Of a stretch of 64,000 nt of DNA, positions 1-64,000 are shown piece after piece. Each line of letters begins with the position of its first letter. The stretch's first letter is position 1. Position numbers and translations under genes: made by a program. The DNA is from a virus: positions 100,604-164,603 of the IMG/VR virus record IMGVR_UViG_3300022752_000019. One strand, written 5' to 3'. The notes below the pieces were generated by a model. The model did not search any database. It saw nothing but the letters and a program-made list of their open reading frames with translations, and was not told the DNA's origin.

Positions 1-492
1 TAGGAACACGCCGGTGCTTCTCTGCCAGTGGATGAATCCAAAAAGCACTCCTTGGAAGTTAGTATCGTCGAGGTACGCAGATGGCCCGGCGGCGGGTACG
101 GTAGGCACTGCGAAACGGATTTCGCACCCCACTGGGGCGCTGGCCGTAACCTCGCCGTGCAGAAACAAGGTGTTTGAGGACTTCGAAGTGGTCGGGCTCT
201 CGATGGCGAGCACAGGCTCTACGCTTGAAGTAGCCGTGAACTCCAGGTTCGCGCGCGCAGAGGTCGAGGTGACTGGCAGTGAGTCACTGAACACGTCGAA
301 CACGAACGGATACGCCAGCGGAAGTTCATCCGCCGTCGTTGCGTCGAACTCCAGACGGGAAAACGTCACGAATGCGTTGACCGTATCTGGATCGACCCGG
401 TGATCGTTGTCCCTGACCCCGAAGTAGATAGGAGATGAGGGTGAAAATAGAGAGTCACCCTCCGCTGGAGTCAGGTTCACGGTCTTAGGCAT
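1..492 (-). CDS. Structural protein downstream of baseplate J (5' part only; runs off the window)
   Basis: ATG at 492 overlaps the stop of the 1782-aa gene. It reads MPKTVNLTPAEGDSLFSPSSPIYFGVRD... toward the window edge. Confidence 0.65.
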   Translation of the reverse strand, partial: MPKTVNLTPAEGDSLFSPSSPIYFGVRDNDHRVDPDTVNAFVTFSRLEFDATTADELPLAYPFVFDVFSDSLPVTSTSARANLEFTATSSVEPVLAIESPTTSKSSNTLFLHGEVTASAPVGCEIRFAVPTVPAAGPSAYLDDTNFQGVLFGFIHWQRSTGVFL

Positions 493-3400
493 TGGCAGAC
501 CTCGCGCGGATCAAGATGCGCTCCTGTCCCGTGCCGGGCTCTACTGTGACGGGGGCGCCCGGAATGTAGAAGGTCGTCCTGTGCGTTCCGTTGAACGTCC
601 CCTCTTCCAGCCCGATTGCGTCAGTCGAGCGTGTCAGAACTCGGCGCCGATCGAGGTCGTGCGTGATGATCTGAAGGATGATGGGATGCCGATACGACGT
701 CACGTTGTTCGAGTGAAGGAACTTCTCGATCTTCGAGACATCCAACACCTCGTCTGGCTCGAGGCTGTTGATGTAGTTGGCAATCTCGGCTGCCATCTTC
801 GTCCGGTTGCCCCCACTCGCCTCAATGTCCAAGTAGACGAACGAGGGCAGGAAGTGCCGTGCCAGCGGATCGGCGCACAAGATTCGGTTCAGATTGGACG
901 TCAGCAACGCCTGGATCTGCCCAACCTCCGCTGAGTACTCGTGGCGAACAGTGAAGACCGCACCATTGAGGACGACTCTGTTCTCCGCGACGTCATTCAG
1001 ATCACTCGGGAGGAAGGATGCCGAGAAGTAGATCTTGCACTGTTCCGCTGCACTGTAGGTGTAGAAAGGATCGATGACCTCCATTCGGTAGCCATCGGAG
1101 TCGTAGGTGCCAAAGACCGGAGTAAGGTGGGCATCCTTCGGGATGTTGTAGACCGGCCTCCCGCCGAGGGAGTGTGCCCGGACATCCATGTAGAACAGCC
1201 CGCTTTCCGTGCCCTGTGTCCTCATGGTGGAGGAAGGCATGTGAACTGTGTGCGGGCGGACGATCTCGTACGGCTGCTTGACGCCACGCACGGGACCGTT
1301 GACCTCAAGCTCGCGCTGGCGCGCATACCCGACGTCAATGCTTCCGCCCTGGTAGATTGCGCGAACAGTTGAGGTCAGCCTGTCCGTCGACGGGTGAACA
1401 GTGGCGATTCTCCACACGGAAGGTACTCCGCTGTAGATTCGAACCGGCCGAACTCCAAGAAGCTCCGTCGTACCTCCGATGCCGGAGTTATCAAGGTCGT
1501 CTACTGGAGCCTTGACCACGCTCCAATGAACTCCGGTCTCATCGGACGCAAAGTTGTCTCGATCCAGCGTTACCGTGCTCCCATCGGGAGACACCGCGGT
1601 GATCTGATAGCTGCCGTCTACCTCCTCAAAGTTAGACAGGTAGATGGTCAAATACCGGCCTACGTCCTGAGAACTAAACGGGTTGTTTAGGTCTACGAGG
1701 CCCGGCGAGCCCGCCTCTACAGAGCCCTCGTTTCCACTCTTGTAGATTTGAGCGGTAGACGCCGGCATCGGGCGGTCGACATTGACGTAGTCGTCCCCCA
1801 CTTCCGTGATTCGGTAGCCTCCTGCGCCGTCTCCCTCCTCGATGAAGAGGTAATCACCCGGACGCACAACATCCTGGTCATTTTCCGAACTCGGAGAGAG
1901 GAACGTAAACTCGCGTGACCCGTAGTTTAGACGGGGAATCCGAAGCGTAGAAGAGTTGGCCTGTGTCGTGACTACTGCAACGCGGTCGGTTTCCTTTTCT
2001 CCACTCGAGCCTGTCAGAGTCAATAGAGTGCGCTGTTCATAGATGTGCAGGAAGTCCGAACCTGGCTGGACCCCGGCAGCCAGGAAGGACGACAAGAGCG
2101 CATCAGAGGGAGTCACGTCGAACGCGTCAACGCCCGCCGTGTGCTCACTCAGCGTAATGTCCCGAGGAAGCTCTGTCGGTGGCGTCCTTCCAGTGCGAGT
2201 TGCACCTGGGAAGACCTGTCTTGGCGGCTCAGTGCCCGCTGCGACGAACAACAGCTCCTCCGCTCCCGCAGGAACCGAGAACAGGGTCGGTGCATGCGGA
2301 TGGTACACGCCCCGCGTAAGCTCGTCGTTCTCAGTCCACTGGTAATCCACACACGAGCTTGGCCCGTAAACCGTAACAGAGGTTGGCTCGGTGAAGTAGA
2401 GACGGACAATCTGTTCGGCGGTCGGCCTTGCGACAACATAGTTGTCAAAGAAGCCATCGACAATTTTCTTGAGCACCGACCCCGGGTTCACGATGAACTC
2501 AGAGGGCATGTCGTAGCCAGCCGAGGCGAGAGTCTGGAACAGCCAGGTAAAGGACTCCTGCACCAGTTCCCACGGGTTGACTGCATCCCCTGCGCGCGGT
2601 CCAGTCGCAATCGAGGCCGTGACGTTGAAAGATGGCGGGTAGAGCGAGAGCGCGGGTGCCGTGCGGGGAACAAACCCGGACAGTCCCTCGTAGGGATTGA
2701 CTGGGAACTCGTTTTTGATCTTCACGATCGCAAACGTGTAGGCAAGGCGATCGTCGAGGTAGTCTTCGGAGCCACCGGAGACGATACACCCTCCGTGGTA
2801 CACCTTGTATGTGTAGACCTTGTCGATGACGTAAGAGCCGGCGTTGGCCCCCTCGTCAATCGTGAGAATGTCCCCAGGCTTGGCGCGAGACAGCGCGGCT
2901 GGCGTATTGGGGAGATTACCGTTGTTGTAGAGGCTCATCGCCTCCTCGAACGTCACCTCGTTTGAGAAGATCGCCTTCCAGTCGATTTCCGGGGCTGCGA
3001 TGAAGATGTTGTTGCAGCCATCGAACAGTGCCTTTGGAATCAGCACTTCGTACTGAGCAAGGATCGTCCATCCCGAGAAGTGATCATCGAGGTCCTTCAT
3101 GGTGAAGGGGGCAAACAAGTCAAAGAACGCGCGGAAGTCGTCCCCCAGCGAAAAGGAGGTCGTAAGCTCTACGAGCCATCCTCGAATGGTATCGAGGAAG
3201 CCCTGCACCGCACTGGGCAGCGCGATGCTTAGGTTGGTCTGCACGGAGTGACCAGTGGTCACGGCCGGGTCAGACAGGAGTGTCATTACCGCCACGTAGT
3301 CATCGTCCGTGGGCAGACACTCGTCGGTGTAGCAGGTGCCTGGCCTGCCCGAGTACTGAGTGATGGACACCAGGTCTGCTGCCTTGATGGTGCCATCCGG

Positions 3401-5833
3401 AGAGCGAGAGCCCGTCCCACTCTTTGCGCCGGTCACTGAGTCAACGTCGTATGCACGCAGCCGCACATGCTCTGTTGGTGCCCACTCGAACCCTGCGTCC
3501 GGGAACACGAAGCCATTCATCCCGCGCTGAGTCTCACGAGCCCCTGAGAAGCCGTCAACTGCGCGCGCGCCAACCGGAAGTGACGGAGGTACGGAATAGC
3601 CAGTGGACTGCCCCGAGGCGGTCTGGACAACCATTCCTCCGGGCGCGACTCGTACCAGCGGCCGACTGAGGCCTGTTCCTGCTGCGTAGACTCGGAAGGA
3701 GACATTCGAATCTGTCGCAGGCAGCGCCGTCTCTAAGACAGGGCCCCTGCCGCCGAGCGTAGAGTCAAAGCCAGCAATCCGATATTCTCCGACGTTAGGG
3801 CCATCGAGAATCTCAAGAACGCTACCGACGGACGCGCCGTAGCTAATGAGGTCCACATCTGTTCGAACTGTAGACGTGCCAATGACGGTCCGTAGATCCG
3901 AAGCAGTAGCACCAGCAAAAGGATAGATGGGAGCCTTTGGAGCAAACGCATCGAGCACGACCTCGTTGATGATGCGGAACCGATAGTCTCCCCCAAGCAC
4001 CGTCATCGCGGTGTCCAGGACAAGCTCGGGCCCTCGCACGTCCATGATCTTGTAGGAACCGACATCTGGACCGTTGACCACACTGAGGGTCATGCCCCGC
4101 TGGATGCCGTAGTCCTCCCAGCGTGTCTGCTCGACGCCTACAATAGTGGCAGTTGCTCCCGAAGTGAGCCCGATGACATACCCCGGGGCCGCCCACTCGT
4201 TGTCTGAGGTGAGGGCCACGAGGTCAATGTAGTTCTCCGTGCTGGAGATCTGAACTGCATACGAAAGACCGCCGGTGTCGAGCTCTGGCGTGCTTCCATC
4301 CGAAGAGAAGTGGATCACTTCTCCCAGCGCAAACAGCCCCACGACGCTTGCCAGCCGCAGCCGCAGTCGTGCGTGAACTTTGTTTGCGGAGGCTTGGTAG
4401 TCACGCAGCTCGCTTACGATTTCTGCATCTGAAACCGTGAAAAGGTCAGTGCCTTCATAGACGCTGACCTCTCCCGAGGCGGCCCCAAAGTTGGCGACCG
4501 CAATCGAGGTCCGCGAGGGGCGTACATACACGTCGTAATGGCCGCCAATGTGGACCTGATCGTCACGAAGGACGATCTCATCACCCTCATCGGGATTGGT
4601 GATCCCACCAGGGATGCCGGAGATACGAATCTCCGCACGATCGTAAGCAGCCGCAAAGACCCCAGGAAGTAACCCTGGGATCAGAGAGCCGGGAGGCGCT
4701 TCAACATCGGGGGACTGATTGAGTCGCAGCAAGTAGACCGTCGGGATGCCCTCGAGGTCCTCTGAGCTTTCGTAGAGGACCTCCTCCACGACAAACCGCT
4801 GGTTCTCCCGAACCGCGCCGTATAGGAACTTCCAGAAGTTCAGGTCGATCTGACCCCCTGCACGGATTCTTCTACGACCGTCCCTGCCCTTGTTCTCGAA
4901 CATCGAGAGGAGGATCATGTAGCGGCCGAGGATCAGGCTCATGCCAGAGCAGATGACATCTCCGCCTCCGGCACCCGTGATCTTGTCGCGCTGCATTTCG
5001 GCGTCGCCAAAACCCACGACCTCGAGGTTCCGAACGTTTGGGAACTCCGAGAAGATCCGGGCCCGAATACCCCTGCGCGTGTTTAGGCTGCGCTCGGTGA
5101 GTGCGGTCTGGGTACGTGCCAGCAGTTCGGTGGCCGACTCATCGTCACCGCCGCCTCCGAACTCGAACTGATTCGTGACGCGCACGGCCGCTTCGATGCC
5201 GGCAACTGTGTTGACGGCCCCGGCCGGCACGTTGTACGCAGCTCCGGGTGACTCGGCGATGACCGCGATGTCCACGTAGTACAGGTGACCGCTGCGCTGC
5301 GCTGCCACAATTTCCGGTCTGAAAAATTGAGGCACCGTAGGGAAGAAGCCAAGTCCTCCCGCGCTGAAACGGGTTCCTACCAGAACTGAAACAAAGGTCG
5401 GGTTGCCGAAGAAGATGCGGACCGTCCCTGTCGCCCGGGAACCAGCGTTACGGGACACGAAGAAGTTTGCGGCCAGGTCTTCGGCGTCTTGGATGCGCAT
5501 CTGAGATGCGTTTCTCGTGGACTGCCCAGTTCTGATGATCTGAATCTCGCGCTTGAACCCCTCCAGTAGAAGCTGAAGCGGGCGGATGACGATGTCGACA
5601 ATCGCGTCTCCGTCCTGCACCGACAGGGTCGGGAACTCCTGCTTTAGTCGCGTCTTGAGAAACTCCTCGATGTCCGTATCGAAGGGATCCACTGACAAGG
5701 CACGGAACACAGGCGCGACAACCTGCTCATACAGAGAACTTCCCTGTGCGAGGTCAAATGTCGGATCGAACGCCTCGAGCCTCTCGACAAGAAGATCTCG
5801 AATCTGAGCGGCCTGAGAGGTCGTGTTTGCCAT
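485..5833 (-). CDS. Large baseplate J-like wedge protein
   Basis: N-terminal baseplate-J features (ATGTVRIFF, IAESPGAAYNVP, VTNQFEFGGGGDDES..ELLAR). Repeated GD.L.I.EG...G.Y.I beta modules. Confidence 0.85.
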   Translation of the reverse strand: MANTTSQAAQIRDLLVERLEAFDPTFDLAQGSSLYEQVVAPVFRALSVDPFDTDIEEFLKTRLKQEFPTLSVQDGDAIVDIVIRPLQLLLEGFKREIQIIRTGQSTRNASQMRIQDAEDLAANFFVSRNAGSRATGTVRIFFGNPTFVSVLVGTRFSAGGLGFFPTVPQFFRPEIVAAQRSGHLYYVDIAVIAESPGAAYNVPAGAVNTVAGIEAAVRVTNQFEFGGGGDDESATELLARTQTALTERSLNTRRGIRARIFSEFPNVRNLEVVGFGDAEMQRDKITGAGGGDVICSGMSLILGRYMILLSMFENKGRDGRRRIRAGGQIDLNFWKFLYGAVRENQRFVVEEVLYESSEDLEGIPTVYLLRLNQSPDVEAPPGSLIPGLLPGVFAAAYDRAEIRISGIPGGITNPDEGDEIVLRDDQVHIGGHYDVYVRPSRTSIAVANFGAASGEVSVYEGTDLFTVSDAEIVSELRDYQASANKVHARLRLRLASVVGLFALGEVIHFSSDGSTPELDTGGLSYAVQISSTENYIDLVALTSDNEWAAPGYVIGLTSGATATIVGVEQTRWEDYGIQRGMTLSVVNGPDVGSYKIMDVRGPELVLDTAMTVLGGDYRFRIINEVVLDAFAPKAPIYPFAGATASDLRTVIGTSTVRTDVDLISYGASVGSVLEILDGPNVGEYRIAGFDSTLGGRGPVLETALPATDSNVSFRVYAAGTGLSRPLVRVAPGGMVVQTASGQSTGYSVPPSLPVGARAVDGFSGARETQRGMNGFVFPDAGFEWAPTEHVRLRAYDVDSVTGAKSGTGSRSPDGTIKAADLVSITQYSGRPGTCYTDECLPTDDDYVAVMTLLSDPAVTTGHSVQTNLSIALPSAVQGFLDTIRGWLVELTTSFSLGDDFRAFFDLFAPFTMKDLDDHFSGWTILAQYEVLIPKALFDGCNNIFIAAPEIDWKAIFSNEVTFEEAMSLYNNGNLPNTPAALSRAKPGDILTIDEGANAGSYVIDKVYTYKVYHGGCIVSGGSEDYLDDRLAYTFAIVKIKNEFPVNPYEGLSGFVPRTAPALSLYPPSFNVTASIATGPRAGDAVNPWELVQESFTWLFQTLASAGYDMPSEFIVNPGSVLKKIVDGFFDNYVVARPTAEQIVRLYFTEPTSVTVYGPSSCVDYQWTENDELTRGVYHPHAPTLFSVPAGAEELLFVAAGTEPPRQVFPGATRTGRTPPTELPRDITLSEHTAGVDAFDVTPSDALLSSFLAAGVQPGSDFLHIYEQRTLLTLTGSSGEKETDRVAVVTTQANSSTLRIPRLNYGSREFTFLSPSSENDQDVVRPGDYLFIEEGDGAGGYRITEVGDDYVNVDRPMPASTAQIYKSGNEGSVEAGSPGLVDLNNPFSSQDVGRYLTIYLSNFEEVDGSYQITAVSPDGSTVTLDRDNFASDETGVHWSVVKAPVDDLDNSGIGGTTELLGVRPVRIYSGVPSVWRIATVHPSTDRLTSTVRAIYQGGSIDVGYARQRELEVNGPVRGVKQPYEIVRPHTVHMPSSTMRTQGTESGLFYMDVRAHSLGGRPVYNIPKDAHLTPVFGTYDSDGYRMEVIDPFYTYSAAEQCKIYFSASFLPSDLNDVAENRVVLNGAVFTVRHEYSAEVGQIQALLTSNLNRILCADPLARHFLPSFVYLDIEASGGNRTKMAAEIANYINSLEPDEVLDVSKIEKFLHSNNVTSYRHPIILQIITHDLDRRRVLTRSTDAIGLEEGTFNGTHRTTFYIPGAPVTVEPGTGQERILIRARSANA

Positions 5834-5842
5834 TTTTTGATC

Positions 5843-6487
5843 CTACAAGGATACGCCGGCTACGACGCTTGTTCCTTCGGCAGAGATAATCCGCAGTCTA
5901 ACATCTAACGAGGTATCGCTCGGCGTGTAGTTAACGGACAGAATCTCAACGCCTGAAAGTCTCTGAGAAGGAGGGGACGCGTCCCCAGGCTGAGCCATCA
6001 TTAGGTCTCTTACGCCGGCCTCGATTCGCAAGGAGACAAGCGCGTGAGCGGCCGACGGATCTACGGGGACAGGCCCAATCAGAGAAAGAAGCCCCCCTCC
6101 GGCGGTAGGCCGAAAGATATCAGACCCCGGCGTGGTTAGCAGCGCCTTCAGAACTCGCTGAACCAAGTAAGTAGCTTCAGTGACCTGCGGAGACGGGACA
6201 GCCGCCTCAAACGACACAACAGTGTTCTCACTGTTCTGGGTCGTAGAACGCAAGACGCTAACAGTCCTGATGGGTACACCGATCTGCGACGGAGGCACGT
6301 CGGCGAGGAGCCGGGTATCGCTCATCACGACGAAGGTCGGAGACCGATAGCCGTTGATGAGGATCGCGGAGGCCCCTGTGAAGTCCCGTCCCCTGATGTC
6401 CAGAGATCCTCCTCCTGAGAAGAGGGCGAGGTCGGAAACCTTGGCTACGTGCTGAAAGGCGAGGATTGGGAAGTCCATCAGTCCCAC
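5843..6487 (-). CDS. gp25-like baseplate wedge protein with N-terminal IPT/TIG-like domain
   Basis: LVQRVLKALLTTPGSDIFRPTAGGGL resembles the gp25 motif; adjacent to baseplate J. Confidence 0.7.
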   Translation of the reverse strand: MGLMDFPILAFQHVAKVSDLALFSGGGSLDIRGRDFTGASAILINGYRSPTFVVMSDTRLLADVPPSQIGVPIRTVSVLRSTTQNSENTVVSFEAAVPSPQVTEATYLVQRVLKALLTTPGSDIFRPTAGGGLLSLIGPVPVDPSAAHALVSLRIEAGVRDLMMAQPGDASPPSQRLSGVEILSVNYTPSDTSLDVRLRIISAEGTSVVAGVSL

Positions 6488-6858
6488 TCATTGAGCAAAG
6501 TTTTGAGAGCACTGACTGCACCTGGTTCGTCGATGGAGGCCCCATACAGCAGCCGCCGAAGTGCTCGGATCCTCTGGAGTTTACCCTCTGGGCGTCGAGT
6601 GGGCAGGACACCCGATGCAAAGACCTCTTCTTCTGCGACGCCGGGGACTTCGGTCGCCTCAACCAGCTCGTCAGGCTCCGAATCGATCTCAAAGATCGCA
6701 TCCTCAATGCTGGTCAGGAGAGTCTGCCCCTGAACGGTGTTCGCGCTCGAGCTTGTTGTCGCCTCGGTCATGGCGCGCACCAAGAGTCCGATGACCTCTC
6801 TCGAGAGCGCGCGGATCTGATTCCTTGAGGACAGCTCGGTTACGACGGACTGGCTCAT
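6478..6858 (-). CDS. Hypothetical protein
   Basis: Overlaps both neighbours in the operon. Confidence 0.65.
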   Translation of the reverse strand: MSQSVVTELSSRNQIRALSREVIGLLVRAMTEATTSSSANTVQGQTLLTSIEDAIFEIDSEPDELVEATEVPGVAEEEVFASGVLPTRRPEGKLQRIRALRRLLYGASIDEPGAVSALKTLLNEWD

Positions 6859-8198
6859 AGGGTTGACCTCAGCGCCTGAGAGAACTGCGCCAGCGATGAA
6901 TCAATAGACCCTACGCCGTCTGCCGCATCTCGCGGGTCTGCGCTGAATAGCGCGCCGTAGTCTCCGCGAAGCATGGAGTCCGCTGCACGAACAAAGCCCT
7001 CATCTCGCAAGGAGCGCAACATCGTCTCGGCGACATCAACTACATCAGCAGAGAACTCAAACTGGAGGGCACGGAGTTCCCCCAGACGATCCTGTGCCGG
7101 GGGCGCGTCTACTCCCAAAGAGGAGAGTGCAGCCGAGGCATCGCGCGTCAGAGCACTGATCTCTGCGGCCAGCGCAGCCAGTCTACGAGCAAGGTCAGCA
7201 ACCGATGGACGGTTCTGGAGATTGATCGCGCGCTCTATGGACTCGCCTCGTAGAAAGAGAAGCGGTGTAATCGCGGACTGGAACGACTCAAATTGTGCAT
7301 AAGTCGGACTATGAAGCGTGAGCGTGCCTGACGGCAGAGACGCGCTAAGCGTGAGCGTCTTCTGGGAGATGGACACGACCTCTGCGGAGGACTGGCCTAC
7401 GAAGACGGTGTCTCCTACTTGGATGTCCAGGAGAGATGGAGACACGGAAAGGGTGACGCTGGCTCCAGCGATGACTGACTTAAAGGGCACCGGACATGCG
7501 TTGGCCTCGGAAACCTTATACTTCAACAGACCTCTTCTACTCGACAAATTCAGCGCACCCAGCGATGAGACGCAGTCGATGACTCTCTGCGGGCCGGGCT
7601 CAGAGCCGAGGGCCTGGTGAAGCTTCTGAAGGACTGGCCGACGGGCCAGCTCTTGTACGCCCTCGTTGATGACCTCGGCAGACAAGACGTCCGAAACTCG
7701 CCGCTTTAGCGAGGTTAGCCTACGGGAAACCTCCGCCAGAAGCGCATTGATCCCTGAAAGAGAAGGTGCCTCGCGGAGTCGTTTGTTTACAACAGCTCCC
7801 TTGACTTCGGGTTGCAGCGCCGCCGTCACCTCTCGTAGAAGCGTCGGGATTGGAACAGGGTCTCCCTGTAGAGTGCGCTCGATCATCTCGCGCGCTGAGC
7901 TGGTATCGCCCGGGACAGGGCCGGGGACAAAATCAACCACCTCTTGCACGAGTTCGATGATCTTGCAGAGAATGGCGTGGAGCTGAGCCAGCTCCGAGAG
8001 AATTGGGTTTCTGTTTTTGCACTTAAAGTAGAGAAGGATCTGAGGTTCGGCAACCAGCGCCTGCGCGCACGCCGATCGCGCAAAGTCCCACTTACGCTTG
8101 CGCTCTTCAAACCCGACTACGGCCGCGCCAGGCTGGGTCTTCACCGCCAAGCGAGACTCGAAGTCCCTTGCTGATAGGACGACCCTACGAGACATCAC
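6855..8198 (-). CDS. Hypothetical structural protein
   Basis: 447-aa ORF, 4-bp overlaps within the structural operon. Confidence 0.7.
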   Translation of the reverse strand: MMSRRVVLSARDFESRLAVKTQPGAAVVGFEERKRKWDFARSACAQALVAEPQILLYFKCKNRNPILSELAQLHAILCKIIELVQEVVDFVPGPVPGDTSSAREMIERTLQGDPVPIPTLLREVTAALQPEVKGAVVNKRLREAPSLSGINALLAEVSRRLTSLKRRVSDVLSAEVINEGVQELARRPVLQKLHQALGSEPGPQRVIDCVSSLGALNLSSRRGLLKYKVSEANACPVPFKSVIAGASVTLSVSPSLLDIQVGDTVFVGQSSAEVVSISQKTLTLSASLPSGTLTLHSPTYAQFESFQSAITPLLFLRGESIERAINLQNRPSVADLARRLAALAAEISALTRDASAALSSLGVDAPPAQDRLGELRALQFEFSADVVDVAETMLRSLRDEGFVRAADSMLRGDYGALFSADPRDAADGVGSIDSSLAQFSQALRSTL

Positions 8199-9085
8199 AC
8201 CACCGTGATCAGAAGGGTATTCAGATCTGGAGGTGCAGGAAAGCGATTTGCATGGGCAAGCCTGCGCTGGAAGAGGATCTCACACTCCCCGACTCCCACC
8301 GCCGTAATCGTCAGCGTCGATCCCTCCTGATGGACTGTCGCCACGTCTGTGTCGGAAGACTTCGCGCTGATCAGCCAGTCCTTCGGAGATGTGTCATCCC
8401 CCGACATGTACGGCGCACGGCGGCCGCTCGACAAGACCGCTACTGCCGTAACTTCGGCATCTTCTCCGACCGGTATCGAGAGCGCGTTGGACGAGAGATC
8501 CACATACGCGACGTACGGCCAGATGAGGTCGGTGAACCCTGTTGAGGGCGCATCCGGCACATATACCGAGAACACCTGCTCCCCGTAGGTCTCTACGACG
8601 ACGTCGTAGCGCGCGTTTCGGAGCAGATCGAACTCAAAGTATCCGTCCGAGTCCGATACAACGAGCACCTTGTCATTCCCAGTTGCCGTGCCCGCGCTGA
8701 TCCGCAAGTAGTCCACCAGCATGAACTCGACCGTCACATCAGGCAGTCGCTGGCCCGCAGCTCCGATGACGAATCCACTCACGCGGCAGAGATTTGACTG
8801 TGTGGCCGGAGGCCGCTCATCAAGGTTCTGCCCTCCGACATCATAAGTGCCGTCCGTACTCACGACGACACTTAGCTTCTTGGGAAAGCTAAATCCCGCC
8901 TTGAAGAAGCGCACCCAGTAAGTTGCGGCAGGCAGCTCGAAAACAACTTCTCCGTTCTCGTCAGTGTCACCACTGTCAATGAAGGAGGATCCATCCGACG
9001 TGAACACGAATACCGTGGTGGCATCCAGCGCGGTAAGGCGAGTCTCGTCTTCCGAGTCATATGTGTAGAACGTCACCGATGCCAT
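8195..9085 (-). CDS. Ig-like/prealbumin-fold virion protein
   Basis: TDENGEV.F.L...TY and SDSDGYF motifs; C-terminal Big_2-like segment (SSDTDVATV...ITAVGVG). Confidence 0.65.
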   Translation of the reverse strand: MASVTFYTYDSEDETRLTALDATTVFVFTSDGSSFIDSGDTDENGEVVFELPAATYWVRFFKAGFSFPKKLSVVVSTDGTYDVGGQNLDERPPATQSNLCRVSGFVIGAAGQRLPDVTVEFMLVDYLRISAGTATGNDKVLVVSDSDGYFEFDLLRNARYDVVVETYGEQVFSVYVPDAPSTGFTDLIWPYVAYVDLSSNALSIPVGEDAEVTAVAVLSSGRRAPYMSGDDTSPKDWLISAKSSDTDVATVHQEGSTLTITAVGVGECEILFQRRLAHANRFPAPPDLNTLLITVV

Positions 9086-9750
9086 CAGGACCTCCGCGGA
9101 AGAGGGACAAGTTCGAGTTCCTGTACCTCAAGAAGATCGGCCCCAGTTGCAGAAAGGTCGAAGAGGTCGACTGTTGCCGCGTCTGGGATCGTCACATTCC
9201 GAACAAGTGCGGTGCCCGAGATTGCAAGAAGCCCTTGGATCCCGCGCACTACATTGAATGAGACCTGGCCCGACACGTTGGATACCGCCGTCACGTCCTC
9301 GGCGACGAACCCAATCCCCATCTTGCGTGCTGACTCAATGCTTGGGCTAAAGCGGACGTAGACGCCCTTGAGGTAGTTCCCGCTTGCGTCAATGAACCTG
9401 CCGGTGACGAGGCAGGTGTTGTCTGTTCCGACATCCGGAGCATCTGGAACGTCGACGGACGACGCATGGTCGAATGCGAAGACGTTGTCGGTCGCAGTGT
9501 ACGAAACGCCGTTGACCTCAAACTCCCAGGTCAGCGAGTACTCGCCCGCATCCTCTGGAGTCCATGGGGCTTCGTATACACCCGTCGAGGTGTTTGTCGC
9601 AGACGTAATGGTGTCTACGACGCTCCCGCCAAACGAGATGACCAACGTGGGCGTACTGTCGGCGTTGACGCGGAAGGTAGAGCCCGCGCTTGAGGTGAAC
9701 TGAATCGTGAGGATCGAGGAGGTCTCGACGCCGACAGCCTTGAAGGTCAT
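9085..9750 (-). CDS. Ig-like virion protein
   Basis: Beta-rich, TGVYEAPWTP..AGEY; resembles the neighbouring gene. Confidence 0.65.
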   Translation of the reverse strand: MTFKAVGVETSSILTIQFTSSAGSTFRVNADSTPTLVISFGGSVVDTITSATNTSTGVYEAPWTPEDAGEYSLTWEFEVNGVSYTATDNVFAFDHASSVDVPDAPDVGTDNTCLVTGRFIDASGNYLKGVYVRFSPSIESARKMGIGFVAEDVTAVSNVSGQVSFNVVRGIQGLLAISGTALVRNVTIPDAATVDLFDLSATGADLLEVQELELVPLPRRS

Positions 9751-9751
9751 C

Positions 9752-10144
9752 TCAACTCCGAACGCTAAAGGTCAGAGTACCCGACAAGTCTCCGATGACA
9801 GCAGGAACATCAAGCTGCGACCCGTCAGGTAGTGGGCCAGCGGACACGGGCGGGTTCGTAAGCGCCGCAGTGCCCGTAACAGCCTCAAAACGAGTGACGT
9901 CTGTTTTGACGATCGTATCGCCGTCGCTTGCGGTGTAGTGGACAACGTGCCACCCAGGGGCAGTCGGCGTAAACGTCCCGAGGTACACCCGCGTCTGTGC
10001 GTTACTCAGAGGTGCGCTCTCGGTCATCGTCACAGCAGACGACGACCCCGTCTCGATCCGGATGACCGAAACCTCTACCGTGAGGCCCGAGGTCGGGTGG
10101 TAAAACGCAAGCGTATATGGAGTGCCGATGGTGGCAGTCGTCAC
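9752..10144 (-). CDS. Small beta-rich virion protein
   Basis: VYLGTFTPTAPGW, similar to the adjacent Ig-like genes. Confidence 0.6.
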   Translation of the reverse strand: MTTATIGTPYTLAFYHPTSGLTVEVSVIRIETGSSSAVTMTESAPLSNAQTRVYLGTFTPTAPGWHVVHYTASDGDTIVKTDVTRFEAVTGTAALTNPPVSAGPLPDGSQLDVPAVIGDLSGTLTFSVRS

Positions 10145-10647
10145 GCATCCCTCCTCAGAAGGTCAGAGAGCGACCCTCCGTAAGACCCGTAGATGCAGTT
10201 GATCTTGGTGAACTTCAAGCCGTCGAAGGCACCGCAGAAGCTCATCTTCTTAGTAGGGCTGTTGTAGAGGGCCATGAGATACCACGGGAAGTCTCCCTCC
10301 TCGATGATTTCCTGCGGCATTCCCAGAAGTTGCTCTCCCTTGGCGACGCCCGGAGAGCCCGACCACTTTGCTTTCGGGACGGGAAGTCCCGGCAGCACGA
10401 CGAGGTACGCGTAAGTCTTGGGGTCGCCGACAATCTTCAGTGCCGACTCTACGTCTTCTGGGATGAAGAGAAACGGCAGTGTAGGTAGCCCGGGGATGCC
10501 ATCATCCAACTCGAACGTGTAGATCTGCGCGAGCAGCGGGCGAGTTTGAGCTTCTCGCTGCTCGACAAGATCATCAATCAGAAACCGACTCCAGGCCAGC
10601 CCGATTTCATCAGGATGGATTAGGCCGTCCAGATTCGCCACCGCCAT
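10141..10647 (-). CDS. Hypothetical protein
   Basis: ATG at 10647 (MAVANLDG) with an upstream GGAG. Confidence 0.6.
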   Translation of the reverse strand: MAVANLDGLIHPDEIGLAWSRFLIDDLVEQREAQTRPLLAQIYTFELDDGIPGLPTLPFLFIPEDVESALKIVGDPKTYAYLVVLPGLPVPKAKWSGSPGVAKGEQLLGMPQEIIEEGDFPWYLMALYNSPTKKMSFCGAFDGLKFTKINCIYGSYGGSLSDLLRRDA

Positions 10648-10978
10648 GCTTACTCCGCAACGTCTTGTAGATCTCGGCTGCCGTGACAACTGCATCCTTC
10701 GCCAGCGCCGGACTCAGCCTCGAGATCATAGCCGCTACAGTCTTGGTGGGAAAGGGCAAGGATGCTGCGCTGACGAGAGAACAGACCCCAAGGATCTCCT
10801 TGACGGCCGAGTACTCGGCAGGAGTCAGAATCGTGGTCCGCTCTCCGCTCAGCGAGTAGATGTCTCCCGTTTCGGTATCGAAGATGGCCTTCTCGCCCTC
10901 GAAACCCTCCATGACCGCCTTGACTGCGGCATCCAGCGTCTTCTTCGCGCGCTTCTTTCCACCGATGAACGCAAACAT
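10610..10978 (-). CDS. Hypothetical protein
   Basis: RBS GGAGGA before ATG; follows a hairpin terminator. Confidence 0.65.
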   Translation of the reverse strand: MFAFIGGKKRAKKTLDAAVKAVMEGFEGEKAIFDTETGDIYSLSGERTTILTPAEYSAVKEILGVCSLVSAASLPFPTKTVAAMISRLSPALAKDAVVTAAEIYKTLRSKHGGGESGRPNPS

Positions 10979-10997
10979 GAGTCCTCCGAATGCAACG

Positions 10998-11024
10998 AGG
11001 CCCCGGCGGGTTGCGCCGGGGCCT
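10998..11024 (-). terminator. Hairpin terminator after the fibre-like gene
   Basis: Inverted repeat GAGGCCCCGGCG...CGCCGGGGCCTC. Confidence 0.55.
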
Positions 11025-11044
11025 CTACTACCTAACCGTTCAGA

Positions 11045-12772
11045 TCAGAACGCGCCGCCGCCGCCGGCCGAAGCCTGGATCGGAGAACGAACGACCATGA
11101 ACCGCTCGGAGGTGAAGGTCTGCTGCGCAGAGACAGGGTCGCTGTCGAAGCAGAGGAACTGCACCTGAACGCTCTTGTTGAAGTAGGCGGGGAGCTCGGC
11201 CCATGCCTCGAACCGACCGGCGCCCTGGCGGCTCATGTTGAACCACGAGGTGAACCCGGTCTGGTTGTTGTTGGACAGAGCCGAACCAGCCGACGCCGCG
11301 TTGTAGAGGGTCGGGTTGGAGCCGCCGCCGATCGTCTGAGCGAGGATGAGGGCCTGACCGTTGCCGAAGGTGTCCGGATCCTCGAGAGCGCCGGTCTCGC
11401 CATCGTTGATGGTGAGGCCGAAGCGAACGCGGAACGCGGCAGCCGCGGAGTAGACCTCGGAGGGCACCGAGGGGGTCAGACGGGCGTTGGTGGACACCTG
11501 GAGGGTGTCAACCACGGCCTTGATGGCCGCGATGTCAGCAGACATCGTCGCGCCCGCAGGAGCGCCGAGCTTGCTGTCGATCGCGGTCACGTCGCCAGCG
11601 ATGGCGGCCGTCTCCGTCTTGATGGCGTCCAGACCGTAGGTGGCGTTGGTCAGCTCCTCATGCGCCTCGCGCAGGAGGTAGCCGGCCGTGCCAGCCGTGG
11701 TGTAGGAAGCCAGGTCCTCAGCCCACACGTCGGTGCCAGCCAGGTTGTCGTAGATCTTCTTCAGACCCTCGGCAACGCTGACGGGGTTACCGGCGATGGC
11801 GCCGCCCGCGAACACCGCGCTCACGTCGCCGATCTCGGTCGCAAGACCGTCCACGACGCCGTCGATGGTGTCCACCTTGGTCTCGATCGAGTCGACAACC
11901 GAGTCAACGGTGTCGAGCTTGCTCTCGATGTTGCCCAGGTCGGTGTCAACGCTGTCGAGACGGGTCTCGAGGGCGCTGAGGCCGTAGGTGGCATCCTCGA
12001 CAGCCGCCTTGATCGCGTCCACGTTGCTGTCCACGGTGGCGAGGTCGCCGCTCAGAGCAGCGATCTTGCCGAACACGGTAGCAGCGGACGAGGTGTCAGC
12101 GGCGAGACCGATCAGGTCCTCAGCGGCCTCAGAAGCAGCCACGGTGCGGTCGAGCAGCGCGTCGAGACGGCCGCCGTCAGCCCAGTCACCCTGGAGCTCG
12201 TTGGTGTCGGCGAGGATCGAGGTGACGTCGCCCTGGAGCGAGCCAACCTCGGAGTCGATCGTGTCGATGAGGGACTTCAGCGCGCCGAGGCCGTCGGTGG
12301 CGTTGTCCAGGTCATCCTGAACACCGTCAACCTTGTTGAAGATCTCAGCGAGCGCAGCAGCGACAGTCGCCGGAGCAGAGATGCCCGAGAACGACTCACC
12401 ACTGACGTCGCCGATCTCAGCGGCGAGGTTGTCCACGACGGTGTCCACAGTCGCCACGTCCGTGAGGACCTGAGCGATGTGGTTGGCCGGAGCGTACGCC
12501 CACAGCGGGATACGAACCGACTCGGTGCCGGACGTAACCACCGCGTAGTACATGTTGTCCGCGGTCATGTTCGCCGAGAGGACCTTGAGCGCGTAGAGAC
12601 CGCCGCCCATGTCGTCAACGGACACGCCGGACGCGAGGGTGGAGTCGGCGCCGGAGGCGTCGTTGGCGACATAGACCGTGGCCGTCGGGTTGAGTGAGGC
12701 CGCGGACATCTGGAACGGCCAGTAGGCGTTCTTGCCAGAGGGAACGATGCGATCAAAAACCATGGTAGCCAT
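11045..12772 (-). CDS. Abundant coiled-coil fibre/decoration protein
   Basis: Acidic heptad repeats (VDSIETKVDTID, ATYGL, EIGDVS) and very strong C/G third-position codon bias. Confidence 0.75.
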   Translation of the reverse strand: MATMVFDRIVPSGKNAYWPFQMSAASLNPTATVYVANDASGADSTLASGVSVDDMGGGLYALKVLSANMTADNMYYAVVTSGTESVRIPLWAYAPANHIAQVLTDVATVDTVVDNLAAEIGDVSGESFSGISAPATVAAALAEIFNKVDGVQDDLDNATDGLGALKSLIDTIDSEVGSLQGDVTSILADTNELQGDWADGGRLDALLDRTVAASEAAEDLIGLAADTSSAATVFGKIAALSGDLATVDSNVDAIKAAVEDATYGLSALETRLDSVDTDLGNIESKLDTVDSVVDSIETKVDTIDGVVDGLATEIGDVSAVFAGGAIAGNPVSVAEGLKKIYDNLAGTDVWAEDLASYTTAGTAGYLLREAHEELTNATYGLDAIKTETAAIAGDVTAIDSKLGAPAGATMSADIAAIKAVVDTLQVSTNARLTPSVPSEVYSAAAAFRVRFGLTINDGETGALEDPDTFGNGQALILAQTIGGGSNPTLYNAASAGSALSNNNQTGFTSWFNMSRQGAGRFEAWAELPAYFNKSVQVQFLCFDSDPVSAQQTFTSERFMVVRSPIQASAGGGGAF

Positions 12773-12830
12773 GGAGAACCTCTCGTCTTGGGGGTCGAAC
12801 GGAGGCGGACGCTAACTGCGTCGCTCTTGC

Positions 12831-13043
12831 TTACTGCTTACGGATCTGGTTCTTCAACGTCTGGTACGTGCTGAAGAACCTACACTCTTCAGTGGACGGC
12901 CACTTTGATTCGGCCTGGTCCAGTTCCTCTGGTGTGATGCTAAACACCCAGAACACGCGCCGACCTTCACGCTTCACAGACACGATGGAGTGCCCACGAG
13001 AGACGAGGTACGAGGCAAATGCCATGTCCTGGGTTTCAAACAT
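12831..13043 (-). CDS. DUF5659-like small protein
   Basis: FETQDMAFASYL...G pattern. Confidence 0.55.
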   Translation of the reverse strand: MFETQDMAFASYLVSRGHSIVSVKREGRRVFWVFSITPEELDQAESKWPSTEECRFFSTYQTLKNQIRKQ

Positions 13044-13282
13044 TAGGAGAGGGCCGAGGAGAGAGTCGGAAAGAACTCGGAGATAAACTCTTCCGAGTGG
13101 AGACGAGACAACTCTACCGCACGGCGCCGTAGTTGTCTACTTCCCGTCCTGCCTTCGTACGCTATTAGTAGAAGTTCTTTTTCCTTTAAAAGTCTCTCCT
13201 CCTCAATGCGTAACAACTCTAACACATCACTGGCGATCGCATCAATCCGCAGAGAAAACTCCCCCGTCGTCTCGGTCGCCAT
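13043..13282 (-). CDS. Hypothetical protein
   Basis: Translationally coupled to the sigma gene. Confidence 0.55.
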   Translation of the reverse strand: MATETTGEFSLRIDAIASDVLELLRIEEERLLKEKELLLIAYEGRTGSRQLRRRAVELSRLHSEEFISEFFPTLSSALS

Positions 13283-14115
13283 CAGAAGTTTTCCTCATAC
13301 GCTTTGTACTTGTCCGCGATCTTCTTCTTGACCTGGGACACCTTAGAGTCACTCCACCCGAGGGAGCGTGCAATTTCGCCGGTCGAGGAGGTCTGCTTCT
13401 TACCGCTTAGTCCGAAGAGGTAGCTGAAGACCTGCTGCTCCTCCGTGGTCAGCTCGTACGGCAACATCTCGACAATCTCACGATGGACGGGAGACATTTC
13501 CGTAAACGGGTTGAGGTCCATCCCTCCTTCTTCGCCACCGGAGGGGATCACGAAGATGTCCGGGCGCATCTCGAGCTTGAGGCGCTCCACCTTCTTTACG
13601 CCGATCTTCATCCGGTCTGCAATCTCGAGGCTCGTCGGAGGACGCCCAAGCTCCTCGGTGAGTGAGTCCTGCGTCCGCTGAAGCTCTCCAATCTTGTGTG
13701 CCTGTGCCTCGACGATGCGCGTAAAGTTCTGATGCTTCTTCACGAAGCGGTTGAGCCCGCGCAAGTTTGTCGTCACATGGGTCGTGATCTGCGCCCCGCG
13801 CGACGGGTCGTACTTCTTAAGCGCCTTGACTGTCAGCGCGCGAGCCTCGGCTTCGATGGCAGGTCGATACATGCGCGGAGGCGCATGGCGGTTGACCTGC
13901 GCAGTGATCACCGGATTCAACGAGTTCAAGAGGGGCTGGAGCTTCTCTGGGTTCTCGTTGGAGACCTTCCACTGCCTCCAGAGGTCAAGCTCGGTCGCAG
14001 CCTTTCCGGTGTAAGGCACGGCCTTGCCGGAGGGATCTTTCTGCTCCCAGGTTTCCGGGAACTGAAAGGGATCCTTCTCTGCCAGCTTCTCAAGCCTTTC
14101 CCGGAGAGTTCTCAT
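13282..14115 (-). CDS. RNA polymerase sigma-70-family factor (FliA/SigB/SigF-like)
   Basis: Region 2 KALKKYDPSRGAQITTH, region 3 EELGRPPTSLEIADRM, region 4 HTH LTTEEQQVF...EIARSLGWSDSKVSQ. Confidence 0.9.
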   Translation of the reverse strand: MRTLRERLEKLAEKDPFQFPETWEQKDPSGKAVPYTGKAATELDLWRQWKVSNENPEKLQPLLNSLNPVITAQVNRHAPPRMYRPAIEAEARALTVKALKKYDPSRGAQITTHVTTNLRGLNRFVKKHQNFTRIVEAQAHKIGELQRTQDSLTEELGRPPTSLEIADRMKIGVKKVERLKLEMRPDIFVIPSGGEEGGMDLNPFTEMSPVHREIVEMLPYELTTEEQQVFSYLFGLSGKKQTSSTGEIARSLGWSDSKVSQVKKKIADKYKAYEENF

Positions 14116-14357
14116 CGAGACTCGACGGCCCTCTTTAGCAGCTTCGACGCTTGTTCGGCTGACACGCCAAGACGCACATTTCTGCCGTAGTGTTCCTTGT
14201 TCGTGAACAAAGAAGCAAGTTGACGGTACGCGCGTTCTGCCAGAACGTCGCGCGACTTAAACAGGTCGTCTAAGAGAAGATTGGTGTCGCGGAGGTTGAG
14301 GGTTTCCGCAGCAGACGAAAGTTGCGCCTCTGGTCTGCGCTGAAAGAGGTCACTCAT
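14112..14357 (-). CDS. Hypothetical protein
   Basis: Coupled ORF. Confidence 0.6.
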   Translation of the reverse strand: MSDLFQRRPEAQLSSAAETLNLRDTNLLLDDLFKSRDVLAERAYRQLASLFTNKEHYGRNVRLGVSAEQASKLLKRAVESR

Positions 14358-14590
14358 CAGTGGGATCCTTTCATGGCTGCGAGCTGGTGAGCGGTTTGCA
14401 GGTCTCGTAGCTGACGGCTATTCCTACCTTCTTTTAGATCTCGTAGCGAGCCTCCCGCATACATCCCTCCTCCGAGAAGACCGATAGAAGCAAGGCCGCC
14501 GAGAGCCTTTTGATCTGGAGTAAGAGACGCAATGGACGCCATCTTGTCAAGTTCTGCAAAAAAGCCTTGAAACACAGCCCGACTGATCAT
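14357..14590 (-). CDS. Small protein with F..EL.K.A leader
   Basis: MISRAVFQGFFAELDKMAS followed by a Gly-rich hydrophobic helix. Confidence 0.7.
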   Translation of the reverse strand: MISRAVFQGFFAELDKMASIASLTPDQKALGGLASIGLLGGGMYAGGSLRDLKEGRNSRQLRDLQTAHQLAAMKGSH

Positions 14591-14592
14591 AG

Positions 14593-17500
14593 CTACCCTC
14601 TCTTACCGATTCCGGTGATTGAAGTTACCCCTAACGCGCTGTTTCCGTCAATGGCAGAGACGTAGTCTTTGACCCTTTTTGCGCGCTCAGCACGCGGGTC
14701 AAGTCTGGTAGCCTCCTGCTTGTCGATTGTAAACGGATCTTGGCCCCCGGAGTGCCCAGTGTGCCTAAGCCCGGCATCCAAGATGTCCAGGAACTCAAGT
14801 TCTGTCCCGTAGTCGCTACGGCCGAAGTTTACCGCGTTGGAGTGGAAGCCTCCATAGTACTTTGCATCCGCAGGCAACGGCGAGGGCGGCGGAGGCTCGA
14901 CGTTTACGACTGCTTTTTTTGTAGTGTCATACCTGACCCGTTTCGAGCCGAGGACCTCGGAGAACGTCGCAACATCTCTGCGCGTATACTCGTAGATCCA
15001 CTCAAGCGGATCGGGCGCGATCTCTCCAGAAGACCCAGAGTCCACGCGAGCTACCTGCTTTGCGTAGGTGATGCAGAGCTGATCTACGGCCTCTTCCACG
15101 CTGTTTACTGAGAACTTGGAGTTCTGCACGTCATCGACGATCGCGCGCGTACCGAAGAACGGGTCGTAGATCTCACTCGAAATCCGCTCGGCCCCGTACG
15201 CATCCGACATCCAAATCGGACGCAGTGACTCCTCGACTGGTAAAATCTTCTCTGGATCGACTTGGCCGCCAAGGTCCGCCTCGAACTGCGAACCGGGCAG
15301 GATTAGCGGCATGTAACTAATAACATATTGTCCACTGTTATAGAAAAACCGTGTAAGCACGATGTCCGTCTCAGAATCCAGCGGTCCGAGATCGAACTCA
15401 GTTGGAAGCGCCGTGCTGATCGAGATCTCAGTGTTGTCTGTGTCCTCTACGCCGTCACTGGTATCTTGCGCCTCGACTGCCGTTCGGACCCATACAAGCG
15501 TTGGAGTTCCCGTCCACGACCCGGACTTGACGTCCTTGCCTCGGTAACGAACACTCTTAAACGTGGTGACGCTTGTCTCAGCCTCATCGCTGCTTGCATC
15601 GTAGGAGGCTCCCACTGCGGGAAGGCTGGTTGGGTCAATGACCTGCTTTGGAGTAGCGCCATACTGGACCTCGAACAGCTGCGCGTCGTTCAGAAGATCC
15701 TCGATCTTAGACCGCTTAAATGAAGCAGCGATCGCCGCCCAACCGAAGTCGAAATCTTTCCCACTTTCGGCTACGGTCCTCTTTTGACCCATCGGAATGA
15801 AAATCCCTTCACCACCAAGCTGTTGATCCGCTCGAGACGGGTCTTGGATCTCAAGGGTTCCTTCACGGTTAATCAGCGTCGAGAACAGGTCGTCGGTCTT
15901 GTCTCCCGTGCGATGTGACCGAACATGTGTCAGTCGAACCTGGGTCTGCGACCCCGCCTGAGAGATAGAATGAGTGACGGCCTGAACCATTCCCAGCTTA
16001 AAGCTTCGGTTTAGACGAAAGTCAGGGTTGCCTGCCTCCTCGGAGGTAATTACCGCGTCGATGACTACTCCTGGAAAGCCGCAGATGATGTGAGGGCTAA
16101 ATGCAAGTGACACCGACGCCTGACGAGCCTGATACCGCTCATTCAGAAGATGGAAGTGCGCAATCTTGGGGGCGTAAAGGGCAAGCTCTCCAGTCTCGTC
16201 CGTCTCAGTCGTCGATGCTCCGGAGTCCTTGTTGATGTAGAACATCGTATCGAGCATGCGCTCAAACTTCGGCACGACTCCGCTGAACTTCTCGTGGTCG
16301 TAGATGATGATCTCGGCCGCACTGTTGAGGCCTTGGCTTTCGAGCGAAGCACGCCCGTTGATCTGCGGAGCGAAGATGGTGTTGCTGACTGCGGCGCTGT
16401 TCTCCGCAAACTCAAATCCGACGTTTAGAGACAGTCGCGAGGTTTCGCGCATCATCTCTCTTTGCGCTGTAAATGCTTGGATCATGTCGGGAAACATGAC
16501 ATTGCTGCGCGGAGGGGACACGAACCACACGTCAGGACGTAGAACAAACGAGTGCAGGCGCTCACGCGGACTCGTCGGACCAGAATCCAGCCTTACATCC
16601 TCAACGGTAGTCGGCGTAACCCCCGGGATGTCTGCGTACTGCACATGAACTGGATCGTTGCCGATTCCAAGGATGGAGTCGAAAAGGGGGTCAATTTTTT
16701 GACCACGGCCAATCTTAAGGAGCACATGAAGCAGAGGGGTCTTGGCCCCGCTTAAGATAGCACCGAATGTCCTCCAGTCCTCTGCAAGGATGAGATCCGA
16801 AGTCAGCAATTCTTGGCTGCTAGAGTAGATCGTGGCGTAGATATCCGGATAGGCAACAATCCGTGCACGGAGCTGTGCAACGTCGGTCACGGAGACGTCT
16901 CTCAGGCTCAGTCGATAAAGGGCGTTTCTGAGCCTCAGATACCAACTTCCTTGACCGTCAACACGCTCCAAGCCCTTCCCCGGTGCGTGCGTCTTATAAG
17001 GCATTCTCACGTTACCCAGCGCAGGAGCGTCTACCGGGCCCAGGATCTTTGCTTTCGTGACCTTGTCTTGGTCCAGGTATCTAAAGCGAATATCGATAGC
17101 AAGGCCTCGCTCGTGCGCCGTGAGTGTCTCGTCCCCAGGCGCGTTCTCTCTGTACGCAGACGTGATGTAGACCTCTGCCGGACCTCCCTTCAGAACTCCA
17201 CGTCGAAGAGTGTCATCTACTATCTTAAGGAACGGAGTTACCTCGTCTACGAACTTCTTTGAGAGGGACAACGTATTCGCGCGTCCTGACGCCGCAAATT
17301 CGCTGAAGGTTGCGTCCTGTGACGTCTCTGCCAGTGGGATCGAGAACTCGGGTACGTCCCGATTTGGGTACGTTGGCTTAGTAAGGCTGACTCCTGGGAC
17401 ATACTTTGCCACAGGGTTCGGCACCATCGCGTACATGATGTAGTTCAGGACAATGTCTACGACCCGCCTGAAGGAGATGACGCTTCCCTCAGAGCCAATC

Positions 17501-18222
17501 TTGTTCCTGAGCCAGTCGGAGAACTGCACTGCATCGAAGATCTTCGCGGCAGTTTCTCCGGAGTCAGCTACGAGCGTCTCCAGCAGGCGTACTTGCCGCT
17601 CATGGACAGTCGTCCACTGATTGACTCCGTAGGTGTGGCCCTGAACGCCCACCAGTCTTTCGATAATCGCAAGTAGACCTCCCAACACACTCGAGCTGAC
17701 GGGGCTGGCGGAACTTGTAGGTCCGAGCTGAGAAAGCTGCCGAATCATCTCGGAGGGCGAGTTGATGATGTTGTCAAACTCAGAGTCCAGCGTTGCAAGG
17801 AACCTCGAGCTGTTTGCTAAGATTGGATTATTTTGGTCATCGCTGGTAGTGAAATTCATGCTGTAGATGTAAGAGGTATCGAGGACGTTCGAGAAATCCA
17901 TGCAGTTGAGGGTTACGGACCGCGACCCCATTCCAACTTTGCTCTGAGAAATGCTGAATACTTCGCCGCAAAACAGCAACCTGTAGTCGCTGTTGTCTGG
18001 GCTACTCTTTCCGCTGTTCTTGAATTTGATGTGGTCAAGGTAGAAGAGGTGGACAATCGTTCTTGGGAGGATCAGGTCTACCGTGTCGTGTGGGACGATG
18101 TCGATGCTTGCGGTCGCGGCCGTACCTACCGCAGCACTGACCGAGGCTCCGATCACGGGAACTTGGATCCCTTCGAGGTAGAGCCGCAGGTCAAGGAGGT
18201 AGCCAGGCGCAGACTGCATCAT
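14593..18222 (-). CDS. Baseplate hub-like protein with inserted M15 peptidase domain
   Basis: Hub-like N-terminus (LRLYLEGIQVPV; LLFCGEV). ITSAYR...HERGLAIDI...DPVHVQ is a LAS peptidase motif. Confidence 0.75.
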   Translation of the reverse strand: MMQSAPGYLLDLRLYLEGIQVPVIGASVSAAVGTAATASIDIVPHDTVDLILPRTIVHLFYLDHIKFKNSGKSSPDNSDYRLLFCGEVFSISQSKVGMGSRSVTLNCMDFSNVLDTSYIYSMNFTTSDDQNNPILANSSRFLATLDSEFDNIINSPSEMIRQLSQLGPTSSASPVSSSVLGGLLAIIERLVGVQGHTYGVNQWTTVHERQVRLLETLVADSGETAAKIFDAVQFSDWLRNKIGSEGSVISFRRVVDIVLNYIMYAMVPNPVAKYVPGVSLTKPTYPNRDVPEFSIPLAETSQDATFSEFAASGRANTLSLSKKFVDEVTPFLKIVDDTLRRGVLKGGPAEVYITSAYRENAPGDETLTAHERGLAIDIRFRYLDQDKVTKAKILGPVDAPALGNVRMPYKTHAPGKGLERVDGQGSWYLRLRNALYRLSLRDVSVTDVAQLRARIVAYPDIYATIYSSSQELLTSDLILAEDWRTFGAILSGAKTPLLHVLLKIGRGQKIDPLFDSILGIGNDPVHVQYADIPGVTPTTVEDVRLDSGPTSPRERLHSFVLRPDVWFVSPPRSNVMFPDMIQAFTAQREMMRETSRLSLNVGFEFAENSAAVSNTIFAPQINGRASLESQGLNSAAEIIIYDHEKFSGVVPKFERMLDTMFYINKDSGASTTETDETGELALYAPKIAHFHLLNERYQARQASVSLAFSPHIICGFPGVVIDAVITSEEAGNPDFRLNRSFKLGMVQAVTHSISQAGSQTQVRLTHVRSHRTGDKTDDLFSTLINREGTLEIQDPSRADQQLGGEGIFIPMGQKRTVAESGKDFDFGWAAIAASFKRSKIEDLLNDAQLFEVQYGATPKQVIDPTSLPAVGASYDASSDEAETSVTTFKSVRYRGKDVKSGSWTGTPTLVWVRTAVEAQDTSDGVEDTDNTEISISTALPTEFDLGPLDSETDIVLTRFFYNSGQYVISYMPLILPGSQFEADLGGQVDPEKILPVEESLRPIWMSDAYGAERISSEIYDPFFGTRAIVDDVQNSKFSVNSVEEAVDQLCITYAKQVARVDSGSSGEIAPDPLEWIYEYTRRDVATFSEVLGSKRVRYDTTKKAVVNVEPPPPSPLPADAKYYGGFHSNAVNFGRSDYGTELEFLDILDAGLRHTGHSGGQDPFTIDKQEATRLDPRAERAKRVKDYVSAIDGNSALGVTSITGIGKRG

Positions 18223-19880
18223 AGGATCACCGACATGATCGCCCCAATGGTCCCAGGATAGATAACCCCTGTCTCTCCACGAAGCCGTGCAGCCTTGCTC
18301 TCTTGGACGAGACGCTCTTGCTCCGCGTTCCTCTGTGAACGTGCCACCTTCTCCTGAAAGTCTGACCGCTGAGCTGCGCCGAGATTACCGGAGTTCGGAT
18401 TCGTAATGCTCTCTTGTAGCTTCTTGCGGCTATTAACCACACTCTTCCCAATAAAGAACGTCGCAACTCCAAACGCAGCTCTGCTGACGATTCGGAGCGT
18501 TTCGGACACTTTCTGGGCCTTATAGTTTGCCCAGTAGTACGATTCTGCCTGCTGCTCGAGAGAATCTGCGCCACGAACCACCGGGCCTGGGAACGGGGTG
18601 ACGTCGATGCCGAAGGCTGCAAACGCGGCCACTGACTGTGGGGCGTATAGAGCAGCCTGCCCAGCTTGCGCTAACTCCCTCTTACGAATCTCGAAGTCTA
18701 TCAATGCCTCTTGCACAAATGGAAAATTTACTGGGTAGTTTGTGTACTCATCGGTGTTCTGGTAATAGTAGCGTGAAGTGCGTTGGAGGGACTTTAGCAG
18801 GTCGTCCGAAATTTCTCCATCGGTGTTTGAGCGCAGAATGACCGTCTTGGCTGCTCCGGGCTCGTCGGAAAATGCCAAGATTTTTGATCCAAAGAAGTTT
18901 GTTAGTGCAAGACCTTGCAGGCTTTCTACCGCCGATCCCTCAGCAAAGAGCGAGTTCCTTGGAGGACCGGACGCAACGTAATTGATCGGAATTACCAAGT
19001 TCCGCCCAAACAAAAAGTTTCTTGCTTCTCGAACAGTGTTGTCAATTGCCGCATCAATCGCATTTAGAGCGGATGCAAACTTGGACATGCCGGAGGGCTC
19101 TGCCCGAAAAGGAGACAGCTTGATGTTGGTTCGGCGTACTGACGCTGTCGAACTCTCCTCAAGTCGGAGCTGATCCTCTGGACTCGAGAGGGCGCCGACG
19201 CCCAGTAGGTCTTGTTTCTCACCAATTCGCCGCGGAGCCTCGTAGTAGATCTGCGAACGGACAAGCCTTTCGACGAATATAGAGAAGCTTACCTGGATCG
19301 TGTAGGGATCCTGGGCAGTGATCATTGAGGTGCAGTTGGTGATGTATCCGCGGATAATGGTCGAGTCTCGGCCGTCGGCGTATGTCAGCTCCGCAATTGA
19401 GTTTGAGGAAGCCAAGCTCGTTCCACGTAGAGACTGGCTGTAGTTTTCCCACCACTCCTTGTGCCACTCAAAGTCGGCTGAGTTCGGGAGGATGGCAGTG
19501 CAGGAGATGATCCGAGGCTGTTCTCCGAAGAAGAACGCGTAAGTGGCGCCGAATGTCGTGATGAACTGAGACTTTTCGTTCCGAGTCTCGGTTACGTTCT
19601 GAAGTAGGAAGTTATGCGTTGTAACAACCGGACGCCCGGTAGCGGGGGAGCTGGTGTTGATGAGTTGCGATCTTCCCGCCTTATCGACGATGGTCAGCGA
19701 GGCATGCGTATCCTTTGGGACCACAATCCCGCGCATTGGCCTACGAATGAAATCTGGGTTGTCAGTCTCAGCACGCATACCCCAGAACGAGATTTTATCT
19801 TCACGCTCTCCGAGGTCCGCACTTAAAAATCTCCTGCTCATGTCAACTTCGGCTGCATTTTGGAATACAGTTACGCTCAT
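18219..19880 (-). CDS. Tail/baseplate structural protein
   Basis: Lies between tape measure and hub; NFLLQNVTETRNEKSQFITTFG..FFFGE. Confidence 0.65.
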   Translation of the reverse strand: MSVTVFQNAAEVDMSRRFLSADLGEREDKISFWGMRAETDNPDFIRRPMRGIVVPKDTHASLTIVDKAGRSQLINTSSPATGRPVVTTHNFLLQNVTETRNEKSQFITTFGATYAFFFGEQPRIISCTAILPNSADFEWHKEWWENYSQSLRGTSLASSNSIAELTYADGRDSTIIRGYITNCTSMITAQDPYTIQVSFSIFVERLVRSQIYYEAPRRIGEKQDLLGVGALSSPEDQLRLEESSTASVRRTNIKLSPFRAEPSGMSKFASALNAIDAAIDNTVREARNFLFGRNLVIPINYVASGPPRNSLFAEGSAVESLQGLALTNFFGSKILAFSDEPGAAKTVILRSNTDGEISDDLLKSLQRTSRYYYQNTDEYTNYPVNFPFVQEALIDFEIRKRELAQAGQAALYAPQSVAAFAAFGIDVTPFPGPVVRGADSLEQQAESYYWANYKAQKVSETLRIVSRAAFGVATFFIGKSVVNSRKKLQESITNPNSGNLGAAQRSDFQEKVARSQRNAEQERLVQESKAARLRGETGVIYPGTIGAIMSVIL

Positions 19881-20131
19881 CGACGCACCACTGGAACACG
19901 GGACTGGATTAGAGCACTGATTGCTGAGTATTCCATCACGGACACGTACGCCTCCCTGGAGACGCGCTCAGCAACCAAGTTCCGTACTGCCTGCCGCATG
20001 AAGTCATCCGCCGCAGGATACTCTACAATGGTGACCTCTCGCAGCAATCCTCTTTCATCGGTAATCTTGAACTGTCGCGCAGTACGAGAGTCCGAGATGG
20101 CATCGAGAATCTGAACTGTTGACATGGTCAC
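19877..20131 (-). CDS. Hypothetical protein
   Basis: Coupled ORF. Confidence 0.55.
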   Translation of the reverse strand: MTMSTVQILDAISDSRTARQFKITDERGLLREVTIVEYPAADDFMRQAVRNLVAERVSREAYVSVMEYSAISALIQSRVPVVRR

Positions 20132-23100
20132 TCCTCCGGATTTTCAATTTTGATGACATTGTCGGCTTTCAGCTTAGTGTACAGCGAGTCAACCATCTCA
20201 GCGGTCTTGTAGATAGACAGTGACTGTCGCTCCATTTCGCTCATGCCGCCGTTCAAGAACTGCTCGGCCTTCCCGGACATGCCGATGCCCTCTGTCACGA
20301 CGCCCGCAAGGGCGGAGCGTAACCCTGCCTGGTCGGTGGTCTTGATCTGCCCTCCCTCCGTCACCGCACCGGAAGACGCCAGTACCCGTGTCAGAGTTTC
20401 CTCGTCGAGTCCTGTCGCCTGCTTGGCCTCTGCAAGAGTGAGACCTCCCTTCTCTGCCTGCTCGAGCTGCTTGTAGACCTGGACACCAAACCCAAGAACA
20501 CGCTCTCCCTCGGAAGCAGTAGACCCGGCGCTAAAGTCCTGCTTGGCAAGCTGTTCAATAGCTGACCGGATGCCTTGCTGGTTGCCCTCAACCGTTAGAC
20601 CCTGCGCTGCTGCGGCAGTCACAAGGCCCTGGAGCTTCTCCTGCCTCTTGGCAGTAGACACCTTCGAGTCAATGGCTCCAGCAGCCTTGGAGATGGCCTC
20701 TGTAATCTCTTTCGATACCCCAGTCGCAGCACGATCGGCAGCACCCTTTCCGGTACGGCCCTTCAGCATTGTGTTCATATCCTTCAGGTCTCTTCCAGAG
20801 ACGTTTAGGCCATACTTTGAATTTATCCTCTTAGCCGCAGCCTCAAACTCGTCGTCAGTGACAAGTCCAGAAAGCTCCTTGTCGATATCCTTTTGATTGT
20901 CCGAGTACAGCTTCAGCAGTCCGGATGCCTCTCCTCCCTCTGCCAGTCGAGAGACTGCCTCCTCGTTATCGGTATCGAAGGCCAGCAGGCTTACTCCTCC
21001 CAGGAAGGCATTCCTGGCGCCAAACATGTCTGCGTCGGTGAACCCCGCAAACAAAGAGTCTCCGTACATTGCGCGCTTGGCATCAAGTTGGAGCTGCTTA
21101 ATGTCCTTCGCAGAACCCTCCGCGCCCTCTGTCCTTCCTACATTTGCTTCGGTGACAAGCTTGAGCCCGGCCTCTCCTCCCTGCTCTGCGATAAGCGCAA
21201 AGAGTTGGTCCTTATCGTAGGTGCGATACGTCTCCCCTTGTCGAAAACGGCCAAGTTTTAGGTCGTTAGCAAGGCGATCCATTTCCCGCTCAGTAAGAGC
21301 ACCGCCACCCTCCCTTAGCCGCGCGACTCGATTTGCAATGTCTACTCCGGAAGCGGCCGCACGCGCACGCGTCTCATCAGTCATGGAGGGCAGAGCGTTG
21401 CGCAGCGCCCCGAAGTCTCCCGATACCGCGGATAGCCGAGCTGCATCTCCCACGCCGAGCTTCACGTTGAGCGTATCTGCTCCGCGAAGTCCGCTGATGA
21501 TGGCATCTTGCATCGCCTTACTGCTGGCTCCGGCGATTACATCGTTGCCGCCACCAAGCATAACCCGCTCGACGTCCTGGAGACCCCCTACAATATCTCG
21601 GTAGCCTTCTGAGAACGGTTTTGTAAGCGTCTTTTTCGCATCCTCGAGGGTTCCAGTAATCTTTGTATAGGTCCCGCCTAACGTGCGCTGCTCTTTAAGT
21701 TCGGCCGCCCTGTCGTTAACACGCATCTCTTGAACCAACGCATCCATACGCTGCTTTCTCGTGTCCCTGAGTTTCTGGAGGTTGCGGACAGTTCTTCGAT
21801 CCATGTTCAGCTGAGTTTCAGCGACCAGCTGGAAGAGATCTTCGTTTTCTCCCGCTCCAGCACCATGCTGTTGTTCTGTCAGCGACTTGATCATGCCGAG
21901 AAGCGCATCCTGCCCCTCGCCAGTCTCCAGCATCGAGGACATGATGTCCTGTCTACGGGCTACGAACGATGCCTGCCCCTCTCTCGTATTCCGCTTACCT
22001 CCCGCAATACGGGACATCTGATCCCGCGTCATCACGCCGGCAGACATCGACTCGAGGATTCCGCGGTCAACATCGCCCGTAAATCGCCCAGACTCGTCTA
22101 CCTGGCCTGCGGCAAGAAGCATGGCGGTTCCAAGACCGCCGGAGAGGCCTTGCATTGTGCCCGAAAGCGTCTGCTGCGCGAGCATCTGCGCTGCTTCGAG
22201 CGGAGTGCCTGCGCCCGTAATGTCGATCATCTGCTCTGGACTCATCGCGCCCGACTTGATCGCGCCCATAAACTGCTCAGTCATCGCAGTCATCGTGCGC
22301 GCACCGCCGAGACCGGACATCTGCGCACTACGAGTCATTCCAGCCCCAGCGCGCTGCATGGCCGCAAACTGGTCCGAGGACATGCCAAAGCCGCGCATCA
22401 GGGTCATGCTGGCAGTGTTGCCCATGACATCTTGAGCAGTGTAGAAGCCCGATCCCCGCATGTCGCGGAAGATGTTTCCTGCCTCCTCCATGCTGGTCCC
22501 GAGCTTACGGGCCATCTCGTGCATGGTCTTTCCAAGCTGAGTCACACGCTTGGCAAGCTTTTCTGCATCCTGGATGCCTTGGTGCATCCCCATTTCGGTA
22601 AAGCGTTCCGTCGCACGGAGTGCATCAGACATCGACACAAACGGGTTATTTGCTCCAATCGCAGAGATTCCCCTTTGAAGGGTCATTAGGTCGCGCTGAC
22701 TGAATCCTCTGCCGGTTCGCGGATCTCCAGACGCATTTGCGAACTGCATGTTTCCAAACATTGCCCCAACTTGATTGGCTTGTTGCACTCCCGACGCAGC
22801 GAGGCCCGCTACTGCGGAGGCGCCCATGAGCCCAAGCCCCGCGTATCCTCCTACCATACCCATCATGAGGCCGCTATCCGCGGCAGTTCCAATCCAGCCG
22901 GACGTCAAAATGGGAGCTCCCAGCAACCGAGACCCAAGGTTGATTAGCCCTGCGCCCATGACGCCTGCCTGTCCGGCTTCTGCCATCCCATGTACTGCGC
23001 CAATTCCTCCTGAGACTAAGGAGTTACCCATGTAAGCCCCCCCTCGATGCTGCGCATGAGGAGTGTCTTGGGCGTAGCTAAACGAGGGGGGGTAGTGAGA

Positions 23101-23148
23101 TGAGCCCAAGGTGGGCTGCATCTGCTGCATTCCCGGGTTGGTGTACAT
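20128..23148 (-). CDS. Tape measure protein (putative)
   Basis: 1006 aa, helical and Gly/Ala/Met-rich, with hydrophobic N-terminal segments; upstream of hub and baseplate genes. Confidence 0.75.
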   Translation of the reverse strand: MYTNPGMQQMQPTLGSSHYPPSFSYAQDTPHAQHRGGAYMGNSLVSGGIGAVHGMAEAGQAGVMGAGLINLGSRLLGAPILTSGWIGTAADSGLMMGMVGGYAGLGLMGASAVAGLAASGVQQANQVGAMFGNMQFANASGDPRTGRGFSQRDLMTLQRGISAIGANNPFVSMSDALRATERFTEMGMHQGIQDAEKLAKRVTQLGKTMHEMARKLGTSMEEAGNIFRDMRGSGFYTAQDVMGNTASMTLMRGFGMSSDQFAAMQRAGAGMTRSAQMSGLGGARTMTAMTEQFMGAIKSGAMSPEQMIDITGAGTPLEAAQMLAQQTLSGTMQGLSGGLGTAMLLAAGQVDESGRFTGDVDRGILESMSAGVMTRDQMSRIAGGKRNTREGQASFVARRQDIMSSMLETGEGQDALLGMIKSLTEQQHGAGAGENEDLFQLVAETQLNMDRRTVRNLQKLRDTRKQRMDALVQEMRVNDRAAELKEQRTLGGTYTKITGTLEDAKKTLTKPFSEGYRDIVGGLQDVERVMLGGGNDVIAGASSKAMQDAIISGLRGADTLNVKLGVGDAARLSAVSGDFGALRNALPSMTDETRARAAASGVDIANRVARLREGGGALTEREMDRLANDLKLGRFRQGETYRTYDKDQLFALIAEQGGEAGLKLVTEANVGRTEGAEGSAKDIKQLQLDAKRAMYGDSLFAGFTDADMFGARNAFLGGVSLLAFDTDNEEAVSRLAEGGEASGLLKLYSDNQKDIDKELSGLVTDDEFEAAAKRINSKYGLNVSGRDLKDMNTMLKGRTGKGAADRAATGVSKEITEAISKAAGAIDSKVSTAKRQEKLQGLVTAAAAQGLTVEGNQQGIRSAIEQLAKQDFSAGSTASEGERVLGFGVQVYKQLEQAEKGGLTLAEAKQATGLDEETLTRVLASSGAVTEGGQIKTTDQAGLRSALAGVVTEGIGMSGKAEQFLNGGMSEMERQSLSIYKTAEMVDSLYTKLKADNVIKIENPEE

Positions 23149-23175
23149 AAAAAACCCCTGGTTTTAGGTCATAAT
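23148..23175 (+). promoter_or_regulatory. Phage promoter motif TAAA-N16-GTCATAAT
   Basis: Matches a motif repeated at least 17 times in the window. Confidence 0.7.
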
Positions 23176-23187
23176 ATAGGTAAGGAG

Positions 23188-23538
23188 GTGCCTATGTTTT
23201 TGGCTCTTATTGCGTTCGCAGTGGCAAACGTTACCGCAACCACCGCCGCCAAAGTCCGCGAGGACGAGGCGGAGAAGAACGAGCGGCGGGCCTTTGCCGC
23301 CGCCTTGAAGGAGGCGACTGTCCTCCTTCAGGGGGAGAAGGTCAGCCCCTGGGCGGAAAGGGGCTACGAAGACAACGGTGCTCGATCGGTCGTTCTCCAC
23401 GGGGTGGAGTTTTTCTTCACGCCCGCGGAGGTCTCGTGGCTGGAAACGGCCACGAGCGGGGGCACTGATTTCAGTGCTCCCGAAGTTGCCCATCTGTTGG
23501 GCAAAGGCCTGCTGCGGGCCCACGCAAAGCCGCAGTAG
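23188..23538 (+). CDS. Hypothetical protein (single-gene cassette)
   Basis: Strong RBS AAGGAGG, own promoter, UUCG hairpin at 23543-23564. Confidence 0.7.
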   Translation: MPMFLALIAFAVANVTATTAAKVREDEAEKNERRAFAAALKEATVLLQGEKVSPWAERGYEDNGARSVVLHGVEFFFTPAEVSWLETATSGGTDFSAPEVAHLLGKGLLRAHAKPQ

Positions 23539-23576
23539 TAGAGCGGGGCCCTTCGGGGCCCCGCCTCTCAGCGCGG

Positions 23577-23771
23577 TCACGTTAGCTGACATGGACCGCG
23601 CTCTTTCTCATTCGAGAGCGTGAACTTACCCGTCTCTTTAGCTACCAGAAAAGACTTGATGATAGATCGCTCAAACCGCGCCAGCGGCTCAGCTCCCTGA
23701 GACTGAAACCACTTGTCGAACGCCTCGATTTCTCGATCCGTACGATCTAAAAGTTCTTTCTTTGTGGTCAT
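23577..23771 (-). CDS. Small hypothetical protein (64 aa)
   Basis: MTTKKELLDRTDREIEAFDKWF...; GGAG RBS; converges on the hairpin at 23543. Confidence 0.55.
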   Translation of the reverse strand: MTTKKELLDRTDREIEAFDKWFQSQGAEPLARFERSIIKSFLVAKETGKFTLSNEKERGPCQLT

Positions 23772-23789
23772 AACTTCTCCGGAGGTCAC

Positions 23790-25064
23790 ATGGAGTATAT
23801 CACCCTGTACAATCATGCGCGAAACGGCGGACTGCGGATCTGGCAGGTTGCCGTCGTTGGGAACGAGGTCCACACGCGGTTTGGTCAGCTTAACGGCAAG
23901 CTCCAGACCGTCGTGGACTACGGCATGGAGAAGAATGTTGGCAAGACCAACTACATTTCGGCCGAGCAGGATGCTCAGAACATGATGTCTCGGATGATCC
24001 GCGATCAGAAGCGGCAGGGCTACTCCGAGGACGCCCCGGCGGGAGATGTGGGGTTTGCTCCGTTTGCGGAGCTTCCCGACAATCTGGCCTTCTACAAGCC
24101 GCAGAACACGCTCAGTCCGGCTCTGCGGAAGAAGCTGGACGAAGGCATGGCGTGGGCTCTGCGGAAGTACGACGGCGAGATGATGGTCATCCAGCGTCGT
24201 CTGGACGGTTCGGTGGTTATGTACTCGCGGCGCATGCTGAAGTCGCACCACAACGAGGACATTCCCTGGGCAGAGCGGTTTCCGTTCATCGCCGAGGAGG
24301 CGCGTCGCCTGCCGGTCGGCACGATTCTGCTTGGCGAGGTCACGGGGCCGCACGATCACGATGATCGCTGGCTCGTGGCGCAGGTGATGAAGTCCCTCAC
24401 CCCGCGCTCCCTCGAGCTTCAGCAGGAGCACGGGTTCTTGCGCTACCGTGCGTGGGATGTGGCATGGTACAAATACATACAGCTTCTCGGAGAGATACAG
24501 TATCGCTACAGGTACGACGTGCTCGAAGAGATCGCCGGCACTCACATCCTGGCAGCAGAGGCATTCATCGACTCCGACGTGGAGAGTGCGGATCAACTGC
24601 AAGAGATGGCCGCCAGGAACAAGTGGGAGGGCTTCGTCATCGTCGATCCCACGTCAACGTACGGAGATCGCGGCTTCAACCTGCGGGGAAAGGCCGAGCG
24701 GCCGTCAACCTGCGGCAAGCTGAAGCCCTTCTTCGAGGACGACTTCATCGCACGCTGGAACCCCGCGCAAGGAGTGGGAAGTCACGGGAGCGGCAAGTAC
24801 TCGGGAATGCTCGGCGCAGTCGAGCTCTACCAGTACGACGCCGCAGGAGAGCTGCGATACATCTGCGAATGTGGCAACGGGTTCACGGCCGACTTCATCG
24901 CCAGGAACTCAGACCCCTCATGCTGGCCCAAGGTCATTCAGGTGCGCTACGAGTCTCGCACCTACATGAGCGAGGGCGATAAGTCCAACGCCCTTCAGTT
25001 CCCGCGCTTCATCGCAGAGCGCGGAGACAAGGACGCGGAGGAGTGCATCAACCCCCTGCTGTAG
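23790..25064 (+). CDS. ATP-dependent DNA ligase with WGR-like N-terminus
   Basis: KYDG adenylation motif, LLGEV, WEGFVI, KLKP, and the OB-fold LQFPRF. Confidence 0.92.
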   Translation: MEYITLYNHARNGGLRIWQVAVVGNEVHTRFGQLNGKLQTVVDYGMEKNVGKTNYISAEQDAQNMMSRMIRDQKRQGYSEDAPAGDVGFAPFAELPDNLAFYKPQNTLSPALRKKLDEGMAWALRKYDGEMMVIQRRLDGSVVMYSRRMLKSHHNEDIPWAERFPFIAEEARRLPVGTILLGEVTGPHDHDDRWLVAQVMKSLTPRSLELQQEHGFLRYRAWDVAWYKYIQLLGEIQYRYRYDVLEEIAGTHILAAEAFIDSDVESADQLQEMAARNKWEGFVIVDPTSTYGDRGFNLRGKAERPSTCGKLKPFFEDDFIARWNPAQGVGSHGSGKYSGMLGAVELYQYDAAGELRYICECGNGFTADFIARNSDPSCWPKVIQVRYESRTYMSEGDKSNALQFPRFIAERGDKDAEECINPLL

Positions 25065-25098
25065 TACAAGGTCCCCGCAGATAACTGCGGGGCCTTTT

Positions 25099-25464
25099 TT
25101 AGCCTCCGAAGATGAATGCTTCCTTCGGATGTCCGGCTTGCTCTTTGGCAGCCTCCTCTGCCCTGCGGGATACCTCGGCCATCTCTTGTTGCTGCCTGCG
25201 ATGCGCCTCGGCTCGCCTGCGAATCTGGTGAATCTCTTTGAGCTTCTCTTCCACTGCATCTTCCGAGAAGATGCGCTGCTCGATCAGCAGTGCCTTCATC
25301 GAGGCAAGGAGGTCATCGTGCGTGGTGGCCGCCTCTCCCAGCACCGCGTCATTGGCAAAGAGAGCCTGAACTTCACGAATGAGGCGATCAATCCCATCCG
25401 CCTGAACCTTCTCGAGAGTGGCAACTCGCTTCTCGAGCGCGATAATGCGTTCTTCCTGGGTCAT
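25099..25464 (-). CDS. Coiled-coil hypothetical protein
   Basis: ORF with RBS; hairpin at 25068-25094. Confidence 0.65.
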   Translation of the reverse strand: MTQEERIIALEKRVATLEKVQADGIDRLIREVQALFANDAVLGEAATTHDDLLASMKALLIEQRIFSEDAVEEKLKEIHQIRRRAEAHRRQQQEMAEVSRRAEEAAKEQAGHPKEAFIFGG

Positions 25465-25805
25465 GTCAGCTCCGCTCCAAGGATGACTTTGACTTCCTTC
25501 TCCATCTCAGTGACCCCCTCCTCCAGCTCCTCCACGAACTCCTCAATGAGATCGGTGGAGACGGGGGCTCCCTCACAGGAGATCTGAGCCAGAGGCTCAG
25601 GTACTCCATCACGCGGCAAATAACGCGTGCGAAGAATTTGGGCCAGTGTAGATTGGACCGCGGCGCGCTGTTTGAGTTCTCGAACCTGTGTCAGGACAAG
25701 GCCAACCGTCTTTGTTGCAGCAGGCATAAAAAAGTCCTCCAAATCAGGTATAACATACTTGTGAAGAAACTGAGAAGTCTCCGGAGAAATCGACGAAGTA
25801 CTCAC
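25461..25805 (-). CDS. Hypothetical protein
   Basis: Coupled ORF. Confidence 0.6.
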   Translation of the reverse strand: MSTSSISPETSQFLHKYVIPDLEDFFMPAATKTVGLVLTQVRELKQRAAVQSTLAQILRTRYLPRDGVPEPLAQISCEGAPVSTDLIEEFVEELEEGVTEMEKEVKVILGAELT

Positions 25806-25853
25806 CGCACCCAGGGCGTACCGGACTGTTCGGGAAAGCTGGGTGTGATTTTT

Positions 25854-27449
25854 TTAGGAGGACTTCTCTTTCTTGCGCTTATCCCTGAAGTGCTTAATCG
25901 CAGGCACTCCGAGCACACCAAGACCTCCGAGCTCTACTGCATGCTCGAGGGAGTGGTTCTTGTGTAGGTAGTCTGACAGCGGCTTTGCGGCGCTGCGCAC
26001 CCCGGGGATCTTGGCCCCCAGATGGGCCGCGGCCGGGGCAGCTAAGATGCCAAGACCGGCGAGTTCCATTCCGTGGCCGAGGTCTTCGTCCGAAGACGCT
26101 ATCTTAAATGAGGCTTCTTTCAGAGTCGAGTTGCCGCGCTTGGCCGATTTTAGCGCGTTTCTGGCGTCGGACAGAGTTCCATAGAAGTGAATGCCCTCAG
26201 AACCTTTAGCACCGTGAAGGTGACTCTCTGTTCTGCCAAAAGGGCGCCCGTAGTCGCCGCGAGCGTCTGCTACTGACTCTCCGAGCGCAACTGCTTCCTC
26301 TCTCTGCTTCTTTAGCCACGTTTTACTGGCAGGGTTTCCTTTCTTGTTCAGATACCACCAACGGGGATCGGTGACTTGCCCTCTGTACTGTAGAATCGGC
26401 CTTCCTGCCTTCTTCTCAAGTTGTTTTCCGGAAGTCCTATTTTTAGCTGACCCGTCTGCCGGCTCGTTCTTCGGCCAAAGCTCGCGCCGAGCCCAGTAGT
26501 TTGCGCTGAACTTGTCGTTCGCGGTCAGACTTCCGTCCTTTCCGCGGATACCGGCAGAGCGCGTCAGGTAGTTCTTCTTGGCGGCATCTGAGTAGTTGTG
26601 CTTGTAGCCCTTCTGTCCAAAGTGGATCAGCTTGACTTTGTCCCCCTTCTTGGCGAGGACCATCTTCTTCTTCTCAGGCCGGTCGGAGTCGACAGGCTGA
26701 TTGTATCCAGGGAACTTCTTGCCTCGGTACTCGACCTCGGCCTCTTTACCCATCGCGTTTGCGATGCGGGCCTTCTTGCCGGCGCTGTACTCCGGGTGCT
26801 CCCGCTTGAGGGCACGGTAGATCTCTTTGACCTTTTCGGGTCGATCTTGGCTTAGAAATGGGGGCATGTCTGCTGCTGTCTTTGCTACAGGTCTCTCTGG
26901 ATTAGTGAGCTTTTTTGCTAAGTTGTACTCTGCTACGTTGTAGAGCCCTTTACCAAGGGCTCCTAAGCCAAACCCAATTGCTCCCGCTCCGACTCCTGCC
27001 TTTAGTCGCCTATTTACAATATCTGTAACTTCTGGGTTAAGAGAAACATTCTTGTTCAGTAGCGAATCTATAACAGACCTTGTTCCTGCGTTTTGCAAAA
27101 TGGCGTAGTCTTTTACCGCCTGGGCGATAGCCTTTGATCGCGGCTCTGACCGAAGCAACGTACTAGTTACAAAGGGACTTCCAACGGCGGCCCCTGCCGC
27201 TGCGCCTCCGGCAACTCCGGCAGCGCCTGTTGCCAAGACATTATGAGAGTACGCCAGCCCTTTCTGCTCGGGATCCCCTCTGCCTGCGCCAATCCCGTAA
27301 GATCTTGCCGAGTCTTTGAGCCCGATTCCCATCGCCACTTGTGACCCATCTGCGGGATGAGGGACGCCCCCTCCTGTCTTCAAAATTGCAGGAAAATCGC
27401 CTGTTGCGAGTTTTTGGGAAACGAAGCCCCGAAATTCTTTGTAGGTCAC
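25854..27449 (-). CDS. Modular K-x-A-punctuated protein (includes a DUF5754-like module)
   Basis: Modules delimited by KLA, KTAA, KEAE, KKAG, KEAS and KIAS. One module reads SDRPEKKKMV..KLIHFGQKGY..SANYWARRELW. Confidence 0.75.
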   Translation of the reverse strand: MTYKEFRGFVSQKLATGDFPAILKTGGGVPHPADGSQVAMGIGLKDSARSYGIGAGRGDPEQKGLAYSHNVLATGAAGVAGGAAAGAAVGSPFVTSTLLRSEPRSKAIAQAVKDYAILQNAGTRSVIDSLLNKNVSLNPEVTDIVNRRLKAGVGAGAIGFGLGALGKGLYNVAEYNLAKKLTNPERPVAKTAADMPPFLSQDRPEKVKEIYRALKREHPEYSAGKKARIANAMGKEAEVEYRGKKFPGYNQPVDSDRPEKKKMVLAKKGDKVKLIHFGQKGYKHNYSDAAKKNYLTRSAGIRGKDGSLTANDKFSANYWARRELWPKNEPADGSAKNRTSGKQLEKKAGRPILQYRGQVTDPRWWYLNKKGNPASKTWLKKQREEAVALGESVADARGDYGRPFGRTESHLHGAKGSEGIHFYGTLSDARNALKSAKRGNSTLKEASFKIASSDEDLGHGMELAGLGILAAPAAAHLGAKIPGVRSAAKPLSDYLHKNHSLEHAVELGGLGVLGVPAIKHFRDKRKKEKSS

Positions 27450-27467
27450 GAAAGTCCTCGATTAGAC

Positions 27468-29609
27468 TTAGAGCGATGAAGCTTGCTCGTAGAAGGCATC
27501 ATTTTCACGTCTTTCTTTAGCCTCCTGCCGGAATTTTCTCAAGTTACTGAAAAGTGTCCCCTCAACAGGTCGATCATTGTAAAACATATGTTTGAGATTT
27601 CGTAGGCCCGCCACGTAATCTCCGGAGTAATGCTTCTTGCCCGCGTAGGCACCCAAAGCTGGGAGTGCAATTGCAGCCGGGTAATCTACAAGACCCGCCA
27701 AATAGGGTCGATCTCTTATGGCAGTGTCAACTTTTGAGCCCTTGAGCGGCATAGCTAGGATATTCATGTCTGAGATATCTTTGCCAACTCGACTCTGCTC
27801 GGACCGGCCCATTGCTGTAGGAACTGCTATGCCACCAGCCAAGGCTGTAAGCATCCCGCCAGTGTAATCTTTAGTCGTGGCTTTTCCAGAGAGAAGACGT
27901 ACTGCGCGGTTTGGGTTTGCGAGCGCAGTAGATACTGCCGCACCCCCGAGTATGGCAGGATAGGCGACAAGGTTCAAAACGACGTTTCTTGCCGCAGCAC
28001 TGGCAAGACTGTCGGCAGTACGTGGATCCTTGCCCTGAGAAATAAGTTTCTTTCTTTCTTTCTCCTTAAAAGCGACCATTTCTGGAGTTCTTAGCTTTTT
28101 TTCGATGAAATCAGAAGCCTTGCCGTATCCATAAGCTGCCCCCACTGACGTAGCTCCAATTGCGGCCGTTGGCACGGCCATGAGCTTGAGAGCTGAGCCC
28201 GCCTCACGTAGGCCCTCGAGCGTAGACGGGCTAAAGGCAGCTTTTTTCTCTTGCGGAGAAGTATACAAGGATCGAATCTTGTTTACCCCGGCCTTTATAC
28301 CGCGCCCTGTCAGGGTTCCTTTTTGAAAAATGGCATCTTGTGCAAGATCTGCGCCTAAGAGCCCAACTCCCGCATATGGCGAGGCTCTTTTTAGCGCACG
28401 CAGACGTTCTCCCATTGAAATAGGGTCAGACTTATTTGGTAGGTCAAGTCTTAGAAACGGCGTGCCAGTCCGGTTGTCAAGAAGGTCTACGCTACGAAAA
28501 TCCTTAAGAGGAATTGACTCTGGAACTGACAGGTCATTTACTGGATCGAAAGTTGGCAGGAAACCTGCCAACTCGTGCTTAATCCCAGGGTTAACGGATA
28601 GAAGTCCGCTGACCATGGGAAAGTCGCTAAGCGACTTAAGGTTGTCGCGCTTTGCCCTTACGCCGAACGTAACTCCGAGATCTCCTGCGAACATTTTGTT
28701 CGTAATATCGGAGATGGTTTTATCCGTAAGGGATGGGTTAAGGCGACGCAGCTCTTGGCGGACAGTATTCGGATCTTGGTCACGAATAGCCTGCATAAGG
28801 AGCTTAACATCGTCGGTAGATTGCGCCTTAGACGTTAGGCCCTTAACATCTCGCTCATACTTCATCTTATCAAGAGTTTGCGTTACCTCTGGTACTACAC
28901 CGCCAGTAAACACATTTAGCATAGTAGTGAGGTTTTTCTTTGCTGCCGCTACCGGATCTGTAGCCATCTCATCAAGACGGCCCTGTATCATTTCCAGTTC
29001 ACTTTTTGGCGTTCCGTACATAGCAGTGACGCGAGGCGTCTGCGCCATGTAAATCCTCTTTCCCGCCTCCTGCATGGCAGGGCGTGCCTTTTGCATCAAC
29101 TGCTCGATTTTATCGGGAGCGATGCCCTCGCCCATTAGCACCTTAGTTGCTCCGCGCTCTATTGCGGCAATTGAGTCGAACCCTTGAATTCCTCTACTAC
29201 GTGCGAGGTCCATCTCCTCACGCGCGGCAGTGGTCATTCTCTCCAACAAGTCGTCTGACGGCTGAAGTCCCGCGTCCATGAGATGCCGGTTAAACGCATT
29301 TGCAAGCATCTTTGAGTTTAAGCGATCAGCAAAGCCAGAAAAGCGTGTATCAAGGCCAGTTACCGAAGGGTCAGGCCCCCCTCCCATAATTGCAGCTGCC
29401 GACGACGGAGATGTTCCGTGATACAAAACTGCATCAGGCGAGCCCATGGTCTTAGCAGTGCGAAGGTTAGCAGTGGCTATGCCAGTTCCGGCCAGCCCCT
29501 GGGCAATCCTTCCCAAAAGTGGCTTATCTGCGGACTGGTTTTGCTGTTCCGTCGTAGAGGGTGCCCCTGAAATCTTAACGAGGCTTTTTTCAAATCCGTA
29601 GCGCATCAC
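27468..29609 (-). CDS. Modular protein with ADP-ribosyltransferase-like LYHGTS module and membrane module
   Basis: Leader YGFEKSLVKISG, then LYHGTS...IYMA, then EKKAAF and Gly-rich transmembrane helices. Confidence 0.7.
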   Translation of the reverse strand: MMRYGFEKSLVKISGAPSTTEQQNQSADKPLLGRIAQGLAGTGIATANLRTAKTMGSPDAVLYHGTSPSSAAAIMGGGPDPSVTGLDTRFSGFADRLNSKMLANAFNRHLMDAGLQPSDDLLERMTTAAREEMDLARSRGIQGFDSIAAIERGATKVLMGEGIAPDKIEQLMQKARPAMQEAGKRIYMAQTPRVTAMYGTPKSELEMIQGRLDEMATDPVAAAKKNLTTMLNVFTGGVVPEVTQTLDKMKYERDVKGLTSKAQSTDDVKLLMQAIRDQDPNTVRQELRRLNPSLTDKTISDITNKMFAGDLGVTFGVRAKRDNLKSLSDFPMVSGLLSVNPGIKHELAGFLPTFDPVNDLSVPESIPLKDFRSVDLLDNRTGTPFLRLDLPNKSDPISMGERLRALKRASPYAGVGLLGADLAQDAIFQKGTLTGRGIKAGVNKIRSLYTSPQEKKAAFSPSTLEGLREAGSALKLMAVPTAAIGATSVGAAYGYGKASDFIEKKLRTPEMVAFKEKERKKLISQGKDPRTADSLASAAARNVVLNLVAYPAILGGAAVSTALANPNRAVRLLSGKATTKDYTGGMLTALAGGIAVPTAMGRSEQSRVGKDISDMNILAMPLKGSKVDTAIRDRPYLAGLVDYPAAIALPALGAYAGKKHYSGDYVAGLRNLKHMFYNDRPVEGTLFSNLRKFRQEAKERRENDAFYEQASSL

Positions 29610-30700
29610 TTCTTCCTCAAGCTTGTGTTGGCGGCCAGTCCGTGAGAGCTGTACTGCTCTCCCTTGCGTGTGGCTTCGCGCTTCTTACGGGCAGCGGCGG
29701 CAAGTTGGTCTTTGCCTTCCTCCGTCTTACGTAGTCTATCTGCTTTTTGCTTCGGCAGATAGACTCCACGTCCGCCCTGTCCGGGCTTATCGCCGCCAGT
29801 CCAGTTCCAGTCCTGCTTCGTCCACTTCTTGAGCGAGTTGGTCGAGGACGTGGGCTTTGAGCCGGAGTAGCCGCCGCCCTTCTTCTTGTAGATCTGAGTC
29901 GCAAGTTGCATCGCGCGTGCGGAATGCTTGCCCCCCATCTTGGCCTTGGCCTCTGCCTTGGCTGCTTCCCACTTCTGAGGATCAGTCTTTGTTGCAACTG
30001 ATGAAAGCTTGCTCAGCCCCATCCTGAGAGATGGGAAGCTTGCCAACTTTGAGAACCACTCCGACTTCTCAGCGTCCTCCCATGCCTTGGCAGCGGTCCG
30101 GAATTTGTCCGCCGCGCTTGGATCTGGATTTCTATCGGGATGATACTTCATCGCCGCTGCTCTATACGCCGTCTTGAACTCTGCTTTTGTCTTCGGAGGC
30201 TCCCCGACGCCACCAAGATCTTTCCAAATATCGCTTGCGTTGCGCTGCGTGCGGCCGGCAAAAGATCCTTCTCCTCTGTACTGGTTTTTGTGCCTGTACT
30301 GGTTTTTGTACCTGCTCCACCAGTCTTCGGTTTTTTGCTCGTAATTTTTCCAATATTTTGACTGTTCTTCCCGCCACCGATCATTCGCCGCCTGTCTAGC
30401 TCCAATACGGTCAAACTGATGGCCTAAAAGTCCATAAAAGATCCCGCTGCTGATACCTCTTATCAGCATGGCCCTGCGGCGCCGCTCTTCTACAGATTTG
30501 CGACGTTCTTCTGGGGTCTTAGCATCTTTGGCAGGCCTGATTCGAGGATCAAACTTAGCAAAAAGAGCGCCCCCGCTGGCACCTATTCCCAGGCCAATAA
30601 GCAATCCCTTGTGAAGACTAAGCGCCTGCCCAATGTCCGTTTTTACAGAAGAACCAGAAGAAGTTTTGATGAGCGTGTGTGCATCGCTGTACTTGGACAT
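29606..30700 (-). CDS. Modular protein: transmembrane + DnaJ domain + DUF5872-like module
   Basis: AYRAAAMKYHPDRNP is a J-domain HPD motif; also SARAMQLA..YKKKGGGY..SLKKWTKQDW. ATG 30700 has an RBS. Confidence 0.75.
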   Translation of the reverse strand: MSKYSDAHTLIKTSSGSSVKTDIGQALSLHKGLLIGLGIGASGGALFAKFDPRIRPAKDAKTPEERRKSVEERRRRAMLIRGISSGIFYGLLGHQFDRIGARQAANDRWREEQSKYWKNYEQKTEDWWSRYKNQYRHKNQYRGEGSFAGRTQRNASDIWKDLGGVGEPPKTKAEFKTAYRAAAMKYHPDRNPDPSAADKFRTAAKAWEDAEKSEWFSKLASFPSLRMGLSKLSSVATKTDPQKWEAAKAEAKAKMGGKHSARAMQLATQIYKKKGGGYSGSKPTSSTNSLKKWTKQDWNWTGGDKPGQGGRGVYLPKQKADRLRKTEEGKDQLAAAARKKREATRKGEQYSSHGLAANTSLRKK

Positions 30701-30707
30701 GGAGATT

Positions 30708-31214
30708 TCACTTCTGCCAGTCGAGAGATGCTTCGTCAGTTGAGATGGGACCGCCGGAAGCCCAAGTGTAGCAAGTTCTTGCCGAGTGGCACTTGAACGA
30801 GTGCATGTGGCAGTATCCGAGGTAGCCGTCTTCTTGCACCATGCCTGGCATGCAGTCTTGCATTCTTGGCGAAATGTCAAAGGCAACGCAGTTGGCGCAC
30901 TTCGACCTCTTGGCGACAGCGGGAGTGGTCTTCCAGTGCTTTGCCAGCCGCTCCCAGTAGCTTTCGTCGGAAAGGTTCAGCGGTCCGTACTGAATGTGCT
31001 CGGCCTGAATTGCCTTGTTGCGGTTCTGCGTATTGATCTTGAGATCCTCAGTCGCCGTTGGGCAGGCAGCAGCCTGCTTCGATCCACCAAGCGGGTATCC
31101 GCAGTTAGAGCACCTCTCGGCACCAGCGTGATTCATGTGTCCGCACTTGGGGCACTTGATCTGTGCGGCAGAGAGTTTGACCAGCTCGAGCATGAAGCCA
31201 GTGAGTAGTCTCAT
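30708..31214 (-). CDS. Modular protein: Zn-ribbon + Cys-rich module
   Basis: Leader GFMLELVKLSA; CPKCG..CSNCG; KQAA; CANC..C..C. Confidence 0.75.
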   Translation of the reverse strand: MRLLTGFMLELVKLSAAQIKCPKCGHMNHAGAERCSNCGYPLGGSKQAAACPTATEDLKINTQNRNKAIQAEHIQYGPLNLSDESYWERLAKHWKTTPAVAKRSKCANCVAFDISPRMQDCMPGMVQEDGYLGYCHMHSFKCHSARTCYTWASGGPISTDEASLDWQK

Positions 31215-32482
31215 GATGGATCCGTAAACTTGGTGCGGTTGGTCTTGCGGCTAACTGCGCGCAAGTTGGAGTGCCCGTTTCCGCCTCCCTTGGAAAGAGG
31301 CGTCTTGTGATCGACTTCGCGAGGATCACCCTTCTTTAGCCCAAGCTTTCGGCGCGCTTGGTTTCGAAGACTTCGGTTCTCCACCTGCTCAGGCTTGGCA
31401 TGGTACTGCTCGTACTCGCGCTTGTAGTCGCGTGGAGCCCGCGCGAGCTTTAGCCGCTCCCCGGGAGGGCGCATGTTTGGGCCGAGCACGGTCTTGACCG
31501 CGTGCTTGTCGCCGACGTCTCCGATTACGGCGTAGCCTCTCCCACGAGAAAGAGGGACGTGGTAGGTCTGTCCCTTGCGCAGTTGCATCTGTCGAAGCTT
31601 GGCACGGAGAGTGTTGACCTCTGCCTCCGCTCCCGGCGCACGCTCTGCGATGCGGTCCTCTACGTGTCCGCTCTCTTTCTTCATCGCGTCACTTGTGTAG
31701 ACGACGCCGATGTCTTTGTAGAAGGAGTCTTTCGGGAGCGTCTTCTTCAACTGCCGAAGTTTGCGCTTTCCAAAGCGATCTGTGGCCTGCTGGTAACTGG
31801 CGTCGATCTTGTCGTACGCGTACCTCGGGAGCGCCACAATTGTCGAAGGGCGGCCATCAATGGTCTCCGAATCACGCCAGTATACGCCAGGGACATCGGC
31901 GTACTCCTGGAAGCCCGAGAGATCTTTGACCTCCTCGAGCGGAACCATGTAGTCGATGTCGCTTGTCTTCTTGGGGATCGACAGGCGCCCACTTCCAACG
32001 ATGGTCCACGTTCCGCTATGCGGCTTGCCGTCGATGACTGGATTGGGGAGTGTGTCCTTGAACGACGCTGCTGCCGTCTTGCTCATCTGCCGGTACTGCT
32101 TGATGTGCTTGCAGTCCTGCTCTTCCCCTGGCTGCGCTACTGACCTCTTGTACCGCCAGTCGTTGCAGGTACAGCCCAGCCGCTCCGACCCGCGCAGCTT
32201 TGTGATCTCGTACGACTTGCCGGCCTCGCCTGGAACCGTACCGACCTTCGTGCCTGTCTTTAGCCGATTCATGTTGTCGGCGTACTGAAGCAGCTTGGGG
32301 TCCGTCATCGGATCCTTACCAAGCTGCTGCACAAACGACTTGCGGGCTGTATTGGCTGTAAACGAGTCCCAGTCCTTCTTCTCCGAGGACTGGAACCGCT
32401 GAACGCGCCGCTCGGCCTTGGCCTTCTCCCGGCTTTGCGCTCCCGCTTCTTTGCTGAAGTCAACATAGAACGGGAGCGGCAT
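31211..32482 (-). CDS. Modular protein: SWIM finger + nucleotidyltransferase + unknown + HNH
   Basis: CTCNDW..CKHI; IVGSG..SDIDY; HVEDRIAER; EVDHKTPLSKGG.N..SNL..SRKTNR. Confidence 0.8.
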   Translation of the reverse strand: MPLPFYVDFSKEAGAQSREKAKAERRVQRFQSSEKKDWDSFTANTARKSFVQQLGKDPMTDPKLLQYADNMNRLKTGTKVGTVPGEAGKSYEITKLRGSERLGCTCNDWRYKRSVAQPGEEQDCKHIKQYRQMSKTAAASFKDTLPNPVIDGKPHSGTWTIVGSGRLSIPKKTSDIDYMVPLEEVKDLSGFQEYADVPGVYWRDSETIDGRPSTIVALPRYAYDKIDASYQQATDRFGKRKLRQLKKTLPKDSFYKDIGVVYTSDAMKKESGHVEDRIAERAPGAEAEVNTLRAKLRQMQLRKGQTYHVPLSRGRGYAVIGDVGDKHAVKTVLGPNMRPPGERLKLARAPRDYKREYEQYHAKPEQVENRSLRNQARRKLGLKKGDPREVDHKTPLSKGGGNGHSNLRAVSRKTNRTKFTDPS

Positions 32483-32490
32483 TGATCTCT

Positions 32491-33132
32491 CTACGCGGTG
32501 ATGAACGCTCGGAACCGTGACTCGAGAGAAGATCCTGAAAGAATGTCCTTCAGGATGTTCTGAAGAGGGTAGATGGTGAGGCCCTTCTTCTCTCGCGCAG
32601 TTCGAGCGTCGTAGTTCCTGCTCATCATAACCGTACGAGGGTCGGTCGGGCTATACTTCGCGTAGATGTCTGCGTTGCTTCCGATCTTGCGCCACCACCA
32701 GGCGAGCGTCTCAGCAGCCTGATCGATGGTACTGCGGTAGAAGATCGAGTCTCCGATCTGATCCAGGCGATGCGCGACGCCGCAGTGCGGGCAGACGACG
32801 ATTCCGGTGTCTTGGGCGAGGTCTCCTGGGATGAGGCCGTCACACCCACGCTCGCTTGCCGAAGGAGCCAGCGTCCGCTCAAACGGGCTGAGCTTCTTTT
32901 CCGAGGCATGGCGCCGACAGATGAACAACATCTCGTCGCCTCCGCCGTGAAGACGCTTGCCCGACTCCCAGAAGGACAGCGAGTACGCGACCGGCTTCGT
33001 CAAGGAGCGGTCAGACCTGAACCACATCTGGATCTTGAACTTGGACTTCTTTGCTGCCTCCTCGGCTGCCTTGATGTTCTCCGATTCAATCTTTGCCGCG
33101 ATTTCGGTGCTGATCTTTTGCAGATTCATCAT
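32491..33132 (-). CDS. Hypothetical protein with Zn-binding motifs
   Basis: 213 aa, CPHCG. Confidence 0.7.
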   Translation of the reverse strand: MMNLQKISTEIAAKIESENIKAAEEAAKKSKFKIQMWFRSDRSLTKPVAYSLSFWESGKRLHGGGDEMLFICRRHASEKKLSPFERTLAPSASERGCDGLIPGDLAQDTGIVVCPHCGVAHRLDQIGDSIFYRSTIDQAAETLAWWWRKIGSNADIYAKYSPTDPRTVMMSRNYDARTAREKKGLTIYPLQNILKDILSGSSLESRFRAFITA

Positions 33133-33671
33133 AGGGACGCTCCACTTGCAATGCTGACGTAGACCCCGAGACCCTTATCTCCAGGCTTCTTGGTTACCTC
33201 CTGCCCCGGCATGTCGCGCGCTCCGCGCAAAAAGGGCAGCCGGACCCTCTTCACAATGCGAAGGCCGTCCTCGGTCTGCACCGTGCGCTCGGACAGGATT
33301 GGAGAATCGGGCAGTCTCTCCTGGATGACCGAGATCTTCGGCGTCGTGGGAGCACTGGGCAGCGGAGCAGGGGACGGCCGCTTGTTGGGGTCACAGAGCA
33401 TCGGCCCGATGTCCTCTGCGATAGTCTCCAGCGGTCCGGTAAAGATCATTGTCCAGACGAACGCGGGCTGGCCTTCTCGTAGGAAGTACTCCTTCCTTAC
33501 GGAGACCACATACTCCTCATCTTCGACGAAGCGAAGAATGTCGACGAGGGCACTGCCCCATGCGACGTTGTCCGTGACACGAAAGTAGGCCTTGTACTGG
33601 GAGTTGACGTCGTCTCTCTGTTCAGAGACCAGCTCGATATAGCTCGAGCGTTTGAAGTACGACTTCAGCAT
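33129..33671 (-). CDS. Hypothetical protein
   Basis: Coupled ORF. Confidence 0.7.
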   Translation of the reverse strand: MLKSYFKRSSYIELVSEQRDDVNSQYKAYFRVTDNVAWGSALVDILRFVEDEEYVVSVRKEYFLREGQPAFVWTMIFTGPLETIAEDIGPMLCDPNKRPSPAPLPSAPTTPKISVIQERLPDSPILSERTVQTEDGLRIVKRVRLPFLRGARDMPGQEVTKKPGDKGLGVYVSIASGASL

Positions 33672-33672
33672 C

Positions 33673-34020
33673 TCACCATCCTGTTAGTGCGCCATTGATC
33701 AGCTTGTAAAGGTCGTCCAGAACGGAGCGGCCCTCATCGTCGTTGGCAGTCTTTTCGGCAGGGACTTCCTGCCACACCAGGTGCTTGCACGGCTCGCCGC
33801 CGGCAAGCTCGTCCATAGACAGGCCTTCCGGCTCCCCGCCTTCACGCGGGTAGGCGCAGCAGATGTTCTCCTGACAGATCTGCGGCTGACACGACCCGTG
33901 TCGCTCGGCGCCGATGAAGTGGTACGTGCAGCCCGGCGGGATGAAGTCGTGCACCCTTGGGTAGTCTTGGCAGAACTGGGGGCGAGTCGAGTAGATTCCG
34001 CAGCGTCCGATGCAGGCCAT
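33673..34020 (-). CDS. YkgJ-like cysteine-cluster protein
   Basis: CGIYSTRPQFCQDYP motif. Confidence 0.65.
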   Translation of the reverse strand: MACIGRCGIYSTRPQFCQDYPRVHDFIPPGCTYHFIGAERHGSCQPQICQENICCAYPREGGEPEGLSMDELAGGEPCKHLVWQEVPAEKTANDDEGRSVLDDLYKLINGALTGW

Positions 34021-34021
34021 G

Positions 34022-34549
34022 TCAGGTCTCCTTGATTTGGAAGGCGATTGCCCTCTCAAAGTCTCGGATCATTGTACTTCTTGAGCTGCTGCACAGGAAC
34101 ACAACGTCTCGAGGAGTCTCTGGATCGACATACACAGGTACGCCGAAGGCAGCGCCTACGTTGACACGCGGAACCCACTCTTCAAGGAGGTCAGGTGTCG
34201 AGGTGACTACGCCCGACACAAGAAATCCCCCAGCCCGCGCAGACTCCATCATTCGACAGAGGGTGACAACGCCCTCATCGCGGCCATCAAGGATGTCCAA
34301 CTCGCAGTGCTGTCGAATGACCTGGTAGGGCGTAAGGAGGCCGCTGTCGAGATCAACGGCATCGTCACTTTCCGCGACAAGTCGAGGAGTCTCTACCAGC
34401 AGGTCTTCGCCCTTCTGGTAGAGAATGCGGGTCGGCTTGTCTTTTGCAGCGAAAAGAGTCTCGATTGTGCTGAGAAGCACTTGTACTGTTGGGCGAGGAA
34501 GCGGGACCGCTTCGCTGGTGATCACCTTACGCCGAGGCTTGAGTTCCAC
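34022..34549 (-). CDS. Hypothetical protein
   Basis: 175-aa ORF in the operon. Confidence 0.65.
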   Translation of the reverse strand: MELKPRRKVITSEAVPLPRPTVQVLLSTIETLFAAKDKPTRILYQKGEDLLVETPRLVAESDDAVDLDSGLLTPYQVIRQHCELDILDGRDEGVVTLCRMMESARAGGFLVSGVVTSTPDLLEEWVPRVNVGAAFGVPVYVDPETPRDVVFLCSSSRSTMIRDFERAIAFQIKET

Positions 34550-34697
34550 TTTGGGCCTCCCTCTTCTTCAGCCACTCGATGAAGTCGCGCACCATTTGAC
34601 TGATCGAGAGGTCATGGACCTCGGCGTAGGTGCGAAGAAACGCGAGCTGCTCGTCAGTTACCCGGACTTGCAGCCTTTTTTCCTTGGAGACGGGCAT
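34527..34697 (-). CDS. Ribbon-helix-helix DNA-binding protein (56 aa, absent from the ORF track)
   Basis: MPVSKEKRLQVRVTDEQLAFLRTYAEVHDLSISQMVRDFIEW has the alternating beta strand plus two helices with L-S-x-S. Confidence 0.7.
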   Translation of the reverse strand: MPVSKEKRLQVRVTDEQLAFLRTYAEVHDLSISQMVRDFIEWLKKREAQSGTQASA

Positions 34698-34699
34698 GC

Positions 34700-35041
34700 C
34701 TACACCCGGTATTCGCCGTTGATACCGATGACGCCGGAACCTTCGACGACTGCGAGCACATCCTTCAGGTTCAGAAGGAAAAACTCGCAGTCTCGATCGC
34801 TGCCAAGCAGATGACCGACCTGATTCGCAAAGCGCAGGAAGCCTCGGTAGATGACCTTGTCACCGACCTCGACGCCAGACGGACCGACGTGTGGGGCGGT
34901 GAATGCCACGATCTCTGCCACACCTTCAGACTTGACGTTCTTGTCAATGTCCGTCGGCAAGTAGATTCCGGAGATGGTCGTCGTCGAATGAGGCGCCGTC
35001 TTACACAACGCCCAGCCTGGCATGGGAATCAGCGTCGTCAT
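34700..35041 (-). CDS. groES: Co-chaperonin GroES-like
   Basis: LIPMPGWAL..TTISGIYLP..VEVGDKVIY..LKDVLAVV. Confidence 0.75.
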   Translation of the reverse strand: MTTLIPMPGWALCKTAPHSTTTISGIYLPTDIDKNVKSEGVAEIVAFTAPHVGPSGVEVGDKVIYRGFLRFANQVGHLLGSDRDCEFFLLNLKDVLAVVEGSGVIGINGEYRV

Positions 35042-35042
35042 C

Positions 35043-35426
35043 TCACACCTGCGCAAACTGAGGAACGTCCGCGTCGGCACTCGGAACGTGAGAAGGGGTA
35101 GCCTTGGCGACGGCATTACCTCCTTCAGGAGGGGCCGTTACCCCCTTCGGTCGCCCGTTGCTGTCGAACTGCTTGTCCGCGGGAACTGCCGCAAGCTGCT
35201 CAAGGAGCCACTCGGGGGCACGCTTACGACGTGCATTGTCGAACAGGCCGTCCATCGTGTCGGCCCAGTAGACATCGGGCCCACACTTCCAGACGACGAT
35301 CGCGCGGACCTCGCCCGACTTGTCCACGACCTGCGCCTGCATCATGCTGACGTCAGCGGTCGCGATCACCTGACGGCGGACTGTCGGGTGATACTGCGTC
35401 TTCTTGATTCCGTTTGGCGTGCTCAT
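35043..35426 (-). CDS. Hypothetical protein
   Basis: ATG at 35426 with RBS GAGGA. Confidence 0.6.
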   Translation of the reverse strand: MSTPNGIKKTQYHPTVRRQVIATADVSMMQAQVVDKSGEVRAIVVWKCGPDVYWADTMDGLFDNARRKRAPEWLLEQLAAVPADKQFDSNGRPKGVTAPPEGGNAVAKATPSHVPSADADVPQFAQV

Positions 35427-35679
35427 TTGTGTTCCTCGAAGGTACGAGTTTGGAGATTCCGGGAACGATGACTGCCGGCAGCCGGCAGCCGCAAGTGTAG
35501 ACAGGGGTCTCGGTCTCAAAGTCGATGACGATACGAATTTGCTGCGTACAAACCGGACAGATGTCTCGGTCGATACCGCGCAGCTCAGGCAGGTCCAAGA
35601 TCATCACGCCGCTCTTCTTTAGAGCGTTCATGATGCAGTCGAGCTTGAACTCGATTCGAACCAGCGAGTCTTTACTCAT
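35353..35679 (-). CDS. Zn-ribbon hypothetical protein
   Basis: CPVC...CGC. Confidence 0.55.
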   Translation of the reverse strand: MSKDSLVRIEFKLDCIMNALKKSGVMILDLPELRGIDRDICPVCTQQIRIVIDFETETPVYTCGCRLPAVIVPGISKLVPSRNTNEHAKRNQEDAVSPDSPPSGDRDR

Positions 35680-36029
35680 AGGTCATCGTCGTCGAGATCG
35701 ATGGCGGAGGGGGAGCCCAACTTGAAAGGGTTCTTGATCCGGACGACGTCATCCTCGTCGTCCTTTTGAGGCCCACTCTGCTTCTGGCCTTCGTACATTG
35801 CTCGGAGGCTAACTGCGCGCGCAGGCGTCAGCGTCGCAGGATCGACGTCCTCCTCTTCTTCTTTCGAAGGCTCCTCGTCTCCCTCTCCCAGTTGCTCAAG
35901 GAGAATGGCGGCCTGCTCTTCCGTGACCGGAAAGCGGAACTCGCCTTTCGGGCCGTGCGCAAGGACAAACAGCCCTCTCTGCTCTCCCGAGAAGGGATGG
36001 ATGTCCATCAAACCAAGTAGTGCGATCAT
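35676..36029 (-). CDS. Hypothetical protein
   Basis: ATG at 36029 (MIALLGLMD) with GGAG RBS. Confidence 0.6.
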   Translation of the reverse strand: MIALLGLMDIHPFSGEQRGLFVLAHGPKGEFRFPVTEEQAAILLEQLGEGDEEPSKEEEEDVDPATLTPARAVSLRAMYEGQKQSGPQKDDEDDVVRIKNPFKLGSPSAIDLDDDDL

Positions 36030-36391
36030 TGCTTTCTCCGTGCGGTCTTGAGCTTCGGCCCCTTGCCAGTGCCGATGCCCTTCTCTGCTGGTTTGAACTT
36101 GACGTGCTGCATCTGCTTGAGACTCTCCAGCCGCTCGTGCATGGACTTCTTCTCTCGATCCACGGTCGCCTTGTTGACAAGGTTTTGGTATTCCTTGAAG
36201 GCTTCCGTTGCCGATTCCCCGCCGAGGGCTGCTTGGGCAACTGCTCGGGTCTCTGCGACTCGCATGGAGGTTCGAGACTTCCAAACGATTAGGTGCATGG
36301 CCTCGTGAAGAGTCCCGAACTTGGGCATCGGACCCTTGTCATAGATGACATTGGCGCGTGCCCAGCCGACGGGAGAGTTCAGCCATTTCCC
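36026..36391 (-). CDS. Tail assembly chaperone, C-terminal (-1 frame) part
   Basis: Frame entered by a -1 slip at GGGAAAT: GKWLNSPVGWARA... Confidence 0.6.
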   Translation of the reverse strand, partial: GKWLNSPVGWARANVIYDKGPMPKFGTLHEAMHLIVWKSRTSMRVAETRAVAQAALGGESATEAFKEYQNLVNKATVDREKKSMHERLESLKQMQHVKFKPAEKGIGTGKGPKLKTARRKQ

Positions 36392-37125
36392 AGCACCTCC
36401 ATTGTGAGGCCCTTGGTCACGCGCTCGAGGAACCACACGAGATTCTGGGTGACCAGCTGGAAGATGGGAGAGGACAGCTTGCGCACATGGCCCAGTCGCT
36501 TGTCGAGCGCCGCCTCGTTGATGTCCCCGTTCACAATCGTTGCGGGCCAGCGATGTCCATTGACCGCAACGATGTGGAACGCGAGTGCCCACTCGTTTGA
36601 AGTCCGCAGGAACACGCGCGCCGTCGTCTCCTTGTTCTTGGAGAGCTGTGCATCCACAAACGCCTCTTCCTGGTCCGTGACGGACCGGAAGGTGACCTCG
36701 AGCTTGCCCGGAATGATCGGCACCGTCTGAGAGACCTCGCCGTTCACGAGGTACTGGCCAATGTCGATCGGTTCACGGATGCGCGCCTCGACCGCGCGAC
36801 GAATCTTCTCGGCCTCGTCCACCGGACCCGCATCTTTCTCAGGAGATGCGGCAACCACCTCTTCCTCATCTTCCTGACTCGGAGAGGGAGGAGGAGGCGC
36901 GTGCGCGATGGCTGCCAGTCCGGCAGTGGTCTGCGACGAAAGCTGAGTCTTCTGGGGCTTCTTGCTTTCCCAGGACCGCTGGGTGTCCTCAAAGCTCGGA
37001 GTGTTGGTCAGATCTCCGGGGCGATCCGGCACCTGCGATGCCTTTGCCCGCGCGATGACCTCGGCGTACTTGGACTCCTTGCCAGGAGGAGCATCGTGAA
37101 AAGAGACGGAACCCTTGTTTGTCAT
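36379..37125 (-). CDS. Tail assembly chaperone (putative)
   Basis: GEVSQTVPIIPGKLEVTFRSVT..LAFHIVAVNG; ends LGNG at a slippery site. Confidence 0.65.
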   Translation of the reverse strand: MTNKGSVSFHDAPPGKESKYAEVIARAKASQVPDRPGDLTNTPSFEDTQRSWESKKPQKTQLSSQTTAGLAAIAHAPPPPSPSQEDEEEVVAASPEKDAGPVDEAEKIRRAVEARIREPIDIGQYLVNGEVSQTVPIIPGKLEVTFRSVTDQEEAFVDAQLSKNKETTARVFLRTSNEWALAFHIVAVNGHRWPATIVNGDINEAALDKRLGHVRKLSSPIFQLVTQNLVWFLERVTKGLTMEVLGNG

Positions 37126-37556
37126 TTGTTTTCCTCTTCCAGTAGTGCCGCATAGCTGCGGCTTTTTGCTCTTGATTTTGGCGAGTGCGTCTCTACGTCA
37201 GTCGGAGCTACGTCGGGGCCGCGGTAGTAAGAACCACCACTTCCTTGCGCGTGCTGGGTGGCGTCTCCCTGCATCCACACAGGAGAGCGAGCGACCCCGT
37301 AGGACCGAGTGCCGCACTTCACGCATTGATGGATCTTCTCGCCGCTGAGCGGAGTCCGCACAGTGAACTCGGTGCTGCCGCACTTGCAGACACGCTGAGT
37401 CTTCCGGCGTGGCTTGACGCCGCCGATCGCCTCAATGATCTCGTCTGCCGCAGAGCGCATGCTCTGGGCAACCGGCTTGGCGGTCTGCTCTTCTTTGTGG
37501 AAGTCTTCGAGGCGCTCCTTCTTCAGGAACTCCTCAAACGGGTCGTCTTCTTGCAT
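37122..37556 (-). CDS. Zn-ribbon protein
   Basis: CKCG...CVKCG. Confidence 0.65.
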   Translation of the reverse strand: MQEDDPFEEFLKKERLEDFHKEEQTAKPVAQSMRSAADEIIEAIGGVKPRRKTQRVCKCGSTEFTVRTPLSGEKIHQCVKCGTRSYGVARSPVWMQGDATQHAQGSGGSYYRGPDVAPTDVETHSPKSRAKSRSYAALLEEENK

Positions 37557-37587
37557 GACCCGTTTGTACTCACAGTTGTACTCACAG

Positions 37588-38259
37588 TCAAGGAAGTTTT
37601 AGCACAACAGTCTCATTCATCTGAGCAAAGGCCGCAGGAAGTCCGCTTCCAGAGAGGATTTCTCTGCTCTCCTCTGTTCCGAAAATGTGTAGAACGACTT
37701 CCTTGATGTTGGCGGCGGTTCTTAGGATGCGGATCTCGATAAGGTTCGGACCGTCGGTGTTGGTGTAGTCAACCGTTACATCTTTGGTCAGGCTAACTGC
37801 GGTCGGGGTCAGGTTGATCCCCGCTCCTCGCGGCGTCTCAATGTCAGAGTAGCAGAGCTCTGCCCTGATGATGACTTCCAAGGAAGCGGACGATCCGAGG
37901 ACTGACTGTGCCCACGTACGCCCTTGGGGCGCGCTTCGGCCCTTCGACGTTGCGCGCACAAACTCATCCTCTCTCTCGTAGTACGGCCAGAATGTGATCT
38001 TCCGCCTGCCGCGCGCAGTTCGGTACATCGTCTTGAACGGATTGGTAGAAGCACTCTTCCACCAGTCCGTGACCTTTCGCACCCCGTCCAACAGCGCGAC
38101 CATCTCTGTCACTGCACCGCTCTGTTCCGGTGCCGGCTTTCCGAGTCGCGCCTCTCGCGTCACCTTGGCCTTTACAGCCAAAACTTCCGGCACGCCGTTG
38201 AAGGTTGACTCTACGACCTGTGCGACTTCTTGTCCGGGCTCAACGAGGATGCTGCTCAC
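37588..38259 (-). CDS. Hypothetical protein
   Basis: 223-aa ORF. Confidence 0.65.
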   Translation of the reverse strand: MSSILVEPGQEVAQVVESTFNGVPEVLAVKAKVTREARLGKPAPEQSGAVTEMVALLDGVRKVTDWWKSASTNPFKTMYRTARGRRKITFWPYYEREDEFVRATSKGRSAPQGRTWAQSVLGSSASLEVIIRAELCYSDIETPRGAGINLTPTAVSLTKDVTVDYTNTDGPNLIEIRILRTAANIKEVVLHIFGTEESREILSGSGLPAAFAQMNETVVLKLP

Positions 38260-38498
38260 TTCTGTCTCCTGACAAACGAGCGGAGTAGTTCGACAAGTCC
38301 CAGAGGGTCGTCGGCAAAGTCAGCCGGCTGCACCGCACGAACAATCTCGTTTGGGCCTATCCTATAGTCCATTCCGACCTTCTTCCACCCGTTCGGGCCC
38401 CTGATCTCGGCTCCTCTCCTTGCAAAAGTGTCTACTTTGCCGAGCCTACGCGCATAGGCGGCGACAGTCTCTCCCGGAATCGCTACTTTTTTCACCAT
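38256..38498 (-). CDS. Hypothetical protein
   Basis: ATG at 38498; coupled to the next gene. Confidence 0.5.
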   Translation of the reverse strand: MVKKVAIPGETVAAYARRLGKVDTFARRGAEIRGPNGWKKVGMDYRIGPNEIVRAVQPADFADDPLGLVELLRSFVRRQK

Positions 38499-38574
38499 GC
38501 CTACTTGCACCTTCGAGAAACCTTCATATACTGTTTTTGCCCGCCAAGTAGCGTGCGCACAAAAGGAGAATAAC

Positions 38575-38895
38575 ATGGCCCGTGGACGCGTTGGCTCACT
38601 GAGCCTCAAGACCTACTTCCCCGACACCGGGGACCAGATGGAAGACCCCAAGGGGGGCGTGGTGTGGAGCTGCGTTCGCAGCAACACCTTCACCGACTCC
38701 TCCGGCGAGAAGATCCTCTACGGCCTTCTGATGGGCAAGACCAGCGATGATGAGGTCGTGTACGAGCCGATCTCGTCTCTCGACAAGAAGTGGCTGCACG
38801 GCGTTCAGACCATTCGCCGCGAGATCGTCGAGGGGGCGTGGCGCGTCTACAACTGGTCCGATGAGACCGGCACCTGGCGTCAGGTGCGCGAGTAA
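38575..38895 (+). CDS. Hypothetical protein
   Basis: RBS AAGGAG; strong codon bias. Confidence 0.7.
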   Translation: MARGRVGSLSLKTYFPDTGDQMEDPKGGVVWSCVRSNTFTDSSGEKILYGLLMGKTSDDEVVYEPISSLDKKWLHGVQTIRREIVEGAWRVYNWSDETGTWRQVRE

Positions 38896-39042
38896 CTCTC
38901 TTGGGTGAGATCCCGTGCCTGCTCCTCAAACAACGAATGCAATGAGCGTTCGGTCATAAGAGGGAATAGGCAGCAGCCGTAGCCATCGTCCTATCACTGG
39001 AGAGGACCATGTGGGATCTCACCACACTCGAGAGACTCAACG

Positions 39043-39267
39043 ATGAACGAGTTCAGTACCTCAAAAATGTCCGAGAAACTCGGCATAAGAATACTGCCGA
39101 AGGTCTTAGTCGCAGAACCGAACTACGTACTGATCGCGCTGAAGTGGCAACATCAGCACGACATGACCGGAAGCAATGAAGCCTTGCTCGCTGCAAGGCA
39201 CTTCGCGAAAGTAGCAACCGAGTTGGGCCAGGCCGAACTACTGGATGACCCAACTCTTGAACTCTGA
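39043..39267 (+). CDS. Hypothetical protein
   Basis: ORF downstream of a promoter motif. Confidence 0.55.
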   Translation: MNEFSTSKMSEKLGIRILPKVLVAEPNYVLIALKWQHQHDMTGSNEALLAARHFAKVATELGQAELLDDPTLEL

Positions 39268-39277
39268 TGGAGAACTC

Positions 39278-39475
39278 ATGGACACGACACTCAAGGCAGT
39301 CGAAGATGTCATCGCGCGGCTGACGGCCGAGTTTGGCCTCGTCAGGTCAGGTGAGCGCGGCTACAAGGCCGCGCACAAGCGGATGCGGAAGGCGAGCAAC
39401 GAGCTGACGCACCTGCTCGTCGCGCTTCGAAAGGAGAGCCTTACAATCTCAGCGGGCGAGGTGGCCGATGAGTAA
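39278..39475 (+). CDS. Histone H1-like (Hc1-type) small protein
   Basis: GYKAAHKRMRKASNELTHLLVALRKES resembles the Hc1 pattern G.KAA..RARK.S.EL. Confidence 0.55.
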   Translation: MDTTLKAVEDVIARLTAEFGLVRSGERGYKAAHKRMRKASNELTHLLVALRKESLTISAGEVADE

Positions 39476-39680
39476 TCAGCTCGAGATCCGCCTCTACTCC
39501 AAGGAAGACAAGAACGGGGACGAGTACTTCATTGGAAGTACGGACATCCCTGCGATGGTCAACCTCGCCGACGTCACCTTCGTCTTCTTCCTCCCTCCCG
39601 AGGGAGAGACGAAAGGTGTTCTGAAGATCCGGTCTCGTCAGCCTCGCCCTGTGCAGTCTGACGACGGCCATCAGAGCTAA
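39468..39680 (+). CDS. Hypothetical protein
   Basis: Coupled ORF. Confidence 0.65.
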   Translation: MSNQLEIRLYSKEDKNGDEYFIGSTDIPAMVNLADVTFVFFLPPEGETKGVLKIRSRQPRPVQSDDGHQS

Positions 39681-39705
39681 GTACCGGGCGCGTAGCGCCC
39701 CTTGT

Positions 39706-39779
39706 TGGGGCGTCGACTAACGGCAAGTCACCGTGCTTTGAACTCGGCCATCAAGGTTCGAATCCTTGCGCCCCAACCA
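39706..39779 (+). tRNA. tRNA-Gln(UUG)
   Basis: Cloverleaf, anticodon TTG, GTTCGAATC T-loop, CCA end. Confidence 0.88.
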
Positions 39780-39826
39780 CTGTTCTTTGAAATTTAAGTA
39801 AAAACCTGACATAAGAACTACGGTGG

Positions 39827-39903
39827 CTCCTCGTAGCTCAGCTGGATAGAGCATCGGATTCCTAATCCGAAGGTCACAGGTTCGAATCCTGTCGAGGAGG
39901 CCA
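39827..39903 (+). tRNA. tRNA-Arg(CCU)
   Basis: TCGGA-TTCCTAA-TCCGA anticodon arm, CCA end. Confidence 0.93.
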
Positions 39904-39908
39904 TTTTT

Positions 39909-39984
39909 TCCGGCATAGCTCAGTTGGTAGAGCAACGGACTGTTAATCCGTGGGTCACTGGTTCGAGTCCAGTTGCCGGAGCCA
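39909..39984 (+). tRNA. tRNA-Asn(GUU)
   Basis: ACGGA-CTGTTAA-TCCGT, CCA end. Confidence 0.95.
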
Positions 39985-39987
39985 TTC

Positions 39988-40247
39988 ATGACGTTCCCCG
40001 CAGAGGGCCGGTCGTCCTCCCGCCGCTGATGCGGACTGTTAGCCGTCCCTGTAGACGCTAAATGGCAGCGGAAGACCCAATCCGACAACAACGAAGTCCG
40101 AATCGCCTTTCCTCGGTCACGGAGAGGCTACTTGTTGCACCGTGAGTACACAAAAAACGGCGCCGCCCCCAGCGAACTGATGCAAGGGCCCTTGCATCTA
40201 TGGGAGGGCTGACCACCCTGGCCGCCTGGAAACGGCTAAACGGTCAT
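39988..40247 (+). ncRNA. Putative structured ncRNA between tRNAs
   Basis: Nested end-to-end pairings and internal hairpins; no credible ORF. Confidence 0.5.
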
Positions 40248-40250
40248 CAT

Positions 40251-40326
40251 GGGGACATAGCTCAGTTGGGAGAGCACCTGCTTTGCACGCAGGGGGTCAC
40301 GGGTTCGAGTCCCGTTGTCTCCACCA
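40251..40326 (+). tRNA. tRNA-Ala(UGC)
   Basis: CCTGC-TTTGCAC-GCAGG, G3:U70 pair, CCA end. Confidence 0.95.
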
Positions 40327-40476
40327 CGCCTTCCCGCAAGGGAAGTGGTGGAGGGTGAACAGGAAACTGTTCGCCCCTGGGTCAACCTGGACCCCCGTAC
40401 AGAGATGTATGGAAACAGGTCGTTCTGCTGCCTACGCCCGCCGGGCAGTACGAACGTAGAATCGGCGGGCACCCTT

Positions 40477-40898
40477 GGGGCCGACAGGTTTCGACGGGGT
40501 ATTGGATAGGGATTCGGCGTCGCGGCGTGGCTACCGGCTTGACGGTGGCGCAGAGACAACTGCGAACAACACCAACGCTTTCGCCCCGGTCGCTCTCGCG
40601 GCCTGAGTGAAAGTCTGGGGACTACGTGAGCCCCAGCGTCAGGAGTGAGAGCTGACTCAGCTCATTCTTGGCGTATCCTCTGAGTCCTGGGAGTGTGGGG
40701 GAAGTCATAGCGCCTCCTCATTCAGCATTGAGCAACCAATGCAGCCAGCCGGAGTACAAGCCATCCGGGGCAAAAGAACGTGCGACACCTCGGAAAGACG
40801 GAGGACACCCGGCCCGCTGGGTTAAGCACGGGCAGGCGACGTAACTGATGAACTCAAAGATGCTTCGGACGTGGGTTCGATTCCCACCGGCTCCACCA
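40477..40898 (+). ncRNA. ssrA: tmRNA; tag peptide ANNTNAFAPVALAA (40562-40606)
   Basis: 5' GGGGCCGA..TTCGAC, 3' GGGTTCGATTCCCACCGGCTCCACCA, internal tag ending ALAA-stop. Confidence 0.95.
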
Positions 40899-40920
40899 TC
40901 TTGTACAATGACTTGCGGAG

Positions 40921-41361
40921 ATGAATACGATGAATTCGGACCGTAAGAAGACTGAGAAGCAGATCCGTGCGGCGGTGAAGGACTTCTCCCGTGCCCACGG
41001 GATTGACCCGAAGAAGTCCGTGCTCATCGGCGGTGCCGCCATGTATGTACACGGACTGCGCGATGACATCAACGACGTGGACTTCCTCAACCCCGACCTG
41101 CCCGACTTCACGAAGTCGGTTCATCGAGGATTCGAGCTGGACGCGGGCCCCGGTTCGCACATGCCGGGAAGGGCCGGAGAGAGCGTCAAGATCCGCGGGA
41201 TGCAGGTTCAGTCGCTGCCCGGCCTTCTGGACTTCTACCAGAGCCTGAATCGGCCGAAGGATCAGCCGCGGATTGCGCGGTTGAAGGAGGTACTCAAGCA
41301 GGCGTCCGTCCTCGATTCGGACATGCTGCACTTCTTCGGAGATGAGCTTTTGGGACGGTAG
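40921..41361 (+). CDS. Minimal nucleotidyltransferase
   Basis: VLIGGAAMYVHGLR..INDVDF..RPKD; C-terminal LKQAS tail. Confidence 0.75.
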   Translation: MNTMNSDRKKTEKQIRAAVKDFSRAHGIDPKKSVLIGGAAMYVHGLRDDINDVDFLNPDLPDFTKSVHRGFELDAGPGSHMPGRAGESVKIRGMQVQSLPGLLDFYQSLNRPKDQPRIARLKEVLKQASVLDSDMLHFFGDELLGR

Positions 41362-41425
41362 CTCAGTTGGTCAGAGCACCTGGCTCATAACCAGAGGGCC
41401 GTGGGTTCAAGTCCCGCCCGTCCTA
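41352..41425 (+). tRNA. tRNA-Met/Ile2(CAU)
   Basis: CTGG-CTCATAA-CCAG; no encoded CCA. Confidence 0.85.
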
Positions 41426-41428
41426 CTT

Positions 41429-41511
41429 GCGAGCGTGGCGGAACTGGCAGACGCGCCGGACTTAGGATCCGGTGGGTAACCGTGAGGGTTCGACTCCCTC
41501 CGCTCGCACCA
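41429..41511 (+). tRNA. tRNA-Leu(UAG)
   Basis: CCGGA-CTTAGGA-TCCGG, variable arm, CCA end. Confidence 0.93.
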
Positions 41512-41604
41512 TTTCCCATCCAAGTGACTTGGTTGGGACCGCGACACCTGCGGGGCAAGTGGCCATAGCCAGTGGTGTGACCGCACGGAGAGAACGTGCT
41601 CTAC

Positions 41605-41680
41605 GCTGGAGTAGCTCAGTTGGCAGAGCAACGGTTTTGTAAACCGTAGGCCGTGGGTTCAAGTCCCACCTCCAGCACCA
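41605..41680 (+). tRNA. tRNA-Thr(UGU)
   Basis: ACGGT-TTTGTAA-ACCGT, CCA end. Confidence 0.95.
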
Positions 41681-41697
41681 CCTCTACGGGAAAATCC

Positions 41698-42255
41698 ATG
41701 ACCAAACTTGACCTTCTTCCTCCGCCCAATCTTGGGCGTCTCCTCTCGAGAATGCGGCCTTCGACCCTCCTCTTGGCTTTCTGTGACTTTGCAGAAGGTT
41801 TCTTGCAAGAAGAAACCCCAGGCAGGCTCCCTCGGAGGTGGAACGGGCCGCGTTCGAGAGTCGGAGCTGGCCTGTGGGTTCGGCTGCGCGTGGGGCTGAC
41901 GTTCTACGGCGGGCTCAAAAACACTCCGAAGGAGCAAGACACCCCTGACCGCTACCCGAAGGGCGTCAAAGCCCTCGTAGAGCAAGAACGCGCGCGCGTT
42001 CTCCACACGATTGACCTCATTCGAGGAGAAAAGTGGGCCACCTACATCGAGGAGGAGTACGAGGCAGCGTTTGACCGTTGCGCGAAGTTGTGCGCGGCGG
42101 TTCGGCTTGGGCATTGGCCGGGGCCGAACAACCCGATTGTCTTCTCCCGAGAGGACGTCGAGAAGACGATGCTCCACTCGAAGGAGGGAGAGGTTGGAGT
42201 CGTTGACTTCGGCCACATTTACCGAGTGCTGCTCAGCCAGGCTGAGCCCGAGTAG
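41698..42255 (+). CDS. Hypothetical protein
   Basis: 185-aa ORF within the tRNA cluster. Confidence 0.6.
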   Translation: MTKLDLLPPPNLGRLLSRMRPSTLLLAFCDFAEGFLQEETPGRLPRRWNGPRSRVGAGLWVRLRVGLTFYGGLKNTPKEQDTPDRYPKGVKALVEQERARVLHTIDLIRGEKWATYIEEEYEAAFDRCAKLCAAVRLGHWPGPNNPIVFSREDVEKTMLHSKEGEVGVVDFGHIYRVLLSQAEPE

Positions 42256-42441
42256 ACGCTTTGGGCGCGCGCCCGGAGACCGAATAAACAAGCCTACAGA
42301 TTCCTGTGGGAGCGGAACCTTCTTAGGTTCCTGCGGGGGACAGTCGCAGAGCCCATATGGAACAACCCCCCAAATGTGACGGCGTTGGGCAGGCTTGACC
42401 GGCCTCATTCCAGGGGAAGTTCCTGGAAGAAAAGGTCACAT

Positions 42442-42518
42442 CGGAGAGTAGCGCAGTCTGGTAGCGCACCTGCCTTGGGCGCAGGGGGTCGCAGGTTCGA
42501 ATCCTGTCTCTCCGACCA
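42442..42518 (+). tRNA. tRNA-Pro(UGG)
   Basis: CCTGC-CTTGGGC-GCAGG, CCA end. Confidence 0.95.
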
Positions 42519-42519
42519 T

Positions 42520-42595
42520 CTCTCGATAGCTCAGTGGATAGAGCGCCGGTTTTCTAAACCGATGGTCGCAGGTTCGAGTCCTGCTCGAGAGACCA
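42520..42595 (+). tRNA. tRNA-Arg(UCU)
   Basis: CGGT-TTTCTAA-ACCG, CCA end. Confidence 0.92.
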
Positions 42596-42764
42596 CTTTA
42601 AAGGGGGAGGCACCTCCAGGGCGATTTTCCAAACCTTCGGCTAACCCGAAAAGAGCTTACTCTCCTCCCCGCCGCCATCGGTATACATGGGGTAAGCATC
42701 AAGGAACGTGTCCGTCACCGCGCGAAAGAAACCACAGAAACGGTGGGATCAGGTGACATCTTTC

Positions 42765-42840
42765 GGGTCGCTAACTCAGTTGGTAGAGTACCGGCCTTTT
42801 AAGCCGAGGGTCGTGGGTTCGAGTCCCACGCGACCCACCA
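42765..42840 (+). tRNA. tRNA-Lys(UUU)
   Basis: CGGC-CTTTTAA-GCCG, CCA end. Confidence 0.94.
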
Positions 42841-42841
42841 C

Positions 42842-42927
42842 TCCTGGATGGTGGAACGGTAGACACAGGGACCTTAAAAGTCCCTTCCCGATTGGGAGTG
42901 CCGGTTCGAGTCCGGTTCCAGGAACCA
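42842..42927 (+). tRNA. tRNA-Leu(UAA)
   Basis: GGGAC-CTTAAAA-GTCCC, variable arm, CCA end. Confidence 0.9.
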
Positions 42928-42971
42928 AAAATGAGTAGAAAGCGTCATAAGGCAAGTGGAGGGACTCATAG

Positions 42972-43199
42972 ATGAAGATGCTTCAGGTTCATGTCATCGC
43001 GAAGTTGGATGACGGGGATTTCGGATACTATCCGGTCGTCCTGCCGCCCAACCTCATCGACACGGCGAAGACCTCGGCCAGCATGGACGGGGGAACGACC
43101 CTCGTCCTGGTCAACGGGAACACCCTCTGGGTCGACGAGCCCTGGTCGGACATCATGGAGGACTGCGGACTCGATCCGTACGCCATCATGGAAGAGTAG
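42972..43199 (+). CDS. Hypothetical protein
   Basis: RBS GGAGG, promoter motif at 42944. Confidence 0.65.
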   Translation: MKMLQVHVIAKLDDGDFGYYPVVLPPNLIDTAKTSASMDGGTTLVLVNGNTLWVDEPWSDIMEDCGLDPYAIMEE

Positions 43200-43214
43200 T
43201 AGAAGTAGATACAG

Positions 43215-43304
43215 GGAAGTGTGGCCGAGCGGCTTAAGGCTCCGGTCTTGAAAACCGGCGTCCCCGAAAGGGGACCGTGGGTTCGAATCCCACCGCTTCC
43301 TCCA
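43215..43304 (+). tRNA. tRNA-Ser(UGA)
   Basis: CCGGT-CTTGAAA-ACCGG, long variable arm, CCA end. Confidence 0.95.
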
Positions 43305-43321
43305 CCTCTTAGGAGAGAAAG

Positions 43322-43612
43322 ATGAAGGACAGCACCAAGGGCCGCGAGGCCCGCAAGAACCAGCAGCTGCGTCGCGCCCGCAAGGCGTTGCGTCACGCCG
43401 AGAAGCGCAAGGCCAGCCGTGTCGTCGTGGGTCGGATCAAGGACCACATCGCCGCCGTCGAGGCGGGCAAGGCCCCGGGCCCCAACTTCGATCGCAAGGG
43501 TCGCCGGGACGCAGCCCTCGCTGCGGCTGAGAAGTCCAAGGAGGCGCGGCGTGCCGCGCAGGCTCCCATCGTCGTCCAGGCAGCGGATGGCAAGATCTCG
43601 GAAGTGAAGTGA
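43322..43612 (+). CDS. Small basic protein
   Basis: RBS AGGAG; K/R/A-rich; strong codon bias. Confidence 0.7.
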   Translation: MKDSTKGREARKNQQLRRARKALRHAEKRKASRVVVGRIKDHIAAVEAGKAPGPNFDRKGRRDAALAAAEKSKEARRAAQAPIVVQAADGKISEVK

Positions 43613-43618
43613 TTCTAT

Positions 43619-43693
43619 AGCCGCATAGCTCAGCGGGAGAGCGGCGCCTTTACACGGCGCGGGTCGGGGGTTCGAATCCCTCTGCGGCTACCA
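43619..43693 (+). tRNA. tRNA-Val(UAC)
   Basis: GCGCC-TTTACAC-GGCGC, CCA end. Confidence 0.93.
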
Positions 43694-43783
43694 TTACCTT
43701 CCGGGGTGTCAGGAGAACCGGGCCTGGGGATGAGCAGTGACGCGAGAGTCCTCTCAAGTGGGGTGGCTGAAGCCCCACACTTT

Positions 43784-43859
<76 letters not shown>

Positions 43860-43917
43860 TCTTGTACGCGAAGGTGCCCATGATCTTTCTTTTCGCTGCG
43901 TTTAACCGGAGGTAATC

Positions 43918-44451
43918 ATGCAGGTTGCTGATTATAAGTGTACGATGGATGCTATTCAAAGCACCAGGAGAGCACTGGAAGATCTGGAAGGGCGTCTCTC
44001 CCGAGTCAAGGCATACCTCGACGACAAGGGCGACATTGTCGCGGTGGTCGACGGCCCCTCAGTCACCTTCCGAGACACGGAGGTCTCGTTCGACCTCCTA
44101 CGCCGCGTCTACCACGGAATGCTGCCGGAGGACACGTCCGAGGCGCGGACGGAGAAACCTCCCGCAAAGACCGAGAAGGTCGCGGAGTCCTTCATCAACG
44201 ACCCGATCTCAGATCTGCTGTTCGCACGGGAGTGGGCCGCCAAGTGGGTCCAGCCCGACCGCAAACTGCGATTCAGCGATCCCTCCGGGGATCCCGCACA
44301 GCAGTACACCATCCCGATCACATCTGGATGGATGGAGCGGCAAAAGGTCAGCCGCTTGTCTGCGAACCAAAAGGTGACGCAGGTGGCCGTGCTCAGTCCG
44401 TACGGTGTCGTACTCGCGTCCGCCAAGTTCGGCGGCAAAAAGAAGGCGTGA
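43918..44451 (+). CDS. Hypothetical protein
   Basis: RBS GGAGGT. Confidence 0.7.
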   Translation: MQVADYKCTMDAIQSTRRALEDLEGRLSRVKAYLDDKGDIVAVVDGPSVTFRDTEVSFDLLRRVYHGMLPEDTSEARTEKPPAKTEKVAESFINDPISDLLFAREWAAKWVQPDRKLRFSDPSGDPAQQYTIPITSGWMERQKVSRLSANQKVTQVAVLSPYGVVLASAKFGGKKKA

Positions 44452-44501
44452 ATAAGGTGGCAGATTCCGATCCGGGATCTGTCACTTTTTTAGCACATAG
44501 A

Positions 44502-44732
44502 TCACGCCTCGATTCGAATGGGCGGGACCATGAACTGGGGGATGTCTTCTTCCTCGCCGCGTGATGCGGTGTAGTTCATCAGCACCATGATGACTTCCAA
44601 AAGCGCCTCGTCATGTACGACGATAACGGCGGATTCTCCTGACTTGCCAACGTAGAAGACCGCGTCGTCCTCCTCGTGGTAGTCCAGCAACATGCTTACT
44701 GCATCCAAGGTCTTCTTAGTCGGGCGTGCCAT
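44502..44732 (-). CDS. Hypothetical protein
   Basis: ORF converging on the hairpin at 44456-44486. Confidence 0.6.
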   Translation of the reverse strand: MARPTKKTLDAVSMLLDYHEEDDAVFYVGKSGESAVIVVHDEALLEVIMVLMNYTASRGEEEDIPQFMVPPIRIEA

Positions 44733-45015
44733 GTTCACCCTTCGAAACAGTCAGATGGATTGCAAGGTCCAGCTCGTCGAGGATCTTCTGCTCGACGGAT
44801 AGATGTCTAAGCGCAGACCTCGCCGCCATCGCGCGCGCGACCATCTGGACTTTCCTTTCGTAGTCAGTCTCTTGTTTCGCAAGAAGCATGAAGCTCACAT
44901 ACCGCTTTGCCCACCTCTGCACAGCGCGCGACTCGTAAACTTCAGGATCGCGCGCAAGTAACGGGGCTAAGATGGCGGCAGTCACTTGAACAATCGGGCG
45001 AAGCAATCCTATCAC
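44716..45015 (-). CDS. Hypothetical protein
   Basis: ORF; start uncertain. Confidence 0.5.
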   Translation of the reverse strand: MIGLLRPIVQVTAAILAPLLARDPEVYESRAVQRWAKRYVSFMLLAKQETDYERKVQMVARAMAARSALRHLSVEQKILDELDLAIHLTVSKGEHGTPD

Positions 45016-45069
45016 GGAGTTCTCCAGCTAAAAGAAAGGGCGCCCTTCGGCAGAAGAGCGCCCTTCTTT

Positions 45070-45582
45070 TTAGCACACAATGTAGGGCAGGGTTCGGTAC
45101 TCGTGGAACCACTGCGGAACACAATCTTTCGGGTAGCGGATGTTGGGCTTGGACGCATAGTACCTGCGGTAGCTATCTACGATCGTTCTGCCCTTGTATT
45201 CCTCCGGCATGCAAAGCGGTAGAGGTGTGCTGGCACTCAGGTCAAATCGACTCGGGTCGAAGATGTCTGCGCAGCGATCCAAGACCGACTGACACTTGTG
45301 CGGGCGACGAAACCTGCGCGAGAACTCCGCAATCATCTCTTCGCAGTGCGTAGCAAGTGCCGCCCAGTTGTCGGAACTTGCGCTGGCCCAAAGCGTCGAC
45401 GGATGTTTGTGGTGGCAGCTTTTGAACGGCGCCACCTGAAAGCCGTGCTGAGCGTTGAGCACGGTACACAACATCTGGCATGACTCGAGGATCATCTTGT
45501 TGACACGAAGATTGTCCTGGCTCCGTGCCGATGCCTCCCAATCAATCTCGTTTCCAACTCCCTCAATGGCAAAGATATTCAT
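45070..45582 (-). CDS. Pyrimidine-dimer DNA glycosylase/endonuclease V-like protein
   Basis: MNIF..KMILESCQML..HPSTLWA..PLCMP..YRRYY pattern. Confidence 0.75.
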   Translation of the reverse strand: MNIFAIEGVGNEIDWEASARSQDNLRVNKMILESCQMLCTVLNAQHGFQVAPFKSCHHKHPSTLWASASSDNWAALATHCEEMIAEFSRRFRRPHKCQSVLDRCADIFDPSRFDLSASTPLPLCMPEEYKGRTIVDSYRRYYASKPNIRYPKDCVPQWFHEYRTLPYIVC

Positions 45583-45598
45583 AGTCCCTCCGAGGGAC

Positions 45599-45886
45599 TT
45601 ATGACGCCTTCTCGCGCTCCTCTGCACGAAGGAGCTGAGACTCAATCAGCGCCAGTCGCTTATCGAGAGAGCCGAGTGCGCGCGCAATCGACTTGGCTTC
45701 CTCTTGCTGATTCTGGATCAACATGTCAATTTGGGCAAGGTGGCGGTCGCCGAATCGCTCGATTAGCGGTACGACGTGGTTGACAACGATCCACCCCGAC
45801 CCGAGAACGACGATGAGAAGAACCAGGACTGCCGCACCCGGGCCCGCCAAATAGGGGGCAAGGATGGAAACGGTTTCGCTGCTCAT
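45599..45886 (-). CDS. Holin-like membrane protein
   Basis: One long transmembrane segment followed by a coiled coil; near the endolysin. Confidence 0.5.
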   Translation of the reverse strand: MSSETVSILAPYLAGPGAAVLVLLIVVLGSGWIVVNHVVPLIERFGDRHLAQIDMLIQNQQEEAKSIARALGSLDKRLALIESQLLRAEEREKAS

Positions 45887-45995
45887 CTGGACGCCCTCGT
45901 AAGTAGTACACTGAGCCTGTTATAGTAGAGAACCTCGATCCTGTCCACCTCCGCAACAAGTCCGTACCGCTGGGAATAGGGCTCCAACAACGCTG

Positions 45996-46223
45996 GTGAA
46001 TGCTGAAATGGAATGTCCGCAGTGCCTCGGCAAAACTCGCGTGCTTGAGACTCGTAAGGGCGAGACATACAGCGCGTGGGTCAATCGGTTTCGAGAAGAT
46101 TGGCCTGATCTCGTCTACCGTCGTCGCCAGTGCTTCAAGTGCGACTTCAAGTTTGGCACGGTAGAACTGCCGATTGAGGACGTAAAAGAGATCGCAAAAG
46201 GGCCGTCCACGGACGGGAGCTAA
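45996..46223 (+). CDS. NrdR N-terminal-like Zn-ribbon protein
   Basis: CPQC..TRVLETR..RRRQC..C..KFGTVE. Confidence 0.7.
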   Translation: MNAEMECPQCLGKTRVLETRKGETYSAWVNRFREDWPDLVYRRRQCFKCDFKFGTVELPIEDVKEIAKGPSTDGS

Positions 46224-46249
46224 GAAGGGCCGTAGCCCAGAAGCCCCGC

Positions 46250-46408
46250 CTATTGGCGGGGCTTCTGGAACCACGGGCCGATGGAGGCGATCATCGCCCC
46301 CATCGCGGCTCCTCCAAGGGGACCGACGTTGCACCAAGGTGCGACGTCGCTGAACATGGCGGCAAAGCCGCCGAGGGCAATAAGCCCTCCCAGAATGTAG
46401 AACATCAT
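46250..46408 (-). CDS. Small two-transmembrane protein
   Basis: RBS GGAGG, own promoter at 46460-46486. Confidence 0.6.
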   Translation of the reverse strand: MMFYILGGLIALGGFAAMFSDVAPWCNVGPLGGAAMGAMIASIGPWFQKPRQ

Positions 46409-46560
46409 GTTCCCTCCAGGAACAAGAAGAAACACCGGGATTGGCTTTCCTCTAACTCTATTATGACCCGAACTGTGTTCTTTTTCACAAGTTAATTTTT
46501 TAGTCACGACCACGGGGAGGGGCCCGAAGGCCCCTCCCCCAAGCGCAGTCGGTCTCCAGA

Positions 46561-46644
46561 TCAGTCGATCGAGAGGTCGATCCAGCAGCCGAGGTCGAAG
46601 AGGACATCGTCCCCCTCATCGACTCTACTGGTAGCGGCCGCCAT
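46561..46644 (-). CDS. 27-aa acidic peptide cassette
   Basis: Promoter 46711-46737, RBS GGAG, UUCG terminator 46514-46540. Confidence 0.45.
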   Translation of the reverse strand: MAAATSRVDEGDDVLFDLGCWIDLSID

Positions 46645-46741
46645 TTTGAACACTCCAACACCAGGCTGCCGCACGGGTGTGCAGCACAGTTATTTTCCTG
46701 GCTTATGTATATTATGACGTTTTTTACTGGATTTTTACGAC

Positions 46742-47023
46742 CTACGCCAATCGCAGATCGTAGTCATTCGCCATCGCAAACGCGAGGCCGTATGTGTCCA
46801 CCATCGGATCGGTGCCGGCGACAGTGGTGCGAAGCACTACCGCGCGCAAGATCCGCTCGCGCTCAGTTTCGGGAGCGCGGCGCCAGTACTCCTGCGCATA
46901 CTCAGGGAACCCCTGGAACGCGACGTAGCCGTAAAGAACCTCGGGCGGAGCCTGAAGCAGGCCCCCACTTTCGATCTTCTCCCACATGGAGTTGGGCAAC
47001 TCCATTTCAATCGTGATCAGCAT
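46742..47023 (-). CDS. Hypothetical protein
   Basis: RBS GGAGGT. Confidence 0.65.
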   Translation of the reverse strand: MLITIEMELPNSMWEKIESGGLLQAPPEVLYGYVAFQGFPEYAQEYWRRAPETERERILRAVVLRTTVAGTDPMVDTYGLAFAMANDYDLRLA

Positions 47024-47175
47024 GCTACCTCCCGTTCAAGTATATTGTGACCTCGTTCGTCCCATAATTTCGTGATAGGATGGAGGTCAGGAGATTCCAT
47101 GATCGAAGAAGTCCTTCGCGCGTTCGATGAGTTACTCAGGGCACAGAAGCGTAGATAGCACTTGATGGAGGTCCC

Positions 47176-47964
47176 GTGATCCCGCTCGTTTCCGTCCACG
47201 ACTCAGTCTTGTCTTCCTATGACACCGCTGGGAAGACAGGCGGCCCTCGCGCAAATCTGCGCCCGCTGTCGAAGCTGGGGAAGATTGGCGTCGCGCACCC
47301 CGGCGCGGCTTTGCAACTGAAAGTTCTCCACGATGCAGTGCTTGCTGCGGGAGGAGACTTTCGTGTGACCGAGTGCCATCGAGACTTCGCCACTCAGAAG
47401 GCAGCAAGGGACAAGTACGATGCCTGGGTGCGCGCAGGGAAGCCGAAGCCTGGATCTGCGCAGTTTGATGCGCGCACGATGAAGGCTGCCTTTGTCGCGG
47501 CACCCGGCCGATCGATGCACAACGCCGGTCGTGCGATCGACATCCATGTCGGCATGCTGAACTTCCCGGCAATCGCAAAAGACAAGCAGCTGGACAAGAT
47601 GTGGGAGATTGCCCGTCCGCTTGGCTGGGAGCCGGTCATTCGCTCAGCCGACGAGGGCGCATCTGAGGCGTGGCACTTTGATTGGTGGGGAGACCTCTCC
47701 GGTGTTCTTCGTCGTCTCGGCTACGAACAGGCGGCGCTGTGCGGTGCAATCCTCGTCGGTCATGGCGACCTGTCGAACTACGATGCCAAGGTTCAGGCGC
47801 TTCTCTCTCGCGCAGGCTACGACATCGGCAAGATCGATGGGGTTGCCGGCAGACAGACCCAAAACGCTCTCCAGCTTGCGCTGGGACGTTCGGACGTAGA
47901 CCGCGTTCTTCAGTCCAGAGATGAGGGTGTTCTGACCACGCTACTTGGTCTGAACGCAGGCTGA
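47176..47964 (+). CDS. Endolysin: M15 peptidase + C-terminal peptidoglycan-binding domain
   Basis: APGRSMHNAGRAIDI..EAWHF; VQALLSRAGY..DGVAG.QT.NAL. Confidence 0.85.
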   Translation: MIPLVSVHDSVLSSYDTAGKTGGPRANLRPLSKLGKIGVAHPGAALQLKVLHDAVLAAGGDFRVTECHRDFATQKAARDKYDAWVRAGKPKPGSAQFDARTMKAAFVAAPGRSMHNAGRAIDIHVGMLNFPAIAKDKQLDKMWEIARPLGWEPVIRSADEGASEAWHFDWWGDLSGVLRRLGYEQAALCGAILVGHGDLSNYDAKVQALLSRAGYDIGKIDGVAGRQTQNALQLALGRSDVDRVLQSRDEGVLTTLLGLNAG

Positions 47965-48174
47965 GTGTTCTTTCCTGAGAGTCTCCAACTCCTTCTCTAA
48001 GTAGGCGTTGCGGGCTCTCAGGATCTCTATCTCTGCCTGAAAAACCTCGATGATGGCGTCGTGATAATCCGCATGCGGCGCGGGACGTAAAGTCTCATAC
48101 TTATCGATGAGCGTCTTGACGGTCTCGACCTTACTCTCTTTTGCAAACGCGGCGACAAGCAGTAGCGCGATCAT
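47941..48174 (-). CDS. Small secreted/coiled-coil protein (possible spanin component)
   Basis: Short hydrophobic N-terminus; next to the lysis genes. Confidence 0.5.
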   Translation of the reverse strand: MIALLLVAAFAKESKVETVKTLIDKYETLRPAPHADYHDAIIEVFQAEIEILRARNAYLEKELETLRKEHSACVQTK

Positions 48175-48440
48175 CGGGTCTCCTTGCACTGGCTCAGTAC
48201 TTCCCGGCAGCCATCAGAGATCTGCTCCAATAGAATAACGCGATCGCTCAACACCTGAAGACGTGATTCCAGGTTGGTTGTGCGCTCCTTGAGCATGGCG
48301 TTTTCTACACGAAGCTGTGTCATCTCTTTGGGTTCGATTGTGAACCCCAATAACGTGCCAGTGCCCATCGCTCCCAGAAGGATCGTCAGCGAGGGGATTA
48401 GCATTTTCGGGTCTTTCAACGTTTTCGGATCCACGTACAT
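48171..48440 (-). CDS. Transmembrane + coiled-coil protein (possible spanin component)
   Basis: N-terminal transmembrane segment, then a periplasmic-type coiled coil with Cys. Confidence 0.55.
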   Translation of the reverse strand: MYVDPKTLKDPKMLIPSLTILLGAMGTGTLLGFTIEPKEMTQLRVENAMLKERTTNLESRLQVLSDRVILLEQISDGCREVLSQCKETR

Positions 48441-48485
48441 CTCCAATTTGGACGGTTTTGCGTCATAAGAACTGTGGAGGTGAGA

Positions 48486-48944
48486 ATGCGGTTGCTCTCG
48501 TTTGTAGTCTCGTTTAGCGGGACGATGGGGTACATTGTATCCCAGGCACCCCGTCCGGAGGCGCCGATTGTGGTGGGCATCGAGGGGGAAGTTCCCCCTC
48601 TGTGCAGCCTGGCTGCACTCCGCGAACTCGGACTGTCCCAGCCCGAGGTCGTTCTGGTCACCGTCCGGCGGGAAAGCCGGTGTGACCCCAACGCGCTGGG
48701 CGCGATGGGAGAAATCGGCCTCGGCCAGATCCGCTACGAGATCTGGGGCCGCGAACTGAAGGATGCCGGCATCATCAGCCGCAAGTCCGATCTGTGGGAT
48801 CCGCAGGTCAACCTGCGCGCGACAGACTGGATCTTCAGTCAGCTGACCGGAGGGACTCAGGAAAGGTTCCGCCGCTACAACGGGGCGGGGCCGAAGGCCC
48901 GCCAGTACGCGCGGGAACAGCAGCGCGCACTCGAGAGGCTGTGA
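48486..48944 (+). CDS. Lytic transglycosylase (SLT)
   Basis: RESRCDPNALG..EIGLGQI..L.DP..N..RYNG; N-terminal signal/anchor. Confidence 0.85.
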   Translation: MRLLSFVVSFSGTMGYIVSQAPRPEAPIVVGIEGEVPPLCSLAALRELGLSQPEVVLVTVRRESRCDPNALGAMGEIGLGQIRYEIWGRELKDAGIISRKSDLWDPQVNLRATDWIFSQLTGGTQERFRRYNGAGPKARQYAREQQRALERL

Positions 48945-49041
48945 GCCTGGGCCCAGGAGACTGGGCCTTTTTTAGTTTGTAAAAACATCTGCATCTCGGG
49001 CATAACACCTGTGGGCGATGCTTACGCCCCCGTGAGGACTC

Positions 49042-50361
49042 ATGAAACTAAATGGATTGATCCGGCGCCACCCGAATGGGTGGCTCACGTACCACGAAGG
49101 AGAGACCTATGAGGTCGCCCGCCTGGAAGGTGGAAAGGTCTACTCCTTCCGGATTGACTCGGACTTCGGCCCCTATCTGGAGGAGAACGTCGCCCACAGC
49201 TTCGACCTTCCGAAGAAGCTGTACGGCAATCTGGCCCAGCGCGCGAACCGCGTGCTCGCGTCCTACCGGAAGCAGGGATCCGGCCGGATGGCCGTCGCCG
49301 CCATTGGCCAGAAGGGTTCTGGCAAGACTCTCCTCGCCAAGAAGATTGCAGTCGATTCTGGACTGCCCATCATTGTGGTGGCGTTCGCGGCGCCGCCGAC
49401 CCTGGTCGATTCCTTCTTGGAGTCGGTGGGTCCGCACGTCCTGTTCTTGGACGAGTTCGAGAAGGTGTTCGAGAAGGAAGATCTGCAAAATCAGTTCCTG
49501 TCGGTCCTCGACGGAACATCGGGATCTTCCCGGCTGACCATCATCACCGCCAACGACAAGAGGAAGTTGGCCGATTATTTCCTGATGCGGCCCGGCCGCA
49601 TTCGGTTCCTCTACACTTACGAGGGACTGGAGCGGCAGTTCATCCTGGAGTACCTCGATGATGTGCTCCGGGCTCCGGAGGAGTACCGCACTGAGATTCT
49701 GGAGCGGTGCGAATTGTTGAGGCAAGACCTCAACTTCGACATCCTCCGGGTCTTGGTCGAGGAGGCCAACGACTGGCACGCAGAGCTGTCTGTGAAGGAC
49801 ATCTTCACGGGCATCAACTGCATGCCGGCCGATGCGGCAACCGAGTGGGTTGCCGAGTTCTCATTCAATCGAGACGTCGGCGTCGACATCGCGGCCTACC
49901 GGCCGTATTCGAACCTGCTGGAAGATCTGGGAGAGGGAATGTCCATCTCGGATCTCTACGTCAACATGGCGGTTCGGAAGGTCGTGCCCTCTGCGCGGGG
50001 CGTGCCGCGCGTTCAGCTTGGAGCGGCCGCCTCGGACGAGGGGTCGAGCACGGATGCACTCGCCGTAAAATTGAGCGAGATCTTTCCCCAGAAAGCGGCG
50101 ACGAACGACGACGGCGTTCGGTACGAATCCTCCTGCATCACGATTGATGCGTCGTACCTCAACGCGGTAAACCCGAGATCCGTGGTGTTCGAGGTTCCTC
50201 TGGTCGTCAACGGCACTGCGCTGGCGACTCCGCTGCGAGACCTTGGCCTAACCAACAGGATCAATCGGAAACCCGAAGACTACGGCACGGATGACCTCAT
50301 CCTCACCGCGGTGTTCCGGAAGCAGAAAAAACAGGCAGCGTTCCGTTGGTACTCGTTCTAA
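49042..50361 (+). CDS. AAA+ ATPase
   Basis: GQKGSGKT, LFLDEFEK, FLSVLDG, TAN, RPGRI. Confidence 0.9.
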   Translation: MKLNGLIRRHPNGWLTYHEGETYEVARLEGGKVYSFRIDSDFGPYLEENVAHSFDLPKKLYGNLAQRANRVLASYRKQGSGRMAVAAIGQKGSGKTLLAKKIAVDSGLPIIVVAFAAPPTLVDSFLESVGPHVLFLDEFEKVFEKEDLQNQFLSVLDGTSGSSRLTIITANDKRKLADYFLMRPGRIRFLYTYEGLERQFILEYLDDVLRAPEEYRTEILERCELLRQDLNFDILRVLVEEANDWHAELSVKDIFTGINCMPADAATEWVAEFSFNRDVGVDIAAYRPYSNLLEDLGEGMSISDLYVNMAVRKVVPSARGVPRVQLGAAASDEGSSTDALAVKLSEIFPQKAATNDDGVRYESSCITIDASYLNAVNPRSVVFEVPLVVNGTALATPLRDLGLTNRINRKPEDYGTDDLILTAVFRKQKKQAAFRWYSF

Positions 50362-50374
50362 CAAGGGAGGTCGC

Positions 50375-50515
50375 ATGAAAGAAAAAATCATTGACTCATG
50401 CTGGCGTTGTGGGGGGAAGATGATCGAGCGTGAAAGTGCCACGATCATCACCGTCTCGTGCTCCCGCAAGTGCGGGAGCTTCTACACGCGCAAGAAGACC
50501 GGGAGCCCTCCGTAG
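50375..50515 (+). CDS. Small Zn-ribbon protein
   Basis: CWRCGG..CSRKCG, RBS GGAGG. Confidence 0.6.
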   Translation: MKEKIIDSCWRCGGKMIERESATIITVSCSRKCGSFYTRKKTGSPP

Positions 50516-50646
50516 AGGCATCCGGCAGTGGATCGCCGCACGATGCGTCGGTCCACTCTTTTAACTTGTGTTAGAAAAATTAACAAAAATACGTCATAAT
50601 AGTAGTAGCAGGGAAACCTAACTCTTTCCCCCTGCTCGGAGCTCAC

Positions 50647-51120
50647 ATGAGCAAGTTCCACTCCTTCAAGTCCACCTCCGCCTCCACCCCCTCTTCCGTC
50701 TCCATCAGCGCCGAGGCGGCGCTGCTCGCGGCCATGACCGCCAACACCACCGCGTTGCTGAGCACCATCACCTCCACCCACGCCGCCGAGACGGCGGCGC
50801 TCAAGGAGCTGGGGTTGGCGGCGATCTCCGCCGACCCCGCCAACGGCGGGGCGATCGTGGCGGCCTACGTGGAGGTCCGCCGACTCCACCTGGAGGCGGA
50901 GGCGGCGGCGGCCACCACCGCCGCCACCTTCCTGTCCGACCTGCTGGATAAGGTGGTCCCCATCGCCGCGGCGGTCGCGGAGGCCGAGGGCCTGAAGGCC
51001 CGCGCCGCCCTCGCCACGGCAGAGGCGCGGCAGCAGGAGGCCGCCAACCGCTCCGCCTTCGCGGAGATCGAGAAGATCAAGGCGGAGGCGGCGAAGGCCG
51101 CCGCCCGCCGCGAGCACTGA
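50647..51120 (+). CDS. Ala-rich hypothetical protein
   Basis: Promoter 50574-50600, terminator 51129-51155. Confidence 0.7.
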   Translation: MSKFHSFKSTSASTPSSVSISAEAALLAAMTANTTALLSTITSTHAAETAALKELGLAAISADPANGGAIVAAYVEVRRLHLEAEAAAATTAATFLSDLLDKVVPIAAAVAEAEGLKARAALATAEARQQEAANRSAFAEIEKIKAEAAKAAARREH

Positions 51121-51194
51121 TCTGAAAAGCCCCGCCCCCGCAAGGGGGCGGGGCGCTGTCCCCAAATCACTTTATCTATTAGAGGGTGTGTTAA

Positions 51195-51425
51195 ATGATT
51201 ATCGATACCTGTGGAAACAAGTACTACATGTTTATCTTGTTTGGGTGGGAGATTAGGGTGGGAGAGGGAGACTACAACTACTTCGTCTCCCTCCACAAAC
51301 AGGGTAGCTGGAGGGATGCCTCCGTCCCCTGGTGCCTGTGGCGTCTGTCCGTGACGAGGTTCCGGGACGTTCGTACGAACGACTTCTGCGAACTTGGGAT
51401 CGAGTGGGTCAAAGGTGGCGTGTGA
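51195..51425 (+). CDS. Hypothetical protein
   Basis: ORF with a GAGGG RBS. Confidence 0.5.
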   Translation: MIIDTCGNKYYMFILFGWEIRVGEGDYNYFVSLHKQGSWRDASVPWCLWRLSVTRFRDVRTNDFCELGIEWVKGGV

Positions 51426-51849
51426 GAATCTCTCCGGCCTTCCTGACGAACTGCCTGCTTACGTCACGCGGAAGTTTGGTGTTCCCGGCAGTGAATTCTT
51501 CCACTCCCTTCATACCCATCTCCGGGCCCAGGATCGTGGTCACCTTATGGCCTCGGTGCGCTTTGTCGTAGTTGAGGATCAGGTTTGCGCGAACTGTCCC
51601 GGTCTTATCCTTAATCGGGACAAAAAAGTTCTTCTCCGGCAATTCGTGGTTCATCCCTCCAGCCTCCTGGGCGGCAGTTCGGAGGTCCTTCATCGCCAGA
51701 GGAAGCTGTTGGTCAGAGATTCTCAGACCCCTGTCTCCTTGCTGGGCTCGCAGTGCCGCATGGGCGGTTGGGTCGATGATGACCCTCGCTTCCTTCTCCC
51801 AAAGGGGGTGATCGGAAAGAAGCATTTGGTAGGCTGCGATCTTGTCCAT
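51409..51849 (-). CDS. K-x-A-leader protein
   Basis: MDKIAAY..WEKEAR; C-terminal KVTTILGPEM resembles module 3 of 31211-32482. Confidence 0.65.
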   Translation of the reverse strand: MDKIAAYQMLLSDHPLWEKEARVIIDPTAHAALRAQQGDRGLRISDQQLPLAMKDLRTAAQEAGGMNHELPEKNFFVPIKDKTGTVRANLILNYDKAHRGHKVTTILGPEMGMKGVEEFTAGNTKLPRDVSRQFVRKAGEILTRHL

Positions 51850-52025
51850 AGATACTCCCGTTGGCTGAATATACTCAACCGCCCCGCCCTCCACAAGGGG
51901 GCGGGGCGCTGTTCTCTCTTCTCTTAGGACCCCTTCCTATCATTCTAAATAGAGTTTGAGTTTAGGTCATAATAATAGTAAGCAGAGGAAAAAACCACTC
52001 ATTCCCCTCTGCGATGGAGGCTGCC

Positions 52026-52436
52026 ATGAAGGCGGTCTACGTCGGCGTCATCCTCGACGCCGCCGCCACCGAAGCGTTGCTTCGGTGGTGGGAGGCTGTG
52101 GTGGGCGAGCTGCTTCAGAAGCACATCGCCCACCACTGCACCCTCCGCTTCCGCCCCACGGAAGCGGAGCTGGCCGAGTACGAGCTCGGCCAGGCGACGA
52201 CCCTGCGGGTCGTGGGCTTCGCCCACGACGCCGGCATCCAGGCCGTCGTGGTGGAACTCGCGGGTGACATGCGGTCGGCGAACGCCGTCCCCCATGTCAC
52301 CCTCGCCACGGACGGGGTAACGCCCCCGGTCCGGGCGAACGACCTCCTGTCGGCGGGGTTCACCCCCGTCGACGGGCCCGTGCTCACGGGGCGCGTGGGC
52401 GCCTTCGACGGCAAGACCGACGTCTTCAGCCGTTGA
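52026..52436 (+). CDS. 2H phosphoesterase
   Basis: Two HxT motifs (HCTL, HVTL). Confidence 0.8.
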   Translation: MKAVYVGVILDAAATEALLRWWEAVVGELLQKHIAHHCTLRFRPTEAELAEYELGQATTLRVVGFAHDAGIQAVVVELAGDMRSANAVPHVTLATDGVTPPVRANDLLSAGFTPVDGPVLTGRVGAFDGKTDVFSR

Positions 52437-52614
52437 AGGTAGAGGGGGCGGGCCTTCGGGCCCGCCCCCGTGTGTGCTAAAAATTAGATTGTTTTAGGTC
52501 ATAATAATACTAAGCAGAGGGAAATCTAAACTCTTTCCTTTCTGTTCTCATCGGCATCGCAGGTGTGCGCCCACCTGTGTTGGACCATCCACTTCTCAGG
52601 CGCAGGGAGTTCAC

Positions 52615-52944
52615 ATGTCTACCGATACCGCCCCGACCGCCACCTGGTTCTACCTCCGGCAGAACAGCAGCGGCGGGTTCTACCACGTAGACGAGGAAAA
52701 AGGCATCGGATACGTGGTCGCCATCGAGGCCGCGTCGGATCAGGAGATGGAGGAAAAGGCCGAGAAGATCGGCCTCCTCGACCTCGACTACTGCGAGTGC
52801 TGCGGGCCTCGCTTCGCGACCTGGTGGAGCAACGGGGCCTGTCTCCGCCCCGGGGAGATCATGTTCCACCACCATCGGAGCGGAGAGATCCGCCGCGAGG
52901 TGGCGGTCGAGGAGATCTACCTCGGGGACTGGGGGAAGGAGTAG
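52615..52944 (+). CDS. Hypothetical phage protein
   Basis: QNSSGG..YCECCGPRF; cassette with its own promoter and terminator. Confidence 0.7.
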   Translation: MSTDTAPTATWFYLRQNSSGGFYHVDEEKGIGYVVAIEAASDQEMEEKAEKIGLLDLDYCECCGPRFATWWSNGACLRPGEIMFHHHRSGEIRREVAVEEIYLGDWGKE

Positions 52945-53019
52945 CGGGATGAGGGGGTGGGCCTTCGGGCCCGCCCCCTGCTGTGTTTAAAATTAGCTTG
53001 TTTTAGGTCATAATAATTA

Positions 53020-53290
53020 TAGAGGAGGGCGCGACGTAAGAGCAAGACGACTAAAACGGACTTGCAACACTGCGGCGCGTCTGGACCGGATCGAGGGATG
53101 ACCTTGATCGTAGGAGCCTCGATTCCCCAGTGCAGAGGACAAACTGCATGGGGTGTACGAACTCGCCGCTGGGGGGCGGGAACAAAGGATGATGCGAAGG
53201 CATCATGTTTTGTAAGTTCGTACAAGGAAAAGCAAGACGTGGGCCCATCCAGTGTGGAAGGGCCCATTTCTTTACCTGGTACGTTTCTTT
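53020..53290 (+). ncRNA. Putative structured ncRNA
   Basis: Promoter 52988-53014, multiple perfect stems, no RBS-led ORF. Confidence 0.55.
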
Positions 53291-53329
53291 AGCTGTTTCT
53301 AAAAAATACAGAATTTCTGTCATAAGGAG

Positions 53330-53530
53330 AATGGAGGAACCCCGCATATCTCCTCCCCACGCGCGGCCTTCGAGAGGGCTGTTCCCGCGCGTGGTAATCA
53401 GCTTCGCCCTTCCTCGCCTGCGGTTCCAACCTGGTCCCCGCCGCAGGGATTCAACGAGATGGGGACACTAAAATCAATCGGAAGTCAGGTAAAGTTTGAA
53501 TTGAGGGAATGATCACCCCTCAATTCTTTT
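53330..53530 (+). ncRNA. Putative pseudoknotted ncRNA
   Basis: Promoter 53300-53326, 10-bp stem, pseudoknot, U-tailed terminator. Confidence 0.5.
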
Positions 53531-53637
53531 AGCTGGCGTACTGTCCTATCATGAAAATAACGACTGAATGAGGTCATATTAATTACAGAGAGGACAATAC
53601 CCCGCAATCCCGCGGAGTTGTCTCTCTTGGAGGCCCG

Positions 53638-54090
53638 ATGGGCACTCTTCTCATCATCCGCGGCCTGCCCGGCAGCGGGAAGTCCACGCTCGCGGCGCAG
53701 ATCGCTGCCGAGCGCGGCTTCCCGCCGCCTCGGGCGGCGGATGACTACTTTACCGACCCGGAGGGTCGGTACACCTTCAACCCTGCCCTCCTGGGCGCCG
53801 CGCACGCGGCGTGCCAGCAGGGCACTGCCGACGACCTCCGCGCCCACGGGGCGGCGGTGGTCGCCAACACGTTCACGCAGGGCTGGGAGATCCGGCCCTA
53901 CGTGAACATCGCCCGCGAGGCCGCCGTTGAGATTGAGGTCATCGACCTCTTCGACGGCGGCCTCTCCGACTCCGCCCTCGAGCGCCGCAATGTCCACGGC
54001 GTTCCGGCCAGCACCATCGCCGCCATGCGCGCGCGGTGGGAGTCGGACTGGCGGGCGGGTGATCCCCGTCCGCCGTGGGCGCGGAAGTAG
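53638..54090 (+). CDS. P-loop kinase (AAA_33 / N4BP2-like polynucleotide kinase)
   Basis: IIRGLPGSGKST..ADDYF..NTF..RNVHGVP. Confidence 0.85.
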   Translation: MGTLLIIRGLPGSGKSTLAAQIAAERGFPPPRAADDYFTDPEGRYTFNPALLGAAHAACQQGTADDLRAHGAAVVANTFTQGWEIRPYVNIAREAAVEIEVIDLFDGGLSDSALERRNVHGVPASTIAAMRARWESDWRAGDPRPPWARK

Positions 54091-54222
54091 CGGAATGAGG
54101 GGGTGGGCCTTCGGGCCCCGCTCCCATTGTGTTTCAAATTAACTACTCTTTAGGTCATAATAGTAGTGGAGAAGGGAATGGCGTAATGGGGCGTCATCTC
54201 TCTTGAAACTTCCAGTGAGGAG

Positions 54223-54651
54223 GTGCCGATGATCACCATCGGTTCTCTGAAGCGGGAAGTCTTCGCAGCCCCCTTCACCAGGCAGTACTGCCTTGGCGAG
54301 CTTCAAGAGCTCGTTGAGGCGGTCCGCGAGGGTGACATCGGCCACATCCGCGAGGAGTGGTCCGACGTCTGCCTCGTCAGCCTGGCGTGGGCGTCTGAGA
54401 CTTTGCCCTTGGACTGGGTCCCGGTGTTGCCGGGGTTCGGCCTCTTCGCGGCGCGCAAGTTCACTGCGCGGCGTGAGGTGTGGCAGAAGATCTTCGACGT
54501 CCACGGGGTGGAGTTCCACAACCGCTTCCTCCGAAATGGTGGGAACTTTCGCAAGCGGTCCAAGGTCATCAAGGCCTTGGCCCTCGCGGGGTTCACCCGT
54601 GGGGTGGAGTGGTCCGTGGTCTCCGCTCTGACGGGCGGGTTCGAGGACTGA
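54223..54651 (+). CDS. MazG-like NTP pyrophosphatase (putative)
   Basis: GELQELVEA..IREEWSDV acidic motif. Confidence 0.55.
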   Translation: MPMITIGSLKREVFAAPFTRQYCLGELQELVEAVREGDIGHIREEWSDVCLVSLAWASETLPLDWVPVLPGFGLFAARKFTARREVWQKIFDVHGVEFHNRFLRNGGNFRKRSKVIKALALAGFTRGVEWSVVSALTGGFED

Positions 54652-54834
54652 CCCCTGAGAAGTGCCGCCCTGCGGGGCGGTAGAGGTAGCAGGTAAAAGC
54701 TGCGCTTCCTCTTCTTTAGCTTGTCTTGCTACTTTAAAAAATAGCCTAAATTACGTCATATTATATGTAGAGAGGCGAGTAATAGTCCTCTCCCTTCGGA
54801 TTCTCCGGAGGATCACTTGCTACTGGAAACCGAC

Positions 54835-55656
54835 ATGAAGTTCGAGAACGAGATTGTCTTCAACTACGGCGCCACCTCCACGATCGAGGAGATGGAGCCC
54901 AACTCCATCTACCTCGACGGGGCCTGCCGCGGCCCCGCCATCGACAACGAGAAGCGCAGCTACTCGTTCGATCACCACGCCGGGTGCTCCCGGTTCGCCA
55001 CCCTGTCCACCTGTGAACAGGTGCTCCTCGCGTTGGATATGGGCTTGGATCCGCGGGGCCTCCGCGTGGTCGTCAACGACCTCGACGCCGACACCTCCGT
55101 CGCGATCTGGTTGCTGTTCAACAGCAACCGCATCGACGACCGGGTGCGCGAACAGGTCCACAAGATCGGGCGAGTGGACTCGCACGGCCCCCTGTGGGCG
55201 CCGACGCGGCTCCACAAGGCGCTGACGCGCAGACCGGGCGCTGTGCAAACTTTCGAAGACCTCCTGGCGGACCAGGCGAAGATCAACGCCTGGGCGGAAG
55301 GCGGCGATCGGGCGCTGCCCGAGCCGTTCGCCATGCCCCCGTGCCCGATGCACGGCCTCAACGTCCACGGGGACGTGGTCGAGGTGATGGGGGACTTCGC
55401 CGCGGCCTACGCCGCCGGCGCCATCGTCGCCCTGGCCAAGGTGCCCGGCCCCGCCGGCACCATCGGCTGGACAATCGGGAAGAAGAGCGATTTTGCCAGG
55501 GGCGATATCCCCGGCTTCTTGGCGGAGATGAACTCGGTCGAGCCCGGATGGGGCGGCGGGTCCACGATCGGGGGCGCTCCGCGCAACCCCGACGGGACGC
55601 GGTCCCGTCTCAGCTTCACCGAGGTCTGGCCCATCTTCCTGAAGCACGCGCGGTAG
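54835..55656 (+). CDS. DHH-family phosphoesterase (putative)
   Basis: SFDHH, DLDAD, VDSHG, WGGG. Confidence 0.65.
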   Translation: MKFENEIVFNYGATSTIEEMEPNSIYLDGACRGPAIDNEKRSYSFDHHAGCSRFATLSTCEQVLLALDMGLDPRGLRVVVNDLDADTSVAIWLLFNSNRIDDRVREQVHKIGRVDSHGPLWAPTRLHKALTRRPGAVQTFEDLLADQAKINAWAEGGDRALPEPFAMPPCPMHGLNVHGDVVEVMGDFAAAYAAGAIVALAKVPGPAGTIGWTIGKKSDFARGDIPGFLAEMNSVEPGWGGGSTIGGAPRNPDGTRSRLSFTEVWPIFLKHAR

Positions 55657-55733
55657 AGGCGCGGTTCGGGTCTGCGGTGAGAGGTGGGGCCTTCGGGCCC
55701 CACCTCGTGGTGGTTTTTTCTTAGGAGAGGTCA

Positions 55734-56141
55734 ATGGAGAAGCCGATGTTGACTGGCTGCATGTTCATCGTTCCCAACGGGATCGTTTCGCAGACCTCTG
55801 CGTTCGTGGCGCAGAGCACGCGGGAGGACTGGGTTCGCCGGCTCACCTGGGCGGGCATCGAGGTCCGTCCCGAGGACCTGCTGGTCCAGGTCTGGTGGAC
55901 CAACGAAAACTGCGACAACTGGAGGTGCCACTTGTCCCGCGAGTGGCCGGCGCTGTTCGGCAACATCCCCGACCGCTTGCCGGCGCGGTTGTTCGACGGC
56001 AAGAAGGAGGGGGACAAGATCTCCTTCCGTCTCGGCGGAGACATCGATGCGGAGGTTGAGCTTCGGCAGCTCGGCTTCCGCTACGAATGGGCCGGTCCGT
56101 TCGAGCAGGCGTTGGCGCGCTTGCTGAAGGTCGCGGAGTAG
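55734..56141 (+). CDS. Hypothetical protein
   Basis: RBS; flanked by hairpins. Confidence 0.7.
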   Translation: MEKPMLTGCMFIVPNGIVSQTSAFVAQSTREDWVRRLTWAGIEVRPEDLLVQVWWTNENCDNWRCHLSREWPALFGNIPDRLPARLFDGKKEGDKISFRLGGDIDAEVELRQLGFRYEWAGPFEQALARLLKVAE

Positions 56142-56201
56142 TCAAAGGACCGGGGCCTTCGGGCCCCGGTCCTATCACCCTGAATCAACTTGGAGGAAAG
56201 A

Positions 56202-56486
56202 ATGATGACTCCTGTCAGCGAGATTTTGGCCTATGTCGAGGCCAAAGATGCCAACGCCGTTAAAGATCTCCTTTCCGGACCGGAGGAGCTTCGGCTCCTG
56301 GTCCAGAAGTGCTACGCCTACCGGGATGACCCCAATCCTCCCGACTTCGTCTACGACGAAGTGCGGGCCTTGCGCCCGCTTACCCGAAAGCTGATGGCGC
56401 GGATCTTCGAGCAGCACGGATTGCCGCTCCAAGACAATGAGCACACCCGCTCCCTGGGGTTCTTCGGGGAATGGGAGGCCAAGTGA
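56202..56486 (+). CDS. Hypothetical protein
   Basis: RBS GGAGGA. Confidence 0.65.
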   Translation: MMTPVSEILAYVEAKDANAVKDLLSGPEELRLLVQKCYAYRDDPNPPDFVYDEVRALRPLTRKLMARIFEQHGLPLQDNEHTRSLGFFGEWEAK

Positions 56487-56881
56487 AGTCACTACAGAAC
56501 ATCTTCGACGAGGTGATCACTCACCTCGTCCGCCAGGGCAAACGCGCCACGGCGGGAGGCCACTGTCGCTACCATGCGGAAGACGGATTGAAGTGCGCCA
56601 TCGGCGTCCTCATCCCGGACGAGGAATATGACCTCGCGTGGGAAAGCTGTCCGGTTGAGGAAATCCACTGGATGCTGGGCCGCCCTGAGTCTCTCTGGGG
56701 TGTTCACGTCAGTCACCTCCGCTTCTTGACGGATCTGCAAGATCTCCATGATCGTCCGCACCACTGGAAGGAAGGGGGCCTGAGCGTTGCCGGTAAGCGG
56801 AAGGTCCAGCGGATTGCGGAGATCTGGGGGTTGAAGGTTCCTACGTCTCTGGAGCACCAGGACAAGCCCTCTCCCCAGTAG
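56483..56881 (+). CDS. Hypothetical phage protein
   Basis: QNIFD.V..HL..QG..CRY..GLKCAIG.LI..LQDLHD. Confidence 0.7.
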   Translation: MKSLQNIFDEVITHLVRQGKRATAGGHCRYHAEDGLKCAIGVLIPDEEYDLAWESCPVEEIHWMLGRPESLWGVHVSHLRFLTDLQDLHDRPHHWKEGGLSVAGKRKVQRIAEIWGLKVPTSLEHQDKPSPQ

Positions 56882-57027
56882 AGTCGTAAGGAGGGGCCCT
56901 TCGGGGCCCCTCCTTATCTGTGTGAAAATTAGCCCAAACTCGGTCATAATATAGTAGATGGAGAGAACGTAGCCGCGCGCAATGTCGCGTGTGGCCACGC
57001 AACCAACTCTCCTGTCCCGGAGGTCAC

Positions 57028-57264
57028 ATGTCCAAGAATAAGGCCCACGAGGCCGAAATCGAGGCTGCCGTGGCTGCGTGGATCGACCACGGAGGAGTGA
57101 TCCTCCGCGTGCCTCCGCCGGCGCCCGTGCCGGCGCGACCGACCCGCCCCTACAAGCTCCACCCCCTCCACATCCCCGGGGGCCGCTCCCCGGTCTACCA
57201 CGGGGGCACCCCGTGGGCAGAGGAATGGGACGACCCCTCGGAGTGCCAGCCGGACTGGTACTGA
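57028..57264 (+). CDS. Hypothetical protein
   Basis: RBS GGAGGT; cassette. Confidence 0.65.
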   Translation: MSKNKAHEAEIEAAVAAWIDHGGVILRVPPPAPVPARPTRPYKLHPLHIPGGRSPVYHGGTPWAEEWDDPSECQPDWY

Positions 57265-57374
57265 GAGGATAGCGGCGGGGCCCTTCGGGGCCTCGCCGCC
57301 GGTCGGTGCGGATCACTTCTTAGCTTGTCCTATCATACATCTTAAAAAACACAAGAAATCTGTCATAATATAGG

Positions 57375-57883
57375 TAGTGAAGAGTTGATACTAAAACCTC
57401 CCTCACTCCGCGAGGGCCACCACTGCGGAGGGTTTGGGGTCTCTTCACTAACCACAAGTCAGATCATCTCGCCCTGGAAAGCGAGACCTGATTTGCAGGG
57501 CCTGAGTGTTTGGTACGTCGGCCGGCGTATTGGGCATTCAGCTCCTGGGTGGGTTGTGCAGCTGCTTCTCGACGTGCGCACCAAGAGAGGCAGCTGCATC
57601 ACACCGAAAAGCCCTGGTGGCACCGCCGGGCTCGAGGAGTACCAGAACTCCTCCTTCTTCACGCAAAGCGTGGAGAGTCTCAGCGCCATAGGGCCAGCCA
57701 GCTTCGAGCTGGCTGCTGGCAAGGGCTGAGCGGACTGGAAAGGGGGCACTGGGGCTCCCTGGACGCAGCGTAAATGCGTCCCCGAAAGTGGTACACTCCT
57801 GTCACTAAGAAGGGGTGAGGTCTACACACAAACCCAGATTTCGACAACAGAGCGATCCTCCCAGGGGCGCTCTGTTGTCTTTT
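57375..57883 (+). ncRNA. Putative large structured ncRNA (~500 nt)
   Basis: Promoter 57343-57369, about 10 helices with many G-U pairs, intrinsic terminator 57843-57883. Confidence 0.65.
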
Positions 57884-57928
57884 AGCTTGTCCTATCACCG
57901 GCTGACAGCTTGATACTTAGTCCTAAGT

Positions 57929-58777
57929 TCAGAAGAACGATGTCAGTGGCGTCGTGTCGGCAACCAGTGGTCGCGTGGATTCCGCGGAGCTTGCCGCTGC
58001 TTGTCCACCTCCCATCGGAGTACGAGAGGGCAGAGGCTTGCGGCCAAACGACCTGCGAATCCTGTCCACCTCCTCGGGTGTGAGCGTTAGCCGGTCACGC
58101 CCCGAGTTCGGGTAGACCGGCCCCGTCTGTTCATCCACGATGAAGTCCACGACCTTCCTTCGGCCATCTGAAGTAAGGACCGTGTTGCCCCGGTTCGCCA
58201 CCATCGGGTTTCCTGCCACTCCTCCTTCGGGCGTCACGATGTCGCGCACACGAAGATTGACACTCTCTGCGGCCTGATTCGCGGCTTGCTGCGCTTGCTG
58301 CGCAAAGGCGTTGTTTGCCGCTGAACGATCAATCTTTGTTCCCGGTACGTATTCTTTTAGCATGTAAGAGAACTGGTTGTTGTTCTGTCGGGCCTTGCCT
58401 CGTGTGTACATCTCCGCGAAGTCAGGGTTGCCTCTCAGAAGACCTCCCACTCGAACCTTCCTGTCCTCCTGCCCCGGAGAGTAGATCGGAGCCTCGGGGC
58501 TATACGTCTTGCGCACTGCAATCCGTCCCGGCTGATCTGTCGCACCCACCACAGTCTCTGCCAGCCCCTCCGCTCCAGACCCAAGCCCGCGTACCAACGA
58601 ACCCTGGTCCGTCACCTTCAATGCACCCGCATCCTGAAGCCTTCGCGTCAGCGCGTTCGCCTCATCCACCTTCCCCGCATCAAACAGCTTGCGCACCTCC
58701 CGAAGCTGACGCGGAGCCGCAAGCTTGGTCGTCTCCACGGCAAACGCCCGCCACACTTCCGCACTGATGAAAGACAT
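57929..58777 (-). CDS. Protein kinase-like protein with K-x-A leader
   Basis: RAFAVETTKLAA leader; LGSGAEG, AVRK, KEYVPG, RDI..N, VVDF. Confidence 0.7.
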   Translation of the reverse strand: MSFISAEVWRAFAVETTKLAAPRQLREVRKLFDAGKVDEANALTRRLQDAGALKVTDQGSLVRGLGSGAEGLAETVVGATDQPGRIAVRKTYSPEAPIYSPGQEDRKVRVGGLLRGNPDFAEMYTRGKARQNNNQFSYMLKEYVPGTKIDRSAANNAFAQQAQQAANQAAESVNLRVRDIVTPEGGVAGNPMVANRGNTVLTSDGRRKVVDFIVDEQTGPVYPNSGRDRLTLTPEEVDRIRRSFGRKPLPSRTPMGGGQAAASSAESTRPLVADTTPLTSFF

Positions 58778-58903
58778 GAACCCCTCACACCCCAATCCTA
58801 TCACCCCATGCTCGGGAGACACCTACTGATTTCTTTACTTCATTGATTTGTACCCTAAGTAAATTTGTACCCCCCTAAATAGTGGACCCTCAGTTTTCAC
58901 TTC

Positions 58904-59001
58904 CTCTTTTTTTGAGTTAGTCAAAAGTTCACCCACAGAACATTGTTCACGGGGCCTGTGATACTTGTCTCTTTTTTTGAGGTTACTCAAAAGTTTACCC
59001 A
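58904..59001. repeat. Two ~32-bp imperfect direct repeats with internal palindromes
   Basis: CTCTTTTTTTGAG(G)TTA[GC]TCAAAAGTT[CT]ACCCA at 58904 and 58969. Confidence 0.75.
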
Positions 59002-59179
59002 TATAGTAGGAAGCACTGTGACCCACCTAAGTGTCCAGGAACCCCTTTTCATCTCCCTAACGCTATACGCCGCGTAGGCTAAAAAACAAGGCAAAAGCTG
59101 GCATAATATAGGTATCGGGAAAGAATACCTGCGCGCGGTGCGCAAGGGTTCTACAACAAGTCCCGAAAAAAGGTGACAT

Positions 59180-59473
59180 ATGTTCGCTAAGACGTTCTCC
59201 ATGCTCAATCGTCACGGTGGTGCCATGGCCGTCGGTGGCGTTGTCGGTGCCGGTGTCGGCGCCGGCGCCTCCCACCTCGGACTGGTCAACACCGGGATCC
59301 CCACCGCCGCAGCGGTCGGCGCGGCGGCGGGCGCAATCGCGTTCTTCACGGGGTCCATCATCTGCGAAGACGATCAGCTCGCGCAGCTCTCCGAAGACGC
59401 CGAGAAGGCGGCGGTCAAGGCGGCGGAAGCGAAGGCCAAGGCCGAGGCCGAGAAGAAGAAGAAGAGCGCGTGA
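59180..59473 (+). CDS. Glycine-zipper membrane protein
   Basis: GGVVGAGVGAG..AAVGAAAGA; promoter 59080-59107, terminator 59478-59508. Confidence 0.7.
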   Translation: MFAKTFSMLNRHGGAMAVGGVVGAGVGAGASHLGLVNTGIPTAAAVGAAAGAIAFFTGSIICEDDQLAQLSEDAEKAAVKAAEAKAKAEAEKKKKSA

Positions 59474-60097
59474 GACACAAAGGCCCGCCCCTTCGGGGGC
59501 GGGCCTTGTGAGCGGTCGCTTGTTAGCTAAGGTGCTCCTTAGCTAACCAGCTAAAGCTCACTGGTCCAACTACATGCAGTGGAATCGGCGATGCGCAAGG
59601 TTCTCGCTAAGTGGCCTGGAATCGGGGATAAGCGGCCTGATTTCTTTAGCCCCCAATAATGGTATCAAAGTAAAAAATGAACCTCAAGGGGTGGGAGCAC
59701 TGTCCATAAGAGGCTCTATGAAAAGTCTATACGAGGGTTTCTACAAGACAAACAAACAGGCTGGAAAGGGAAGTGACAGGCGTGCATGAGGGATGGCGAT
59801 ACATCTGAACCATACGCATACGGCTTGACCAGAGGGAGAATGGATGAATGGCGGGCCATACGAGCGAAGTCATGCACCAGTCATGTACCAGTCATGCGAG
59901 ACCTGTACTTCAGTGGAGGTACGAGAGGTGGGATGTATGTTCATGAGTGATGTGAGATGGGTGTTCATGTGTGGGGAAATGGGCTGTTTCTTGGTACTCG
60001 CCCATTGCGAAATTTGCGCAGAGAGTGAGACATAAGAGCTGTGCGCTGCTTGGGTGGAATAGCTGCCCATGCGCGAATTGCGAATGACGGAGCAACG

Positions 60098-60457
60098 ATG
60101 AGACGCGCATGCAAGACCTGCCCGTGGTGGAAGATGACTGCCACTCCGTGCCCCTACTGCAAAGGTAGGTGCTGCCGAGATTATCTCGGCTACAAGCCCA
60201 CACACATGAACGACGAGTTCTACAGGCACGTCTGCGACCACTGTGAGGACGGCACTCACGGAACCCCGAGTCCCTACGACCCCAAAACCGACCCCTACGT
60301 GCGGGATGCCTGTGTGGCACTGGGCGTGTATGTGAACACCCTCCTCCCCGGCTACGACCCCCTGACGGTCGCGGCCCAGGTGGAACGCCGGGCGATGGAG
60401 ATCGCCGAACGCGCCGTGCGCGCGGCGCTGAAGACGCATGACATCAAGGAGGATTGA
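60098..60457 (+). CDS. Cys-rich hypothetical protein
   Basis: CKTC, CPYC, CDHC; RBS GGAG. Confidence 0.6.
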   Translation: MRRACKTCPWWKMTATPCPYCKGRCCRDYLGYKPTHMNDEFYRHVCDHCEDGTHGTPSPYDPKTDPYVRDACVALGVYVNTLLPGYDPLTVAAQVERRAMEIAERAVRAALKTHDIKED

Positions 60458-60460
60458 GCC

Positions 60461-60787
60461 ATGTGCTGTACCTGTGACGCAAACCGATTGATTGACGCTC
60501 ACCGCAAAGGGCAAACTGTGATCTTCGCTTGGAAGGACGCGCCCGGGGTTTACCTTGAAGCGGAGGCCGAAGGCGACAAGCCCGAAGGAGCCCCGGCTAA
60601 GATTCGCCTGCGTAAGCAAGACGGGGAGTGGTCGCCCTGGTTCGACACCGCCGACCTTGCGAACACGATGCTGCGGCTCGGAACCGATGTGAAGTGGAAA
60701 CGGGTGAACAAGGATATGCGCGCATGGCTCACTTCGCCGTGCGCTTTCCCTCACTTCGCCGTGCGCGAGCGGGGGACCACCCCGTGA
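60461..60787 (+). CDS. Hypothetical protein
   Basis: RBS GGAGGA. Confidence 0.6.
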   Translation: MCCTCDANRLIDAHRKGQTVIFAWKDAPGVYLEAEAEGDKPEGAPAKIRLRKQDGEWSPWFDTADLANTMLRLGTDVKWKRVNKDMRAWLTSPCAFPHFAVRERGTTP

Positions 60788-61038
60788 TCCCCTCTTTTCT
60801 CGACAAGATCAAGGCACGCCTCGCTGCCGCGACTCCCGGCCCGTGGGTGCTCGCCCCAGACCGGGAGAGCATCACGCAGACGAGCCACCTTACCCGGGAT
60901 GTTTGGACCATCCCGCGGACGCATGAAGACATGGAACTGATCGCCCACGCGCCGTCCGACCTCGCAGCCCTCATTGCAGAGGTCGAGCGGCTCCGCCAGC
61001 ACGCCGACCTCCTGGCCGCGCTGGAGGTGGCGCCGTGA
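60784..61038 (+). CDS. Ead/Ea22-like protein
   Basis: ARLAAATPGPW..LIAHAPSDLAALIAEVERLR. Confidence 0.7.
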   Translation: MIPSFLDKIKARLAAATPGPWVLAPDRESITQTSHLTRDVWTIPRTHEDMELIAHAPSDLAALIAEVERLRQHADLLAALEVAP

Positions 61039-61601
61039 CCGAGCCCCGCCTCACCCTCTCCATCCGCGACCTTCGCGATGCCAGGCCCCGGGGCAGTGAC
61101 CACCTCGCTGCCTACATCCCCGACATCCGATCCGCCCTGCCCGACGTGGCAGACGAGGATCCCATCGACGTGGCGGCCTGGTGGTGCTTGCCATCCATGA
61201 CCCTGCCAGACGCGATTCTGACCCTGTGCGCGGCGCACCCCCCGGAGCGCGCAGCCCAGGTGGCGGTGCTCGTCGCGCGGTGCGCGGCGACGCGCGCGGA
61301 CATCGCAGCATCTTCGGCCCATTCCAACTACATGGTCGAAAGCTGCGCCGCCGAGGCCGCAGAATGGGCCGACGATGCCACCGACGCCGTCGCCTGTGCC
61401 ACCTCTGCCACATCTGACGTCGATTGGGCAGAGATCGCCGAAGCCACCTCTATTTACGCAACCAACGTCGCCGCCTGTGCCACCGTCGCCGCCGCTGGCG
61501 ACGAAGGCGTAGCTGGCGACTGGACCTACAACGTCAGAGCCGCCGCCGAGCGCGCCGCGCAGATGGCGGACCTGCTGGCGGCGCTGGAGGCCGCGTCGTG
61601 A
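61035..61601 (+). CDS. Ala-rich helical hypothetical protein
   Basis: GTGA-coupled; ends AERAAQMADL. Confidence 0.6.
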   Translation: MTEPRLTLSIRDLRDARPRGSDHLAAYIPDIRSALPDVADEDPIDVAAWWCLPSMTLPDAILTLCAAHPPERAAQVAVLVARCAATRADIAASSAHSNYMVESCAAEAAEWADDATDAVACATSATSDVDWAEIAEATSIYATNVAACATVAAAGDEGVAGDWTYNVRAAAERAAQMADLLAALEAAS

Positions 61602-61990
61602 CCCCCGCCGACCTCGACCCCATCAAAGCGCGTCTCGCCGCTGCGACCCCTGGACCCTGGGGGATGAGACGCGCATGCAAGACCTGCCCGTGGAGGAAGA
61701 GCGTGGAGCCCGGAGGGTTTCCGGGAGGATGCGTGAATGAGAGCGAACTTCGCCGCATGGCGTCAGGCGAGCCATACATGAAGGTGATGCAGTGCCACAG
61801 CACACCGGATGGAGAGCAGGCGAAGGTGTGCGTTGGCTTTGCGCTTCGCGTTGGAGACGCGAGCGTTGGCTATCGACTTTGCCGCATTGCGCGCATGCTT
61901 GATGAAGTTGAGGACGACGGCGACCTCCTCAACTCCGTGGATGAGGTCATTGAGCGGCACAACACGAGCCGCGGGCTGGTGTGCAAATGA
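61598..61990 (+). CDS. Chimeric Ea22-N-terminus + DUF6283-like protein
   Basis: IKARLAAATPGPW fused to ACKTCPWRK..CH..CVG. Confidence 0.6.
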   Translation: MTPADLDPIKARLAAATPGPWGMRRACKTCPWRKSVEPGGFPGGCVNESELRRMASGEPYMKVMQCHSTPDGEQAKVCVGFALRVGDASVGYRLCRIARMLDEVEDDGDLLNSVDEVIERHNTSRGLVCK

Positions 61991-62079
61991 CACCTACCAG
62001 GAACATTCCCGCAAGCGTGATTTGCGCGTCCTTCAACGCGGGCTGAGCACGACGAGAGATTACTGTTCAGAACAGCGGA

Positions 62080-62559
62080 GTGATCATGAACGTACAAGAA
62101 GATCTCATCTGCCCGCGCTGCGGGAAGACATTGTCCTGGTCCTGCCACAAGGAGACCGGGACCGCATTCTGTGAGGCGTACTCCTCTTGGGTGTACCCAG
62201 TAGTCTTCGAGCGCGAGCGCGATGAGGCCAGAGCAGAACGCGACAAGCTGTCTGCGGAACTGGCCGCGGAGCGCGCGGAGGTCGAACGTCTCCGCGCGGA
62301 GGTCGAACGTCTCCGCGCCGAGGTGGAACGGCGCCGGGATGTCTACGACCTCGTGGGGGCTGTGGAGCACTCTGCTGGCCAACTCGCGGCCCATGAAGAC
62401 AGAGGCGCGTGGGAGGAGCGCGCCGCCGTGGTGGCGTACCTGCACGCGGAGGCCTGGCGCATGTACGAAGCGGGTCAAGACAGCCCCGCGTGGTTCGTGC
62501 TCTGTAACAGAGCAGAAGCCATCGAGAACAGCGAGCACCGCCGCGAGGAGAAGCCGTGA
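62080..62559 (+). CDS. Zn-finger/coiled-coil hypothetical protein
   Basis: CPRCG; AEVER repeated three times. Confidence 0.6.
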   Translation: MIMNVQEDLICPRCGKTLSWSCHKETGTAFCEAYSSWVYPVVFERERDEARAERDKLSAELAAERAEVERLRAEVERLRAEVERRRDVYDLVGAVEHSAGQLAAHEDRGAWEERAAVVAYLHAEAWRMYEAGQDSPAWFVLCNRAEAIENSEHRREEKP

Positions 62560-62996
62560 CCGAAGCAGAACTCACAGCGGAGCGGCTGGCTGCGCTTTTG
62601 GACGCGGAACGTGAGAACACCGCGCTCCGAACGCAGATTGCCGAACTCTACAAGACCGCTGACGCGGCTTATCGCGGCGGCTACCGGGAACTCGGCGCCC
62701 GTGCGGCGGCCGCGGAGAACGAGGCCGACCGTCTCCGCGCCCGACTGCGCGAGGTGGCGCAGATCCTCATCGAGCACACGGGCGAAAGCGGCCCGATGGA
62801 CGCCGAGGACGCTGCCCGCAAGGTCGTCGGCGAACTCGCGAAGCAGATTGCCGTCAACACTGAGCTGGCCGCCTGCCTCAAGTGGTATGTCGAAGAAGAT
62901 GACGCCCAGGAGGGCGGATATTGGGAAGAGTGGAACGCTCCCTGGCTTGAGGGAAAGCGCCGAGCAATGCGGGCACTCAAGATGGAGGAAGAATGA
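62556..62996 (+). CDS. Coiled-coil hypothetical protein
   Basis: Coupled ORF. Confidence 0.65.
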   Translation: MTEAELTAERLAALLDAERENTALRTQIAELYKTADAAYRGGYRELGARAAAAENEADRLRARLREVAQILIEHTGESGPMDAEDAARKVVGELAKQIAVNTELAACLKWYVEEDDAQEGGYWEEWNAPWLEGKRRAMRALKMEEE

Positions 62997-63316
62997 AGAT
63001 GGACATCACACTAAGCCGCGAAGATCTCAAGGGCCTCCAGTGGCTCCAGGTAGCCATTGAGCACGTACTCGAGGAAGAGACCAAGCGCCGAGCGCAGGCA
63101 GCGGGCCGCCTTCCTCCGAATAGCACCATGTGGCGTGTCTCAGTCACCACGGACGAGTCATACGCACCCACAGTCATTGAGGTGTCCTACCAGGTGTCAC
63201 AGCCTTGGCCTCCCGCCGGCAATGGGAAAAACTCCTCCTACACGGAGGAATACACGCTGGCAGAGGCCCTTGCTCTCGCCCTTGGTCAGGCCCCTCTCAG
63301 CCCCTCTAAGGAGTAA
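62993..63316 (+). CDS. Hypothetical protein
   Basis: Coupled ORF with RBS. Confidence 0.6.
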   Translation: MKMDITLSREDLKGLQWLQVAIEHVLEEETKRRAQAAGRLPPNSTMWRVSVTTDESYAPTVIEVSYQVSQPWPPAGNGKNSSYTEEYTLAEALALALGQAPLSPSKE

Positions 63317-63477
63317 CCATGTCCTCATTTGACAATGAGACCCTCGAATTCCGCCGTGGCTATCGTGCGGCCCTTAAGAACGGCGATACATAGACGTTTC
63401 AAAAGAGAGTAATACGCGTCATAAACGTCTTGTGGGCCAAGCCCATACGTGCTCGAAACCCACCAATGAAGGCAAAC

Positions 63478-64000
63478 ATGAGCAAGATCACCCACATCAC
63501 CGATGAGCAGCGGGCGAAGATGCCGGAGTACGTCCGGAAGTGGACGGAAATTGGGCGCAGCACGAAGCCCATGGACTTTGAGCGGGCGGCCCAGCTCGTC
63601 ATGGAGTCCGTGGACAAGGTCGCGCGGAACAAGGGCTGGGTTCTCAGTTCACCGATCATCCCGCGTGATCGCATCGTCCCGGCGGTCTCGCCGATCATCG
63701 CCCAGCAGGCCGGTCGAAAGATCGCCGAGAAGATGGGCTTCAAGAGCGACTCGCTGGACGGGTACTGGCCCGCCCAGATCTACGGATCCAGCTCCGCCCG
63801 GTTCGGATTCCTCATCGATGTGATGGGAGTGAGGGAGCGCCTCACTCCCGATCAGGCGGAAGCCTGGCGCATCCTAGAGGAGTTCACACAAGTCTGTGGC
63901 GGTGTGTACTACGGCCCGAACTTCGCGTTCATCGCCGACCGGCCCTCGCGCCTGCACCTCCTCGACGCGGGCACTTCCCACGTCCTCCACAACCCGGACG
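63478..64000 (+). CDS. DUF6745-like protein (truncated by the window edge)
   Basis: MSKITHITDEQRAKMPEYVRKWTEIGRST.P.D...FIADRP..LHL. Confidence 0.6.
   Translation, partial: MSKITHITDEQRAKMPEYVRKWTEIGRSTKPMDFERAAQLVMESVDKVARNKGWVLSSPIIPRDRIVPAVSPIIAQQAGRKIAEKMGFKSDSLDGYWPAQIYGSSSARFGFLIDVMGVRERLTPDQAEAWRILEEFTQVCGGVYYGPNFAFIADRPSRLHLLDAGTSHVLHNPD

What the first reader, a model, noticed from the sequence alone, without database searches (positions are those of the whole stretch)
13282..14115. Sigma factor in the virion operon with a K-x-A leader: possibly packaged to fire early promoters
Seen: the FliA/SigB-like sigma sits among baseplate and fibre genes and begins MRTLRERLE-KLA-E, like the cargo leaders. 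The early-type cassettes share [TG]AAA-N15/16-GTCATAA. Known: sigma28/FliA recognises TAAA-N15-GCCGATAA. Inference: the sigma is made late, packaged, processed and injected to redirect host RNA polymerase to early promoters. This would be an unusual alternative to a virion RNA polymerase.
Basis: inference. Interest (0 to 1): 0.8.

Follow-up and report, generated by a model that had tools for sequence, protein, structure and literature searches.

The report
Virion-operon sigma factor of polymerase-carrying phage
An uncultured 165-kb phage encodes a real but divergent sigma factor inside its tail-gene operon, and this factor most likely partners the phage's own RNA polymerase (not the host's) and rides in the virus particle to switch on the first genes after infection.

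Summary
The ORF at 13282-14115 (-) is a genuine, divergent sigma-70-family protein (sigma2-sigma3-sigma4, no region 1.1). It is translationally coupled to its neighbours inside a tail/baseplate operon. This position is conserved in five metagenomic relatives, Salmonella phage Arash and Vibrio phage D69.

The promoter-like motif is real: 11 copies in the window against about 0.02 expected. Related bipartite motifs, with the same box spacing in the three genomes aligned, occur in Arash, D69 and two metagenomic relatives. They lie almost only on the strand opposite to the structural, sigma and RNAP genes.

All eight sigma-bearing genomes checked have such an RNAP. A complex model places sigma region 2 on its clamp helices (0.65 against 0.00 for controls).

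Published virion mass spectrometry of Arash found the sigma homologue, beta and beta'.

The N-terminal K-x-A tag has family-wide support: 52 of 150 family representatives carry K-x-A-[SAG] near the N-terminus, against 7 expected. This copy reads K-L-A-E, and cleavage is unmeasured.

Best reading: sigma is the specificity subunit of a virion-delivered phage holoenzyme, not a redirector of host RNAP. Earlier notes of this scan on the same genome reached similar readings for the RNAP and the promoter.

The parts
13282..14115 (-). Sigma-70-family gene, 277 aa (P0001)
14080..14115 (-). N-terminal tag, residues 1-12 (helix 4-13 in the model, ending K10-L-A12, followed by E13)
   Evidence: Family-wide K-x-A-[SAG] enrichment. 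This segment ranks 5th of 177 N-termini in the phage proteome scan.
13729..14004 (-). Sigma region 1.2/2-like helical domain (residues 38-129). Residues 54-63, 81-100 and 128-135 form the predicted interface with the RNAP clamp helices.
13570..13725 (-). Sigma region 3 (residues 131-182)
   Evidence: Pfam PF04539, 40.3 bits; model
13501..13560 (-). Low-confidence acidic/glycine linker (residues 186-205), in the position of region 3.2
   Evidence: pLDDT below 50
13288..13491 (-). Sigma region 4 helix-turn-helix domain (residues 209-276)
   Evidence: Pfam PF04545, 21.2 bits, below cut-off; PDB alignments; model
14112..14357 (-). 81-aa ORF whose stop overlaps the sigma start (ATGA). Conserved next to sigma in 5 relatives. 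No family match.
14357..14590 (-). 77-aa ORF with an N-terminal FFAELDKMAS tag followed by a glycine-rich segment
13043..13282 (-). 79-aa ORF whose start overlaps the sigma stop (TGATG). Found next to sigma in 4 of 5 metagenomic relatives.
12831..13043 (-). 70-aa ORF conserved downstream of sigma (weak DUF5659 match)
14593..18222 (-). 1209-aa virion-module protein upstream of sigma. It holds the position of Arash gp8 (cell wall hydrolase, structural).
485..5833 (-). 1782-aa protein with an N-terminal T4 gp6-like baseplate wedge domain, downstream in the same operon
   Evidence: PHROG 6, 4.4e-21; homologous to Arash gp13 region
23148..23175 (+). Promoter-type site TAAAAAA-N-GGTCATAAT, followed by a Shine-Dalgarno sequence, a 114-aa ORF (23194-23538) and a terminator
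23748..23774 (+). Promoter-type site upstream of the DNA ligase gene (23790-25064)
46460..46486 (-). Promoter-type site (GAAAA ... GGTCATAAT)
46711..46737 (-). Promoter-type site
50574..50600 (+). Promoter-type site
51946..51973 (+). Promoter-type site upstream of the 2H-phosphoesterase-like ORF (52014-52436)
52478..52505 (+). Promoter-type site upstream of the DUF7296 ORF (52615-52944)
52988..53014 (+). Promoter-type site
53300..53326 (+). Promoter-type site (GTCATAAG form)
56924..56950 (+). Promoter-type site
57343..57369 (+). Promoter-type site upstream of ORF 57385-57729

Best explanation
The gene encodes the promoter-specificity (sigma) subunit of the phage's own bacterial-type RNA polymerase. 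That polymerase is a single 2119-aa beta-beta' chain encoded about 35-41 kb upstream of the window, among head genes.

Proposed sequence of events:
1. Sigma and RNAP are both made with the virion proteins, from operons that lack the phage promoter motif.
2. Both are loaded into the particle. For sigma, loading probably uses a short N-terminal K-x-A tag of the kind carried by head and cargo proteins.
3. Both enter the cell with the DNA.
4. There the holoenzyme starts transcription of the non-structural (early and replication) genes. It uses the lineage-specific bipartite promoter: an A-rich box, 13-16 nt, then G[GT][CT]ATAA[GT].

Shown here: sigma family and domain structure; conserved position in the tail operon; the promoter motif and its strand segregation; co-occurrence with the RNAP; family-wide N-terminal tag.

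Shown in a relative by others: sigma, beta and beta' in virion preparations.

Inferred: that sigma binds the phage RNAP (a model only); that it reads this motif; packaging in this phage; cleavage at the tag; who transcribes the late genes.
For: (1) Sigma identity and three-domain model.

(2) It is the only sigma-family gene detectable in the 164.6-kb record.

(3) The phage's own RNAP: the Rpb2_6 and Rpb1_2 domains lie in one 2119-aa frame at G000 59192-65551. It keeps NADFDGD and a clamp coiled-coil.

(4) Co-occurrence: 8 of 8 genomes with this sigma have an RNAP beta. It is fused (2108-2124 aa) in 6 genomes and split in Arash and D69.

(5) Complex model of sigma with RNAP residues 1045-1445:
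- Score 0.65, best of 3 controls 0.00.
- That mark was reached by 58 of 80 solved complexes and 2 of 110 mismatched pairs.
- The three runs share at least 34% of contacts, and the partner's pLDDT is at least 67.
- The interface is sigma 54-63, 81-100 and 128-135 against RNAP 1205-1247, the equivalent of the beta' clamp helices.
- Sigma with beta' is a textbook pair, so the pass shows likeness to solved holoenzymes. It does not show that this copy binds.

(6) Conserved synteny inside the tail module, from this phage to Arash gp8-gp9-gp10-gp11-gp13 and to D69, at only 28-32% sigma identity.

(7) The motif is real and lineage-wide:
- This genome has about 15 sites against 0.2 in shuffles.
- Arash has GGTATAAG, 41 sites, 40 of them on one strand.
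- D69 has GTTATAAG, 19 sites, 18 on one strand.
- G001 and G003 have G[GT][CT]ATAAG, 6 sites each, all on one strand.
- The A-rich box sits at the same distance from the core in the three genomes aligned: this one, Arash and D69.
- In all 5 genomes, sigma, the RNAP and the structural genes lie on the opposite strand.

(8) The base at the position equivalent to sigma-70's -7 T is G in 30 of 39 Arash sites and 18 of 20 D69 sites. This argues against host sigma-70 reading these sites.

(9) The genes behind the motif are non-structural: DNA ligase, MazG-like, 2H-phosphoesterase-like, SLT.

(10) Arash virion mass spectrometry (PMC10585845):
- gp10 sigma: 100% coverage, 24 unique peptides, 467 spectra.
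- beta: 128 unique peptides.
- beta': 40 unique peptides.
- By my arithmetic with lengths, gp10 has about 10 unique peptides per 100 aa. RNR alpha has 1.4 and dNMP kinase 2.5.

(11) N-terminal tag:
- 52 of 150 family representatives (clustered at 50% identity) have K-x-A-[SAG] starting in the first 25 residues. Shuffled N-termini give a mean of 7.4 (maximum 14), and internal control windows give 9 and 2.
- A PSSM built from those tags picks 7 of 177 proteins of this phage at a score of 10 or more. All 7 lie on the structural strand. Sigma is among them at rank 5.
Against: - There is no transcript, binding, cleavage or virion measurement for this phage.
- The Arash preparation contained 116 of 272 proteins, including RNR, ligases and primase. 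Its authors themselves allow carry-over of abundant proteins.
- The Arash and D69 sigmas lack the whole N-terminal extension and tag. The tag therefore cannot be required for the virion signal seen in Arash.
- This copy has K-L-A-E. K-x-A-E occurs at background rate in the proteome, whereas the form enriched in head proteins is K-x-A-S.
- The RNAP has no such N-terminal tag.
- GTCATAAT also resembles a sigma-70 -10 element with a G at -14, so reading by the host polymerase is not excluded in this phage.
- No factor or promoter for the late operons was identified.
- Co-occurrence within one lineage is not independent evidence.
- The record is only 89% complete, so a second sigma or a second RNAP could be missing.
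Confidence: 0.5

Rival explanations
1. First reader's model. Sigma is packaged, cleaved at K-L-A and injected to redirect the HOST core RNA polymerase to the GTCATAA early promoters, in place of a virion RNA polymerase.
For: - All previously studied phage sigma-70-family factors act on host core RNAP (established knowledge: T4 gp55, SPO1 gp28).
- A survey of jumbo phages found sigma only in phages that lack an RNAP (PMC7824862).
- The sigma orthologue was found in Arash virion preparations.
- The N-terminal tag is conserved across the family.
Against: - The phage and all 7 relatives checked encode their own bacterial-type RNAP.
- That RNAP keeps clamp helices, onto which sigma region 2 is modelled.
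- Beta and beta' gave among the highest spectral counts in the Arash virion preparation (beta the highest).
- The promoter type stays the same across phages of Salmonella, Vibrio and unknown freshwater hosts.
- The host is unknown, so binding to host core could not be modelled.
Confidence: 0.1
2. Sigma is a late-gene factor. Host sigma-70 holoenzyme reads the A-box/G..ATAA promoters (early and middle genes). The phage RNAP with this sigma then transcribes the motif-less structural operons. The virion signal in Arash is carry-over.
For: - Sigma and RNAP sit in the structural operons.
- GTCATAAT and TGGTATAAG resemble extended -10 sigma-70 promoters.
- The Arash preparation held many non-structural enzymes.
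- TATATT and TATACT boxes lie upstream of the tail operon and the RNAP gene.
Against: - There is a bootstrapping problem: sigma and RNAP would have to transcribe the very operons that encode them.
- G replaces the near-invariant -7 T in most Arash and D69 sites.
- The motif keeps conserved bases downstream of the -10-like box, which sigma-70 does not require.
- Sigma's unique-peptide density in Arash is far above that of the enzymes likely to be carry-over.
- The N-terminal tag shared with head proteins is left unexplained.
Confidence: 0.2
3. Sigma is the general initiation factor of the phage RNAP and reads the motif, but neither protein is delivered in the virion. Host RNAP makes a first round of sigma and RNAP after entry. 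The N-terminal K-x-A segment is a conserved helix with another role, for example RNAP contact or autoinhibition like region 1.1.
For: - Sigma docks onto the phage RNAP in the model.
- The motif is lineage-wide.
- This copy's tag is K-L-A-E, a background type.
- The Arash and D69 sigmas have no tag.
- The RNAP has no tag.
Against: - Sigma and RNAP genes are always co-oriented with virion genes and never preceded by the motif.
- Arash mass spectrometry detected sigma, beta and beta' strongly.
- The same tag pattern heads unrelated head-region proteins of this phage.
Confidence: 0.15

Closest known systems
Salmonella phage Arash gp10 (annotated 'RNA polymerase sigma factor RpoS'), with RNAP beta gp206 and beta' gp216 (OQ632216; PMC10585845); also Vibrio phages D69, D181 and D148
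   Same: - It is an orthologue (28% identity, E 6e-18).
- It holds the same position between the giant tail-module protein and the gp6-like baseplate gene.
- Its genome also encodes a bacterial-type RNAP.
- It has the same promoter architecture on the opposite strand.
- It was detected in virion preparations.
   Different: - Arash and D69 sigmas are 229-234 aa and lack the first 40 or so residues, including the K-x-A tag.
- Their RNAP is split into beta and beta' rather than fused.
- The promoter core is GGTATAAG or GTTATAAG rather than GTCATAA[GT].
- The paper only lists the protein. It gives no partner, promoter or mechanism.
Virion RNA polymerases of phiKZ-like and AR9-like jumbo phages, and N4 vRNAP
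   Same: The strategy is the same: an RNAP made late, packaged, and injected to transcribe early genes independently of the host. This is established knowledge, reviewed in PMC7598289.
   Different: - Those enzymes have split, highly divergent beta and beta' pieces (phiKZ, AR9) or are single-subunit (N4).
- They use no sigma-70-family factor. No sigma is found in those RNAP-encoding jumbo phages (PMC7824862).
- Here the enzyme is bacterial-type and comes with a canonical three-domain sigma.
Phage sigma factors that redirect host RNAP (T4 gp55/gp33, SPO1 gp28 and gp33/34)
   Same: They are phage-encoded sigma-70-family proteins that change promoter choice.
   Different: They act on host core RNAP and are not virion components, as far as I know. 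They are truncated (gp55) or unrelated in gene context. Here the phage brings its own core enzyme.
FliA / sigma-28 and B. subtilis SigD (group 3 sigma factors)
   Same: - The sigma2-sigma3-sigma4 architecture without region 1.1 is shared.
- The top Foldseek hit is a SigD model.
- The sigma-28 consensus TAAA-N15-GCCGATAA (established knowledge) shares the A-rich upstream box, the short spacer and the ...ATAA end with this motif.
   Different: - The FliA_WhiG model scores 44.8 bits against a cut-off of 189.6, and RpoD-type models score as well or better.
- By PDB phmmer, FliA matches at only E 1e-3 while SigA matches at 6e-10.
- The resemblance of the promoters was recalled from memory, not tested.
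T4 internal proteins and Alt: N-terminal capsid targeting sequence removed by the prohead protease gp21
   Same: A short N-terminal peptide of 8-26 residues ends in a small-residue motif that is shared with head proteins. It is found on an enzyme that would act right after DNA injection.
   Different: - The motif here is K-x-A-[SAG], not L/I-x-E.
- Neither targeting nor cleavage has been measured.
- This copy has E after the Ala.

Membership tests
Sigma-70 family | Region 3 (Pfam PF04539) | tested here: met
   40.3 bits against a cut-off of 25.3, residues 141-181
Sigma-70 family | Region 4 helix-turn-helix (Pfam PF04545) | tested here: inconclusive
   21.2 bits against a cut-off of 24.1. PDB SigA alignments run to residue 269-274, and the model has helices 209-276.
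Sigma-70 family | Region 2 (Pfam PF04542), with the core-binding helix and -10 recognition | tested here: inconclusive
   There is no PF04542 match. PDB sigma chains align from residue 44 or 89, and Foldseek covers 240-290 columns. By my reading of the alignment against remembered E. coli numbering, the aromatic residues corresponding to E. coli Y430 and W433 are replaced by H113 and T116.
Sigma-70 family | Binds the beta' clamp helices through region 2.2 | tested here: inconclusive
   The complex model with the phage's own RNAP segment scored 0.65 against a best control of 0.00. The interface is sigma 81-100 against RNAP 1205-1247. This is a model of a textbook pair, not a measurement.
FliA/WhiG (sigma-28) subfamily | Score above the NCBIfam TIGR02479 cut-off | tested here: not met
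   44.8 bits against 189.6
SigB/SigF/SigG subfamily | Score above the NCBIfam TIGR02980 cut-off | tested here: not met
   37.4 bits against 234.35
Virion-packaged RNA polymerase systems | Polymerase and its factor are physically present in purified virions | not testable with these tools
   Only a relative has data. Arash gp10, gp206 and gp216 were detected in sucrose-gradient virions (PMC10585845), in a preparation that also held many enzymes.
Virion-packaged RNA polymerase systems | Polymerase genes belong to the late/structural class, and early genes carry a distinct phage-specific promoter | tested here: met
   Sigma and RNAP are co-oriented with the structural genes and lack the motif. 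The motif lies on the opposite strand in 5 of 5 genomes. Timing itself is inferred.
Prohead-protease-processed head cargo (T4 CTS type) | N-terminal peptide ending in the lineage's presumed cleavage motif K-x-A-[SAG] | tested here: inconclusive
   At family level, 52 of 150 representatives carry it against 7.4 expected. This copy reads K-L-A-E, which is the background form, yet its segment ranks 5th of 177 in a PSSM scan.
Prohead-protease-processed head cargo (T4 CTS type) | Cleavage at the motif and location inside the head | not testable with these tools
   This needs N-terminal mapping by mass spectrometry of virions.

The most novel reading that the evidence does not exclude
A complete bacterial-type holoenzyme, made of a one-chain beta-beta' core plus a sigma-70-family factor, is preloaded in the virion of a large and widespread uncultured phage family. 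Sigma is addressed to the particle by the same K-x-A N-terminal tag that marks head cargo. The holoenzyme is injected to start host-independent transcription from a family-specific promoter. Sigma-dependent promoter recognition would then be used by a virus-borne polymerase, a combination not described for any phage.
Probability: 0.4. Interest if true: 0.8.

Novelty: new variant of a known kind. Interest (0 to 1): 0.65.

Why it matters
The two strategies described in the sources read here for phages taking over transcription are these: bring a sigma-like factor for the host polymerase, or bring a sigma-less polymerase of their own. This lineage appears to combine a cellular-type core with a cellular-type sigma, and probably ships both in the particle. 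The sigma family has 651 clusters at 50% identity with E up to 1e-30.

If that is right, three things follow:
- It gives a minimal two-protein bacterial-type transcription machine with a defined promoter.
- It gives a way to predict early genes in hundreds of uncultured phage genomes.
- It offers a tractable test case, because Arash is cultured, for how large enzymes are addressed to virions and ejected from them.

Tried and rejected
- The exact reader motif, TAAA-N14-17-GTCATAA, gave 0 hits in Arash and D69 and few in the metagenomic relatives. The related motifs appeared only after de novo k-mer analysis of intergenic DNA.
- The search for related loci with the 18-sequence alignment failed because no conserved stretch was found. 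With the distant homologues P0046 and P0042 it found nothing.
Synteny in the most distant family members therefore could not be checked.
- The search for a late promoter was inconclusive. The regions upstream of the minus-strand operons share only TATATT or TATACT boxes that overlap the reverse complement of the early core at three divergent junctions.
- The enriched word TTAGCT turned out to be a terminator tail (hairpin followed by CTTTTAGCT), not a promoter.
- The small ORFs flanking sigma (77, 81, 79 and 70 aa) have no informative Pfam or PHROG match. I found no evidence for or against an anti-sigma role.
- I first judged the K-x-A leader to be a chance feature. I revised this after the family-wide test.
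- I first placed the clamp helices before the VLPVLPP motif. The complex model and the E. coli order put them after it, at 1205-1247.
Full report
WHAT IS THERE

The window is the last 64 kb (100604-164603) of a 164.6-kb IMG/VR virus record that is estimated 89% complete.

The ORF at 13282-14115 on the minus strand encodes 277 residues and begins MRTLRERLEKLAE. Its ATG overlaps the stop of an 81-aa ORF upstream (ATGA). Its stop overlaps the ATG of a 79-aa ORF downstream (TGATG). It is therefore embedded in a tightly packed minus-strand operon.

That operon holds large proteins with no family match (1006, 553 and 1209 aa), a coiled-coil protein with weak tail-protein matches, and proteins with Ig-like or prealbumin-like domains. 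It ends, within the window, with a 1782-aa protein whose N-terminus matches the T4 gp6-type baseplate wedge (PHROG 6, 4e-21).

IS IT A SIGMA FACTOR?

Yes.
- Pfam region 3 is above its cut-off, and region 4 is just below.
- PHROG 351 'RNA polymerase sigma factor' matches at 1e-11.
- SigA and RpoS chains in the PDB align to residues 89-274, some from residue 44.
- An AlphaFold2 model built on 42 homologues has mean pLDDT 78.9. It shows an N-terminal helix (4-13), a small hairpin, a helical sigma2-like domain (38-129), sigma3 (131-182), a disordered acidic linker (186-205) and sigma4 (209-276).
- Foldseek returns only sigma chains. A B. subtilis SigD model comes first, followed by sigma-S and SigA.

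The subfamily is open. FliA, SigB and RpoD models all score far below their cut-offs, and the RpoD-type models are marginally best. 'FliA/SigB-like' is therefore a description of size and architecture, not of membership.

It is the only sigma-family gene I can detect in the record.

The same genome encodes a bacterial-type RNA polymerase. The beta and beta' domains lie in one 2119-aa frame at genome 59192-65551, on the minus strand and outside the window. The protein has the NADFDGD catalytic loop at residue 1402 and a coiled-coil in the position of the beta' clamp helices.

Five IMG/VR relatives carry this sigma at 57-72% identity. All of them have the same fused enzyme, 2108-2124 aa long.

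The only cultured relatives are Salmonella phage Arash (sigma = gp10, 28% identity) and Vibrio phage D69 and its kin. They have a separate beta of about 1525-1546 aa.

So 8 of 8 sigma-bearing genomes have the polymerase. These genomes form one lineage, so this is consistency rather than independent proof.

I sent one complex job: sigma against RNAP residues 1045-1445, both as alignments.
- The score was 0.65, and the best of 3 controls scored 0.00.
- That mark was reached by 58 of 80 solved complexes and 2 of 110 mismatched pairs.
- The three runs share at least 34% of contacts, and the partner's pLDDT is at least 67.
- The interface is sigma 54-63, 81-100 and 128-135 against RNAP 1205-1247, which is the canonical region 2 to clamp-helix contact.
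- Sigma with beta' is a textbook pair. The pass shows that both partners keep the canonical surfaces. It does not show that they bind, and it does not exclude binding to host core.

POSITION IN THE GENOME

The gene order is: 1006 aa, 553 aa, 1209 aa, a small ORF, 81 aa, SIGMA, 79 aa, 70 aa, a variable block, then 221, 296, 447, 126 and 214 aa, and finally the gp6-like baseplate protein. This order is kept in the five metagenomic relatives.

Arash has the corresponding order: gp8 (cell wall hydrolase, structural), gp9, gp10 (sigma), gp11, gp12, gp13 (gp6-like). D69 has the same.

A sigma gene that stays inside the tail module while its sequence drifts to 28% identity is unusual. It points to co-expression with virion proteins.

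THE PROMOTER MOTIF

It has 8 + 3 copies in the window against 0.00 and 0.02 in shuffles. GTCATAAT occurs 10 times against 0.56 expected.

The sites lie after terminator hairpins and 6-110 nt upstream of small plus-strand ORFs. The genes behind them include a DNA ligase, a MazG-like protein, a 2H-phosphoesterase-like protein and an SLT protein, so they are non-structural.

The exact motif is absent from Arash and D69. De novo analysis, however, finds the same design in the relatives:
- Arash has TGGTATAAG-taaagTGTAa, 41 sites, 40 on one strand. About 9 per strand are expected from base composition.
- D69 has tGTTATAAG, 19 sites, 18 on one strand.
- G001 and G003 have G[GT][CT]ATAAG behind an A-tract, 6 sites each, all on one strand, with almost none (at most 0.15 on average) in shuffles.

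When the sites are aligned on the core, the A-rich box sits at the same distance in all three genomes compared: this phage, Arash and D69.

In all five genomes the motif strand is the one opposite to sigma, the RNAP and the structural genes. No copy precedes sigma or the RNAP in this phage.

The last core base occupies the place of sigma-70's nearly invariant -7 T. It is G in 30 of 39 Arash sites and 18 of 20 D69 sites. Because of this, and because the design stays constant across phages of Salmonella, Vibrio and unknown freshwater hosts, I attribute the motif to the phage's own sigma and RNAP rather than to host sigma-70. This attribution is an inference.

The likeness to the sigma-28 consensus (A-rich box, short spacer, ...ATAA) is genuine, but it is only a resemblance.

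PACKAGING

Direct data exist only for Arash (PMC10585845). Its virions were purified on a sucrose gradient and pelleted.
- gp10: 100% coverage, 24 unique peptides, 467 spectra.
- beta gp206: 128 unique peptides, the highest spectral count of all proteins.
- beta' gp216: 40 unique peptides.

Using gene lengths, gp10 has about 10 unique peptides per 100 residues. This is more than the clear structural proteins gp4, gp8 and gp13 (3.8-5.5) and far more than the enzymes likely to be carry-over (RNR alpha 1.4, dNMP kinase 2.5).

The preparation nevertheless held 116 of 272 proteins, and the authors allow for carry-over. The evidence is suggestive, not conclusive.

THE K-x-A LEADER

On its own the K-L-A at residues 10-12 means little.
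- 7.5% of this phage's proteins have K-x-A in their first 18 residues.
- The form enriched in head and cargo proteins is K-x-A-S (23 of 60 against 8 of 163 elsewhere). K-x-A-E, as found here, occurs at background rate.

A profile search of 1.84 billion representatives found 651 family clusters at E up to 1e-30. Among the 150 best representatives:
- The conserved core starts at the L-W-x-x-W-K helix.
- The N-terminal extensions vary from about 0 to 246 residues.
- K-x-A-[SAG] is nine times denser in the extensions than in the core.
- 52 of 150 have the motif starting within the first 25 residues. Shuffled N-termini give 7.4 (maximum 14), and internal control windows give 9 and 2.
- The usual form is hydrophobic/acidic, then K-x-A-A.

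A PSSM built from these tags was scanned over the N-termini of this phage's 177 proteins. It singles out seven proteins at a score of 10 or more, all on the structural strand. They include head-region proteins, the 77-aa ORF two genes upstream of sigma (FFAELDKMAS) and sigma itself at rank 5.

A short conserved N-terminal peptide, followed by a variable spacer and shared with unrelated head proteins, is what a capsid-targeting or protease signal looks like. T4 internal proteins are the model.

Three points count against it. This copy has E after the Ala. The Arash and D69 sigmas have no extension at all. The RNAP carries no such tag.

SYNTHESIS

The best-supported model is an N4-like or phiKZ-like strategy carried out with a cellular-type holoenzyme.
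1. Sigma and the one-chain RNAP are late, virion-associated products.
2. They enter the cell with the DNA.
3. They fire the A-box/G..ATAA promoters of the non-structural genes.
4. The structural operons, which include the sigma and RNAP genes, use something else: host RNAP or another factor. I could not identify it.

LITERATURE

- The paper on the RNAP-encoding Caudovirales lineage does not mention sigma at all (PMC7481178). I did not test whether this phage belongs to that lineage.
- A jumbo-phage survey states that RNAP-encoding phages lack sigma and that sigma-encoding phages lack an RNAP (PMC7824862).
- Only the Arash paper lists the protein, without a mechanism.
- Earlier AI notes of this scan on other windows of the same genome reached the same reading for the RNAP and the promoter. 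I re-derived both independently before reading them.

Noticed in passing
window 39706-43859: There is a cluster of 14 tRNA genes plus a tmRNA gene (tag peptide ANNTNAFAPVALAA) on the plus strand.
   Followed up: no
window 23164-23592: The longest ORF here (minus strand, 142 aa) is probably spurious. The plus strand carries a complete cassette: promoter 23148-23175, a Shine-Dalgarno sequence, a 114-aa ORF at 23194-23538 and a GC hairpin terminator.
   Followed up: partly
many sites, e.g. window 23575-23587, 45031, 53529, 57320, 57882: GC-rich terminator hairpins are followed by a conserved tail, CTTTTAGCT (often ...TTAGCTTGTCCTATCA). This tail accounts for the enriched word TTAGCT.
   Followed up: partly
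window 23149-23200; genome 65552-65600 and 51188-51240: At three divergent junctions the reverse complement of the promoter core (TTATGAC) lies 9-25 nt upstream of the start codon of the minus-strand gene (tail operon, RNAP, a 1006-aa gene). At the first two junctions a TATATT or TATACT box directly precedes it. The early and late promoters may overlap there.
   Followed up: partly
window 14357-14590: A 77-aa ORF two genes upstream of sigma carries an N-terminal FFAELDKMAS tag followed by a glycine-rich, zipper-like segment.
   Followed up: partly
L001 (Arash) 11588-11595: The only plus-strand GGTATAAG among the 41 Arash sites lies between gp8 and gp9, about 300 nt upstream of the sigma gene gp10. 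It lacks the upstream A-rich box. It may be a chance match or an internal promoter for sigma.
   Followed up: no
protein family (P0049-P0196): The N-terminal extensions of this sigma family range from about 0 to 246 residues. Several contain repeated basic 'HTRR..G..V' segments between the tag and the core.
   Followed up: no
genome 59192-65551 (outside the window; L039): The fused RNAP keeps a flap-tip-like helix (TEDIRRRLKGAI), and its beta' part begins without an obvious zinc ribbon. This is my reading of the translation.
   Followed up: no
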